Source of the DNA: Nemertoderma westbladi
Lineage: Eukaryota; Animalia; Xenacoelomorpha
Reading direction: 5' to 3'
NCBI GenBank assembly: GCA_032718475.1
Contig: JAUCBJ010007403.1
Coordinates: forward strand, 1-52,607
DNA: 52,607 bases
Shown: positions 1 through 52,607 of the stretch, piece after piece
Layout: each line of letters begins with the position of its first letter
How positions within the stretch are numbered: the stretch's first letter is position 1
Notes under the pieces: generated by a model
Told to the model about the DNA's origin: nothing
Seen by the model: the letters and a program-made list of their open reading frames with translations, nothing else
Database searches by the model: none
Made by a program: the position numbers and the translations under genes

Positions 1-287
1 CCGGGTCGCAATTGTCCGGGTCGGAATTGTCCTGGTCGCAATTGTCCGGGTCGCAATTGTCCGGGTCGGAATTGTCCGGGTCGCAATTGTCCGGGTCGGA
101 ATTGTCCTGGTCGTAATTGTCCGGGTCGGAATTGTCCGGGTCGCAATTGTCCGGGTCGGAATTGTCCGGGTCGGAATTGTCCGGGTCGCAATTGTCCGGG
201 TCGGAATTGTCCGGGTCGCAATTGTCCGGGTCGGAATTGTCCTGGTCGCAATTGTCCTGGTCGCAATTGTCCGGGTCGCAATTGTCC
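1..287. repeat. 15-bp tandem repeat (CCGGGTCG[G/C]AATTGT)n, ~19 copies, runs off the window start
   Basis: Unit is directly visible; it explains the spurious SGSEL/SGSQL ORF 117-383. Confidence 0.95.
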
Positions 288-572
288 GTACACCTTAGTA
301 CACCGTACATGCTACAGGTACTGTATGTCTGCAATTTTTATGGAAATGTATATGCCTTGTTGTTAGGCTCATTGTTACCATAGCAAAGCAATCGTTGAGT
401 TAATTACCTGGGGTCGGTAACTATAGAAATGTACAACCGAAATATGCGTTTGTTTCCATAGTAACTTTGCTTAACTTTAACAATGGTTATTATTATTATT
501 ATTATTATTAATTATAATGTGAGTTAAAATATAATTGCATTATTAATTATTTTGCTAATTAATTATCTTTAG

Positions 573-706
573 AATTAATTAACATCATCGTGTTGTACGG
601 AGTTGAGCCATCGGAGACACCAATTGGAAAAGGAGCTGTAAAGGATATGTATCCGGTTACCAGGGGGGATGCCTTACCGGAGGTATGGGATGCGTCATTC
701 TTTAGG
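573..706 (+). CDS. Internal exon of a hemopexin-repeat protein gene (upstream exons lie outside the window)
   Basis: Branch-like CTAAT plus TCTTTAG acceptor, open frame ...LPEVWDASFFR, donor AGG|GTGAGT at 707. A phase-0 join to the exon at 12740 gives LPEVWDASFFRDDKTLVVFKGKHYYIYD, matching the hemopexin-repeat pattern (LP..DAAF...KTYFFKG..YW.YD). Confidence 0.7.
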
Positions 707-855
707 GTGAGTTGTTGGTGGGTCGATAATAATGTATTGAGAGAGGTCTAAAAGAGAGAACCTTCGCCAAATTTGTTGTTTTTAATCCATCTAAGCTGAT
801 TCCTGGCAGATATCTACTGTACCATAGCATGCGTGTTAAGGGGGGACACTACATT

Positions 856-930
856 AAGCTGGTACAGCATTCATAAAATATATGTAATATATATATAATG
901 CAGCTGCAACGCAGCAAGCCGATCGTAGTA
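856..930 (+). mobile_element. Short 3'-end fragment of RTE LINE family 1
   Basis: Matches the ...CAGCATTC(T/A)TAA...ATGCAGCTGCAA(T/C)GCAGCA..CCGATC-(TAG)n 3' end of the RTE copy at 9869-10000. Confidence 0.65.
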
Positions 931-1018
931 GGGGACGTTTAACAGTCTGTAGTACTCCAGCAGTCCGCTACGGGCGAAATGCCGGCAAGTGAAAACCTTT
1001 CATGCAGCCGATATAAGT

Positions 1019-4000
1019 CACACCACTAGGATCCATCGTTCACACCACTAGGATCCATCGCCCCCCTTGATCAATCGTCCACACCACTAGGATCCATCAT
1101 TCACACCACTAGGATCCATTGTACACACAACTAGGATCCATCGTACACACCACTAGGATCCATCGTTCACACCTCTAGGATCCATCGTACACACCACTAG
1201 GATCCATCGTACACACCACTAGGATACATCGTACACACAAACTAGGATCCATCGTATACACAACTAGGATCAATCGTACACACAACTAGGATCCATCGTC
1301 CATACCACTAGGATCCATCGTACACACAACTAGGATCCATCGTCCACACTACTAGGATCCATCGCACACACCACTAGGATCCATCGTTCACAACTCTAGG
1401 ATCCATCGTACACACAACTAGGATCCATCGTCCGCACCACTAGGATCCAACGTCCACACCACTAGGATCCATCGTTCACACCACTAGGATCCATCGTACA
1501 CACAACTAGGATCCATCGTCCACACCAATAGGATCCATCGTACTCACCACTAGGATCCATCGTACACACCATACTAGGATCCATCGTACACACCCCCAGG
1601 ATCCATCGTACACACCACTAGAATCCATCGTACACACCATACGAGGATCCATCGTACACACCATAGGATCCATCGTTCACACCACTAGGATCCATCGTCC
1701 ACACCACTAGGATCCATCGTCCATACCACTAGGATCCATCGTCCACACCACTAGGATACATCGTACACACCACTAGAATCCATCGTCCACACCACTAGGA
1801 TCCATCGTACACACCACTAGGATCCATCGTCCACACCACTAGGATACATCGTCCACACAGGATCCATCGTCCACACCACAAGGATCCATCGTACACACCA
1901 CTGGGATCCATCGTTAACACTACTAGGATCCATCGTCCACACCACTATGGATCCATCGTACACACCACTAGGATCCATCGTCCACACTACTAGGATCCAT
2001 CGTACACATCACTAGGATCCATCGTCCACACAACTAGGATACATCGTCCTCACAGGATCCATCGTCCACTCCACTAGGATCCATCGTACACACCACTAGG
2101 ATCCATCGTACACACCACTAGGATCCATCATCCACACCACTAGGATACATCGTCCGCACAGGATCAATCGTCCACACCACTAGGATCCATCGTACACACC
2201 ACTAGGATCCATCGTACACACCACTAGGATCCATCGTCCACACCACTAGGATCCATCGTACACACCACTAGGATCCATCGTCCACACCACTAGGATACAT
2301 CGTCCGCACAGGATCAATCGTCCACACCACTAGGATCCATCGTACACACCACTAGGATCCATCGTCCACACTACTAGGATCCATCGTACACACCACTAGG
2401 ATCCATCGTACACACCACTAGGATCCATCGTCCACACAACTAGGATACATCGTCCACACAGGATCCATCGTCCACACCACTAGGATTCATCGTACACACC
2501 ACTAGGATCCATCGTCCACACCACTAGGATCCATGATCGTCCACACCACTAGGATCCATCGTCCACACCACTAGGATCCATCGTACAAACCACTAGGATC
2601 CGTCGTCCCCCACTAGGATTCATCGTCCACACAGGATCCATCGTCCACACCACTAGGATCCATCGTACACACCACTAGAATCCATCGTACATACAAACTA
2701 GGATCCATCGTCCCCACTAGGATTCATCGTACACACCACTAGGATCCATCGTCCAGACCACTAGGATTCATCGTACACACCACTAGGATCAATCGTCCCC
2801 ACTAGGATTCATCGTACACACCACTAGGATCCATCGTCCAGACCACTAGGATTCATCGTACACACCACTAGGATCAATCGTCCACACCACTAGGATCCAT
2901 CGTCCACACAACTAGGATACATCTTCCACATAGGATCCATCGTCCACACCACTAGGATCCGTCGTACACACCACTAGGATCCATCGTACACACCACTAGG
3001 ATACATCGTCCGCACAGGATCAATCGTCCACACCACGAGGATCCATCGTACACACCACTAGGATCCATCGTACACACCACTAGGATCCATCGTCCACACC
3101 ACTAGGATCCATCGTACACACCACTAGGATCCATTGTCCACACCACTAGGATACATCGTCCGCACAGGATCAATCGTCCAGACCACTAGGATCCATCGTA
3201 CACACCACTAGGATCCATCGTCCACACTACTAGGATCCATCGTACACACCACTAGGATCCATCGTACACACCACTAGGATCCATCGCCCACACCACTAGG
3301 ATACATCGTCCACACAGGATCCATCGTCCACACCACTAGGATTCATCGTACACACCACTAGGATCCATCGTCCACACCACTAGGATCCATGATCGTCCAC
3401 ACCACTAGGATCCATCGTCCACACCTCTACAATCCATCGTACACACCACTACAATCCGTCGTCCCCACTAGGTTTCATCGTCCACACAGGATCCATCGTC
3501 CACACCACTAGGATCCATCGTACACACCACTAGAATCCATCGTACACACAAACTAGGATCTATCGTACACACTAGGATTCATCATACACACCACTAGGAT
3601 CCATCATCCACACCACTAGGATTCATCGTACACACCACTAGGATCCATCGTCCACACCACTAGGATACATCGTCCGCACAGGATCAATCGTCCACACCAC
3701 TAGGATCCATCGTACACACCACTAGGATCCATCGTCCACTCTACTAGGATCCATCGTACACACCACTAGGATCCATCGTACACACCACTAGGATCCATCG
3801 TCCACACCACTAGGATACATCGTCCACACAGGATCCATCGTCCACACCACTAGGATCCATCGTCCACACCACTAGGATTCATCGTACACACTACAAGGAT
3901 TCATCGTACACACCACTAGGATCCATCGTCCACACCACTAGGATCCATCGTACACACCACTAGGATCCGTCGTCCCCACTAGGATTCATCGTCCACACAG

Positions 4001-4304
4001 GATCCATCGTCCACACCAGTAGGATCCATCGTACACACCACTAGAATCCATCGTACACACAAACTAGGATCCATCGTACACACAACTAGGACCCGTCGTC
4101 CCCACTAGGATTCATCGTACACACCACTAGAATCCATCGTCCACACCACTAGGATTCATCGTACACACCACTAGGATCCATCGTCCACCCCACTAGGATT
4201 CATCGTACACACCACTAGGATCCATCGTCCACACCACTAGGATCCATCGTCCACACCACTAGGATCCATCGTACACACCACTAGTATCCGTCGTCCCCAC
4301 TAGG
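1019..4304. repeat. 22-bp satellite/minisatellite (CACACCACTAGGATCCATCGT[A/C])n, left part
   Basis: About 150 diverged tandem units, most with a BamHI site GGATCC; contains an 856-bp higher-order duplication. Confidence 0.97.
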
Positions 4305-6347
4305 GGGCAATTCCACAGAAAATGGGACACGACCATGGGAATATAAAAGTCCGGAATCATCAAAATTTGTTATGAAATCGGTGCTGGGGATAGTTGAAAT
4401 GTATGAAAATGGAGAACATATCACTTTTAATGCAACATTAAAATTTTTTCGATGTTTTAAAGTAAAGGCAACATGTTTTTAAGTCGTAGTGAAAAACGGT
4501 ATGTAAATATAATATGCTAAGCAATAGTACTAGATTGCAGACTGGAACGAATATTTTTTGTTTACAAACAGGCAATATGTACACCTTTCATATACTAGAG
4601 ATTTAGGCCTGTGCTACATATTATAAAGCAGAGCATGGCACTCAAAAACATCCCTGAAATCGTGTCCCGGAAGTCACAAAATAGTATGAAAAGTTTCCAT
4701 TAAGAAAATAAATCGGAGTGTATGTGGCAAACAGTGGCAGATTTTCCTAATGTATGACATGGGTCTCCACTGCATATAGATTATTACATCGTAGTGTTAA
4801 CATTGGATGTAGCAATGAGTGATAAAATTTTGTCCCGCGAGTCACATTTCAACACATGTCACACAATTGTCTATATTTCTTATACATAGAAAGTCGCACG
4901 TATTCAAACAATGAAATTACTTTATAGGAAAGTTATAGGCACATCAATCTGTGCAAAATTGTACCATTATTGCAAAAAAATTAATTTTTCTTGTCCAGGA
5001 AGTCACTAAAACCCATCGCGATCGCAGTTTACACCCTTTACCAGCATCTAAAACTGATATTGCAACTCACTTTGCAGCAGCAACTCCTTCGATTGGAATC
5101 TTGTCATCTCACCAAATTACCTTCGTCGATGGCAAACCGGTTATTCATCAATTTAGCAACCCCGTTCACAATGTTCGAACGAACACTGACAGCACTAACC
5201 ATATTGATACCGTGTCTGAAGTACAGGATACTGAGAATTATGTTGTAAACATTGATGCGTCTGTTGTCGAAGTAGGTGATTGGCTACTAGTTTCTGTCCC
5301 TGGAGATAGAGTTGTCAAAAACTTTGTGTCGTTGTTAGTTAAGATTCGTGAGGAGGGGGAACTTGAAGTGCAGTTTGCTTCTCGCATTCGCAGTGATATA
5401 AAACTCCCTGGATCAGCGACCTTCAAGCTAGAGTCAGAGTTTGGGTTGCAGCCGCATCGCTCAGTAGTAAAGGTGTTGGCAAGACCTACGCCTATGGGTG
5501 GTACTGTGAGGAGTCAGAAACTGTATCGTTTTGATATTGGGTCATTTGTTGATGGACACATGCCAGATTAGATAAATTGAATGATAATGATAAATTAGTA
5601 TGATAAATTGTCCCGGTAGTCACAAATTATTATCAGTAAATTGACTAATTTCGTGATTAAATGTAATATATCTCTCTCGATTGTCGTTGTAATACTACTT
5701 GATTTTAGTTCCTTATATCTCGGTACACCGAGATCGTGCTCTAATACTGGACTAACGGGCTAACTTATCAAATATAGATCAATGTCCCAGAAGTCACAAC
5801 AAATCCAAATTCACAGCTAATCTAGGGATTTATTGAATTCATGGGATTAAAATTATTATTTTCGTATAAACATGTATTCACTTCAATCAAACATGGGTAT
5901 AATTAGGATTGTTGAACTATATTGTAAAATGGGACATGCTGTCCCGGTAATCACGTCCCAGCAGTCACACTCAGCAATCTCTGCTGCAGCAACGCCAATT
6001 ACCCTTTGAACTCGGGAATACTCTAAAAACAAACTTTGGTTGTGCTGTGGCAACATAAAATATCATTGAAACCAGTATCTTTCGATGGCTGCTGACAGCA
6101 AATAAATAAAAAAACGGTCGAAAATTCGTGTCTTTTTTCATGTCCCCGTAGTCACACGCATAAAAACGGTCACAAAATGGTTCAAATGATTCATATCATG
6201 ATGTTCTTTATTAATTTTGCAGCCTACATTATCCATGGTTGCATTCCAATAGCAAGTTTTACATATGCTTGTTATACATCTCCTTAAACCATGTTCAAAT
6301 GGAGCAACCTTTGGCCTCTCTGTCCCAGGAGTCACATGGAATTACCC
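4305..6347 (+). mobile_element. Non-autonomous DNA transposon, probably a Sola2-type internal-deletion derivative, inserted in the satellite
   Basis: TIRs GGGCAATTCCA (4305) / TGGAATTACCC (6347); 4-bp TSD TAGG (4301-4304, 6348-6351) that restores the satellite unit. GRG termini with a 4-bp TSD fit Sola2. Repeated internal motif TGTCCCNNNAGTCAC. Confidence 0.8.
4951..5571 (+). pseudogene. C-terminal remnant of a transposase within the DNA transposon
   Basis: No ATG start; VGDWLLV...LEVQF...LARPTPMGGTVRS..YRFD resembles C-terminal regions of invertebrate DNA-transposon proteins; no DDE core visible. Confidence 0.55.
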
Positions 6348-6570
6348 TAGGATTCATCGTCCACACAGGATCCATCGTCCACACCCTTAGTATCCATCGT
6401 ACACACCACTAGAATCCATCGTACACACAAACTAGGATCCATCGTACACACAACTAGGATCCGTCGTCCCCACTAGGATACATCGTACACACAACTAGGA
6501 TCCGTCGTCCCCACAAGGATTCATCGTCCACACCAATAGGATCCGTCGTCCAAACTATTAGGATCCATCG
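6348..6570. repeat. 22-bp satellite, right part
   Basis: The same unit resumes immediately after the TSD. Confidence 0.95.
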
Positions 6571-7364
6571 CCGACCGGTCCCGTAACGTAACACCTCCAT
6601 AGTTCCCAATCAGCCATGTAAACCCCAATTGATCTGCGTTGAATACCAAGACTTATATTTCCGCAGATGTTACAGGAATGGCAATAGCTGTCCACCACGT
6701 TCCCCCCACTATCTAACTGCCAGATAACATTATTATGCACCGCATCCGTAGTACCTGCAGGGTGGGTCTGGGTGTTGGAAATTCTCGGTCATTGTAGATA
6801 GTTTGTACAATACCTCGTTAGTTATGTGAGAGGTGAAGTGACGATTGTGAAGTTATGTCCCATTTCGGTGTTTATAATTATTTTGAGCTGATCTATTATT
6901 TTGATTATTTTGAGCTGACAGAGATCTACTATAGTATAGGCTGTGTCTTGATGGATTGCTGCAACATGTGATTACACATTATTACGTGTAATTAATAATG
7001 TGATTGCAACACATAATTAAATATTATGGTATGTGTTTGGAATGGTAAACATGTTGCACCTTTTTTTGTCACATCTTCTAACAACTGCAAATTCCTCAGT
7101 CTGCATTTCCCAGCGTCCGAAAAAAATATCAATATGGATGAAAATTGATGAATCGGTCAAGAGTTTACACCAGGGGTCTCGTTGTAGACGATGTACCAGT
7201 GGATATAACAAGTCTAGTTTGGAAAACGATCTGCACCCCTCAATTCGTATTCGTATCCCAATCGTGCCGCTATACTTCGACTGCGCTGCTACATATCTAA
7301 CATTTGTCTATATAATCTGTTCGATAAAGATAGTTTTTTGATTTCTCCTGGAAATGCCGGGCAT

Positions 7365-7486
7365 GCATGCTGCATTGCAGCTGCATTATATATATTACAT
7401 ATATATTAAGAATGTTGTGCCGGCTTGTCGACAATATTGCGCCACCATAACACATTATCACCCGTGACATTTGCTAGATCATCCGC
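7365..7486 (-). mobile_element. Short 3'-end fragment of RTE LINE family 1
   Basis: Similar to ~9887-9990 (GCATGCTGCATTGCAGCTGCATT...TGTGCCGGCTTGTCGACAA...TGCTAGATCATCCG). Confidence 0.75.
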
Positions 7487-7498
7487 ACCTACGTAGTC

Positions 7499-8401
7499 AT
7501 GTCATTGACACCCGAGAAGAAGCAGAAGAAATACCAAACGTCCACAATCAGGAATAGCGATGCCCCGCGGTGGTTCGAAGATTTCGAGATTTCCAGTTAC
7601 AAATATGATAAATTGCAGCGAAAATCATTGTATCTACGGGTTAACGATTGGGATAAATATAGTCGCGATGATTTTATAGGCGACGTTCAGATGCCGTTAC
7701 ATTCAGTGGATCTTTCAGAACCGAAGGAATTCTGGCAGGATTTAATTAAAAGATCCGACGATGAACGTGGCGATGTTCTCTTGTCTTTAAGTTACAATCC
7801 TGAAAATCGAAAGCTGAATATAATGGTGTTAAAATGCAGGAATCTAAAAGCTATGGATATTAATGGAAAAAGTGATCCTTTTATTAAAATATGGCTAATT
7901 TTGCATGGTGAGAAAATCGAAAAAGTTAAAACTAATATCAAAAAAAGGGATTTAAATCCATCGTTCAATGAGAAATTTACGTTTGTTATTCCATCGGGAC
8001 TTTTGGTAGAAACTAATTTCGTGATTACGTGTATTGATAAAGACAGGGTAACAAAAGATGACTTAATTGGAAAGTTAATTTTAGGAAGGAAGAGTGGTTA
8101 TACTCAGATGAGACACTGGATGATGATGCTGACCAAACCGCGGACGCAGACACCGATGTGGCACAGACTGATGGCTCCGGAGAAGGTCGGGAAACTACCA
8201 GATACAAAACCTAGGCCTCGCATCGCCGATATAAAAGCTCGAAAAACATCGACGAAAAATGGCGGGAACAATCTCGCGAACCTCGATGTTCTGGCTGGAG
8301 TTCCACAGGGACCATCGCCTTTGCTAAAGAGACGAGAAATGCCGGGCGAAACTGAAAGTAAACATGATTCAAGTGAAGGCGAAACTGGCAATTTAATTTA
8401 G
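7499..8401 (+). CDS. Synaptotagmin-7-like tandem C2A-C2B ORF; intronless and 5'-truncated (possible retrocopy or nested gene exon)
   Basis: C2A VNDWDKYSRDDFIG; C2B MDINGKSDPFIKIWL...KT..KKRDLNPSFNE...DKDRVTKDDLIG...WHRL, with Ca2+-ligand aspartates. Lacks the N-terminal TM segment and the start of C2A; homology ends at ~7487 against the RTE fragment. Confidence 0.8.
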   Translation: MSLTPEKKQKKYQTSTIRNSDAPRWFEDFEISSYKYDKLQRKSLYLRVNDWDKYSRDDFIGDVQMPLHSVDLSEPKEFWQDLIKRSDDERGDVLLSLSYNPENRKLNIMVLKCRNLKAMDINGKSDPFIKIWLILHGEKIEKVKTNIKKRDLNPSFNEKFTFVIPSGLLVETNFVITCIDKDRVTKDDLIGKLILGRKSGYTQMRHWMMMLTKPRTQTPMWHRLMAPEKVGKLPDTKPRPRIADIKARKTSTKNGGNNLANLDVLAGVPQGPSPLLKRREMPGETESKHDSSEGETGNLI

Positions 8402-8596
8402 AAAAATATTTACTGATTTGATTATTAATTGATTATTAAAAGATATCGGTTATTTGTTGTCGGTTAGTTATTGATATATTTATTAGAAAGAGAAAAGACT
8501 TCAAATATAATTCAATAGGCCTACCTGTATGTCCAATTTTGTGAGTAGGCATACTGTAAATTACAATCAGCGAACTCATTTATAATTTCATAGAGT

Positions 8597-8928
8597 AGTC
8601 AAGGGAGGTGGTGGATCTTTAGGGTGATCAAAAGAAACAGTTATTGCCAATATTTCAACCCAAACATGTAGTTAAATACAAATAACAGGCCTTCAACAGG
8701 GCATAGCTCGTACTGTACATACAACTAACTACTGAAACCACCAAACACTACTTGCTATCAGCACTGTATCAGCATATGTACTTAAACTATCAGACTAATA
8801 GTAGTTAGTTGTATGTACAGTACGATCTATGCCCTGTTGAAGGCCTCTTATTTGTATTTTAATACATGTTTGGGTTGAAATATTGGCAATAACTGTTTCT
8901 TTGACCACCCTAAAGACCTCCCTTGACT
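8597..8928. repeat. Inverted repeat, ~130-bp arms with ~65-bp spacer; MITE or inverted Penelope-like pseudo-LTR
   Basis: Arms 8597-~8733 and ~8800-8928 are imperfect reverse complements. Each arm has CCCTGTTGAAGGCC...GGTTGAAATATTGGCAATAA, resembling the hammerhead-like core of Penelope pLTRs. Confidence 0.75.
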
Positions 8929-9868
8929 CATGATGTTTACCCCGGTGACCTGGGCGCGGGACTATCTTTGGAATTATTTCTAATTTTGCTATATATCGCT
9001 ATATAACATGTTCTGGCCCTGAACAGGAAATTTTAACAACAACCGCCCCCACCAAATAATTCCAAATATGAATACCGTTTAGGAAGATTTCTCTAACTTC
9101 TCGAGATAATACTGTCTGTCCGTTTTACTGTTTGGCTGTCCGTCAGTATGTCACCAAAACAATAGAAAACATAGCTACTATCTAAACAATTTCTTATTTG
9201 GATTTTCTTGGTCCATGACTTCATTTCTGATGTCTGTATTCAAACTTGGCCACTTCGTTTATATCTGTATGCTTGTTAGTCTGTCCTTCCATATATTAAA
9301 CCAAAAGCTTGAGTGGCAAACAGATTCCTTAGAGTCATCAAATGTTAAATCTAACACTCGAAATTGATTCTGCGACCAGGGAAACCCGTAAAACTATACT
9401 TTTAGCTAGATGGTGTGCCTTTTCCCTATATTTGACGGACAGATTGTCGGATAGTCAGAATGATAGACTAACAGACTAACAGGCTTTCATCAAAAGCGAA
9501 AATTGACCTCAGAAATGAATTCAGCGACCAGGAAAACCCCCAGAGCAATATTCTTAGCATGGTTTTGTGTTTTTATGTTGCTAGATATATATTGACCGAC
9601 ATTCTCACATATTAACATACAGCTTTTACGCGGGAAGGTTCAAACTTCAAAAGCAATTACATCTCGAGGGTATTTTATATTTTCAAAACACATCCCCTAC
9701 GCCATTTTTCATCAAATTTTAAGTTTTTGGTATCAAATGAATCTACTGTACTATTGTGCACAATAATAAAATTCGAGCAGTTTTTTTAGTTTTGGATTGT
9801 TCATCTGTTATAACGACAAAAACGACAAAAAAACAGTGCATTTTTTGAAAAATTAAAAAATATTTTGA

Positions 9869-10900
9869 CTACTACTACTAGGATCGGCATGCTGCATTGC
9901 AGCTGCATTTTTAAGAATGCTGTGCCGGCTTGTCGACAAAATTGCACCGCCACAACTCCCTATCACCCATGACATTTGCTAGATCATCCGTATCTTCAAG
10001 GCCAGTGTCCTTTAAGATGCGTCTCAAGAAGTCATAGGCTGTTCACCATGCTTATTCACTCCATGAGGCTGCCAATGTACAATATTATGCACTGGCTGGT
10101 CCTCACGGCGAAAGCAATGTCCTGCAAAGCGGAGGCGATTTTGTTCTAGTGTCAAGCTTGGGGGAACCAATGAGACACCTCTAATGTTATATAGTGTCTG
10201 GTTGGAGATGTGTGCATTGTACTTGCCTCAATGAACCCGGCGTAGCATTCTTGTGAATGTGCCATCCAGAGATTTGGTGTCCTCAGCAGTTAGAGCCCGG
10301 CATGGACTACCATTGAGGATTACTGAAACTACTGCTGCTTTAAATAATCGGACCTTAAGTTTCCGATTAATTCTCTGTGACTTCCAAATCCTGGAAAGCC
10401 TATACAAGGCTGCCCATGCCTTTTCCTTACGTATTCGAAGGTCCTCACCTGACTTCCGGATCCATGATCCCAGGTAGCAGAAGCCGTCCACATGGTCAAG
10501 CATACCATCTTTTGAGCTTATGCTCATCCGATCAGAGACTTGCTGAGGACTTTCAAAGTTAACTGTCAGAATTTTGGTCTTTTTGGAGTTAATAAAAAGA
10601 CCAACACTAGAAGCAGCATGTTCTAATGAGCTGAGGAGCCGTTGGGCTCCCTCTAGTGATTCTGAGAGTACTCCTAAGTCATCAGCAAAGTCTAGATCAG
10701 TTAGGTACTTGGCTGGATTTCCTCGACTTCTGGAGCCAGTAGGTGGAGTTATCATCACCCCATCATCATTATGATGAATGACATGCGTAGAACATAGTCA
10801 ACCACAATTATGAATAAGAATGGCGCAAGTGCGTCTCCCTGTAGAACTCCCCATAACACTTCGAATGGTACTGTATCACCGTCAACAGTAGACACAGGCC
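9869..10900 (-). mobile_element. RTE-clade LINE family 1, 5'-truncated and degenerate
   Basis: GVLQGD.LAPFLF, DLDFADDL, FCYLGSW and RLRFAGHC motifs; C-terminus ...MGDRELWRCNFVDKPAQHS*; (TAG)n tail at 9869-9880; stops and frameshifts. Confidence 0.92.
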
Positions 10901-11019
10901 GAACATTTACTCTTCGCTCAATTGCGAAAATTCAAAGATCGTATACTTCTTTACCTAATTATTGTGCGTCAACTAGCTGACGAAGTAAAAGAAGTGATGT
11001 TCTCAGACTATATACGAGG

Positions 11020-11270
11020 GAGTCCAACGGCTCCTCAGCTCATTAGAACATGCTGCTTCTAGTGTTGGTCTTTTTAATAACTCCAGAAAGACCAAAATTT
11101 TGACAGTTAACTTTGAAAGTCCTCAACAAGTCTCTGACCGGATGAGCATAAGCTCCAAGGATGGTATCCTTGATCATGTAGACGACTTCTGTTACCTGGG
11201 ATCATGGATCCGGAAGTCAGGTGAGGACCTTCGAAAACGTAAGGGAAAGGCATGGGCAGCCTTGAATAGA
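11020..11270 (+). mobile_element. RTE family 1 internal fragment
   Basis: Near-identical, inverted, to ~10400-10650 (TVNFESPQQVSDRMSISSKDG...FCYLGSW). Confidence 0.9.
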
Positions 11271-11594
11271 TTTATTATACTAGCTAGTTTTTGCTATTTT
11301 TTTAATAAATATTATAGAAGAAGTGCTAGCTATCAATTTTGATAAAATATCAAAATTAGAAAAAATTAAAATGAAATTATAATTTTTAATTTGATCTAGA
11401 ACACATTTTTTAGTTTTAGATCACATTTTAAATTTTTTAAAATAGCTAGTATTTTCTACTTCTTTTTATAAATGTTTAGAACACGTGTAAGCTACCAATA
11501 TTGATAAATATTTTTTGTTCTAGAACACATTTTTTTGTTCTAGAACATTTTTAGGAAAAAAATTATCATACAACCCTTATTTTAAAAAATTGTT

Positions 11595-11862
11595 TCTATC
11601 GATATTTTTAGTCTCGATATTTTTCAACACTCGATATTTTTCAACACTCGATATTTTTACTCTCGATATTTTTCAACACTCGATATTTTTACTGTCGATA
11701 ATTTTCAACACTCGATATTTTTACTCTCGATATTTTTACTCTCGATATTTTTACTCTCGATATTTTTTGAACTCTCCATATTATCGTTATTTTTCAACAC
11801 TCGATATTTTTACTCGAGTTATTTTTACTCTCGATACTTTTCATGTCTCGATATTTTTCAAT
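11595..11862. repeat. 14-17-bp tandem repeat CTCGATATTTTT(ACT/CAACA)
   Basis: Visible unit; explains the low-complexity ORF 11590-11973. Confidence 0.85.
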
Positions 11863-11904
11863 ATAACCATCAGACCAGTATATGATGGTTCGTCAACATT
11901 TGTG

Positions 11905-12452
11905 TCTTCTGTGAAATTTGAAAGTTCAAAAAGGAGACACACTTGCGCCATTCTTGTTCATAATTGTGGTTAACTATGTTCTACGCATGTCCTTAGATCA
12001 TCATAATGATGATGGGATGATGTTAACTCCACCTACTGGCTCCAGAAGTCGAGGAAATCCTGCCAAGTACCAAACTGATCTAGACTTTGCTGATGACTTA
12101 GGAATATTCTCAGAATCAGTAGAGGAAGCCCAACGGTTCCTCAGCTCATTAGAACATGCTGCTTCTAGTGTTGGTCTTTTTAATAACTCCAGAAAGACCA
12201 AAATTTTCACAGTTAACTTTGAAAGTACTCAGCAAGTCTCTGACCGGATGAGCATAAGCTCAAAGGATGGTATGCTTAAGCATGTTGATGACTTCTGTTA
12301 CCTGTGATCATGGATCCGGAAGTCAGGTGAGGATCTTCGAATACGTAAGGGAAAGGCATCGGCAGCATTAATGGGCTTCCCAGGATTTGGAAGTCACCGA
12401 GAATTAATCGGAAACTTAAGGTCCGATTATTTAGAGCAGCAGTAGTTCCAGT
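11905..12452 (+). mobile_element. RTE family 1 RT fragment, degenerate
   Basis: GDTLAPFLF...DLDFADDL...DDFCYL then a stop; paralogous to 10228-10860. Confidence 0.92.
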
Positions 12453-12739
12453 GAACTAACACCATCATGATCAATTTTAACTATGCATGCATGCATATAG
12501 TAGTATAACAGATGTTATAAAAATTTATACTTAATTGTAATATTGTCTTGCATGACAGTTTTGTTCTAAAATAATTGCACTAAAAATGTTGAATGAAATG
12601 AAAACGAGCTTGTATAGGAAATTTGTTTAGAACTTATATGATTATAATACAATAAATAATATTATTATATTGATATTATTATTACAATTATTATTATTTG
12701 TATGTTATTTTAATTTTAAATTACATATTTTTATTTCAG

Positions 12740-12853
12740 GATGATAAGACATTGGTGGTATTCAAAGGCAAACATTACTATATATACGATGTGGAAAAAA
12801 AGAGAATTAAAATAAAGCAGGAAATTAAGAAACGTTATGGGCGTTTCCACTAA
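12740..12853 (+). CDS. Terminal coding exon of the hemopexin-repeat gene
   Basis: TTTTTATTTCAG acceptor; DDKTLVVFKGKHYYIYDVEKKRIKIKQEIKKRYGRFH*; in phase with the donor at 707. Confidence 0.7.
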   Translation, partial: DDKTLVVFKGKHYYIYDVEKKRIKIKQEIKKRYGRFH

Positions 12854-13598
12854 TACTATATAAGAGAGATGCAGGCCAACAATTCAGACTAAGTTGTAAA
12901 ATGAATGTTTGGGTAAATGTTTGGTGACGGGAATGTTGGAGTGCTTGGTAGAATTGGTCTTTTTGATGACATAGACCCTTCTCCATAATTTATTCAAAAA
13001 ATGAACAATATATTATGGGTGTACTTTACTATTTCGACCTTGGTATATTAGTATATTGTGTATAAAGTAGGCCATGGTAGATAGGCCTACTGGTGGAGGT
13101 TTTGCTACCGGTAACTAGTTTTAGTATGTATTGCAGTGCGGTACTTATAACGGCCAGACAATTGATAATAGACAGGCATGGACAGTAGTCACTCCTTCTA
13201 TACATTACATGGCGCTGCGAGTAGGGTCTTACTGATAAAACTACTATATAATGAACAGTGTGTTCTAGTTTTATGTGAGACAGAAGGACCACTCCATTAT
13301 TTATGCTATACGGAGTCAACTTACCGAACCTGCAGTGCGCAGGACTGCAAGTACTGACTGACTGAAGTACAGAAGTACTGGTAGTGTAATACCGGTACTG
13401 AAATATCAGCTAGGCAACTAGGGCTGGATAGCTCTTGTCCACCATTATCAGGTGAAAGCTGAATAATGACGACTAAAACAGGCCTTGATATTTCTGGTTT
13501 GAAGGCTTCTCGTCGGGGTTTTAAATCTGCTGTAACCAAAGCTCAACGTCAAAGCTCTAAGTTACGAGGTAATTGAACCAGCAGATCATTCATTTCCG

Positions 13599-15845
13599 AT
13601 GCAGATTTCGATACGGATTAGTGACTGGTCGAAGAAGTTTGACCGTTTTAGAGAGAGCGATATGGCCGTTTTGTGTCACCCAGATGCAGTAGCAACAGAT
13701 GGGGACAAAGATATTGACGATTTCGAGGAAGATCTACTTAAAGCACAAGAGCAACTAGCTGAGTTTGAAACTCTGGCCAATGCTCACAATGCGCGCGAAA
13801 TAGCTATTGCGGCTGCCATGGCCAATTCCAGTACATCCTCAATTAGGCCTACTGATGAAAGACAATGGCGGGGTAGAGAACTACAGGATAACTTACCTAA
13901 AACAACAGCTCGATGCCCTGTAACACTGGAATCGGATGCAGATTTTAGAAGGTTTAAGGAATGGCGAGCTCTGTGGAATAATTACTATAACTTAATGGAT
14001 CTTGAATCGCGAAGCCAGACCAAACAAGTTGCATGTTTTTGGGATTGTTGCTCCCCAGGATTTTTAACTATTATTCATCGCACGCTATCAATCCCTGCAG
14101 ATACTGATTTAGATATTGAAGAAATTCATAATCATATTCAAGAATATCTTCGTTCACTCCGTAACGCAAATTTGGATTGGCGGTCATTGCTTTCAATAAG
14201 ACAGAAAGAAAGCCAAAGTTATACTTCTGTGTGTAACGAAATAATCGAGTTGGGAGAGTATGCCAGTACATCAACTGTTACAGCAGATAGGTTGCATACT
14301 GCATTATTAATACTTGCGATATCCAACTATCAAGACTGCGAAAAATTAATCGCCCAGGATCAGCCACTAGATTTCAATGCATCACGAAAATTTATAATTA
14401 CATTAGAATCTGCACGAATAGCTTCTAAAAGCTTAGGAAAGGTAAGTCATTGTGTTGATACATCTATTAATATAAATAGAACTGAATATAATAAGAGAAA
14501 ATGGAATGTAAAACAAAGTGATGACAAATCCCGCAAAGTTACTAAACCTAGAATTAAGGAAATAAAGAAAAAAGATTTTATTAATACTGATCGATGTGGC
14601 CAGTGTGGTCAATGTGGTCATCAGACAATGAATAAGTGCCCTGCATTAAATTCAACATGTGTTTGTTGTGATGGCAAGGATTATTCCATTGTGTGTCCAT
14701 CTCAAAAATTAGCTGCAATCAACCTCTCCAATCAAATGGTGAGACCTCAGACTCTTGATCCTAATAGTATGACGGATCCTCCTGAACTGTACTCATTGTT
14801 CAAAGATCTAGTGTTACCCGAACAATTAGTCGGTGGCACTCCGGTTGTGGGCTCTCTAGATATTCGCCCATCCTACCTAGCCGGATTGGGACGTGGACAG
14901 CTAATATCGCCGTTCAACCCGTATTATTGTCCCGGTTTAACCCCTATACAACCTGTCACCGAGGTGGAGGAGAGCGTTGTACGAAATGCGTTAGACGCTA
15001 TTCGACAAAAGATCGGAAAGGGAACCTACGATTGTTTAGACAAACATAAATTGCAACAACAAGTCCAAGCGGTAAAAGAATTGGCTTTACCCCAGTTCGA
15101 TCGGGAAATCCAGAATCTCGAAGAAGATATCGAACTTGGACGAACATACTCTCTACAAGAGTTCTTGGACGAACGCTTCCAACGACAAGCGGAGGAAAAT
15201 CAGCTCGAGGAGAAGCACATCGAAATGGATGAGAGAGAGGAAGCAGCTTTAGCCCAGCCAGAAGCTCAAATTCTTATGACTGATCTCTATTCCAAAACCA
15301 TCATTCATCCTTTGATGGTTCCCCATTTCGGAGACAAGCTCTTCGCCACGGTACAACCCCAACCGGTTGATATCAACTTAAGATCTAGAGATCTTATCGC
15401 TGACGCTCCTATGTTACAACGTCCGCCAATCGAGGCCGCTCTTGTCGACGGTATACTCGTTGAACCTCCGGACAATCGAGTGGATCTTGTCCATCGTATG
15501 GTACACGAGGTCAACCTACACGCTAGACCTTTACCAAACTCATTTTATGGGATCAAAGATCACCCTTATTATGTCAATCTGACTCAATATTATATGGTGA
15601 AACCGGAAGATCCTACGCACAGTTTAAAGTTTCTACCATTGATAAACCCCCTTGATCTTGTTGAACTCGAACAACTACAGAAACATTTAGATCAATTGGT
15701 TAAAGCAAACTCATTCAGAAAACCTTATAATGTTTCAAGAATAGAAAAGGACATAATACCTCCGTATAATCTCGATGGATTTATTAAAACTCGATTAGTC
15801 CATTGGAATGTCGACGTATTATTTGAGGAAGAGAGAATACAGTGA
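13599..15845 (+). pseudogene. gag (to ~14715) fused in frame to the N-terminal part of the accessory ORF
   Basis: gag motifs in the first ~370 aa; the same frame continues past TGA 15843-15845 into the YDNEG segment at 15933. Confidence 0.65.
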
Positions 15846-18287
15846 TACGGAGATGCAGAGACTTATACTACACATTATCTGAAGTATAGCGATTTACCTA
15901 ACGCAAGCGAACGCGCAACCTTCTGGCATCCAGTGGGTATGACCATAGAAAACGCTACCAAAGAGTGGATCGAAACTCTTAACGTTATCGAAATGTATGG
16001 AGTTGTCACTTATGATAATGAAGGTAGCGTTCCGGTTGGAGAACTGGGAACTACGCGAATGATACACATACGAGGACTAGCTGGTTCTACCCATGTGTTT
16101 ACTCGAGCGTGTTCCAACGTGATCGATTATTCTTTTTGAGAGTCTCACCGAGATACAAAAGAAACTCCGACATGGACAATTCGAACTCGCGCAGCGTTAT
16201 GTTACCGATACTGAGCGCAAACCGGCCATGGGTATAGATGGATCTATGCTACCCCAGCCAGTGCTTGAGATGCTGTTTGACGAGAGAATCCTTAAAATCG
16301 GCTCAGCTGTTTATGGAGATCTCCAAAATGACTTCAGAAACATGGAGAATATCCCATATCCTTTCGTAGACACCCAGCTGATTGCACCATGGGCAGAAGG
16401 CCGAGGTTTCTTCCGAACTATGTATGCCAATACATCAAGCAGAATCAATAAAGTACAACGAACCTCTATCGGACATCTTGCCTTCCAAGAATACGGATGG
16501 AATTTCAAAGTTGGAAACCCTCTCAGTTACCAACAAATATATGGAGATCATTATTCTCGATTATATTTTGACGGACCATTTACCGCACCTGGTGTCGTCT
16601 ATAGCTTTATGAGTGTTCCACTCCATCCCTCATTAGCTATATACACTATCTTCGAGAACGCCGCACTTGTCGGTTGGCTAGCCGATGTGTGCAGTCGCAC
16701 TATACACGCTCATCCCTTACTGCTTGGAGCCAAACTCGCCAAGCTAGATTCACACAATAAATTCATACGATTCGAATGCTTTAGGCGCTTTCTGACTCCA
16801 TTCCGCAACGTTGATAGTCAGTTCAAGGACCGCGCTTTGACCAAGTTCAGCTTAAGAGACTCAGCTGCTGAGAAGTTGGACAGTGCTGGCTTCGCCATTT
16901 TTAAGGACGTTTGTATACAGAACTTACGTTCATCTGTCATACAAACACCCCGAATTCCCACAGGTTACTCTATTGTGGAAGTTCAAACAGTGGGTTCACT
17001 TGAGGAAACAGCTGCACCTACCTCAGCTATGCAATTGGAAGAAGAACCAATTTGCTTGGAGTCCGAGGAGATTCAACCCATAGCGCCCAGGAGCAGCGAC
17101 AATGATTATGTGCTGGAATGGTATCACGGTCCACAATGTCTCACAGCATACGATTATCGGCATGCCAATTATGTTTCTAGGAAATGTTGCCGATTAAGTG
17201 CATCACGAGATCACTTTACCCCTGTGGACTCCAGCGTACCCTGCTCCTACTTTAAAGATCAACCTGCTATGGAGATTTATTGTGCGTATTGTAGACTCAA
17301 TAATCTACACATCTTCGCAGTCTGTCCTCAATTTATGACTCAATGTCATCATTGTCAGTTCAAAGGACACGCAAGTTTCGATTGCGCTTTCAACCGAGAT
17401 CTAGAAAGCGTAGACGAAATGGTTGCCCTGCGATACATCAGAGCTTGGGAAGTTACCAGTTAAATAACTGGGAGCAAATCTTGGGATAGGAGTAGCGACC
17501 ACCCCTACCCTCGGGTAGCAGCTATCGAAAGAGGAGCCTTTGGGTCGCCTCCGGCTTCGGCCGACTGTTTGCTTTTGCTTTTGCTTGCTTGGGAAGCTAA
17601 CGCGGATCTCCATTGCGAATCACGTCATCGATACTATCCCGGACGTGCCTATGAAGGAGTCTATACGTTCCACCCCTATCTCTTTGCTTCCGTCGAGCAA
17701 AAATCTCACACTCCTAGCTACGAGCTGATGAAGCGTGTAGGCGAGAATATTTCAACTAAATTTGTTCACAAGTATCTTAGGAATAATTTAATCCTAATAA
17801 CCTGAATTCCTATAACTTGATCAACTTCATCCGTCAAGATCCGGAATACGGTGACTTGTTCATAAACTCGCATCCAGAGCTACAAGAAGTTCATAGACGA
17901 CCATATGAATATAAAGCCAGAGAACGCGAGTTGGAAAGAACCATCAAACCGAGGAAATTTCTCACTACACACAGTCAACCTACCGCTATCGTGCAAATGA
18001 CCCATCAGGGACCAGTAAGAGCTGCTGTCCTGAAACGCGATCTAAAGGTTGTTCGACCTCGTTCCACCGATGTTGACATCGATCAACCGGGTACCTCGAC
18101 CGGCGGATACACCGACCGTAATCCGAAACCTTCCGATGCAATTGTATTGCACCCCTCACCCAGGAGTTATAGCCCTCCTAGTAAAGTGGCTCTCCCCAAA
18201 GAGAAAAAGACTCTTACTAGCCTCATGCGGACATATTTCATCTTTTATAAGGAAAGACAGGGGCATATACGCATAATCTTTATATAA
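15846..18287 (+). pseudogene. Disrupted DEDDy-like 3'-5' exonuclease plus CCHC zinc-knuckle ORF, homologous to BEL ORF3
   Basis: Co-linear motifs with ORF3: GVVTYDNEG, MLPQPVLEMLFDERILKIGSAVYGDL, PFVDTQ, LADVCSRT..HPLLLG, FRRFLTPF, AGFAIFKDV, CHHCQFKGHASFDC. Broken by stops, frameshifts and a retroposon insertion. Confidence 0.85.
17453..17586 (+). mobile_element. 5'-truncated SINE/LINE 3' end inserted into the exonuclease pseudogene
   Basis: 10-bp TSD GCTTGGGAAG (17443-17452, 17587-17596) and a (TTTGC)n tail. Removing it rejoins YIRAWE|ANADLH, which aligns to FDEWEDLADEH in ORF3. Confidence 0.8.
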
Positions 18288-19815
18288 TTATTCATTGACT
18301 TTGGCTCTGTCTCAGCCACACATGTTTAGGATCGTTGGATCACCGGTTTAGGATCGTTGGATCACCGACAAGTCGCGCGACGGATGAGACGTACGGCCAC
18401 TGCTGTCATCTTACTACTGGGAACTACTGTCAGCTGGTGAGAGAAACAATGGTCAGCCATTGTCATTGATGAAAAGTATTCTAAAAGAGTGATTATGTAT
18501 ATGAATTGGAGAGTTACATGTTACATGACTGAAAGGCTGATGGTGAACTTTGTGGAGGTGCAGAAATCAAATTATCGTTACTCCTACTCTTCAGAATCAT
18601 TATCACAGTATTTTTACCAAACGTGGCATCAACTCTACAGGTCTACACAAAGTAACCACGTAGTGCGTAGCAGTAACCAGCAACGGGAACCGTTGGATTT
18701 AATCACCTTGCAGAGACTAAGGTTGTAATAATGTTTGAGTTTGTGAATGGATTTTACTCAAATTACTTGCAAGCCTTTTCAACTTCGGTGCTATTTCTAT
18801 ACATGCAATAAAATATAATAAATTCTACCAAAAATTTTTTATTTCAATGCAATTCTATCAGTTACATATTTTTAGAAAAAAAGTAGAACTTTTTCTCCCG
18901 ATTTTAGGGTATATTCAAGACATATATTTAGTCCCCACGTCCGTGTACCAGTAGTGCAATGTAGTTTTTACTACATCTGATACGCTAACTGACTTAGGGG
19001 CACCTAAATTTATATAGTACAGTACGCCTCGGAACGTTAAGGATTTTACGGGTTTGGAGGGGTTACGGTCAATCTGTATAGGTCTCGACGAAACTATAAG
19101 GGTGCAACTTCATACAATAGCGATTCCATTACCATTTGGGAATAGTATTCCAAATCGTATCTACACTGCTACGAAAATGACGTGTTTCTAGTTATTTCCG
19201 CTTTTCCGCATTTGTATGTACCGGTTCCATGAGCCTAAGCATTTAGCATGACAATTCTCTCGTATCTCATCTGGACCAATCAGTAAACAGTATTCGCCTA
19301 CGCCTATGCATGCGCGTATGTCCAATCGCTGAATGCAATGTATGGATACGTACGTACATACGGACGGTGTTATGCAAAAGCAGGGTGTTATCCCACATTT
19401 TGTCGAAATTGAGTTTTTTGGTACCATTAGATAGAGGAAAGTATGTAATCAACCTAATTAATGAGATCCTATTGCCCAATAATACGAAGAAATGCCTTAA
19501 AATACAAGAAAGTTAAGCCACAGTACGGATTTGTTATTAGTCAAAGAGTGTTAAACCACAAATAAAATTGCAAAAAAGATTTAATCCACATAATAATTGT
19601 GTGGCTTGACATCGCGTTGCAAGTATGACACCTTTTTTTGACAATTTAACGTTAAACACTTTGACATCAATATCTCAAATTGAACTTTCGGGGCTTTAAC
19701 ACCCTTTTGCATAAGATTCAAACACCAACGTGGATACAAACGTACGGCATTACGTGGAAAAGATTAACCCTTTATGGTAGGAAATTTGAATGTCTCATAT
19801 CATCTCACTAAGTAG

Positions 19816-21445
19816 ACTACTACTACTACTAGGTCGAGCGAACTCGGACAGTGGAAATGAGATCCTTCCAGGCTTCCCGAATCTCCATAGTTGTCGCAAT
19901 TTCGTTTCTCCCAAGTTCAGTATCCCTTTCAAGTTGATCTATATATGTTATGGCCGGTTGTCCACGACAGCAGTGCCCACTGAATCTTAATCTGCATTCA
20001 CGGAGGGTGGTTGATACAGGTGGTATTGTACCATAAAGCTCGGCGTTTGTCATGTGTTGTCTCCAGCTGATGTTTAGGGCTGCCCTTAGTAGTCTTGTGT
20101 AGCAACCATCAATTCGTTGTTCAAGTGATTTAGTCAGTGTCCAGGTCTCACCCCCGTATAAAAATACACTTTCCACTGTGGCTCGAAAGAACTTGGTCTT
20201 CAGGTGCCTGGAGAGATCTGATTTCCAGATGGTATCCATTTTTGATAGAGCTACCCAAGCCTTTGCTTTCCTAACTTCTATGTCCTTTTTGCTACTCTCT
20301 ATCCATGATCCAAGGTACTGGAAGTCATCGACCTGCCTTAGTTGATTATTATCAATAGTTGTCAAGTTTCCATCAACATTAAAGGTCATGAATTCGGTCT
20401 TGATAGCATTTATATGCAATCCAACCTCCTTAGCAGCCCTCTCCACTTTATTTAGTAGAAGCTGTGCATCTGCTAGTGTATTAGAGAGCAGGGCGATGTC
20501 ATCCGCAAAGTCGGTGTCTGTGACTGTAGTTGCCGGATATCTACTACTTGTGCGTTCTTGAAGTGTGAATCCCAGATCTTCACCCTTTGTGGCCGTCCTC
20601 ATTGCGTAATCCAGCACAATTACAAATAGTAATGGTGCTAATGTGTCACCTTGCAGTACGCCAGCCAGGATTGAGAAAAACTCAGTTTCACCATCTGGTG
20701 AGAGTACCTGCGCTTCTGTGTCACAATATAGCAATCCAATGCCAGCAACAATTACTTCTGGTATTCCATAAGCTCTTAGGATTTCAAGCATTTTACCTCT
20801 ATGGATGGAGTCGAATGCCTTCTTGAAGTCCACAAAAGTCGACTGCGGGGAGATTCTTGACTTGATTCCTTCAATCAGTCTCCGTAGTGCAAGTATCTGA
20901 GCTATTGTCGATCTACTTGGTCGAAATCCGTTTTAGCTCTTACGCAGTAGTTTCTCTATGTGAGGCCTAATCCTATATAGAATCATTTTATTGTATATTT
21001 TGGCAGCTACCACAAGCAGACAGATCCCACGATAGTTTGTTGGTATGCCGAGGTCTCCTTTCTTGGGGAGAGGCTTTAGTTGACCTTTAGTCCAAATTGG
21101 TGGTGGCTTTTCCCCTTTTAACATCCGGTTGCAAACATTCAATAATGGTCTATTTAGCACTCCGGTTTTCCATACCTCCGCTGGGATTTCATCTAAATCC
21201 ACTCGCTTTATTATTGGACATGCTTTTAATGGTTCTTTGGAGTTCGGCAGGTGTGAAGTCCCCTGTTTTTATAGGTAGTGTCTTGTCATATATTTTCCTT
21301 GTAGGGCTGACATCGATGTTTGGTGGCTGCCCAAGCAAGTTGCTGAAGTGATTTTTCCACTTCCCAACACGTTCTTCAGGACTATCGGCTTTGAGGCGCC
21401 CCTTTGCACAACTTTTCCGACCAGATACCTCATTTACAGTTTGCA
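19816..21445 (-). mobile_element. RTE-clade LINE family 2, 5'-truncated and frameshifted
   Basis: PKKGDL..PTNYRGI, DFKKAFDSIHR, GVLQGDTLAP, TDFADDIAL, FQYLGSW and RLRFSGHC motifs; the stop runs into a (TAG)n tail; ORF split into three pieces. Confidence 0.95.
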
Positions 21446-22298
21446 ATGAAACCCAAAAACTGATACCACTAAAGGCTAAATAAAATACATGAAACCAAAA
21501 TAAGAATGAACCCAAATGAGAATAGTGCCCAAAACTTTGGGTTTCATCTATTTACTACCGGTCTGATTTGTTTATTTCTCTATTTCAGTATTTGGTTTCA
21601 TTTCCTGTATTATATTGGTCAATTGGTACTGTGCCGTATTTAGATAGGGTAGGGACTCACAGTACACTGCTGATGATGGAGCTGTGTTTCCCCGGGTACA
21701 GTGTTTAAATCCTGAAACCCTTTATTTTTATCAAATTTAGTATGTAGACTTACCCCTTTCGGCGGACTAAATGTCCTGTATTTTCTAATATATAGGATAG
21801 TTATTCGTGCAGTTATTAAAGTGTTTATTTGTAGTTAGGTTTCATTTTTGATAGGAGACTGGATCACATTGTTTCTATATATATATTTCGCCAGTCAGGT
21901 TGTACTGTACCCATCTTGTTTCCTATAGTATATTATATATATATATTATATAATAGCTATTAATAACCTCGTAGCTATAAACTACTGTAGTAACATGGCT
22001 CCAAACGCCACAATAAGTACAAAGCTAACCTTTTTATAACGTATATATAACGTGATTTTTACATTTATTTATACAGCAACTGATTTAATTTGTGCAGTTC
22101 CTATCACTTATAATATAAACAATAATTTCGCAATGTTACAAACTTGGAATAAAACTATGTACATACATACTTGTTGCAAAGTACTTTACAGTGTTCTGAC
22201 CCTCGTGGCTTTATTTTCACTCACTCACTAACGTTCGTTCGTGTAACAAAGCATTCAGATCATGTGCTACTTTATACACAAGTATGTAAATAGCAGAT

Positions 22299-22515
22299 AG
22301 GGGGGAAACTGGACGCAATAAAAATTAATTCCTCTCCAGGGGAAATTGGACTCAAATTACAGCTGATTACCCTCAAAAATAAAACTGTACCTGTTCTATT
22401 ATGTTTAGTTTATTGCTTTGGTTAAAATGTAACCTGCTCCTTTCCCTAAATTGAGAATTTAACATTGAGTCGGGATATTAATTCGCCAAGATGGGATTTG
22501 CGTCCAGTCCCACCC
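22299..22515. mobile_element. MITE, ~215 bp, copy 1
   Basis: TIRs GGGGGAAACTGGACGCAA / TTGCGTCCAGTCCC; a second copy lies in the opposite orientation at 44480-44705. Confidence 0.75.
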
Positions 22516-22782
22516 CCCCCCCCCCTCCCCCCAGGTTGTATACCCATCCTGTCATCACTATTTTTGCTTAGAAATACAGTGTCCATGTTCTGATTCTGCC
22601 GGCTTTTAATTTATTAACGTAACCAAATTGTAACGTATAATAAACTTAATTATAGTTATAGAATTATATTCCCTAAATACCGTGGATTTTCAAAATTTTA
22701 TTTTATTCGAATTAACTTTGTAAAGATTGCTTTGAGTTCTCATTCGTATTGGTTCTATCATTTGTACATCTATCGGTCAAGT

Positions 22783-22869
22783 GGTTCAGTAGCTCAGTCG
22801 GTAGAGCGTTGGAAATTATATGTGTAGTAGGTATTGAGTTCAAATCCTAGTAAGTGCGAATTATTTTTT
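22783..22869 (+). ncRNA. tRNA-derived Pol III-like unit in LTR U3 (not a functional tRNA)
   Basis: A box TAGCTCAGTCGGTAGAGC, B box GAGTTCAAATCC and a T6 run at 22864-22869; acceptor and anticodon stems do not pair. Confidence 0.55.
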
Positions 22870-22919
22870 GTGTAGAATTTCAACTCATTTAAATTAACCG
22901 CTACAAATTAATTGCATTT

Positions 22920-23100
22920 GTCTGTACCAATGAGACTGTAGTTATTTGATTGTAACCAATGTCGTGCAAGTTATATATTAGCTGGACCAATAGCTATCTT
23001 TAAAACCTTGTTAGAACCCATAGAACAATCGAGAATTTTCTCGATTGATTGCGGCACAAATTTAGTATATAAAGGTGCGATTCGTTCATTAGTTATCTCA
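22920..23100 (+). promoter_or_regulatory. LTR Pol II promoter: three CCAAT boxes and TATATAAA (23066-23073)
   Basis: Motifs read directly; candidate poly(A) signals AATAAA at 23217 and 23799. Confidence 0.55.
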
Positions 23101-24574
23101 ATCACAATCACAATATCCTATATCTTATATCTCAATCTTTCTCAGATTATCTTATCAATATTCTGTCGTGCTTAGTTTATTCTCAGATTACATTGTATTA
23201 TAATTGTATCTTCTGTAATAAAGTCAGAATATTCTCTCAGCCTTTCTATCTGTTTTACTATGGATTCACTACGGTGAACAAACTCAGGGACAGGATGGCC
23301 GGCTAGAGATCGGGCCGCAGCAATGAACGGGAACATCACGGGAATGTAGACGAGAGACAACCCGCAATACCATTTAGAGTTATTCGCCCATCGCCTGAAA
23401 GGTTAGACAGCGTTCGATCCTTGCTACCTAAGTATAAGACCAAAAGATCAAAAGGTAGACGTAGTGACACGCTGTAAGCCCAAAATTACATCATAGGGAC
23501 TGTACTGTCTTGATTCAGGAAAACCCACAGTAGACCTTCACATTCCTACGGGGAGGGAGAGCGCAGGCAGATACTAGTACGCAGATAGGACGTAGGCACA
23601 CCGGTACAAGGCATACACATTGGTTAGGGTGCAGCAAACTGTACGCTTAACTCTTGCTAAGTACAGGTGCGTGTGCGACTATTTGTAGTACGACAGTGTC
23701 CATTGCATTAGAACTTGTAGGCTAGGGGGGTTGCTGTGTTTTCACCTGAATTGGGATTGTACCGTTCAGGCGGTAGGGCAGTTTACGTACTAGGCGCAAA
23801 TAAATTGAGGCTATCAGGGATACTAACATCTACCGTGTCCCCGCCAACGCCCTAATAGGAAGTTACCCGGACTACCTGGGTGACTAAAATTCTAGATAGG
23901 AGCCAGGATAGCTATTAGTACCCGTACGCCTACAGTAGTAAACTAACACATCTCTTCTTAGTATCAGGGACCTGGTACCAAAAATTGCCGAATTCTGGGC
24001 GTAGTATTAACCTTATGCCTGGATTTGAGTCCTGGAAATACGCAAGAGGGGAAGGAACCTTATCATTCGTGAGTATTGGACCTACAAGTTACAAAATTAG
24101 AATATTCGTAAAATGCACACCGTACCCAGTAATTATATATGTGAAGGAGCAAAACTGCTTTTGACCGTTCAGAATTAACACACGCGCGTTAGAAATTATT
24201 TACACCTCGAAATATATAAAATTAACTTTGTCCGTACTGTGCTTTGCCCGCTAGTTAGACATCTCCAAATATCTGCCTCTGTACCTAGCTAGCGTCCCTT
24301 TGCCCAACCATATAAATCACACCGCGGCAAAGTGTACGAGCCCCTTAGTCCGTCAGTGAGTCAGCCTGATTTTAGGATTCGCTGCGCGGGATTTGTTTTA
24401 TCGAAGTTTGTCTGCTCGTAGACTGTTTTCTGCCTCACCGGTTATAAGAGATCGATACTGCAATATATTCGCTTACTTAGAGTTTACTGTTTTGGTGAGA
24501 AGGTCGGATTTATGATTTGATTTACAAACTTTACAGTAAGGATATTGCAGGTATTGTTACCGTCTCTTCCAATA

Positions 24575-24585
24575 GTAGGAATGTG
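24575..24585 (+). promoter_or_regulatory. Putative primer-binding site GTAGGAATGTG (self-priming type)
   Basis: Abuts the 5' LTR, lacks the TGG of a tRNA PBS, and is the exact reverse complement of CACATTCCTAC at 23539-23549. Confidence 0.6.
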
Positions 24586-25380
24586 TTTTACTGAACTACG
24601 GTTCGGTAGGACTAAAGTTATTTGAAAATTTTGTATTTTGAGGTAAAAAAATTTATATTTGATTAGCTAAGTGCTAATTTTTTGAAATAAAATTTGATTT
24701 GAACCGCGTGTAAAATATTTTTGGAATTGAATACCGGTGTTTAAAAAGGGTTTAAATACCATATTGTACCGGTATTTTCGTAAAGTAAAACCTAACTCTT
24801 TTGTTTTTTCAGGATTCAGAACTCATTTCTAGACTGTAACGGGAGCAAGACCGTGTTTAGCAAGTTTGGGAGATAGATAACTCAACAACTTTGGTTGGGA
24901 AAATCGCGTTTCGTCCGCAACGTTAAAAACGGAAAGGTTCACGTCCGGTTTGTATCTGGGAATCTGTTTTTCTGGAGAATTATTGGAGTGGGTGAGTTCG
25001 AAAAGTTGCATAAATAAGTTAGGCATTACCGTATTAGTTAAAATTATTGTGGGTTCCACTGTCTCAAGTATTTATGCATTCCGTACGATTTCTTTGTTCA
25101 TTGCTGAATTAGTCCGTATTATTGTATTTAATTTACCTTTTGATAACGCATATCGTTATCCGATTTATTTGTTATAAAATTGGCCGCTAGGCTAATTTTA
25201 TTATATACTTATTCCGTGACATTTATTTGCTGTAAAATTGGCCGTTTAGGCTAATTTTATCCATCTGCTATAAAATCGGCCGGTAGGCTAATTTTATATG
25301 ACTGTAACTAGTACCGTTTAGATAAAATACGGTAAACTCGATACTTTGACACTCACTTTACTTGACTTACAACTACCAAA

Positions 25381-25944
25381 ATGAGTGACAAACAAGACTA
25401 TACAAAGAATACACCTACCGACTATGACTCGTGTGACGCGGATAAGTCAGCAGCGGAAGGACAACAGGGGAAGACTCGCGAGCCTACCGAACCTACACCG
25501 TGTGCGTCACCAGTACATCCAACGGGAGTACCGGATGCCGTAGTACGAGGCGACGGCAGGACCGAGGACTTTCTAACTGTTCCGCAACCTAGATATAGGG
25601 AATCGGAAATGGTAAGTTCAGCAGGAAGCACAGAAAGTGTGGTTAGAAGCGTCGGAGGATATATGGCGCATATAACCAGGAGTATTGGGGAAGGCCAACG
25701 CACATTAGACGAGTTGACCGCTCCGATGTCTCGATTCGAATTCTACACCCTCCAGGTTAGAGTGCAAACTAGAGTACACAAGTCCGTAGATAACCTAATT
25801 GGTCTACAAGATCTAGCTAGACAGAGACAGGACATGGATACTCAACTTAGAATCCTCGAGAAACTAATGATCGCTAGAGAGAAACTGATTCAGTTTAAGT
25901 CGACGATTAGACAGATACAACAGGAACAAGCAGTTGTTAGGTGA
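25381..25944 (+). CDS. N-terminal gag segment (ORF1a) of the BEL element
   Basis: ATG in good context; RSVGGYMAHITR is typical of BEL gag N-termini; overlaps the +1-frame polyprotein, which is open from 25889. Confidence 0.7.
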   Translation: MSDKQDYTKNTPTDYDSCDADKSAAEGQQGKTREPTEPTPCASPVHPTGVPDAVVRGDGRTEDFLTVPQPRYRESEMVSSAGSTESVVRSVGGYMAHITRSIGEGQRTLDELTAPMSRFEFYTLQVRVQTRVHKSVDNLIGLQDLARQRQDMDTQLRILEKLMIAREKLIQFKSTIRQIQQEQAVVR

Positions 25945-28900
25945 GTCAGTTTCGGACGAATTATTACAACCCAAGGAAGAACAGGAACTGTACCGACTGG
26001 ATGGACAATTGAAACACCTGACGGACCACTTACGCATGTGCGGCGAAGACGTCGGCGATTTGGAAACCGTGCCGGAATATACGAGGGAAACTTCATTCGC
26101 ACAAATCGAATCGGCACCGGGAATACTAAATCAATCGCTGGTAAGTATTCGTAGCGAAATCTGCGAGGGAAGTATGGTCACGTCGGAAGTTGCCCGACAA
26201 CAGCAAGAATTCTACCAACAACAACGAGAAATCGAGGAACAAGCTCAACTTCTAGTGATGCAGGCAGCAGTAGAGGAAGAGAAGCTGCGCGTTGTAAATG
26301 TAGCGAGAATCTCTCATCTACAGGAACAAGCTGAATTAGAAGCAGCTCAAGTAGAAAGGTTAGAGGTAGACATCGCCCAACAAACGGCAGCGGTTGATTT
26401 AGCGCAACAAAACGCAGCGGTCGAGTTAGAGCGACAGATGGCAGCGACTGATTTGGAGCGACAAAACGCAGCGGCTGATTTGGAACGACAAAACGCAGCG
26501 GCTGATTTGGAACGACGAAACGCAGCGGTCAAGTTAGAGCGACAAATGGCAGCGGCGGAATTAGAGCGACGAAACGCAGCGGCTGATTTAGAGCGACGAA
26601 ACGCAGCGGCGGAATTGGAACGAGAAAGGTTAGTTTCGGAAGCACGGGCCGAAATGAAAACACGGCAAATAAAGGCTCAATCCGCTATACGACAAGCGGA
26701 GTTTGAGGCGCAACGACAACAAACGGAACAACGAGAGAAGACAGCTAAACTTCATTTCGAACTTGAGAAGAAGGCGAGAGAAGTAGCCGAAGCCAAGGAA
26801 AATCTGGATCTTCTAGCCCGCGATCGATCAATGAGATCTCGAGACGGACATGACTTGGACCAGATAGAGGTAAGACATCGCCAAATTCAGGAACGGAAGA
26901 AGGAAGGAAGTGTGGGAGCACCCGGACGGGAACGACAATTAGTAAAGGACTTGTGTCAACGATTCCCACAGGTAACTCATATGTTTGCACCAGTTACGAC
27001 TAAGGAACCTGTTTCGATTGCGGGTAGTAGTAACATTTCTCCTATCCATGGTGCGACGGAACACAGGTTTGTTATTCCGGACAAGTTTACACCGCCAAGA
27101 GCAACGTCGTCGCCCATTCCGAAAGTCAAGGTAAGTAACCCACCGATTACGGATCGTAGTAGTTTATTGACCGGACCTGCGCTACTGACGACAAAACAGG
27201 TGAGTCCACCGTCGACACCTAAACCCGTTACACACTACGCTTACCCAATGACGTTTCGACCAACAAGGCCTTTGGATTCAAAAGCGGTCGTCCGACCACC
27301 GTTTCAGTTTACATCGCAATCTACGACTTCGAGGAAGACTTGTGAGCCTACCGAACAACGGAGAACAGTGGATACGCGACCGTTCAATCAGTTTACATCG
27401 CAATCTACGACTTCGAGGAAGACTTGTGAGCCTACCGAACAACGGAGAACAGTGGATACGCGACCGTTCAATCAGTTTACATCGCAATCTACGACTTCGA
27501 GGAAGACTTGTGAGCCTACCGAACAACGGAGAACAGTGGATACGCGACCGTTCAATCAGTTTACATCGCAATCTACGACTTCGAGGAAGACTTGTGAGCC
27601 TACCGAACAACGGAGAACAGTGGATACGCGACCGTTCAATCAGTTTACATCGCAATCTACGACTTCGAGGAAGACTTGTGAGCCTACCGAACAACGGAGA
27701 ACAGTGGACGATGTTCCGAAACGGAACGTTAGAATTCGAACGACGCAACGGACGCGAGCACGTCGACCACCATATCCAGATGATAGTAGTACTTCAAGCG
27801 AATCGGATTACCCGAAACGCGAGGTATTTAGAACAGGGGCGGCCGATGAATACAAACGCGAGCGTTCAGACAACTCCTTTGCAGACAATCCTCCACAGAA
27901 TACACCAACACAGAAGGCGTTACAACCAACGGACGCAATTAGTACACAACAGTTCGCCGACATCCTGCGACCAGTTGTCAATAAGTTGGCTCAGATCGAG
28001 GAACGTCTGGAGGAAGGTTACACCGACAGTTCGAGAAATTCCGAATTCGAACACAATAGACACCTGAAGGAACCACAAAGACCGGTACCTTCAAACCCCA
28101 CATCGTATCAGGGAAAAGCGCCAAGAAGGGATATCAACAAGGTTACCAACCAAGGACGCGAAACTCTGAACGTTGCCGAGGAGATAGCGAAATTCGCAGC
28201 CAGACAGGGATTGCCGGTACAACAACCACCGAAGTTTTCCGGTAGTTCAAAACACTGGCACACATTCGTAGACTATATCGAATCCCAGATCGCCGTGTGC
28301 GCCTTTACATCACGGGAGAAGTTTAATTACCTGCTTCAAACGTTGTCAGGAGAACCTAAACGTTTGGCGGAGACTTTCGTCGGTGTACCGGACGCTTTCG
28401 AACTAGCGTACGATCGTTTAACTTCGATATACGGAGGTACAGTGAGCATGGCCAGGTCAGTAATAGAGGAACTCTGTAAGGGAGGGGCTATCACTAAACC
28501 CGTCGACTTACTAAAACTAGCTGACGTGATCAAGAACGCTATCACTACCTTAAGATCAATTGGACAACTTGATTACGGGAATACCCCTACAGTCCTATTA
28601 AAGATAATAGGACGACTCCACCATCGACTTCGTCGGGAGTGGAGGAAGGTCGAATACCAGCGAGAAGAGCGGGGAGGATTCTTAAAATTAGAAGATGTGT
28701 ACCTTTTAATATCTAGGGAGGCGGTAGTAGAAACTCGATCTAACTACACCGACCAGCACATCGTGGCAGAAGGGATCACATTGCCATCCTCCAACCGACA
28801 AAAACCCCAGACAACATCCACTAAGACGGCCACTTACACCACACCGACGGAATCACGACAATTCTCAGACGGAGGTAGGGTATCTGCGCCCATTGGGACA

Positions 28901-31900
28901 AAACAGACGAGACAACAACTCGGTACCGACTTCAGCGGCTGCCAATACTGCGAGCATCTAGGTAAGCGGTATATCGGTCACAAGTTACGAGGTTGTCGAC
29001 AATTTCGCGAGTTGAACTCGGAAGAACGACGGCTGCAAATACGGCCATTGGACTCTTGTTGGCGGTGTACGCGACACGGACACGTCCGTAAAGATTGCCC
29101 AAATACCGACACTTGTCCATCCTGTGGACGCAACCACGACGGTCTGCTCCACACAGACAGCCACACGCCGACGAAACGCTTCGCCAGGGAACACCCGGAA
29201 GCAGCAGCGAGATGTGATGCGGCTTACCGAAAACGAGAATCGAAAACGACTCCAACCTTCGTGACCCATATTGAGGATTGCTTCTCAGAACAATCCGGAT
29301 CGTCGGACGAAGAATCAGAAGACGACGACGAATATTCCAATGGAGACGAACAACCGTCGATCGCGCTTCTGACCACTGACCAACTGAAGGGATTCAGTGT
29401 AATCCCGATTAAGATCACTGGCACCAAGGGGAGTAAGAGGATCTACGCGATTCTAGATTCAGCCTCATCTCATAGCTACGTGGATGAAAAGATAGCTGAC
29501 GTAGTGACGGATCTTAAACAAGGTAAGCACGTCAGTTATACAGTAAGTAGTATGCACGGACAGCGTGCAATACCAGTGACACGAGTTAAGTTGGACTTAG
29601 ACTCTCTTCTTCCAAAATCGCAGCACAGCGAGAGGGAGAGGTCTTTGTTGCCCTTTAAAGATCTAACCTTTGCGGCCACGAAGGACTTTAGTAACCTACT
29701 AGGTCCAGTGCCGGAACAATCTCTAGAGGACCGTAAGTATTTCAGACACCTTGGTGTACCTGAATGTCCTGTCAATTATAGATCGGTAGCAATGCTGATC
29801 GGGACAGACCAATTCAACCTACATCAGGTGTGGGAAACCAGACCATCGGCAGTTGTAGCGGGAAACGCATACGCCTGCAGAACGCCGATAGGGTGGTATA
29901 CTCGAGCGCCTGTGCGCACACTAGACGTAAGTGACGAGGAAGACGATGTACAGAGTACATGTAGTTTATTAACTACAAATTCAATTCATTCCTTTTCACA
30001 CGACGTGAACCATACTACACTACAGTCGACAAAACATAACAGACGTGTAACTAGTATGATAAGTCACAAGGAGCAGCTAATTCACCAGGTGAGTTTAGAA
30101 CTTGGGGAGAAGACGAGTCAGCTAGAGATTCCATCGACGACAGATGATAGGCTTGCGAGTCTACCTACCCCAATAACCTCAACAGTGCCCGTCGAGATCG
30201 ATGATGACGCGTTGAGAAATCATCAGTTGGAACAAGCTGTACTAGACAAAGAATTAACGGAGAAGACTATCAGGTGGTTAGAACAAGATACAGCTGAACC
30301 TGGTAGCTACGAACCTTGTATGTCGGAACAGGAGAAACAATCTCTGAAGATCATGGAAGATACTATCCACCAGACGAAAGACGGACATTATGAGGTAGGG
30401 ATGTTATGGCGTAGCCAAAGCCCTAAACTCATAAACAACTATCCACTGGCTTTGAGACGTCTACACTCAATACGGCAACGTCTATTAAAGGACGAGAAAG
30501 CCCATCTGCAGTACAACACCCAGATGGAGACGTATTTGACTAAAGGATACGCTATCCGAATGACGAACCCGGAGATAGTGACTGACCAAACATATTACTT
30601 GCCACATCACTATGTGAGACACCCCGATAAACCAGACAAAGTACGCATAGTCAACGACTGTGCGGCTCTGTTTGAGGGAATGTCCCTCAATAGTGAGTTG
30701 ATGGATGGACCAAACATGAATAATTATCTAATGGGGGTGATTATGCGCTTCCGTCAGCGTCAAGTAGCTTTTACTTGTGACGTTGAAGCGATGTTTCACC
30801 AAGTGAGAGCGTTAGAGCGAGACAGAGACAGTTTGCGGTTCCTCTGGTACCCGGAAGGAGACTTAAGTCTACCACCGGCGACTTACCAAATGCAAGTTCG
30901 CGTTTTCGGTGCCAGAGACAGCCCAAATTGCACGATGTACGCCCTAAAGCAGGCCGCTAGAGATCAGAAACACCTATATGACCCAGAGATAATTAAAATC
31001 GTAGAACGTGACTTTTACGTCGATGACGGTTTACAGAGTTGCGACACAGTAGAACGTGCTACAACAGTAGCACATCAATTACGGGACTGCTTAGCGGGCG
31101 GAGGTTTTAACCTCACCAAATTCGCCTCAAACAGTGCCGAATTAGTAGACTCATTCGGAACGACTGAGCGTGGAGGTGGTGACATAGACCTAGAGTTCGA
31201 ACCACTACCGACGACTAAGGTGTTGGGGCTCTTTTGGGACCCAAACACAGACAACTTTCGAGTGAAGGTGAGACTGGACAGTCAAGAGAACACACTGACA
31301 AAGAGATCATGCTTGTCAAAGTTGAGCCGATTGTTCGATCCGTTAGGATTCATCAGTCCAGTAATACTGCAAGCCCGCATTTATATGCGCAGTATATGGA
31401 AGGATGGACTAACATGGGACGAGCCGATCTCATCAGACCAAGTGGACTTATGGAAGACCTGGGAGGCGGAATTATCTTCGCTAGAGGATTATTCCATACC
31501 CAGGGTTTACTTTCCATTACAAAGTACATTTCCTGACAACTTGGAACTACACTGTTTTTCTGACGCCAGTGACAACGGTTTTGGTGTGGCAGCGTACTTG
31601 CGCAGACAAGTAGAATCAGACGAGTTCGATGTTTCGCTCATTACTTCTAAGGCTAAGACCATGCCTACTAAGTATATGACGACACCACGAGCCGAGCTAC
31701 AAGCCGCAACCCTGTCAACCACCATCGTGAACCTCATACAGACAGAACTACAGTCGAGTTTACAGATATTTTATTGGACTGACGCGACGTTGGTTTTATT
31801 TTACATAAACAACGACACACTCGAATTCAAGACATTCGTAGCTAACCGTCGCGCGGAAATTCTAGACCGTTCAATAAAAGAGGATTGGCGACATTGCCCC

Positions 31901-34396
31901 GGACCACAAAACCCAGCTGATATTGCGTCGCGAGGAATGATGCCTGAGGAATTCTGTAAACCGGAGAACAAAGAATTTTGGCAACACGGACCCCAGTTCT
32001 TGCAGAAATCGACACAAGATTGGCCTCCGTTATACGACAACAAATCTAACACTATCCCAAAGGACGCCGAAATCAAGAAACCAAAAAAGGGGAAGACAAA
32101 GAAAAGGACGACGGTGGCAAAACTCAAGAAAAAACCGAAGGCGAAATGGAAAGATATAACTTCAAAGGTCAAGAGAGGAAGACTTGCGAGCCTTTCTACA
32201 CCAGACATATCGCCAGACGGTCAACCAGACGCATTACTAGACGGTCATCCAGACATTCTACCAGACACTAGTGACATACTGACAAACAGTAAAGCCGCAG
32301 TTTCCCTATTGGAGCGGCCTTCTATTGACAAACAACCAGATATGTTACCAGACGTATCGCCAGACACATTACTAGACAGTCGACTAGACATTTTGTCAGA
32401 AACATCACAAAATGTTCTACCGGACATTAGTAATTTATCGACTAACAGTAAAGCCGCAGTTTCCCTATTGGAGCGGCCTTGTATTGACAAACTACCAATT
32501 TTGACACACTTGAGCAACCATAAGCACGGTGAAACCTCATGTATTACAGATGTGGGTAGTACCTACGCTAATGTAAATACAGGTGTTACTTTGCGCTCAA
32601 GAGACATACCGAACCTGCAACCTATGGTGAGACCTGGGATTAATGTCGGCAGAAAAATTAGTTTACCGAAACCCACTGATCCCATAGAGTTCAAACCACC
32701 ATTAACGATCGACTTACAAAGTACTGACAATCAAGGTAAGAAGACAAAGAAGGACAAATTACTTGTAGACCCGGACGGATCAACAGTCAACAAGGGAATA
32801 CTTACCGGCGGACCCGTGGGCCCTTCTAGTAATTCAAAACCTTCCAAATTCTCAATTGACTTACCTGATGACGTCACAAATACTCATGTCGACCGTATTG
32901 TAAACTTAACAGATTCTTGGTCGAACGCTTGCCGAAAATTAGCGTGGATTGTACGTTTTGTACAATACGTTAAAGGCAAACGCGACTTTACACGTCGACT
33001 TACATTGGCTGAGATTGACAGGTGTGAAATTATATTAATTCGCCATTATCAACTGCGATATTTCGCGCGCGAATTCACATCCATAAATCAAGGTCAAACA
33101 ATCAAGTCGTCACCAATACTGAGTTGGAGTCCGATAATTTATAATGGCTTAATTTGTCATAAATCTCGGCTTCAAAACATTGACTTTAACACAAACTTTG
33201 GGTACCCAATAATAATACCGCAACATCACGAACTACAACGTGCAATGATACTGGACGCACATTTACATCTAAAACACGCTGGAAGACACCACTGTCTTTC
33301 CTACTTACGTACAAGATTTGTATTAATTAGACCCAGTAAAGCATTAAGTTCAGTGACACGTACGTGTATTATTTGTAAAAAGGTACATTCTAGAATAGGT
33401 ACCCAAGAAATGAGTGAACTACCACAAGCACGACTTCAAGCATTCAAACCACCTTTTACAGAGACTGGAATTGATTGCTTTGGTCCCATACATACGAAAC
33501 GTGGACGTATACTAGTAAAACGCTGGGGACTGATTTTCACATGTATGTCCAGTAGGGCAGTTCACATTGAACGTGTGATGGATCTTTCCACCAACGCGTT
33601 TATACTAGCACTGCGGCGATTTATCGCTAGACGCGGACTAGTGAAATGCTTGTACTCAGACCAAGGGACAAACTTCGTTGGTGCTCGGAATGAGATTGCT
33701 AGAGCCTTTAAGAAATTAGATCATGATCAAATCTCGAACGAACTGCAACCTCACAAGATCGTTTGGAAGTTTAATCCTCCAGATAGTCCTTGGAGAGGCG
33801 GAGTCTGGGAGAGATTGATTAGATCTATAAAGACAGCCATGGCAAAGGTCATTCCAGTAAACCACATACTGACAGACGACCAACTGACAACATTGTTTGT
33901 TGAAATCGAGGCAATACTAAATACTAGACCAATAGTATTAGTACCCGATGACAAACAATCTCAGTTCGCTTTGACACTGGCACACCTGCTAATGCAGGCA
34001 CCGACCACTTTGACGCCGATTTCTATTCCAATAGAAAGCGACAGCTACGGTAGAAAAGCGTGGAAAATCACGCAACTACTGGCTAACAAATTCTGGGAAA
34101 TATGGCAAAACCATTATTTGCCCTCTATTTCTGCCAGAACAACATGGTACAATAACACCCGCGCATTAAAGCCGGGAGATCACGTGCTGTTGGCAGAAGT
34201 GAATCTAAAAAGACGCTTCTGGATAACAGGTGTAATTTTAGCCACACATCCATCTATGGATGGAGTGACAAGGACTGTGACAGTACGGACAATTGACGGT
34301 CGTACAGTAGACAGACCGACTCAACGTCTCGTACTTCTTGAAGAGACTCGTAACGAGTCTGGAGACTACAAATCTCCACCTAATACTAGTAAATAA
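25934..34396 (+). CDS. BEL/Pao Gag-Pol polyprotein (gag, triple Cys knuckle, aspartic protease, RT, RNase H, integrase)
   Basis: PPKFSGSSKHW (gag); CQYC..H..C / CWRCTRHGHVRKDC / CPSCGRNHDGLLH; AILDSAS (PR); DFYVDDG (RT); CFSDASDNGFG (RH); H..H..CIIC, GIDCFGP, YSDQGTNF and GGVWER (IN). Confidence 0.97.
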   Translation: MLGESVSDELLQPKEEQELYRLDGQLKHLTDHLRMCGEDVGDLETVPEYTRETSFAQIESAPGILNQSLVSIRSEICEGSMVTSEVARQQQEFYQQQREIEEQAQLLVMQAAVEEEKLRVVNVARISHLQEQAELEAAQVERLEVDIAQQTAAVDLAQQNAAVELERQMAATDLERQNAAADLERQNAAADLERRNAAVKLERQMAAAELERRNAAADLERRNAAAELERERLVSEARAEMKTRQIKAQSAIRQAEFEAQRQQTEQREKTAKLHFELEKKAREVAEAKENLDLLARDRSMRSRDGHDLDQIEVRHRQIQERKKEGSVGAPGRERQLVKDLCQRFPQVTHMFAPVTTKEPVSIAGSSNISPIHGATEHRFVIPDKFTPPRATSSPIPKVKVSNPPITDRSSLLTGPALLTTKQVSPPSTPKPVTHYAYPMTFRPTRPLDSKAVVRPPFQFTSQSTTSRKTCEPTEQRRTVDTRPFNQFTSQSTTSRKTCEPTEQRRTVDTRPFNQFTSQSTTSRKTCEPTEQRRTVDTRPFNQFTSQSTTSRKTCEPTEQRRTVDTRPFNQFTSQSTTSRKTCEPTEQRRTVDDVPKRNVRIRTTQRTRARRPPYPDDSSTSSESDYPKREVFRTGAADEYKRERSDNSFADNPPQNTPTQKALQPTDAISTQQFADILRPVVNKLAQIEERLEEGYTDSSRNSEFEHNRHLKEPQRPVPSNPTSYQGKAPRRDINKVTNQGRETLNVAEEIAKFAARQGLPVQQPPKFSGSSKHWHTFVDYIESQIAVCAFTSREKFNYLLQTLSGEPKRLAETFVGVPDAFELAYDRLTSIYGGTVSMARSVIEELCKGGAITKPVDLLKLADVIKNAITTLRSIGQLDYGNTPTVLLKIIGRLHHRLRREWRKVEYQREERGGFLKLEDVYLLISREAVVETRSNYTDQHIVAEGITLPSSNRQKPQTTSTKTATYTTPTESRQFSDGGRVSAPIGTKQTRQQLGTDFSGCQYCEHLGKRYIGHKLRGCRQFRELNSEERRLQIRPLDSCWRCTRHGHVRKDCPNTDTCPSCGRNHDGLLHTDSHTPTKRFAREHPEAAARCDAAYRKRESKTTPTFVTHIEDCFSEQSGSSDEESEDDDEYSNGDEQPSIALLTTDQLKGFSVIPIKITGTKGSKRIYAILDSASSHSYVDEKIADVVTDLKQGKHVSYTVSSMHGQRAIPVTRVKLDLDSLLPKSQHSERERSLLPFKDLTFAATKDFSNLLGPVPEQSLEDRKYFRHLGVPECPVNYRSVAMLIGTDQFNLHQVWETRPSAVVAGNAYACRTPIGWYTRAPVRTLDVSDEEDDVQSTCSLLTTNSIHSFSHDVNHTTLQSTKHNRRVTSMISHKEQLIHQVSLELGEKTSQLEIPSTTDDRLASLPTPITSTVPVEIDDDALRNHQLEQAVLDKELTEKTIRWLEQDTAEPGSYEPCMSEQEKQSLKIMEDTIHQTKDGHYEVGMLWRSQSPKLINNYPLALRRLHSIRQRLLKDEKAHLQYNTQMETYLTKGYAIRMTNPEIVTDQTYYLPHHYVRHPDKPDKVRIVNDCAALFEGMSLNSELMDGPNMNNYLMGVIMRFRQRQVAFTCDVEAMFHQVRALERDRDSLRFLWYPEGDLSLPPATYQMQVRVFGARDSPNCTMYALKQAARDQKHLYDPEIIKIVERDFYVDDGLQSCDTVERATTVAHQLRDCLAGGGFNLTKFASNSAELVDSFGTTERGGGDIDLEFEPLPTTKVLGLFWDPNTDNFRVKVRLDSQENTLTKRSCLSKLSRLFDPLGFISPVILQARIYMRSIWKDGLTWDEPISSDQVDLWKTWEAELSSLEDYSIPRVYFPLQSTFPDNLELHCFSDASDNGFGVAAYLRRQVESDEFDVSLITSKAKTMPTKYMTTPRAELQAATLSTTIVNLIQTELQSSLQIFYWTDATLVLFYINNDTLEFKTFVANRRAEILDRSIKEDWRHCPGPQNPADIASRGMMPEEFCKPENKEFWQHGPQFLQKSTQDWPPLYDNKSNTIPKDAEIKKPKKGKTKKRTTVAKLKKKPKAKWKDITSKVKRGRLASLSTPDISPDGQPDALLDGHPDILPDTSDILTNSKAAVSLLERPSIDKQPDMLPDVSPDTLLDSRLDILSETSQNVLPDISNLSTNSKAAVSLLERPCIDKLPILTHLSNHKHGETSCITDVGSTYANVNTGVTLRSRDIPNLQPMVRPGINVGRKISLPKPTDPIEFKPPLTIDLQSTDNQGKKTKKDKLLVDPDGSTVNKGILTGGPVGPSSNSKPSKFSIDLPDDVTNTHVDRIVNLTDSWSNACRKLAWIVRFVQYVKGKRDFTRRLTLAEIDRCEIILIRHYQLRYFAREFTSINQGQTIKSSPILSWSPIIYNGLICHKSRLQNIDFNTNFGYPIIIPQHHELQRAMILDAHLHLKHAGRHHCLSYLRTRFVLIRPSKALSSVTRTCIICKKVHSRIGTQEMSELPQARLQAFKPPFTETGIDCFGPIHTKRGRILVKRWGLIFTCMSSRAVHIERVMDLSTNAFILALRRFIARRGLVKCLYSDQGTNFVGARNEIARAFKKLDHDQISNELQPHKIVWKFNPPDSPWRGGVWERLIRSIKTAMAKVIPVNHILTDDQLTTLFVEIEAILNTRPIVLVPDDKQSQFALTLAHLLMQAPTTLTPISIPIESDSYGRKAWKITQLLANKFWEIWQNHYLPSISARTTWYNNTRALKPGDHVLLAEVNLKRRFWITGVILATHPSMDGVTRTVTVRTIDGRTVDRPTQRLVLLEETRNESGDYKSPPNTSK
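26385..26625 (+). repeat. 27-bp coding repeat (AAADLERQN)n, predicted coiled coil in gag
   Basis: About 9 imperfect units in the translation. Confidence 0.85.
27305..27708 (+). repeat. 84-bp perfect coding tandem repeat, ~5 copies (FTSQSTTSRKTCEPTEQRRTVDTRPFNQ)
   Basis: Period 84 seen directly (27333, 27417, 27501, 27585, 27669). Confidence 0.95.
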
Positions 34397-35053
34397 TTAG
34401 GAGTTTACAAATAGATTTCCACGTACCTGTACACCGTAGTAAGGACAGCGGTAGAATTCCATTGTCTTTATATGTGAACATTGAGGGTAGTACCCTTATG
34501 TGTCACATAGGAGCGGGATTTGTAGGTATAAGAAATGGAATTCTACTTGGAACTCACAATATTGAGACATTTTCGAAATTTTAGACAATCCATTTGGATT
34601 TGAAAATTTTTAAAAATTTCTCCAGTGAATAGATTTCAGGGTACAGTCGGGTGGAACTTAAAATTAGAGAAACAAGAGAGGAAGACTTGCGAGCCTTTCT
34701 TAAAAATTTTAATTAAATTTTACACGGTCTTGTTTCAATAAGTTACGTCAAAATAGACTCCCCTATATTTATTACTAATTCTTGATTGCTTATTTTCTGA
34801 TAATAGTTTGGGATCAAAAGTGAGTATTTTAGACTCACAGCCAGTTTAGCCCAAATTCGTTTTTACTTCGGCAAAAAATTTTAGATAAGAAGCAGCGTGT
34901 CATTAAAGAAACCCTAGATCTTAGGCTATGGGTAGGAGGTTAGAGCGTTGTCGAGCCCAAAGGGCAGACGAAACTCTCACGTCTCCTCACAACTAACTAC
35001 AAACTCTGTTGTATTCCCTCTAGTAGTAATGATTATGTAACTACACCCTAATT

Positions 35054-38000
35054 ATGGAGAAAGGGATACAAGGAGAACCGAGATGGGGATATGATATCCA
35101 AGAGGAGGCAGCAGCGCCATTCGAAAGATTTGGAGCCAAGGATTATACTATATTTGGTATAAAAGAATTATCGGAAAGTACAGCGAAACTCGCGAGAACT
35201 AAATATGACTCGAATGTATTAAAGAGAAGGCAAAACGCATTAAACGAAAGAATCGAAAGTTTGCGCCAAACCTTCAACGAACTTTACCCGTACGATGCTT
35301 TGTGTGATACGGGAGACATTAGCGAAGACCCCGATACTGAAATTAGTCGTTTGTATCATACCATGCAATACCTAAAGGCACACGAACCTATGCCCGCGGT
35401 ACGCGATGAATTCGATGGAATGCATCTTTACAGACGAACTCGAGGGGACGATAGAGAAACCAAGGAAGCATTTTCAGTTTATAAACTTTATTATCAATGC
35501 GGTTCTTGTATGCGCGAACAACGAAATGCGATTCCGATGCGTTTGAATAAGGAAAATCCCGAACCGATATTGGCGAGGTGTTCGAATCATCAACAACTAC
35601 GCTACCAGGAAGGAGGGTATCCTTTATCGAATCCATATCATTCATTTGCTATGACCGGACCAAAGGCGGGAGAAACTGTCATTTACCCACCTAAGGTTGT
35701 TGAACCCGATGTATTTGAACTTACGCTGGACGAGGCGAATCAGTCAACCCGTGAAAAGAAAGAAGCTCTTAGCCTATACAGAGCCTATAAGGCTTTCGAG
35801 AAAGGTGAGATGGAAGAATGGGGTGGAAGACTCGCGAGCCTACCTTGCCATTGGACGTCACACGATCAAACTTCAGCTAAGGAGATGACACCGGAAGTTT
35901 TCGAGAGCATAAACTTTGCTCAAAACGTTATTCAGAGACTACAGATTGCATCCCCGGAGAGGCCAAGAGAAATGCAACCGTATAGTACTTCAACTACGAA
36001 ACCATTGAGTACGACACTCAATTTCCCTATTAGTATACCAGTCCGACAGGATACGACGTACGAAATACCCATCGTGGATCATCCAGAAATCATTTCAAAC
36101 TTGGAGTTTCTTCCTGCAGTTGTTTTCAGCGATATGAGTAAGATATATGATTTACGTAGACATATTACTCAAAAGGTCGTGCACAACGTTCCACCTCATA
36201 TTCAAGATTTCAAGGAACTGGATAGAGCTGGTGCCGACATAGCTCCGAGTAATCTGAAAGGATATCTGACCAAGACGATTCGTTTATGGATTGGAACCGG
36301 AACCTTCGAGTCGGATACAGATATCGCCGCAGATTGGCGAGGTAAGGTTATTCGTTTCGATGAGGATAAGGACATAGAGAAGATTTGGCAACCTTCGGAA
36401 GAATTGTTGGATGAATGGACTAGGACGTTTAGATCGTTTCAGGAAAACGGTTATATGTTTTACGATAACGAGGGCGGCAGTCATCAGCAGAGTTTGACTT
36501 CTAAGACTATACAGATTAGAGCGGCGGACGGAGTCCTGCACGTTTTCAGTAGACAGAGGAGCGACAAACGAATGCCGATACCTCCAGCGAATACAAAGCG
36601 ACACCATCTTATCACCGATATAGTAAAGAAGATGGACCAAGCTTGTAATATCGACGCTAGAATGCTACCGAAGATGGTAAGAAACATGATTTTAGATAAA
36701 ACTGTTGTAAAGGTTGGATCAGGAGTAAGGGAGGATTTAATTAGCGACTTCGCCGGCATGACGGACAGCGATGACCGACTACCGACACCATACGTCGACA
36801 CTCGACCTCTTATTCTGTGGTCTATAGAACAGGGATATTTTCGTGAGTATAATACTCAGAAGACTGGAACTGGATACATTTCCTACCTGTTATTCAATTG
36901 GGATTATAAGGAAGGTAAAAGAAACAAGTATATTGAAACTTATGGAGAAGGTGATACTCCAGATATGAGCGAGTTTGAATCACAGCTTAAATGGAGAGGA
37001 TGCGTGTATTGGGCTATTACGTCACCTCCAAGAGCGGTCTTACAATATTATTTAGCAATAGAGTCGTCAGTGAATGTTTGCCTAATCGCCGACATTGTGT
37101 CTCGGACTCTCAAAAGACATCCACTTTGTCTCGGAGAAGATCATACGTTCTACATGGAAGGGAGAATTCGTACCGACGTGTTTAGACGATTCCTTGAACC
37201 CTTCTACAACTCCGACGCTCAGTGTAATGCCTTTACTCGAGCAGGATTTAGCATATTTCGAGACGTGTATCTTCGCTGTGCGGGATCTCTTATCGAAAGA
37301 CCATCTATGTTTACACTGTTACCCTATGAAGGAGAACGTATCGTGGAAATTACGGATGAATCACGGCAGACGCGCGCGCCTATCGGTCACCTTGGTGATG
37401 AATTCGAAGTAACTACTACGATCGCCGACGATCCTTTAGAGGAACTTCTTGAGATAGAAAGGAACCTCCCGAAGAAATCTCAGACGGAGATTCGACAACT
37501 TGAAGCAACAGATGCTATAGTTTGTATACAACCTTCAGAAACCTACCAACCCATAGACCCAGATGATTACGATTATAGTATGGGAGGAAGCGCTCGACCG
37601 ATTGGAGATCTTATATACGAACGAGTGTGGTACCCTGCCAATACGATGTGTAGTAAATGTGGCGTCGCTGGACATCATATGGCAAAGTGCAGTGGAAAGC
37701 ACATTACTACGACTCAGCTAATCTGTGGATGGTGTGGGGATCAAGGGTCTCATACCTTTTATACTTGCTGGAGATTTATGGCTCAATGTACTTACTGCAA
37801 TATAAAGGGACATCGAGCATCTGAATGCCAACTAAGAGACATACCTTATGAACACGAATCTGTAAAACTCGTGAGGAAGTTATTTGATGAGTGGGAAGAT
37901 TTAGCCGACGAACATGTATCGGCACAGAGAAGACGGTTTCTGATGAGAGCGCATCTCGGATTTTGGGCGGTAAATCCCCAGACGATGATGTCGGAAGGAT

Positions 38001-38779
38001 ATATCTCCGCTATGCCCCAATATGACGAACTTATCGAGGTTGTCGATATTTTGCCCCACGACAGCGGATTCCGAGTGGTGCGCGAGTATCTGTTACAAAT
38101 TCACCCGGATAACAAAAACACGTGGAATTTTCAGAAAGTCGTTAATCGGATTACGTATGGTGAATTCGATCGTTTCCGAACTGAAAAACGGAATAAAGGA
38201 GCTTGGTTAACCGTCGCATGGGCGTACCGAGCCGCGTTTTACCACAAACGTATACGAGCGAGCGTATTCGAGGAAGAAGAGGTCCTAGAGGCGACAAATA
38301 TACCAGCCACTCCGGTTGCGCCGTCTGCACGTCACCCTCGGGAGGACGGGCAGGGTAGGATCATACGGGTCCAGAAGGTGGGCCAACAATTGAAGAAAAT
38401 TATTAATGTAGAAGAACGCAAGGGAGTTGAGCCGACTATTCGAGTTACTCGGGATACGGTATCACTTCCAAGAGAACCAGTAGGAGGATCGGGACATACA
38501 CCAGCTGATCAACAGGGGGCGCAAGCTACTCTTGGGTCTGCGTCGTCCGCTTCTCGCGCGTTCCCAGACGTTCTACCAACTGTAGTGACAACTGATCGGT
38601 CACGAGGAATCGGTCGAGGTTTTGGGATGCTAAATAGACGAATTTGCGAGGAAATAGTAGCACCGTCTCTCAACGTCCCAAGTAAACCAGTGACTCGCCC
38701 CATTAGTCCCATATCGCGAGCAAAGTCACCTGTGCGCAGATTTCGAGGACGCGGCAGGGCTCGATCAACTAAGCGATAA
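35054..38779 (+). CDS. Accessory ORF3 of the BEL element: DEDDy (WRN/RNase D/EXD-like) 3'-5' exonuclease domain plus three CCHC zinc knuckles
   Basis: Intact 1241 aa between pol and the 3' LTR. ExoI FYDNEG..TIQIR; ExoII LPKMVRNMILDKTVVKVGSGVREDL; YVDT; ExoIII-like YYLAIE. Knuckles CSKCGVAGHHMAKC, CGWCGDQGSHTFYTC, CTYCNIKGHRASEC. Basic C-terminal tail; no signal peptide or TM segment, so not env. Confidence 0.85.
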   Translation: MEKGIQGEPRWGYDIQEEAAAPFERFGAKDYTIFGIKELSESTAKLARTKYDSNVLKRRQNALNERIESLRQTFNELYPYDALCDTGDISEDPDTEISRLYHTMQYLKAHEPMPAVRDEFDGMHLYRRTRGDDRETKEAFSVYKLYYQCGSCMREQRNAIPMRLNKENPEPILARCSNHQQLRYQEGGYPLSNPYHSFAMTGPKAGETVIYPPKVVEPDVFELTLDEANQSTREKKEALSLYRAYKAFEKGEMEEWGGRLASLPCHWTSHDQTSAKEMTPEVFESINFAQNVIQRLQIASPERPREMQPYSTSTTKPLSTTLNFPISIPVRQDTTYEIPIVDHPEIISNLEFLPAVVFSDMSKIYDLRRHITQKVVHNVPPHIQDFKELDRAGADIAPSNLKGYLTKTIRLWIGTGTFESDTDIAADWRGKVIRFDEDKDIEKIWQPSEELLDEWTRTFRSFQENGYMFYDNEGGSHQQSLTSKTIQIRAADGVLHVFSRQRSDKRMPIPPANTKRHHLITDIVKKMDQACNIDARMLPKMVRNMILDKTVVKVGSGVREDLISDFAGMTDSDDRLPTPYVDTRPLILWSIEQGYFREYNTQKTGTGYISYLLFNWDYKEGKRNKYIETYGEGDTPDMSEFESQLKWRGCVYWAITSPPRAVLQYYLAIESSVNVCLIADIVSRTLKRHPLCLGEDHTFYMEGRIRTDVFRRFLEPFYNSDAQCNAFTRAGFSIFRDVYLRCAGSLIERPSMFTLLPYEGERIVEITDESRQTRAPIGHLGDEFEVTTTIADDPLEELLEIERNLPKKSQTEIRQLEATDAIVCIQPSETYQPIDPDDYDYSMGGSARPIGDLIYERVWYPANTMCSKCGVAGHHMAKCSGKHITTTQLICGWCGDQGSHTFYTCWRFMAQCTYCNIKGHRASECQLRDIPYEHESVKLVRKLFDEWEDLADEHVSAQRRRFLMRAHLGFWAVNPQTMMSEGYISAMPQYDELIEVVDILPHDSGFRVVREYLLQIHPDNKNTWNFQKVVNRITYGEFDRFRTEKRNKGAWLTVAWAYRAAFYHKRIRASVFEEEEVLEATNIPATPVAPSARHPREDGQGRIIRVQKVGQQLKKIINVEERKGVEPTIRVTRDTVSLPREPVGGSGHTPADQQGAQATLGSASSASRAFPDVLPTVVTTDRSRGIGRGFGMLNRRICEEIVAPSLNVPSKPVTRPISPISRAKSPVRRFRGRGRARSTKR

Positions 38780-38859
38780 AAGGGAGGGCAAGGGTAGACG
38801 GAAGACTCGTGGGCCTTTCTTATGATTTTGTGATTTATTTGAATTATATGTTTTATATT

Positions 38860-39460
38860 TAGAAAGTTTTGTATTCTGGGAAAGACTTATATTTAGTAAA
38901 ACTTATATTTTATATTTGTGCTTATTCCGAACTTATGCAATTTGTATTGTTCCGAATTTATGAAATTTAGAGAGATTATATTTAGAAGGAACTTATATTT
39001 GAAAGATTTATGTTTCATATTTGAAGATGCAAAGGAGTTTATATTATTCTAAACTTATGCAGTTTATATCTATATTTAGTAAGACTTATATTTGTAAGAA
39101 TTTATATTTTATATTTGTGATTATTCCGAACTTATGCAATTTATATTATTCCGAACTTATGCAATTTATATTGTTCCGAATATTATGCAATTTATATTTT
39201 ATAAGCAGTATTTGTATTTACAGTGAAATAGAAAGTTTTATAGATAGAAAATTTTGTGCTCAGAAAGACTCATATTTGTAATTATCCCAAACTTATGCAA
39301 TCTACATTTAGGTACGAAAGTATTTGTAATTACTTGAATTTATGCAATATTTGAGATGCAATAGTAGATGGAAGACTCGCGAGCCTTTCTTATTGTTTTC
39401 ATTTATTTGTATTTGTAATTGTTTGAATTTATGCAATATTGAGATGCAATAGATTTATAT
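38860..39460. repeat. AT-rich degenerate repeats in the 3' UTR (TTCCGAACTTATGCAATTT; AAGACTTATATTT)
   Basis: Multiple visible copies. Confidence 0.7.
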
Positions 39461-39684
39461 TGGTGAATTTAATTTAGATTTATATTGTACTTACTTAGTA
39501 AAGCCTTAAATACGTAAAGTTTGAATTTGTAATTATTTTGTATCGAATCATTACGTAGAAAGGAAGTATTGTTTGAAATTTAATTGTAAATATGTAAGTA
39601 CGCCCTAAGTATTCTATAGTTTGATTGATTATTGGTGAAAACCGTATATTTTATGCACGATAATATCCTGTTTTCATGGAGCGG

Positions 39685-41602
39685 TATAGAATTATATTCC
39701 CTAAATACCGTGGATTTTCAAAATTTTATTTTATTCGAATTAACTTTGTAAAGATTGCTTTGAGTTCTCATTCGTATTGGTTCTATCATTTGTACATCTA
39801 TCGGTCAAGTGGTTCAGTAGCTCAGTCGGTAGAGCGTTGGAAATTATATGTGTAGTAGGTATTGAGTTCAAATCCTAGTAAGTGCGAATTATTTTTTGTG
39901 TAGAATTTCAACTCATTTAAATTAACCGCTACAAATTAATTGCATTTGTCTGTACCAATGAGACTGTAGTTATTTGATTGTAACCAATGTCGTGCAAGTT
40001 ATATATTAGCTGGACCAATAGCTATCTTTAAAACCTTGTTAGAACCCATAGAACAATCGAGAATTTTCTCGATTGATTGCGGCACAAATTTAGTATATAA
40101 AGGTGCGATTCGTTCATTAGTTATCTCAATCACAATCACAATATCCTATATCTTATATCTCAATCTTTCTCAGATTATCTTATCAATATTCTGTCGTGCT
40201 TAGTTTATTCTCAGATTACATTGTATTATAATTGTATCTTCTGTAATAAAGTCAGAATATTCTCTCAGCCTTTCTATCTGTTTTACTATGGATTCACTAC
40301 GGTGAACAAACTCAGGGACAGGATGGCCGGCTAGAGATCGGGCCGCAGCAATGAACGGGAACATCACGGGAATGTAGACGAGAGACAACCCGCAATACCA
40401 TTTAGAGTTATTCGCCCATCGCCTGAAAGGTTAGACAGCGTTCGATCCTTGCTACCTAAGTATAAGACCAAAAGATCAAAAGGTAGACGTAGTGACACGC
40501 TGTAAGCCCAAAATTACATCATAGGGACTGTACTGTCTTGATTCAGGAAAACCCACAGTAGACCTTCACATTCCTACGGGGAGGGAGAGCGCAGGCAGAT
40601 ACTAGTACGCAGATAGGACGTAGGCACACCGGTACAAGGCATACACATTGGTTAGGGTGCAGCAAACTGTACGCTTAACTCTTGCTAAGTACAGGTGCGT
40701 GTGCGACTATTTGTAGTACGACAGTGTCCATTGCATTAGAACTTGTAGGCTAGGGGGGTTGCTGTGTTTTCACCTGAATTGGGATTGTACCGTTCAGGCG
40801 GTAGGGCAGTTTACGTACTAGGCGCAAATAAATTGAGGCTATCAGGGATACTAACATCTACCGTGTCCCCGCCAACGCCCTAATAGGAAGTTACCCGGAC
40901 TACCTGGGTGACTAAAATTCTAGATAGGAGCCAGGATAGCTATTAGTACCCGTACGCCTACAGTAGTAAACTAACACATCTCTTCTTAGTATCAGGGACC
41001 TGGTACCAAAAATTGCCGAATTCTGGGCGTAGTATTAACCTTATGCCTGGATTTGAGTCCTGGAAATACGCAAGAGGGGAAGGAACCTTATCATTCGTGA
41101 GTATTGGACCTACAAGTTACAAAATTAGAATATTCGTAAAATGCACACCGTACCCAGTAATTATATATGTGAAGGAGCAAAACTGCTTTTGACCGTTCAG
41201 AATTAACACACGCGCGTTAGAAATTATTTACACCTCGAAATATATAAAATTAACTTTGTCCGTACTGTGCTTTGCCCGCTAGTTAGACATCTCCAAATAT
41301 CTGCCTCTGTACCTAGCTAGCGTCCCTTTGCCCAACCATATAAATCACACCGCGGCAAAGTGTACGAGCCCCTTAGTCCGTCAGTGAGTCAGCCTGATTT
41401 TAGGATTCGCTGCGCGGGATTTGTTTTATCGAAGTTTGTCTGCTCGTAGACTGTTTTCTGCCTCACCGGTTATAAGAGATCGATACTGCAATATATTCGC
41501 TTACTTAGAGTTTACTGTTTTGGTGAGAAGGTCGGATTTATGATTTGATTTACAAACTTTACAGTAAGGATATTGCAGGTATTGTTACCGTCTCTTCCAA
41601 TA
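39685..41602 (+). repeat. 3' LTR, 1918 bp
   Basis: Copy of 22657-24574; preceded by a short purine-rich GGAGCGG (weak PPT) and followed by the TSD ATAGT. Confidence 0.95.
39811..39897 (+). ncRNA. tRNA-derived Pol III-like unit, 3' LTR copy
   Basis: Identical to 22783-22869. Confidence 0.55.
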
Positions 41603-42386
41603 ATAGTATAATTTTATTCATATTAAAATTGGCATCAATTTTGTAATCAACTCGAAAACACTGAACCAAATCAACTCCAATCTGCTTTACCAAACCCCCC
41701 CAGAATTGTAAATCTCACGCAGTCGACAGGCTCGACGCAATTATGTTATGTGTTGAATTTTTAATGTTGAGAATCTTAATATACAATCGTAACACACTGC
41801 TACTACTGTAGCCTACTATAGTCAGTATACTATAATGCTGATGATTTATAATATGCCTATTAAGAATGCTATCCCGGCTTATGAACAAAATTGCGGATTC
41901 ACTGACTGCTTATGACGTCGACCCACAACTCACTATCACCGATGACTTCCGTAGGAGTAGCCGTATCTTTAATGTAAGTGCCCTTTAAGAGGCGATTCAA
42001 GAAAGACATCGGCTTTCCACCATGCATATTATATCCACAAGGTCTCCACTGGCTGGTTCTCTTAGACAAAGCTATATTCTGCACAGCGGAGGCGGCTCCA
42101 TTCAAGTGTGGAGCTTGATGTGTGATAAAGGAACATCGCTGCTATAATAAATAGTTATTAATACAAATTAGTTTACGAAACGGATAAAACAGAATAAAAC
42201 TGGTTTTTCTTCCACCAAATATGCCGCGATTCTGTATTTAAATTAAAGTCTATGTTGCTATAATGCCTTCTATACTAAAATAAAAAGACCGAGAAAGGGT
42301 TTTACAAAGAATGTAAATAAGGCCAGTGTACTACAGCATACAGTAACTCAACCACTATGTTAAATAAAATGATATCAACTGTTAAT

Positions 42387-42494
42387 TGGTTCACAGTCCT
42401 ATTGGCATACAGTAAGTGTTGGTTCACGGTCCTATTGGCATACAGTAAGTGTTGGTTCACGGTCCTATTGGCATACAATAAGTGTTGGTTCACG
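42387..42494. repeat. 33-bp tandem repeat, ~3 copies
   Basis: TGGTTCACGGTCCTATTGGCATACAGTAAGTGT units. Confidence 0.9.
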
Positions 42495-43214
42495 ATTGAC
42501 CATTATTACGGCACTGTGTATGGGAGGCCACTACTACAGTACTACAGTATTGCTGTACTGCAGTACTGTAGGTCCCAGTCTGCTATTTGTAGTGCAGCAC
42601 CGGTAATGCTACTGTAGCACAGTCTAATATTATTATTATTGCAAATTGTTCTGATATAAGTAGGACCGTGAACCCGCCAGAGACTTGCCAGCTTGTTTAC
42701 TTTTAGCAGTTATCAATTTAAATAATGACCGATTTATTTACACTCGACTTAATTCGATATGAAGCCAGTAAATAACTTAGGCTTGGACTGGCGCAGCCCA
42801 TTGTGTGACTAGCCTGGTGTATTACAAACAGCAGCTGTGCGTGTGCGTGCCAATGGCTAGTAGGGCTGCAATTACAACCACTCATGTCATGGAATTGGTA
42901 AAAGTTACAGGGGTGTTGTGATAGCAACAGCTCTAAGTAATACTACGTGCAATAATAATGAGCTGTTTGCCATACTAGTTTATTTGTGCAATACAATAGT
43001 ATGAAAAAATTTTCAAAGATATTGTTCTCATATTTATTTAACTATTCAAGTGAACATTTAGAATATATATTTTTTTTAATATCAAATCTTATTTATTCAA
43101 AAATTACTTCACTATACAGTACTTGTAAACTATATTCAATATAATATACCATTTATACTGGATATGCGACCATTATCATAACGTTCGTTGGCCACAGCTT
43201 TGCAAAGTCGGCAA

Positions 43215-43286
43215 TGACGACCATGTGGGATCGAACTAGTGACTCTAGGTTGGAAGTCTAACGATCTAACCATTCCGCTATCGTCT
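43215..43286 (-). pseudogene. tRNA-like sequence (tRNA pseudogene or SINE head)
   Basis: Minus strand GACGATAGCGGAATGGTTAGATCG...CTAGTTCGATCCCACATGGTCGTC: A and B boxes present, stems imperfect. Confidence 0.55.
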
Positions 43287-43380
43287 CAAGCAAATTTTAG
43301 ACCTGTAAATACTACCTGATACCTTGTAAGTCAGTAGTTTTATGTCATCATGGACTCCAAACTGTCCATACGAATCATTT

Positions 43381-43551
43381 GCAGCCACTGGGTGACTCCG
43401 CTAATTAATAGGGATGAGTACTAGCATACCGGGCAGGCAGCCACTGGGTGACTCCGCTAATTAATAGGGATGAGTACTAGCATACCGGGCAGGCAGCCAC
43501 TGGGTGACTCCGCTAATTAATAGGGATGAGTACTAGCATACCGGGCAGGCA
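43381..43551. repeat. 56-bp perfect tandem repeat, 3 copies
   Basis: GCAGCCACTGGGTGACTCCGCTAATTAATAGGGATGAGTACTAGCATACCGGGCAG x3. Confidence 0.95.
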
Positions 43552-44479
43552 ATCTGAAGAGTTTGGAATTGTGAACATCATTTTATCAATCTTCATAATC
43601 ATTAATTTAAATAATTTTGGTTAATTGAATCATTAATTTAATTGTAATGTCAAAAGATGCACAAAACTCTCCATTTTCAATTTATATAAGCCATATGTGA
43701 AATTTAATGTGTGGGGCGAGCCACGAAGTGAGCGAATCCTTATCATATGGGTGCCATTGGCGAGTTGTCTGTCGTCGTCGTCATCGTCGTAAATTTTTGA
43801 TCGCTAATAACTCGGTTATTTCTTGATTAAATTAAACAAAACTTGGTATGTAGGTAGTCCGGCAAAAGAATCTGAAGTTTGGTACAAAACGAACGAACGC
43901 AACGAGGCATAAGAGGAGGACGAGTATTGTGTTGAAGACTTCTGACTAACGGCAGACAACTCGTTAATGGTGCCCATATGCTAAAGGCATTACTCACTTC
44001 GTGCTGCGCGAAGGCCCCACGAACGTGTATTTTAATGGATGGAAAATCACCCTCCATAGAAACCAAGATAAGAAATTATCAGATTACTTTGTATGACGTC
44101 AAAACTGTAGCAGCCAATCACAGCCGTTTTTCAAAATTGGCTTCCCGGGCTTAACTTAATCTTACCATTTCGACAGTTTCATCGTGTTATTACAATAAAA
44201 CACACCCCGCCCGCCCGCTGCCACTCGATTCAGGGCACCTTGTTACCCCTTGACTTATTCGATTGTTTCTAGCCCAATATTTTTTCCGCGCACCAACCCC
44301 CTATTCCATACACCAATTATTGCAATTGTGGAATCAGGAAATTAAGATTAATGTTGATGAAAAATATATGACATATTGATTCTACACATTGATGTACTAT
44401 GCAGGCTTGACAAAAATATTTTTCAATTTTTGCCACCACTTGCAATCCACAATTGGCGAGACAGGGGGGGGGGGGGGGG

Positions 44480-44705
44480 GGGGGTGCTGGACGCAAATCC
44501 ATCTTGGCGAATTAATATCCCGCCTCAATGATAAATTCACCATTTAGGGAAAGGAGCAGGTTACAGTGGTACGTTATTTTAACCAAAACAGTAAACTAAT
44601 TACAATAGAACAGGTTACAGTTCTATTTTTGAGAGTAATCAGCAGTTATTTGCTTCGAATTTACCCTGGAGAGGGATTAATTTTTATTGCGTCCAGTTTC
44701 CCCAC
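44480..44705. mobile_element. MITE copy 2, inverted relative to 22299-22515
   Basis: CTGGACGCAAATCC...TTGCGTCCAGTTTCCCC; internal sequence matches copy 1. Confidence 0.75.
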
Positions 44706-44788
44706 CCCATTTTTATTTCAATTCGTCCCAATGTATTTTTTATATATTATTATTTATATTTTTATATTCGATATTGTTAACAATTGTG

Positions 44789-45067
44789 GTTCCACCATGG
44801 TGTAGTGGTTGCATTACATTCACATCTCCCGTAGGTCGTGGGTTCGATCCTCACATGGGCCAGGGCAGTTTGCGTTTCGGCACGAATGCTTTAAAGGGAC
44901 CAGCCAGGGCGCATCTCTGCCTTGCATCCTTAAGTGGTAGCTAAACGAGTACTGGAGTTTCCTCTGGGGAGTAAAGTTCTGGGGGGACCGCACTGGTAAT
45001 AAGTCGACAGACTTTGTATATAATCCCTGGCCTAACGGCCGAAGAAAATTTGCTTTACTTTTTTTTT
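44789..45067 (+). mobile_element. tRNA-derived SINE
   Basis: A box TGGTGTAGTGG, B box GGTTCGATCC, central TGCATCCTT...AAACGAGTAC domain, simple T-rich tail. Confidence 0.75.
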
Positions 45068-45531
45068 AACAAGATCGTTTATTGTTTTGGTTTTGGTTTA
45101 AGCCGTCTCTGTAACGTGCTACTTTCCCTCTATTGGTAACAACATAGTCTATCATTTTGGTTAGAAAAACCGTCTCTGTAACCTGCTCCTTTCTCTCTAT
45201 TTGTAACATCATTTTTTTGTTTTGGTTAGAAAAAGCTGACTCTATGAAAATAAATATCATATATCTCTGACTATTGTTGTTTATTTATGTGTTTTATTAG
45301 TAAATGTGTGTTTTGGGGCTGATGTTTTAATTTTTGGTTCGAATTTATAACATTAGTTCAGATGAATTTTTTTTGGTCAAGAAGTAAATTATTTGGTCCA
45401 AAATGTATGTGTTTTGTTCTTTTTATTAGCCAGATTTATTTTTTTTGGCCCGCTCCACTTGTATGTTTTTTGTTTATGTTTTTTTGAGTAAACTTTAATT
45501 GATAGCCCTTGGCATATCCCAATTCAGCGTG

Positions 45532-45662
45532 CATTAAGATTTCTGTGCCGGCTTATCAACAAAGTTGCACCGCCACAACTCCCAATCCCCCATGACTTTC
45601 GCGAGATTATCCTCATCTTTAAGGCCATTCAGTGTCCTCGATCGAAGAGACATCTCAAGAAT
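45532..45662 (-). mobile_element. Diverged 3' fragment of RTE family 1
   Basis: Similar to 9910-10030 (TGTGCCGGCTT...GCACCGCCACAACTCCC). Confidence 0.7.
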
Positions 45663-47100
45663 TTTTCTGCATAATTCTATGCAAGGTAATTTAATATCTG
45701 CTGTACTAAATATAGGCCCTATGCAGATACTTTATAATACGTAATGAATGTTATAACAATTACGTCACCCGCCCCAACCAATCAGATAACAATATGATCC
45801 ATTCCCAGGCATCCATCCAGTCATATGGTTAAGTTCACACAATGGTAATAATATTAATGCAAACATTAGGCCTACTGTAGTGACCGCACTATAAAGCCTT
45901 ACTAGAATGGTTAAGCAAATAGTAGGAATTATTTAGTTATTAATAGACCAATCTACCGACATAATGGCTAATGTTTCGCATGTTTAAGTGTTTTGTTGTG
46001 TTTTGGCAAACAAGTGGGGCTTTTTAGCGGGGCGACGGGTGAGAAAATATAATTATATATTCGCTTGGCAATAATATAATCTCGCATTCCACCTCTTTTC
46101 TTTCAAGTGCATAACAAGCTATTATAAAATTAAATCGATTGTGTAACACCATTTTTATAATGTGTAGGAATGTCTTTACATCCTGGATTACTCTTCTTAG
46201 GAATCAATTAACAACGCCTTTGTTTGATGCTAAGTTCCGGGAATAATTATTTAAAATAATTGTAATCACGCAATGTCTTTCAAAGTTATTGTTTACTTTA
46301 ATTTCAGAGCAATAATTTTGAGTGGCAGTTAATTTATATTCATTTCTTTTAACACAAAACCTTGTATTTTTTTTCTTCTCAAAACAAAATCTATTAGACT
46401 AATCTATATTTCAAAGAAAATTAAGATAAATAAATATTTTTTCTAAATAATGTTAAGTGTATGTATGAAAGTGTTAAACTAATAAATGCTTTCCCCAACG
46501 ACTACGTACGATACCAGTATCTTTGTAAAATAATATTTAATATGATCACTGTTTTTTTAATGCTTGACCATTGTAATCTACAATCAGCTATATATGAGAA
46601 AATATATTAAATAACTTTCATATATACATAATCTATTTATAATTTTACAAATTAGAATTTATTACAATTTAATTTCATTATGATTTTTTGTAATTTAATT
46701 TAATTAGAATTTATTACAATTTAATTTAATTTGAATTAATTTTATATGACATATGGAAAATATAATAATTAAAACTGTAAATTAAAAAAAATTATTAACA
46801 GAATTCATGAAAATGAAAGTGATTTTTTCATATAATAATTATATTATAATATTATTATAATTTTTGCAATAATTTTACAAAGCCAATGGTGTCGAACCTG
46901 CAATCAAACTAAATGAATATTGTTAGCTTTGTAGTAGGATATGCAGTCGCATCCAGGGTGCATTTTCTGACACTGTAGATGTAAGTTTATCAATAAAATT
47001 ATATAATTACATTTATTGCATGCATTTAAGTATTATACAGTTTTTTTTTCATACGAATAATATTATGTATAATATAGTCAAATTATTTTGAATTACATCA

Positions 47101-48516
47101 ATGACGAACTATGCAAATGCAGCAGCTATGTCTCTAACAGATGTTGATGAAGTTAAATACACAGCCGTAGTGGATAATACCAATAAAACAGATATCAACG
47201 GCGTACATACATGTTTAGAGGTGGTAACAGCTGATCGAAATTATGGCAATCCCTTGGCAACCAATAGAATTCGTCTAATAATTAAAGACGTGATAATTGG
47301 TGTATGCATAGGTTTGGCTATATTAACAATCGTAATAACATTGAGTATACATTTTCTAAGTGAAAAACCATCTGTGATTCGTAAGAAGCCATTGAAAACT
47401 TCAACTAACAATATCAAAGACGAACGCTACAACAGTGGTAAGTACCGTCACTATACAAAGAATATGCTTAGTATTTACCAAGCCAACTTGGATGACGTAA
47501 CGCAAATCGAGTATCATGGTACAACAGGGAGCGCCCTTGTAAGTATGACCCTGTCAGACGGCACTACTTTGGTATTCCATGGGGATAAATTAACCAATGG
47601 GACGCCGGTATCGCTCCAATACATTGAATTAACACGAGGGGGCATGAGTGAACGATTGATACGGCTGAAATACCCACTTTTCGATCTGAGTTTAGCTAAA
47701 CCAGACAGATTGATGAATTTTAATTGGTCCGAAGGTAAGGTTGCGGTAAAATTAACAAACCTAAATGGATCTGATTACTCAATCGCTGAAGTTAATTACG
47801 AAGACGATGGATATTTGTTTCACAATTTCAGCGAATTTACTAATCTCGATGTTGTCGAAGAGGAAAATATCCATAGAGAAAATTTTGATTGTTCGTTTAA
47901 TCTTTATTTAAATGTTACTAAATGTGGAATTCCTTATAGAGATGCCATTGTTGAGATTGGTTACCATGGTAACAATATTGTTAATAATTACGGTTTGCGG
48001 ACGGGGAATATCAACTCTAACTTTTATACACCTTTATTGAATGCAAGAAGTGAGCAAGTAAATAAAATGAATGTCTGCCGAACTCTTGATAAAATAATAC
48101 AAAATAGATGCGAATCAATCAATTACTTAAACGACTCAAAAGTTGAGAATATTTGCCAAAAGTTAGGGAGTCAATTCGCAGTAAATCTCGATTCTAAAGT
48201 TTCGCACATTTCCGATGACTTCCGAGATTGTCTTTCTAGTTTCGTTGTTCTCAGCAACTCGTGTCGTCTGTTTCGGTCCGCTACTGCTGATCTGGGATTC
48301 TGCGCATTCCGTATGACACTGAGCGATCACGTGACCGTGTCGCCTACAGACTTTATTAATCTCACCAGTTGGTTCGATTTCGGGTACAAAGGGACACACA
48401 GCTACTCCGTTGCTATGGAGGGAGAGGGTGGATCTATGGCAACCGGGTGGTGTCCAATGGAAAGTGTCCGAGTTAATGGGATTGGACGACCAAAGTTGCA
48501 AGATGACAGTATACAG
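47101..48516 (+). CDS. Large first coding exon of an uncharacterised type II single-pass membrane glycoprotein
   Basis: 472 open codons from ATG; TM segment VIIGVCIGLAILTIVITLSIHFL; Cys-rich and N-X-S/T-rich ectodomain; donor CAG|GTGAGT at 48517, just before the in-frame stop at 48531. Confidence 0.7.
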
Positions 48517-48711
48517 GTGAGTCATTCATGAGACAATTTTAACAAGGATTGTTTGGCCTTCATTGTTGTGAGTCATTCATGTGAGAAGCATTGCTTGGTT
48601 AATAAAGACGCCTCTGAAACCTGTTCCTTTCCTTTAACGTATTACATTTAATTAACTTAACTCCTATGGGCAAACAATAACATATTTATTGTGATACAAA
48701 TACAATTACAT

Positions 48712-50664
48712 CTATATGGCGATGTGCTGGTGTGGTGGATGGTGCTTCCCTACCTTATGTACTCGCTCTGTATGGCGATGTGCTGGTGTGGTGGATGGTG
48801 CTTCCCTACCTTATGTACTCGCTCTGTATGGCGATGTGCTGGTGTGGTGGATGGTGCTTCCCTACCTTATGTACTCGCTCTGTATGGCGATGTGCTGGTG
48901 TGGTGGATGGTCCTTCCCTACCTTATGTATTCGCTCTGTATGGCGATGTGCTGGTGTGCTGGATGGTGCTTCCCTACCTTATGTACTCGCTCTGTATGGC
49001 GATGTGCTGGTGTGGTGGATGGTGCTTCCCTACCTTATGCACTCGCTCTGTATGGCGATGTGCTGGTGTGGTGGATGGTCCTTCCCTACCTTATGTACTC
49101 GCTCTGTATGGCGATGTGCTGGTGTGGTGGATGGTGCTTCCCTACCTTATGTACTCGCTCTGTATGGCGATGTGCTGGTGTGGTGGATGGTGCTTACCTA
49201 CCTTATGTACTCGCTCTGTATGGCGATGTGCTGGTGTGCTAGATGGTGCTTCCCTACCTTATGTACTCGCTCTGTATGGCGATGTGCTCGTGTGGTGGAT
49301 GGTGCTTCCCTACCTTATGTACTCGCTCTGTATGGCGATGTGCTGGTGTGGTGGATGGTGCTTCCCTACCTTATGTACTCGCTCTGTATGGCGATATGCT
49401 GGTGTGGTGGATGGTGCTTCCCTACCTTATGTACTCGCTCTGTATGGCGATGTGCTGGTGTGGTGGATGGTGCTTCCCTACCTTATGTACTCGCTCTGTA
49501 TGGTGATGTGCTGGTGTGGTGGATGGTGCTTCCCTACCTTATGTACTCGCTCTGTATGGCGATGTGCTGGTGTGGTGGATGGTGCTTCCCTACCTTATGT
49601 ACTCGCTCTGTATGGCGATGTGCTGGTGTGGTGGATGATGCTTCCCTACATTAGTACTCGGTCTGTATGGCGATGTGCTGGTGTGGTGGATGGTGCTTCC
49701 CTACCTTATGTTCTCGCTCTGTATGGCGATGTGCTGGTGTGGTGGATGGTGCTTCCCTACCTTATGTTCTCGCTCTGTATGGCGATGTGCTGGTGTGGTG
49801 CATGGTGCTTCCCTACCTTATGTACTCGCTCTGTATGGCGATGTGCTGGTGTGGTGGATGGTGCTTCCCTACCTTATGTACTCGCTCTGTATGGCGATGT
49901 GCTGGTGTGGTGGATGGTGCTTCCCTACCTTATGTACTCGGTCTGTATGGCGATGTGCTGGTGTGGTGGATGGTGCTTCCCTACCTTATGTACTCGCTCT
50001 GTATGGCGATGTGCTGGTGTGGTGGATGGTGCTTCCCTACCTTATGTACTCGCTCTGTATGGCGATGTGCTGGTGTGGTGGATGATGCTTCCCTACATTA
50101 GTACTCGGTCTGTATGGCGATGTGCTGGTGTGGTGGATGGTGCTTCCCTACCTTATGTACTCGCTCTGTATGGCGATGTGCTGGTGTGATGGATGGTGCT
50201 TCCCTACCTTATGTACTCGCTCTGTATGGCGATGTGCTGGTGTGGTGGATGGTGCTTCCATACCTTATGTACTCGCTCTCTATGGCGATGTGCTGGTGTG
50301 GTGGATGGTGCTTCCCTACCTTATGTACTCGCTCTGTATGGCGATGTGCTGGTGTGGTGGATGGTGCTTCCCTACCTTATGTACTCGCTCTGTATGGCGA
50401 TGTGCTGGTGTGGTGGATGGTGCTTCCATACCTTATGTACTCGCTCTGTATGGCGATGTGCTGGTGTGGTGGATGGTGCTTCCCTACCTTATGTACTCGC
50501 TCTGTATGGCGATGTGCTGGTGTGGTGGATGGTGCTTCCCTACCTTATGTACTCGCTCTGTATGGCGATGTGCTGGTGTGGTGGATGGTGCTTCCCTATC
50601 TTATGTACTCGCTCTCTATGGCGATGTGCTGGTGTGGTGGATGGTGCTTCCCTATCTTATGTAC
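48712..50664. repeat. 56-bp minisatellite, ~35 copies (probably intronic)
   Basis: TGTATGGCGATGTGCTGGTGTGGTGGATGGTGCTTCCCTACCTTATGTACTCGCTC units; explains all overlapping ORFs from 48691 to 50797. Confidence 0.97.
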
Positions 50665-51645
50665 ATTTTTAAACTTTGCAATGTTACTAAAGTTTATATA
50701 TAGTCGATTTTTGTCTTTGTGTAATTTTCTGAAATTGGAATTTCAGTTATTTCTCTCATTGCCTGTAAAAAAAATAAAAAATACAAATACAAGGTAACAT
50801 ACTGTAGAGATAACATTATATTGATTAATATGGTACACCATTAAGAAAGTAATTTTGAAAGAGGAATCAGAAAATAAGTGTATAATTGAATTTGCAAATG
50901 ACTTTAATTAAATTATCCTCACTGAGCTGTTATTTTTTTTCATCCTCTATCGTCGACTTCATATTATATTTTGTTTACGGACACGTAAAGAAGTACAGCA
51001 CAATAACTACAGTAGCGTATAATGCCTGACGGATTAATGTTTCAGGACACTAACTATTATATTAGTAGGGTTATCCGATCTGTGATGTAATACTTCTTAC
51101 CGCCCAAAGTAATGGGGCGGCGAGTAAAAGCGGGGAAAAACATCCCCAGTGGTTGTTTATTTATTGGCGGCAATAAAGTATTATATTCCTACTGTTTTTA
51201 TGGTGTGAACATAAATCAAAGATGTTCCACCCATTGAACTACAATATTTAAAGTTAACTTAGATCATAATACACAATTCAAAGGAGAGTTTGATATTGCC
51301 CCAAAACATGAATCAAAATAGCAACAAACAATATTCTTTAGAAACCGATTATCCATTCAACAGCGAATCGCTTGCTCTCTAAACATTTATAATTGTTAAT
51401 CACTCACAAAATTAAAATGACGGCAAGTATTTTCTTACATACACCAAAACCAAATTTGTCCATGGGGGCCTTCGCGAAGGACAAATTAAGCAATATTATC
51501 AATTAATACGGGTACATCTTTTACAACTGTTTATACAGTCCCTATCTCATTCTTGATGCCGTTTCTCAAACTGGGTACCTTTTCTCTTACCTCTACCTCT
51601 TACTAGCTCAAACCTGTCTGGTTTACTCAAACTCAAACTCGCGTG

Positions 51646-51678
<33 letters not shown>

Positions 51679-51867
51679 ATTGTAGCATTCATACAGCAAC
51701 CTGGGAGTTGAATCATTAATGGCTCACTTGCTTCTACTAAACTTTGGCATTGGCTCTGTGTCTCGAATCTGCTATTAAATGGAAAATCTTTCTTCCCGAT
51801 TACATTTATAAAATATGTTTGACTCATACCTTAACATTATTTTATTAATTATGAACTTTATTTGCCT

Positions 51868-52607
51868 ATAAGGCAGCGATGGAGTCCGCCGTCCAATCCG
51901 TCCCCGCCGAAAGGCGCCGTATTGTGGACCGTAATGTGTCCCACAAGACGGGTGGGTGGCTGTCGGCGCAGCCCTCCGTGGTGGAAAACACCGACCTGGC
52001 CCCGGAGGTGTTCCGCGACAACCTCGCGCTGAGGTACGGCCTCACGCCGCCCGGCCCCCCGGCGAATGGTGAGGGGTGTGGGGAGCCGTTTTCGACAACC
52101 AACGCCCTGAACTGTAAGTCGGGTGGCCTGTTCATAAAGCGACACGATGAGGTCCGTGAGGTCTTTGGGGACCTCATCGCTTCTGCCTTTGGTGGTTCAT
52201 GTGTACAGCGTGAAGTCACGCTGTGCACCGGCTACCTGGACAGAAGGGGCCGCGAGGTGGGGGGAGTTAGGGCTGATCTCCTGGCGAGGGGAGTCTGGAC
52301 TGAGCAGAGGGTGGCGTCGTTCGATATCGCGATTGTAAACGCTGACGCCCCTCATATGCACACCGGTCCTTAGACTCTGCCCTCGAGCAGAGAGTCCGAG
52401 CCAAGAAGGTGCACTACAGCGCGGTGTGCGAGGATAGAAGGTTCTCCTTCACTCCCCTTGTCGGAACCACCGACGGGGTGTGGTGCAAGGAGACTGATGT
52501 CTTCATCAGCCACCTCGCTGAGACCCTTGTGGCTCGGCGGCAGGGGATGCGGGAACGTGGCCTAGCCTGCGTTCTCGGGGGAGTTCGGAGGCGGCTTCAG
52601 TTCGCGC
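51868..52607 (+). mobile_element. CRE-clade (restriction-like endonuclease) non-LTR retrotransposon 3' region, degenerate, runs off the window
   Basis: GWLSAQP...FRDNLALRYG, decayed CCHC finger, KRHDEVR, RADL..RGVW...FDI, then frameshifted KKVHY...FTPLV.TTDG; abrupt rise in GC content. Confidence 0.8.

Follow-up and report, generated by a model that had tools for sequence, protein, structure and literature searches.

Probable self-priming of reverse transcription in a BEL/Pao retrotransposon of Nemertoderma westbladi

Organization of the element

The window, that is, the whole stretch of 52,607 nucleotides that was analyzed, contains at 22657-41602 a BEL/Pao retrotransposon of about 19 kb, the features of which are collected in Table 1. 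The two LTRs of 1918 bp are identical (0 mismatches), so that the insertion is very recent and the copy is young and intact-looking. The assignment to BEL/Pao is based on the Gag-PR-RT-RH-IN order and on the Pao-type domains DUF1759, Peptidase_A17 and DUF5641. All of the top protein relatives carry PF05380, and the closest protein matches in the searched set are approximately 31-44% identical, with no close relative there; a search of viral contigs for relatives found none. The family to which the element belongs is very abundant (high-copy) and variable in the runs of organism A, where it shows signs of expression. The TG...CA ends that are usual, but not strict, in BEL/Pao are absent, and the LTR begins and ends with TATAG...CAATA; TATA ends are among the non-canonical LTR motifs listed in the available part of one source (PMC8220671). 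Besides the TATA box at 23066, four further TATA-like sites occur in the LTR.

Table 1. Positions of the features of the element in the window
Feature	Position	Strand	Remarks
Target-site duplication	22652..22656	+	ATAGT, 5 bp; second copy at 41603-41607
5' LTR	22657..24574	+	1918 bp, TATAG...CAATA, equal to the 3' LTR
tRNA-derived-looking segment in U3	22780..22856	+	copy at 39808-39884; A box at 22790, B box at 22838, then a T run; no tRNA fold
TATA box	23066..23073	+	predicted upstream promoter; probable start near 23095
First AATAAA	23217..23222	+	5' of the primer; followed by a U-rich tract
GT..AG intron enclosing the 11-mer and the primer-binding site	23402..24812	+	donor AG/GTTAGA, branch-like CTAAC, pyrimidine tract, CAG/G; joined form in run X4 only
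Candidate self-primer (11-mer)	23539..23549	+	second base A23540 is +1 of an initiator-like TTCACATT
Purine-rich segment (adjacent stem)	23550..23569	+	best LTR partner of the last 20 bases of U5
Second AATAAA	23799..23804	+	249 nt 3' of the primer; predicted R end of the genomic RNA; 3' LTR copy at 40827
Primer-binding site	24575..24585	+	without TGG, directly 3' of the LTR
Hairpin directly after the primer-binding site	24586..24611	+	11 bp, C(UACG)G loop; z -5.2, 0 of 200 shuffles
First ORF	25381..25944	+	187 codons, overlaps the long ORF in another frame; without a Pfam match
Gag-Pol frame	25889..34396	+	DUF1759, two CCHC knuckles, DSAS protease, YVDD RT, Peptidase_A17/RNase H, integrase zinc domain, DUF5641
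Extra ORF after pol	35054..38779	+	1241 aa, no transmembrane segment; two CCHC knuckles and a third, variant one
Candidate PPT	39678..39684	+	short purine-rich GGAGCGG before the 3' LTR
3' LTR	39685..41602	+	holds the second copy of the 11-mer at 40567-40577

A donor-like site, AG/GTGAGT, lies at the end of the first ORF, the overlap of which with the long ORF spans 25889-26036, and an 84-nt tandem array is found inside Gag at 27220-27800. The extra ORF has neither a Pfam match nor a match among solved structures, and its single-sequence model has a pLDDT of 32. Atlas feature matches point to a 3'-5' exonuclease of the DNA_pol_A_exo1 type, with scores of 0.82 for the whole protein and 0.89 for residues 480-800 (below 0.9), and the presence of such a domain is a weak lead. 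Two weak relatives of this ORF were found, and residues 535-654 and the knuckles recur in one distant relative. The tRNA-derived-looking segment of U3, which in most copies in the runs differs at two B-box positions, may represent a polymerase III promoter or a SINE that was inserted long ago.

The element is flanked by inverted repeats (22302-22494 and 44499-44703, with stretches of 88 and 67 nt that are 90-94% alike), which represent either a small repeat family or a host element that received the BEL copy. Farther out, the window holds long ORFs of 769, 446 and 479 codons at 13536-17463 and 47092-48531, which have no Pfam match, C2 domains at 7478-8401, a fragment of a non-LTR-type RT at 19829-20932 (-), and tandem arrays of 15, 22 and 56 nt (1-4200 and 48600-50660). 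Inspection by eye revealed two SINE heads of tRNA-like type that carry A and B boxes, at 44790-44860 (+) and 43200-43285 (-), neither of which was called by ARAGORN.

The primer-binding site and its complement in the LTR

As noted in the preliminary description, the 11 bases that directly follow the 5' LTR (24575-24585, offset 0 from the LTR end) are the exact reverse complement of 23539-23549 and of its 3' LTR copy, 40567-40577; the 12th base fails to pair. The absence of the TGG with which a tRNA-type primer-binding site (PBS) starts was likewise borne out, as no TGG is found anywhere in 24560-24620. In the window, the 11-mer has 3 matches against 0.06 expected. Dinucleotide shuffling of the LTR reproduces it in 2 of 3000 cases, or in 11 of 3000 when any of five PBS offsets is allowed, and 2 of 100 pseudo-PBS windows taken from the interior of the element reach a match of 11 (offsets 0-4, spliced matches allowed). 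At the 22 paired positions, no variation occurs among the 40 rows listed of 241, a figure that is uninformative.

A primer created at a splice junction was also considered for this LTR and was rejected, because the best spliced match is 8 bases, against 11 contiguous ones. Separately, loose ends in runs X1, X3 and X4 at 24563-24582 suggest a variant of the family that repeats, across a short spacer, the last bases of U5 together with the initial 8 of the PBS; this variant might be a by-product of priming that marks the 5' end of the primer near 23542, or a plain duplication.

Self-complementary primer sites in distant BEL relatives

An alignment-based scan of metagenome contigs gave 80 BEL loci with 37-45% identity to the element. 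A distant direct repeat is present in 30 of these loci, and 15 of them, corresponding to 12 families, have a readable LTR end; left out of the 30 were L001 and L040, which have doubtful ends and no match of 10, and 13 loci without a definable end. The ends of the LTRs were placed manually, and the list of donors was fixed after a first look at the data.

In 9 of the 12 families, or 10 of 13 if the present element is included, the PBS lies 0-4 nt after the LTR and matches the family's own LTR over 10-14 bases, whereas only 5 of 156 cross-family PBS-LTR pairs match, 4 of these among three sister families. The matching letters differ from family to family. The preliminary description had proposed a comparison of related families for compensatory changes between the two 11-mers, and across these families primer and PBS do change together; the evidence is of distant families and not of aligned compensatory changes within the element's own family. 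In a blind version of the comparison, own matches of at least 10 bases were obtained in 11 of 25 cases against 22 of 200 cross pairs, the latter figure being inflated by related families, and two further matching loci were added, L039 (11 bases, contiguous) and L057 (14 bases, spliced).

The match is contiguous in L004 and L038, as it is in the present element. In L013, L015, L018, L021, L032, L036 and L066, it arises only when a GT..AG intron, which has a pyrimidine-rich acceptor, is removed. Among the three families that miss, L064 reaches 6 bases under a strict acceptor filter and 11 under a looser rule, which would make it a spliced type, L042, in which the two LTR copies carry damage at different positions, reaches 8, and L053 reaches 5 and has a TGG-type site. 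The 5' LTR of L066 (1-214) is without exactly the intron that is kept in its 3' LTR (6850-7265) and therefore carries a contiguous primer; intron loss, as these two LTRs read, converts the spliced type of primer to the contiguous type. The contiguous primer of L039 (225-402) resembles the joined form of the L066 primer. In a FastTree tree, which contains no named reference sequences, contiguous and spliced types are scattered and the present element sits on a long branch with an unsure place, so that no ancestry is claimed. Because of this long branch and of the 37-45% identity, the relatives support the principle of self-priming and not the details of this element.

Several further properties of the site are shared. 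In 10 of 11 families, the first three bases of the paired site are GTT or GTA. A CA is positioned at -2 to +1 from the first base of the primer in 8 of 11, where 1.8 are expected (P 5e-5, for a window picked post hoc); three of the 11 families have no CA there, and L039 and L057, which were found later, both have one. An A(A/T)TAAA is located 3' of the primer, 11-249 nt downstream, in 9 of the 10 families that score at least 10, an arrangement that cis priming and strand transfer need. Only the present element, among the matching families, also has a poly(A) signal upstream of the primer (23217).

These data bear on the possibility that a host tRNA half or another small RNA is the actual primer and that the LTR match is a coincidence or derives from that RNA by copying. 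The sequence of the 11-mer is compatible with an anticodon arm (pyrimidine, U, CCU, purine), half-tRNA primers occur in Copia lineages (in the available text of PMC6317226), and PBSs complementary to anticodon loops are described for Helenus elements (in the available text of PMC10886601). A chance match, however, has a p of approximately 0.001-0.004, each relative matches its own LTR with different letters, and the tRNA-like segment of the LTR does not contain the 11-mer. Neither Rfam nor ARAGORN gives a match over the 11-mer: ARAGORN finds no tRNA in the window or in the 18 of 80 loci that were examined, and an Rfam search of 22600-25900 with E up to 5 finds no known ribozyme or tRNA. Judged by the improbability of a chance LTR match, a small host RNA is a very improbable primer. 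Given the exact complement and the family-specific matches in distant BEL relatives, tRNA-independent self-priming by one route or another is, in our estimation, highly probable, a judgment that is made from sequence complementarity.

Adjacent stem and predicted folding

It had also been proposed that the pairing continues beyond the 11-mer through a stem between 23555-23563 and 24561-24570. This stem does form in a two-strand fold and is well placed, but its strength does not exceed what base composition provides: 212, 80 and 112 of 1000 shuffles do equally well for segments of 20, 30 and 40 nt, respectively. Of the 1878 LTR windows, the six that pair best with the last 20 bases of the LTR all begin 0-5 nt 3' of the 11-mer; in long folds, the same 20 bases pair preferentially with 24423-24439 instead. 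In Tf1, the sequence that follows the primer must also form an adjacent duplex with the end of U5. Here, a comparable stem is found in one of 10 relatives (L013), and, as judged by predicted pairing, it is specific to this element and that relative and is not a feature of the clade. A 12-base stretch at the LTR end (24561-24572) recurs just within and after the L013 PBS (65-77 of that locus), possibly by chance.

The hairpin that follows the PBS (Table 1) competes for G24585, and the stable duplex of primer and PBS is thus predicted to comprise 10 pairs, beginning at A23540. The predicted pairing of primer and PBS depends on where the RNA starts: it is 0.0 for starts at 23095 and 23241, about 0.65 for starts at 23402 and 23470, and about 1.0 from 23510 on. 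Forcing the duplex in the long RNAs costs only 8.6-9.5 of about 430 kcal/mol, and folds of RNAs of 1.1-1.6 kb are unreliable.

The duplex could instead be a leader structure that serves packaging, splicing or translational control, with priming by a different route such as a protein or a DNA end. Both partners are located in the same intron, and the 3' half of the primer can form a small hairpin of its own (equalled in 7 of 200 shuffles). Against this, the pairing begins exactly at the LTR boundary in this element and 0-4 nt from it in all of the relatives, which is where a primer must end, and no other primer site is visible. We regard a purely structural role as quite improbable.

Transcripts and splicing of the LTR

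The anatomy of the RNA rests on contigs from a single comparison of runs, and contigs cannot show starts or levels. A joint of 23399 to 24811, which becomes GT..AG once it is shifted by +2, has a depth of 250 in X4 and of 0 in X1, X3 and X5. Run X4 is on record as 'DNA?' and is probably RNA; it shows A>G at 104 places versus T>C at 9 and has loose ends at 23401. Since the intron at 23402-24812 contains both the primer and the PBS, the spliced RNA cannot serve as a template for reverse transcription. Another X4 contig spans the 11-mer from 23482, 57 nt upstream of it. If X4 is RNA, this contig shows that RNA does cross 23540 from upstream, which is compatible both with read-through from the 3' LTR and with an internal primer. 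A second X4 joint, 23429-23567, in a contig with many other letters, ends at the AG of 23566 just past the primer and stem and is a possible alternative acceptor.

The preliminary description had concluded that the mechanism may differ from that of Tf1, as the 11-mer appeared to lie about 450 nt downstream of the predicted start. The TATA box (23066) on which this view was based is real; the distance of 450 nt is a prediction, other TATA-like sites being present in the LTR, and a difference in mechanism is probably not needed, because upstream transcripts apparently splice out primer and PBS, an initiator-like CA is present at the primer, and the duplex is predicted only for RNAs that start at or after about 23400. 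Relative to A23540, a DPE-like AGATA is found at +30 and not at +28. Initiator motifs are common. A scan for bacterial promoters, a method that is irrelevant here, found none.

If the upstream start were nevertheless that of the genomic RNA, unspliced RNA from the TATA promoter would pair its internal 11-mer with the PBS and be cut after 23549, and the primer would be a fragment of about 450 nt or a trimmed form of it, possibly produced by the putative exonuclease of the extra ORF. The clear TATA box, the X4 contig that enters the 11-mer from upstream, and the TATAAG that two relatives have only 11 nt before the primer all agree with such an internal primer, as do the intron-split relatives, for which a start at the primer would imply first exons of 4-7 nt. 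On the other hand, the pairing has a sharp boundary at the primer's 5' side, which in 8 of 11 families is close to a CA, folding predicts no duplex for RNAs with long starts, and the upstream transcript is apparently spliced over the PBS. Taken as a whole, an internal primer seems unlikely, though it deserves consideration.

Alternatively, one RNA could act in trans as primer donor for a second, uncut RNA with R ending at the first poly(A) site, or the end of the primer could be a poly(A) cleavage site. A good U-rich tract follows the first AATAAA, better than that downstream of the second, and this signal looks the stronger of the two; in X4, the depth drops after it relative to X1, which is a weak indication as contig depth is not a level. 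No poly(A) signal, however, is found in the 40 nt before 23549, the signal in the relatives lies 11-249 nt downstream of the primer, and the adjacent stem points to an intramolecular fold. Priming in trans or from a 3' end consequently has little probability.

A two-start model of self-priming

The reading that we favor, and to which we give somewhat better than an even chance, is Tf1-like self-priming by a route with two promoters and two starts. The TATA promoter, with a start near 23095, would produce an RNA that is spliced from 23401 to 24813, lacks the PBS and serves translation. A TATA-less initiator at the primer, located 3' of the splice donor, would produce from about 23540 a genomic RNA that keeps the PBS. 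In this genomic RNA, the 5'-terminal 10-11 bases would pair with the complementary site that immediately follows the LTR, and a cut after C23549, assumed by analogy with Tf1 to be made by the RNase H of the element, would yield the primer. Minus-strand DNA would then be extended through U5 as far as 23550 and be transferred to the 3' LTR. This transfer would require that the genomic RNA read through the first AATAAA (40245) and terminate 3' of the second (40827), which presupposes a choice between poly(A) sites. The sizes that result would be about 880 nt for U3, 280 nt for R and 750 nt for U5.

The unusually short first exons of 4-7 nt that intron-split relatives would have speak against the two-start model. 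The model predicts a capped end at 23538-23542, a primer of 10-11 nt and a poly(A) end after 40827, for which ordinary RNA mapping suffices. More generally, much of the BEL/Pao superfamily may have replaced the tRNA primer with its own RNA and use splicing as a control in two opposite ways: most of the relatives would build the primer by removal of an LTR intron, and in the two-promoter LTR of the present element a single intron would delete both primer and PBS from the mRNA, only a second start providing the self-priming genome. We hold this wider proposal to be a little short of an even chance.

Comparison with known systems

To our knowledge, Tf1-type Ty3/gypsy elements are the only ones for which self-primed reverse transcription has been demonstrated, and it has been predicted for one plant Copia lineage. 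A BEL/Pao case would represent a third superfamily and suggests that tRNA priming has repeatedly been lost and replaced. If self-priming is true of these animal elements, they would be freed from silencing by tRNA fragments; it would also account for BEL elements that are annotated without a PBS and provide a simple rule for locating start sites. No report of self-priming in BEL/Pao was found in the literature, the coverage of which fell short of most subscription papers, the primary Tf1 papers, Repbase notes and supplements. As far as term searches show, one of two surveys of BEL/Pao mentions neither PBS, tRNA nor self-priming (PMC554778), the available part of the other does not mention them either (PMC3118150), and a survey of molluscs mentions neither PBS, primer nor tRNA (PMC6238403).

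The element shares the set and order of its domains and the 5-bp target duplication with tRNA-primed BEL/Pao elements (Belpaoviridae) such as Achilles. According to the accessible text of PMC4580426, Achilles has a tRNA-Tyr PBS and TG...CA ends, whereas the present element has no TGG and has TA...TA ends. It also exceeds the usual BEL/Pao dimensions of 0.2-1.2 kb for the LTR and 4.2-10 kb for the total length, as given in the available part of PMC3118150, with its 1.9-kb LTRs, its length of about 19 kb and its large extra ORF. The segment of the LTR that resembles a tRNA and carries A and B boxes is reminiscent of Helenus TRIMs, which, as far as the available text of PMC10886601 describes them, are short, non-autonomous and tRNA-primed, unlike this large, coding element.

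In the TAR lineage of plant Ty1/copia elements (Houba, Osr-1), the PBS is complementary to the LTR over at least 10 bases and lies 0-5 bp after it, by the definition in the available portion of PMC6317226, and the same arrangement is found here. The two differ in superfamily and domain order, and TAR elements occur in plants. Self-priming is predicted for this lineage and for Tcn1 in the same portion of that source (PMC6317226).

The closest mechanistic parallels are Tf1 and Tf2 of Schizosaccharomyces pombe, Tj1, and the Tf1/sushi and Tcn1 groups of Ty3/gypsy chromoviruses, which lack a tRNA site and in which about 11 bases of the LTR transcript complement the PBS, as in the present element. 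In the Tf1 RNA, the initial 11 bases serve as the primer, and RNase H cuts between bases 11 and 12 (PMC7175516, in its available text); Tj1 of S. japonicus self-primes in a similar way (PMC4600332, likewise in part). By its domains, the present element belongs to BEL/Pao and is without the chromovirus-type RT and integrase of Ty3/gypsy; it lies outside the Tf1/sushi group but most likely works like Tf1 self-priming. In contrast to Tf1, its primer is located 1025 nt from the LTR end, within an intron of a longer upstream transcript, and we infer both start and cut. Alternative starts in Tf2 produce RNAs with or without the self-primer, the latter of which cannot support reverse transcription (PMC5341516, in the part available), whereas the non-priming RNA of this element seems to arise from an upstream start and splicing and not from a downstream start. 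The present element would accordingly combine a known mechanism with a new superfamily and with an apparent separation of mRNA from genomic RNA by splicing.

Follow-up and report, generated by a model that had tools for sequence, protein, structure and literature searches.

A BEL/Pao retrotransposon of Nemertoderma westbladi carrying a predicted, very divergent DEDDy-group exonuclease gene with zinc knuckles

Why exonuclease genes are retained in unrelated retroelements has been a standing question since the report on rotifers by Rodriguez et al. (2017, PMC5408684), in which a DEDDy ORF3 was described in the Juno1/2 and Vesta2/5 LTR retrotransposons and in Terminons, so that bdelloid DEDDy ORFs are common to unrelated retroelements, LTR and Penelope-like. 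The same question is raised by a 52,607-nucleotide stretch of Nemertoderma westbladi DNA (hereafter, the window), in which an initial annotation had placed an exonuclease and triple zinc-knuckle gene at the env position of a young BEL/Pao element. The gene, ORF3 (35054..38779; this and all other stranded features below lie on the forward strand), is an open frame of 1241 aa between pol and the 3′ LTR. It is uninterrupted, as the annotation had stated; the other five frames across 35054-38779 contain 47-82 stops, and the probability of such an open frame arising from composition is ~2e-33. ORF3 is an accessory gene that belongs to the element itself.

The element measures 18,946 nt (18.9 kb); its two LTRs are of 1918 nt each, and 5 nt are duplicated at the target site. 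The 5′ LTR (22657..24574), the termini of which are TA...TA and not TG...CA, is identical over all 1918 nt to the 3′ LTR (39685..41602). The left target-site duplication, ATAGT (22652..22656), recurs as an identical 5 nt at 41603-41607, and a loose end at 24574 in the run X3 contigs is consistent with the 5′ LTR boundary. Because the LTRs are identical and the flanking duplication is present, the element is very young, which bears out the earlier claim. A short purine-rich tract adjoining the 3′ LTR (39675..39684) is likely the polypurine tract. Among 40 listed of the 911 substitutions, 26 are synonymous and 2 fall within ORF3, so that the list is uninformative on selection in ORF3.

Gag-pol (25381..34396) comprises DUF1759, a triple Cys-His box, protease, RT (YVDD), Peptidase_A17, integrase H2C2 and DUF5641. 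In this copy, the 5′ part of gag is split around 25.9 kb between two frames, those of ORFs 25381-25944 and 25889-34396. Pfam matched Peptidase_A17 (E 6e-42), DUF5641 (E 3e-20) and DUF1759 (E 2e-10), and the motif order, PR-RT-RH-IN, is of the Pao type. The Cys-His boxes lie at 28940, 29057 and 29114, the third ending in His, and a triple box of this kind is named as a hallmark of BEL/Pao gag in the available part of PMC554778. Paired LTRs with a target-site duplication are also found, as in BEL/Pao, though with the atypical termini. As predicted by its gag-pol domains, their order, the Cys-His boxes and the LTRs, the carrier is a BEL/Pao element, as annotated. In common with the Belpaoviridae as profiled by the ICTV (PMC8742986), it has LTRs, a polypurine tract, the optional third ORF and the same gag-pol domains in the same order. 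Two typical traits of that family, which are not the basis of the grouping, do not fit: an 18-nt tRNA primer-binding site, which is not evident here, and a genome of 4.2-10 kb with LTRs of 0.2-1.2 kb, as against 18.9 kb and 1.9-kb LTRs (PMC8742986). The third ORF, moreover, is not env-like.

No env-type signal peptide or transmembrane anchor is evident in ORF3, the maximum 19-residue hydropathy being 1.38, inside an exonuclease helix; the N-terminus is charged. A CxxC...CxxH motif called previously is present at aa 149-179 (35498..35590) as a possible zinc site, in a segment where a second ORF3 copy (see below) has no similarity. The three CCHC zinc knuckles of the initial annotation are located at aa 866-879, 891-905 and 912-925 (37649..37828), with the patterns CX2CX4HX4C, CX2CX5HX4C and CX2CX4HX4C, respectively; three knuckles were reached in 0 of 20000 shuffles. 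The knuckle region matches zf-CCHC (E 8.5e-4), and its top matches, at E 0.007 or weaker, are with retroviral nucleocapsids. The C-terminal tail (38294..38776) is basic, with a net charge of +18, and rich in P/S/T/G/Q. Derivation of ORF3 as a duplicate of the element's gag was ruled out (best E 0.4).

A splice donor, GTGAGT (24992..24997), and a branch point, pyrimidine tract and AG acceptor (34990..35023) are predicted for the ORF3 message; a 3-codon upstream ORF, at 35029, lies ahead of the ORF3 start. In one DNA contig (run X3), the leader is joined to ORF3 from 24990 to 35023 with GT..AG boundaries, the shorter side being 29 letters only, and the joint coincides with the consensus donor and the pyrimidine-AG acceptor. 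The ORF3 message is thus probably spliced from the 5′ leader in the style of an env message, and a protein translated from a spliced message would be made apart from gag-pol and could act in trans.

The predicted 3′-5′ exonuclease domain of the RNase D/WRN group spans aa 424-690 (36323..37123). The motifs listed at the outset were all located, with YDNEG starting at 36461, KVGSGVREDL at 36710, YVDT at 36791 and YYLAIES, which includes the Y-x3-E, at 37046; the predicted catalytic residues are D471 (36464), E473 (36470), D561 (36734), Y666 (37049) and E670 (37061). Unaided, MAFFT places D471, E473, Q487 and D561 on invariant columns of 34 references, so that the ExoI D-x-E (D471/E473) is aligned with its counterparts, and both residues are kept in the second copy. 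These two observations uphold the earlier choice of catalytic residues. At ExoIII, both copies have Y-x3-E, where D is found in 27 of 27 WRN-like references; the signature is therefore D-E-D-E-y and not canonical DEDDy. The proposed kinship with RNase D, WRN, EXD and Mut-7 stands but the canonical signature does not, and "intact" holds for the open frame and the retained predicted residues but not for the fourth acidic position, which is E. The domain also holds long insertions relative to the references.

Profile comparisons back the assignment in part. Pfam returned no PF01612 match above the curated cut-off for ORF3 or for the second copy, whereas 24 of 30 ESM Atlas feature matches belong to the PF01612 set (score 0.92). 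In NCBIfam, the ExoI stretch matched DnaQ weakly (E 0.02-0.04). When ORF3 alone was compared with DEDDy profiles, 5-12 of 1000 shuffles equalled its score, and the hhalign probability was 4-7%. Against 38 bacterial PF01612 sequences, a test with ordered blocks reached z 5.0-5.5, with 0 of 1000 shuffles as high, for short blocks that were picked post hoc with the query already seen and of which the ExoIII block alone scored below 0; D561, the ExoII aspartate, lies within the best-scoring block. With automatic long blocks, the same test gave no signal (z 0.3 to −0.7). A single-sequence AlphaFold model of the ORF3 region had a pLDDT of 31. A model seeded with 34 DEDDy sequences reached 68 and aligned with DEDDy structures at Z up to 12.7 (rmsd 3.2, 171 aligned), a fold ranking that the seeding makes circular. 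An alternative ExoI suggested by a WRN-like-only profile (aa 432; site aa 436-438) is absent from the second copy, and W653, which matched as the family tryptophan, is not kept there either.

The second ORF3 homologue lies outside the element in the same window (15621..17463) and is 28% identical. It is broken by an in-frame stop (15843-15845) and by a frame break between ~16120 and 16200, and it retains ExoI (16011), ExoII, the ExoIII Y-x3-E and two knuckles. Taken by itself, this copy matched RNase D TIGR01388 in an unbiased library scan (E 6.4e-4, below the cut-off); its hmmsearch score exceeds 1000 of 1000 shuffles, and by hhalign it scores 41.9, where the highest of 100 shuffles reached 19.2. 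We consider it very probable that aa 424-690 fold as a highly diverged DEDDy domain of the RNase D/WRN group. The counterparts of D471, E473, D561, Y666 and E670 are all kept (5/5 predicted catalytic residues, P ~0.007), at an identity of 82/245 and with acidic residues overall kept at 13/33. Codon positions 1, 2 and 3 are 51%, 56% and 30% identical between the copies (505 codons). This comparison shows that the predicted catalytic residues were kept across two distant lineages, with a codon pattern of protein-level selection. No LTR pair was found flanking the second copy. In frame upstream of it is a gag-like stretch with Cys-rich knuckles (13599..14720), which from its motifs looks Mag/Gypsy-like; it is unrelated to the BEL gag, resembles the element weakly and at the knuckles only, and has no meaningful match in Pfam or PDB.

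Homologues of ORF3 were sought widely. By phmmer, none was found among 1.84 billion representatives, and three word-index database searches, including near and shorter lengths and mixed alignment, returned nothing. PDB sequences, phages, and metagenome and viral contigs contained no homologue; plasmids yielded three chance matches (E 7-8) and prokaryote genomes a single 22-aa chance match. ESM Atlas gave no usable match for aa 690-1085, and the pol searches no usable neighbour locus. One could envision from this absence, and from the weak single-sequence profile scores, that ORF3 is a recently captured host passenger gene or that its exonuclease motifs arose by chance. Against this, a host WRN, EXD or Mut-7 would match Pfam strongly, which ORF3 does not; the codon positions of the second lineage, at 28% identity, differ in the way that prolonged selection on the protein produces; and contigs ~81% identical span the exonuclease domain in two runs. 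Passenger or chance origin is, we think, largely excluded.

Because the distant second copy retains the same predicted catalytic residues, the ORF3 exonuclease is likely active. A different view is that the domain is catalytically weak or dead and, as in EXD1 or Egalitarian, serves to bind or transport RNA; it might move element RNA or sequester silencing factors. The D-to-E change at ExoIII and the long insertions fit this view, as do the three RNA-binding knuckles with the basic tail, and inactive DEDD derivatives, Maelstrom and EXD1, feature in piRNA biology (PMC5408684). A dead domain, however, would not need five catalytic residues kept while third codon positions are near random, and we regard this explanation as unlikely.

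The acidic substitution has a parallel in the rotifer elements, which the initial annotation had named as a precedent; that precedent is in print, its carriers being the Juno and Vesta LTR clades and the Penelope-like Terminons (PMC5408684). There, too, an RNase D-like ORF occupies the env position of young elements, and one acidic position carries a D-to-E change (PMC5408684); in both cases activity and role are putative. By their description, beside which ORF3 is set here, the rotifer ORFs have the signature DEED and not D-E-D-E, and ORF3 differs in its BEL/Pao carrier, its 1241-aa length, its three CCHC knuckles and its long flanks. We found no published report of a DEDDy ORF3 in BEL/Pao, and the word "exonuclease" is absent from the main texts of PMC12440569, PMC3118150, PMC554778 and PMC13524379. 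ORF3 extends the known pattern of element-borne DEDDy genes to BEL/Pao.

The layout of ORF3 also resembles that of a cellular enzyme, Trypanosoma brucei RNase D (TbRND; PDB 7C42-7C4C), in which an exonuclease is combined with four RNA-binding CCHC fingers, a pairing called very unusual in the part of PMC7797062 available, where overexpression is also described to deplete guide RNAs. In both proteins, tandem CCHC fingers come after a 3′-5′ exonuclease domain, but TbRND is canonical DEDD with its four fingers close behind the domain, whereas the three of ORF3 lie ~175 aa downstream (PMC7797062, same part). This likeness is no proof of descent. Cer19 is itself a BEL/Pao element. A nematode DEDDy precedent, likewise named earlier, did not turn up in the literature searched; in the accessible part of PMC7084138, the nearest case is Cer19-ORF2 (Caenorhabditis C38D9.2, F15D4.5), which by description is likewise a separate CCHC-knuckle ORF between LTRs alongside gag-pol, expressed and strongly siRNA-targeted. 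The main text there contains "exonuclease" or "nuclease" 0 times, and ORF3 differs as a predicted nuclease.

What RNA might such an enzyme act on? One candidate is the element's own. The primer-binding site position (24575..24585) does not begin with TGG, and a tRNA 3′-end complement is thus not evident. Instead, an 11-nt stretch of the 5′ LTR (23539..23549) is the full complement of the 11 nt directly after that LTR, a match reached in 0 of 2000 LTR shuffles; the site is thereby complementary to the element's own LTR, as in Tf1-type self-priming. The duplex is predicted at ~ −25 kcal/mol against −19.7 for the best alternative within the LTR, and the bases following the candidate primer can pair with the U5 end. 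As far as the sequence can tell, this BEL/Pao element carries a Tf1-like self-priming signature in place of a tRNA site. Tf1 is a Ty3/gypsy element and is not known to encode a comparable ORF3. The likeness to Tf1/sushi self-primed retrotransposons, in the portion of PMC7175516 at hand, is an 11-nt self-complementary primer that replaces the tRNA; the candidate primer here, known from sequence, differs in lying ~1 kb upstream of its binding site. A TATA-like box at 23066 and AATAAA at 23217 and 23799 do not fix the transcript start. ARAGORN and Rfam gave no match for a tRNA-like stretch considered in U3.

The nuclease might therefore work inside the particle, trimming the self-primer after an endonucleolytic cut or shaping the 3′ end of the genomic RNA, with the knuckles, which resemble nucleocapsid fingers, bringing it in. 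The self-priming signature, including the U5 pairing and the missing tRNA-type site, was unmentioned in the initial annotation and gives primer trimming some added weight; if ORF3 does trim the primer, that would explain tRNA-free copying by a BEL/Pao element. On the other hand, the Tf1 primer is made by RNase H alone (PMC7175516, same portion), pairing is predicted for the bases that follow the primer on its 3′ side, which would suit a single-strand trimmer poorly, and the second copy is accompanied by another gag type. We hold this explanation to be rather doubtful. A role in DNA seems improbable: proofreading or end-processing of reverse-transcribed DNA, in the style of WRN exonuclease or coronavirus ExoN, might permit a larger genome. 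WRN and EXD2 can act on DNA, and both stand near the top of the seeded fold search. The element indeed has 18.9 kb against 4.2-10 kb (PMC8742986), but the ORF3 gene is separate from pol, the CCHC knuckles point toward RNA, the best unbiased family match is RNase D, and seeding of the alignment skews the fold ranking.

The explanation that we favour, tentatively and at somewhat less than an even chance, is that ORF3 would be an exonuclease, produced from a spliced message, that trims the small RNAs of host silencing or their precursors. It starts from what is observed, namely the ORF, its position, the knuckles and a second lineage with the five predicted catalytic residues. Given the fold and the splicing proposed above, it is rather likely that D471, E473, D561 and E670 bind two metal ions and that the knuckles grip single-stranded RNA and pass its 3′ end to the active site, in the way shown for trypanosome RNase D (PMC7797062, part available). 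If the enzyme is active, there is about an even chance that its substrate is a host guide RNA or precursor, in which case ORF3 would be a counter-defence factor. The different gag beside the second copy, together with the sharing among rotifer elements, fits a job independent of replication chemistry. The 2′-O-methyl group at the 3′ end of piRNAs blocks many 3′-5′ exonucleases and counts against the anti-silencing role. A further point against it comes from rotifers, in which small RNAs continue to cover the DEDDy-bearing families and no clear gain in copy number is seen (PMC5408684). We also entertain, as somewhat unlikely, the broader idea that D-E-D-E exoribonucleases with zinc knuckles form an old and fast-evolving element-borne family that passes between retrotransposon superfamilies, in this window a self-primed BEL/Pao element and one with another gag type. 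Encoded by an animal LTR retrotransposon, such an enzyme would suppress small-RNA silencing, its spliced message having been copied into DNA. Should ORF3 degrade guide RNAs, it would be a transposon-encoded counter-defence enzyme; as one unbroken ORF with named residues, it is usable for assay.

An ORF scan of the contig placed the accessory ORF (ORF3) at 35054-38779 on the forward strand, between the gag-pol gene and the 3′ LTR of a young BEL/Pao retrotransposon. Its 1241 stop-free codons agree with the initial annotation, as do the positions of the motifs and of three CCHC knuckles, a triplet that arose in none of 20000 shuffled sequences. Because neither a signal peptide nor a membrane anchor was evident in ORF3, we do not regard it as env. 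The LTRs (22657-24574 and 39685-41602) are 1918 nt long, do not differ from each other, and are flanked by a 5-nt target duplication. Their termini, at 22657 and 24574 in the 5′ LTR, are TA...TA rather than TG...CA and form an imperfect inverted repeat. Pfam matches to Peptidase_A17, DUF5641 and DUF1759 constitute the BEL/Pao set, and a motif scan found in gag the triple Cys-His box, a Pao hallmark according to an excerpt of PMC554778. The element spans 18,946 nt, roughly double the largest size given by the ICTV profile (PMC8742986), and its gag start is split in this copy over two frames near 25.9 kb. Gag also carries in-frame tandem repeats at 27304-27708 (84 nt × 4.8, perfect) and 26382-26610 (27 nt × 8.4), and an insert of ~400 aa separates RNase H from integrase in pol (about 32000-33100). 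A U3 stretch at 22785-22855, repeated in the 3′ LTR, shows by eye a tRNA-like A-box and B-box; ARAGORN and Rfam found nothing there, and the stretch may be the decayed remnant of a tRNA or SINE, serving as an insulator.

We then considered the exonuclease identity of ORF3 taken by itself. Pfam recognized the knuckles (zf-CCHC) but not the exonuclease domain that had been annotated. No homologue of ORF3 was found by a word-index protein search or among 1.84 billion representatives, PDB sequences, and metagenome and viral contigs. ESM Atlas features placed 24 of 30 hits in the PF01612 set with a score of 0.92, which shuffled proteins reach 4-10 times per 100. Reference DEDDy profiles were made from bacterial PF01612 genes, and in a PDB search the WRN-like profile retrieved WRN, EXD2, NrnC, Mut-7, RNase D, Rrp6 and trypanosome RNase D; ORF3 alone matched the reference profiles weakly, being equalled by 5-12 of 1000 shuffles. 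An ordered-block test gave no support with long automatic blocks, and z values of 4.0-5.5 with short motif blocks picked after the query had been seen. With a broad 38-sequence profile the blocks fell on the residues originally annotated, and no shuffle in 1000 did as well. MAFFT aligned D471, E473, Q487 and D561 with invariant reference columns; it did not align E670 with the ExoIII aspartate. AlphaFold gave no usable model from the single sequence; seeding with 34 DEDDy sequences gave a pLDDT of 68 and DEDDy fold matches, a result showing that the modelled domain is compatible with the fold and nothing beyond compatibility.

In our judgment the decisive evidence is a second copy, a broken ORF3 homologue outside the element (~15.6-17.5 kb) made up of an ORF at 16228 and the frames ahead of it. 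It covers aa 349-948 of ORF3 at 26-28% identity (tblastn E 5.5e-44), with a pairwise score of 470, where shuffled sequences reached at most 67; compared as DNA, it shows no similarity to the element. First, second and third codon positions are 51%, 56% and 30% identical, the pattern of long selection on a protein. An unsteered NCBIfam scan of this copy returned RNase D (E 6.4e-4 and 5.8e-3). When it was read through as protein with X at its two breaks, hhalign matched it to the broad profile with a probability of 87% (P 3.8e-6), and all shuffles scored lower. D471, E473, D561, Y666 and E670 are all kept, compared with 13 of the 33 acidic residues of the domain overall (P ~0.007 for catalytic retention). 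It is highly improbable, in our view, that ORF3 is a passenger or that its motifs resemble an exonuclease by chance, and a role for it as an RNA-binding pseudo-nuclease seems unlikely. The knuckle region keeps 11 of 15 Cys/His residues. Nothing in the second copy corresponds to the N-terminal 348 residues, which include CxxC...CxxH. The DEDDy assignment was upheld by the RNase D match and the retained catalytic residues, but not in its canonical signature: ExoIII has D in 27 of 27 WRN-like references and E in both copies. Because of this shared E, the family, judged from its residues, is a D-E-D-E variant outside the canonical signature, and very likely functions like a DEDDy enzyme. The second copy lies in frame after a gag-like stretch of another type, the two together occupying 13599-17463, and neither pol nor an LTR pair was found with them; the locus is either a deletion derivative of an other-superfamily element or a chimera.

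The stretch including ORF3 is present in five of nine listed sequencing runs. Copies were compared from four runs found with the ORF3-containing stretch, so that coverage of ORF3 is partly by choice. A single contig of run X3 crosses 35113-36999 without gaps and with 18 differences, and runs X1 and X2 hold ~81%-identical contigs over the exonuclease domain (e.g. 181 differences in 981 nt, with 4 gaps). The 12 indels listed, of 49 in all, lie outside ORF3; contig joints reveal copies with internal deletions within it. No listed contig bridges the pol and ORF3 coding regions. In one X3 DNA contig, whose short side has 29 letters, position 24990 is joined directly to 35023, and the stretch left out between them has GT..AG ends. 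The candidate donor is GTGAGT; the candidate acceptor, 30 nt ahead of the ORF3 ATG, comes with a pyrimidine tract and a CTAAC resembling a branch point. Because the joint sits on these sites, this one contig suggests that the ORF3 message was spliced and then copied back into DNA; it is possibly a non-autonomous LTR-ORF3-LTR derivative of the spliced message.

A Tf1-like self-priming signature occupies 23539-23557 and 24564-24585 of this BEL/Pao element. Directly 3′ of the 5′ LTR, 11 nt form a perfect complement to 23539-23549 (0 of 2000 shuffles match), and the bases following the complement are predicted to pair with the U5 end, giving a duplex of ~−25 kcal/mol (elsewhere in the LTR, the best window reaches −19.7). 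No tRNA-type site was found at the primer-site position. The predicted pairing is reminiscent of Tf1, in which 11 bases anneal and RNase H makes the cut (excerpt of PMC7175516). A narrower search of the mainly open-access literature, partly in excerpt, found no report of a self-primed BEL/Pao element. That the predicted nuclease processes the element's own RNA or self-primer is somewhat unlikely, and that it proofreads is quite improbable.

We tentatively favor a different role, mainly because the ORF is portable between elements: the second copy adjoins a gag-like stretch unrelated to the element's gag, and rotifer LTR and Penelope-like elements have DEDDy ORFs in common (PMC5408684). ORF3 would trim RNA 3′-5′, acting in trans, and would thereby counter small-RNA silencing; the whole chain, including activity, is possible rather than probable. 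Its layout matches that of trypanosome RNase D; according to excerpts of PMC7797062, the CCHC fingers of that enzyme bind the RNA on which its exonuclease acts, and guide RNAs are depleted when it is overexpressed.

The rotifer precedent mentioned in the initial annotation is in print: DEDDy ORF3s occur in the Juno and Vesta clades and in Terminons, with a DEED signature (D-E-D-E here) and no shown activity (PMC5408684), and are mentioned again in excerpts of PMC5718144, PMC6431247 and PMC6338049. Nematode Cer19-ORF2 has knuckles, with no nuclease reported in the main text of PMC7084138. No exonuclease ORF in a BEL/Pao element was found in the literature covered, mainly open-access main texts, within which such an ORF appears unreported.

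Elsewhere in the window, a 300-aa intronless ORF with C2 domains (7499-8401; E 1.5e-40) may have arisen as a processed copy from a synaptotagmin-like gene. Two reverse-transcriptase fragments of another retroelement type, with DUF6451 matches, lie at 10228-10755 and 19829-20791 (minus strand). A 476-aa ORF at 47101-48531 has no Pfam match and one hydrophobic stretch near its N-terminus. Satellites with 22-nt and 56-nt units occupy about 1-6.5 kb and about 48.6-50.8 kb, respectively.
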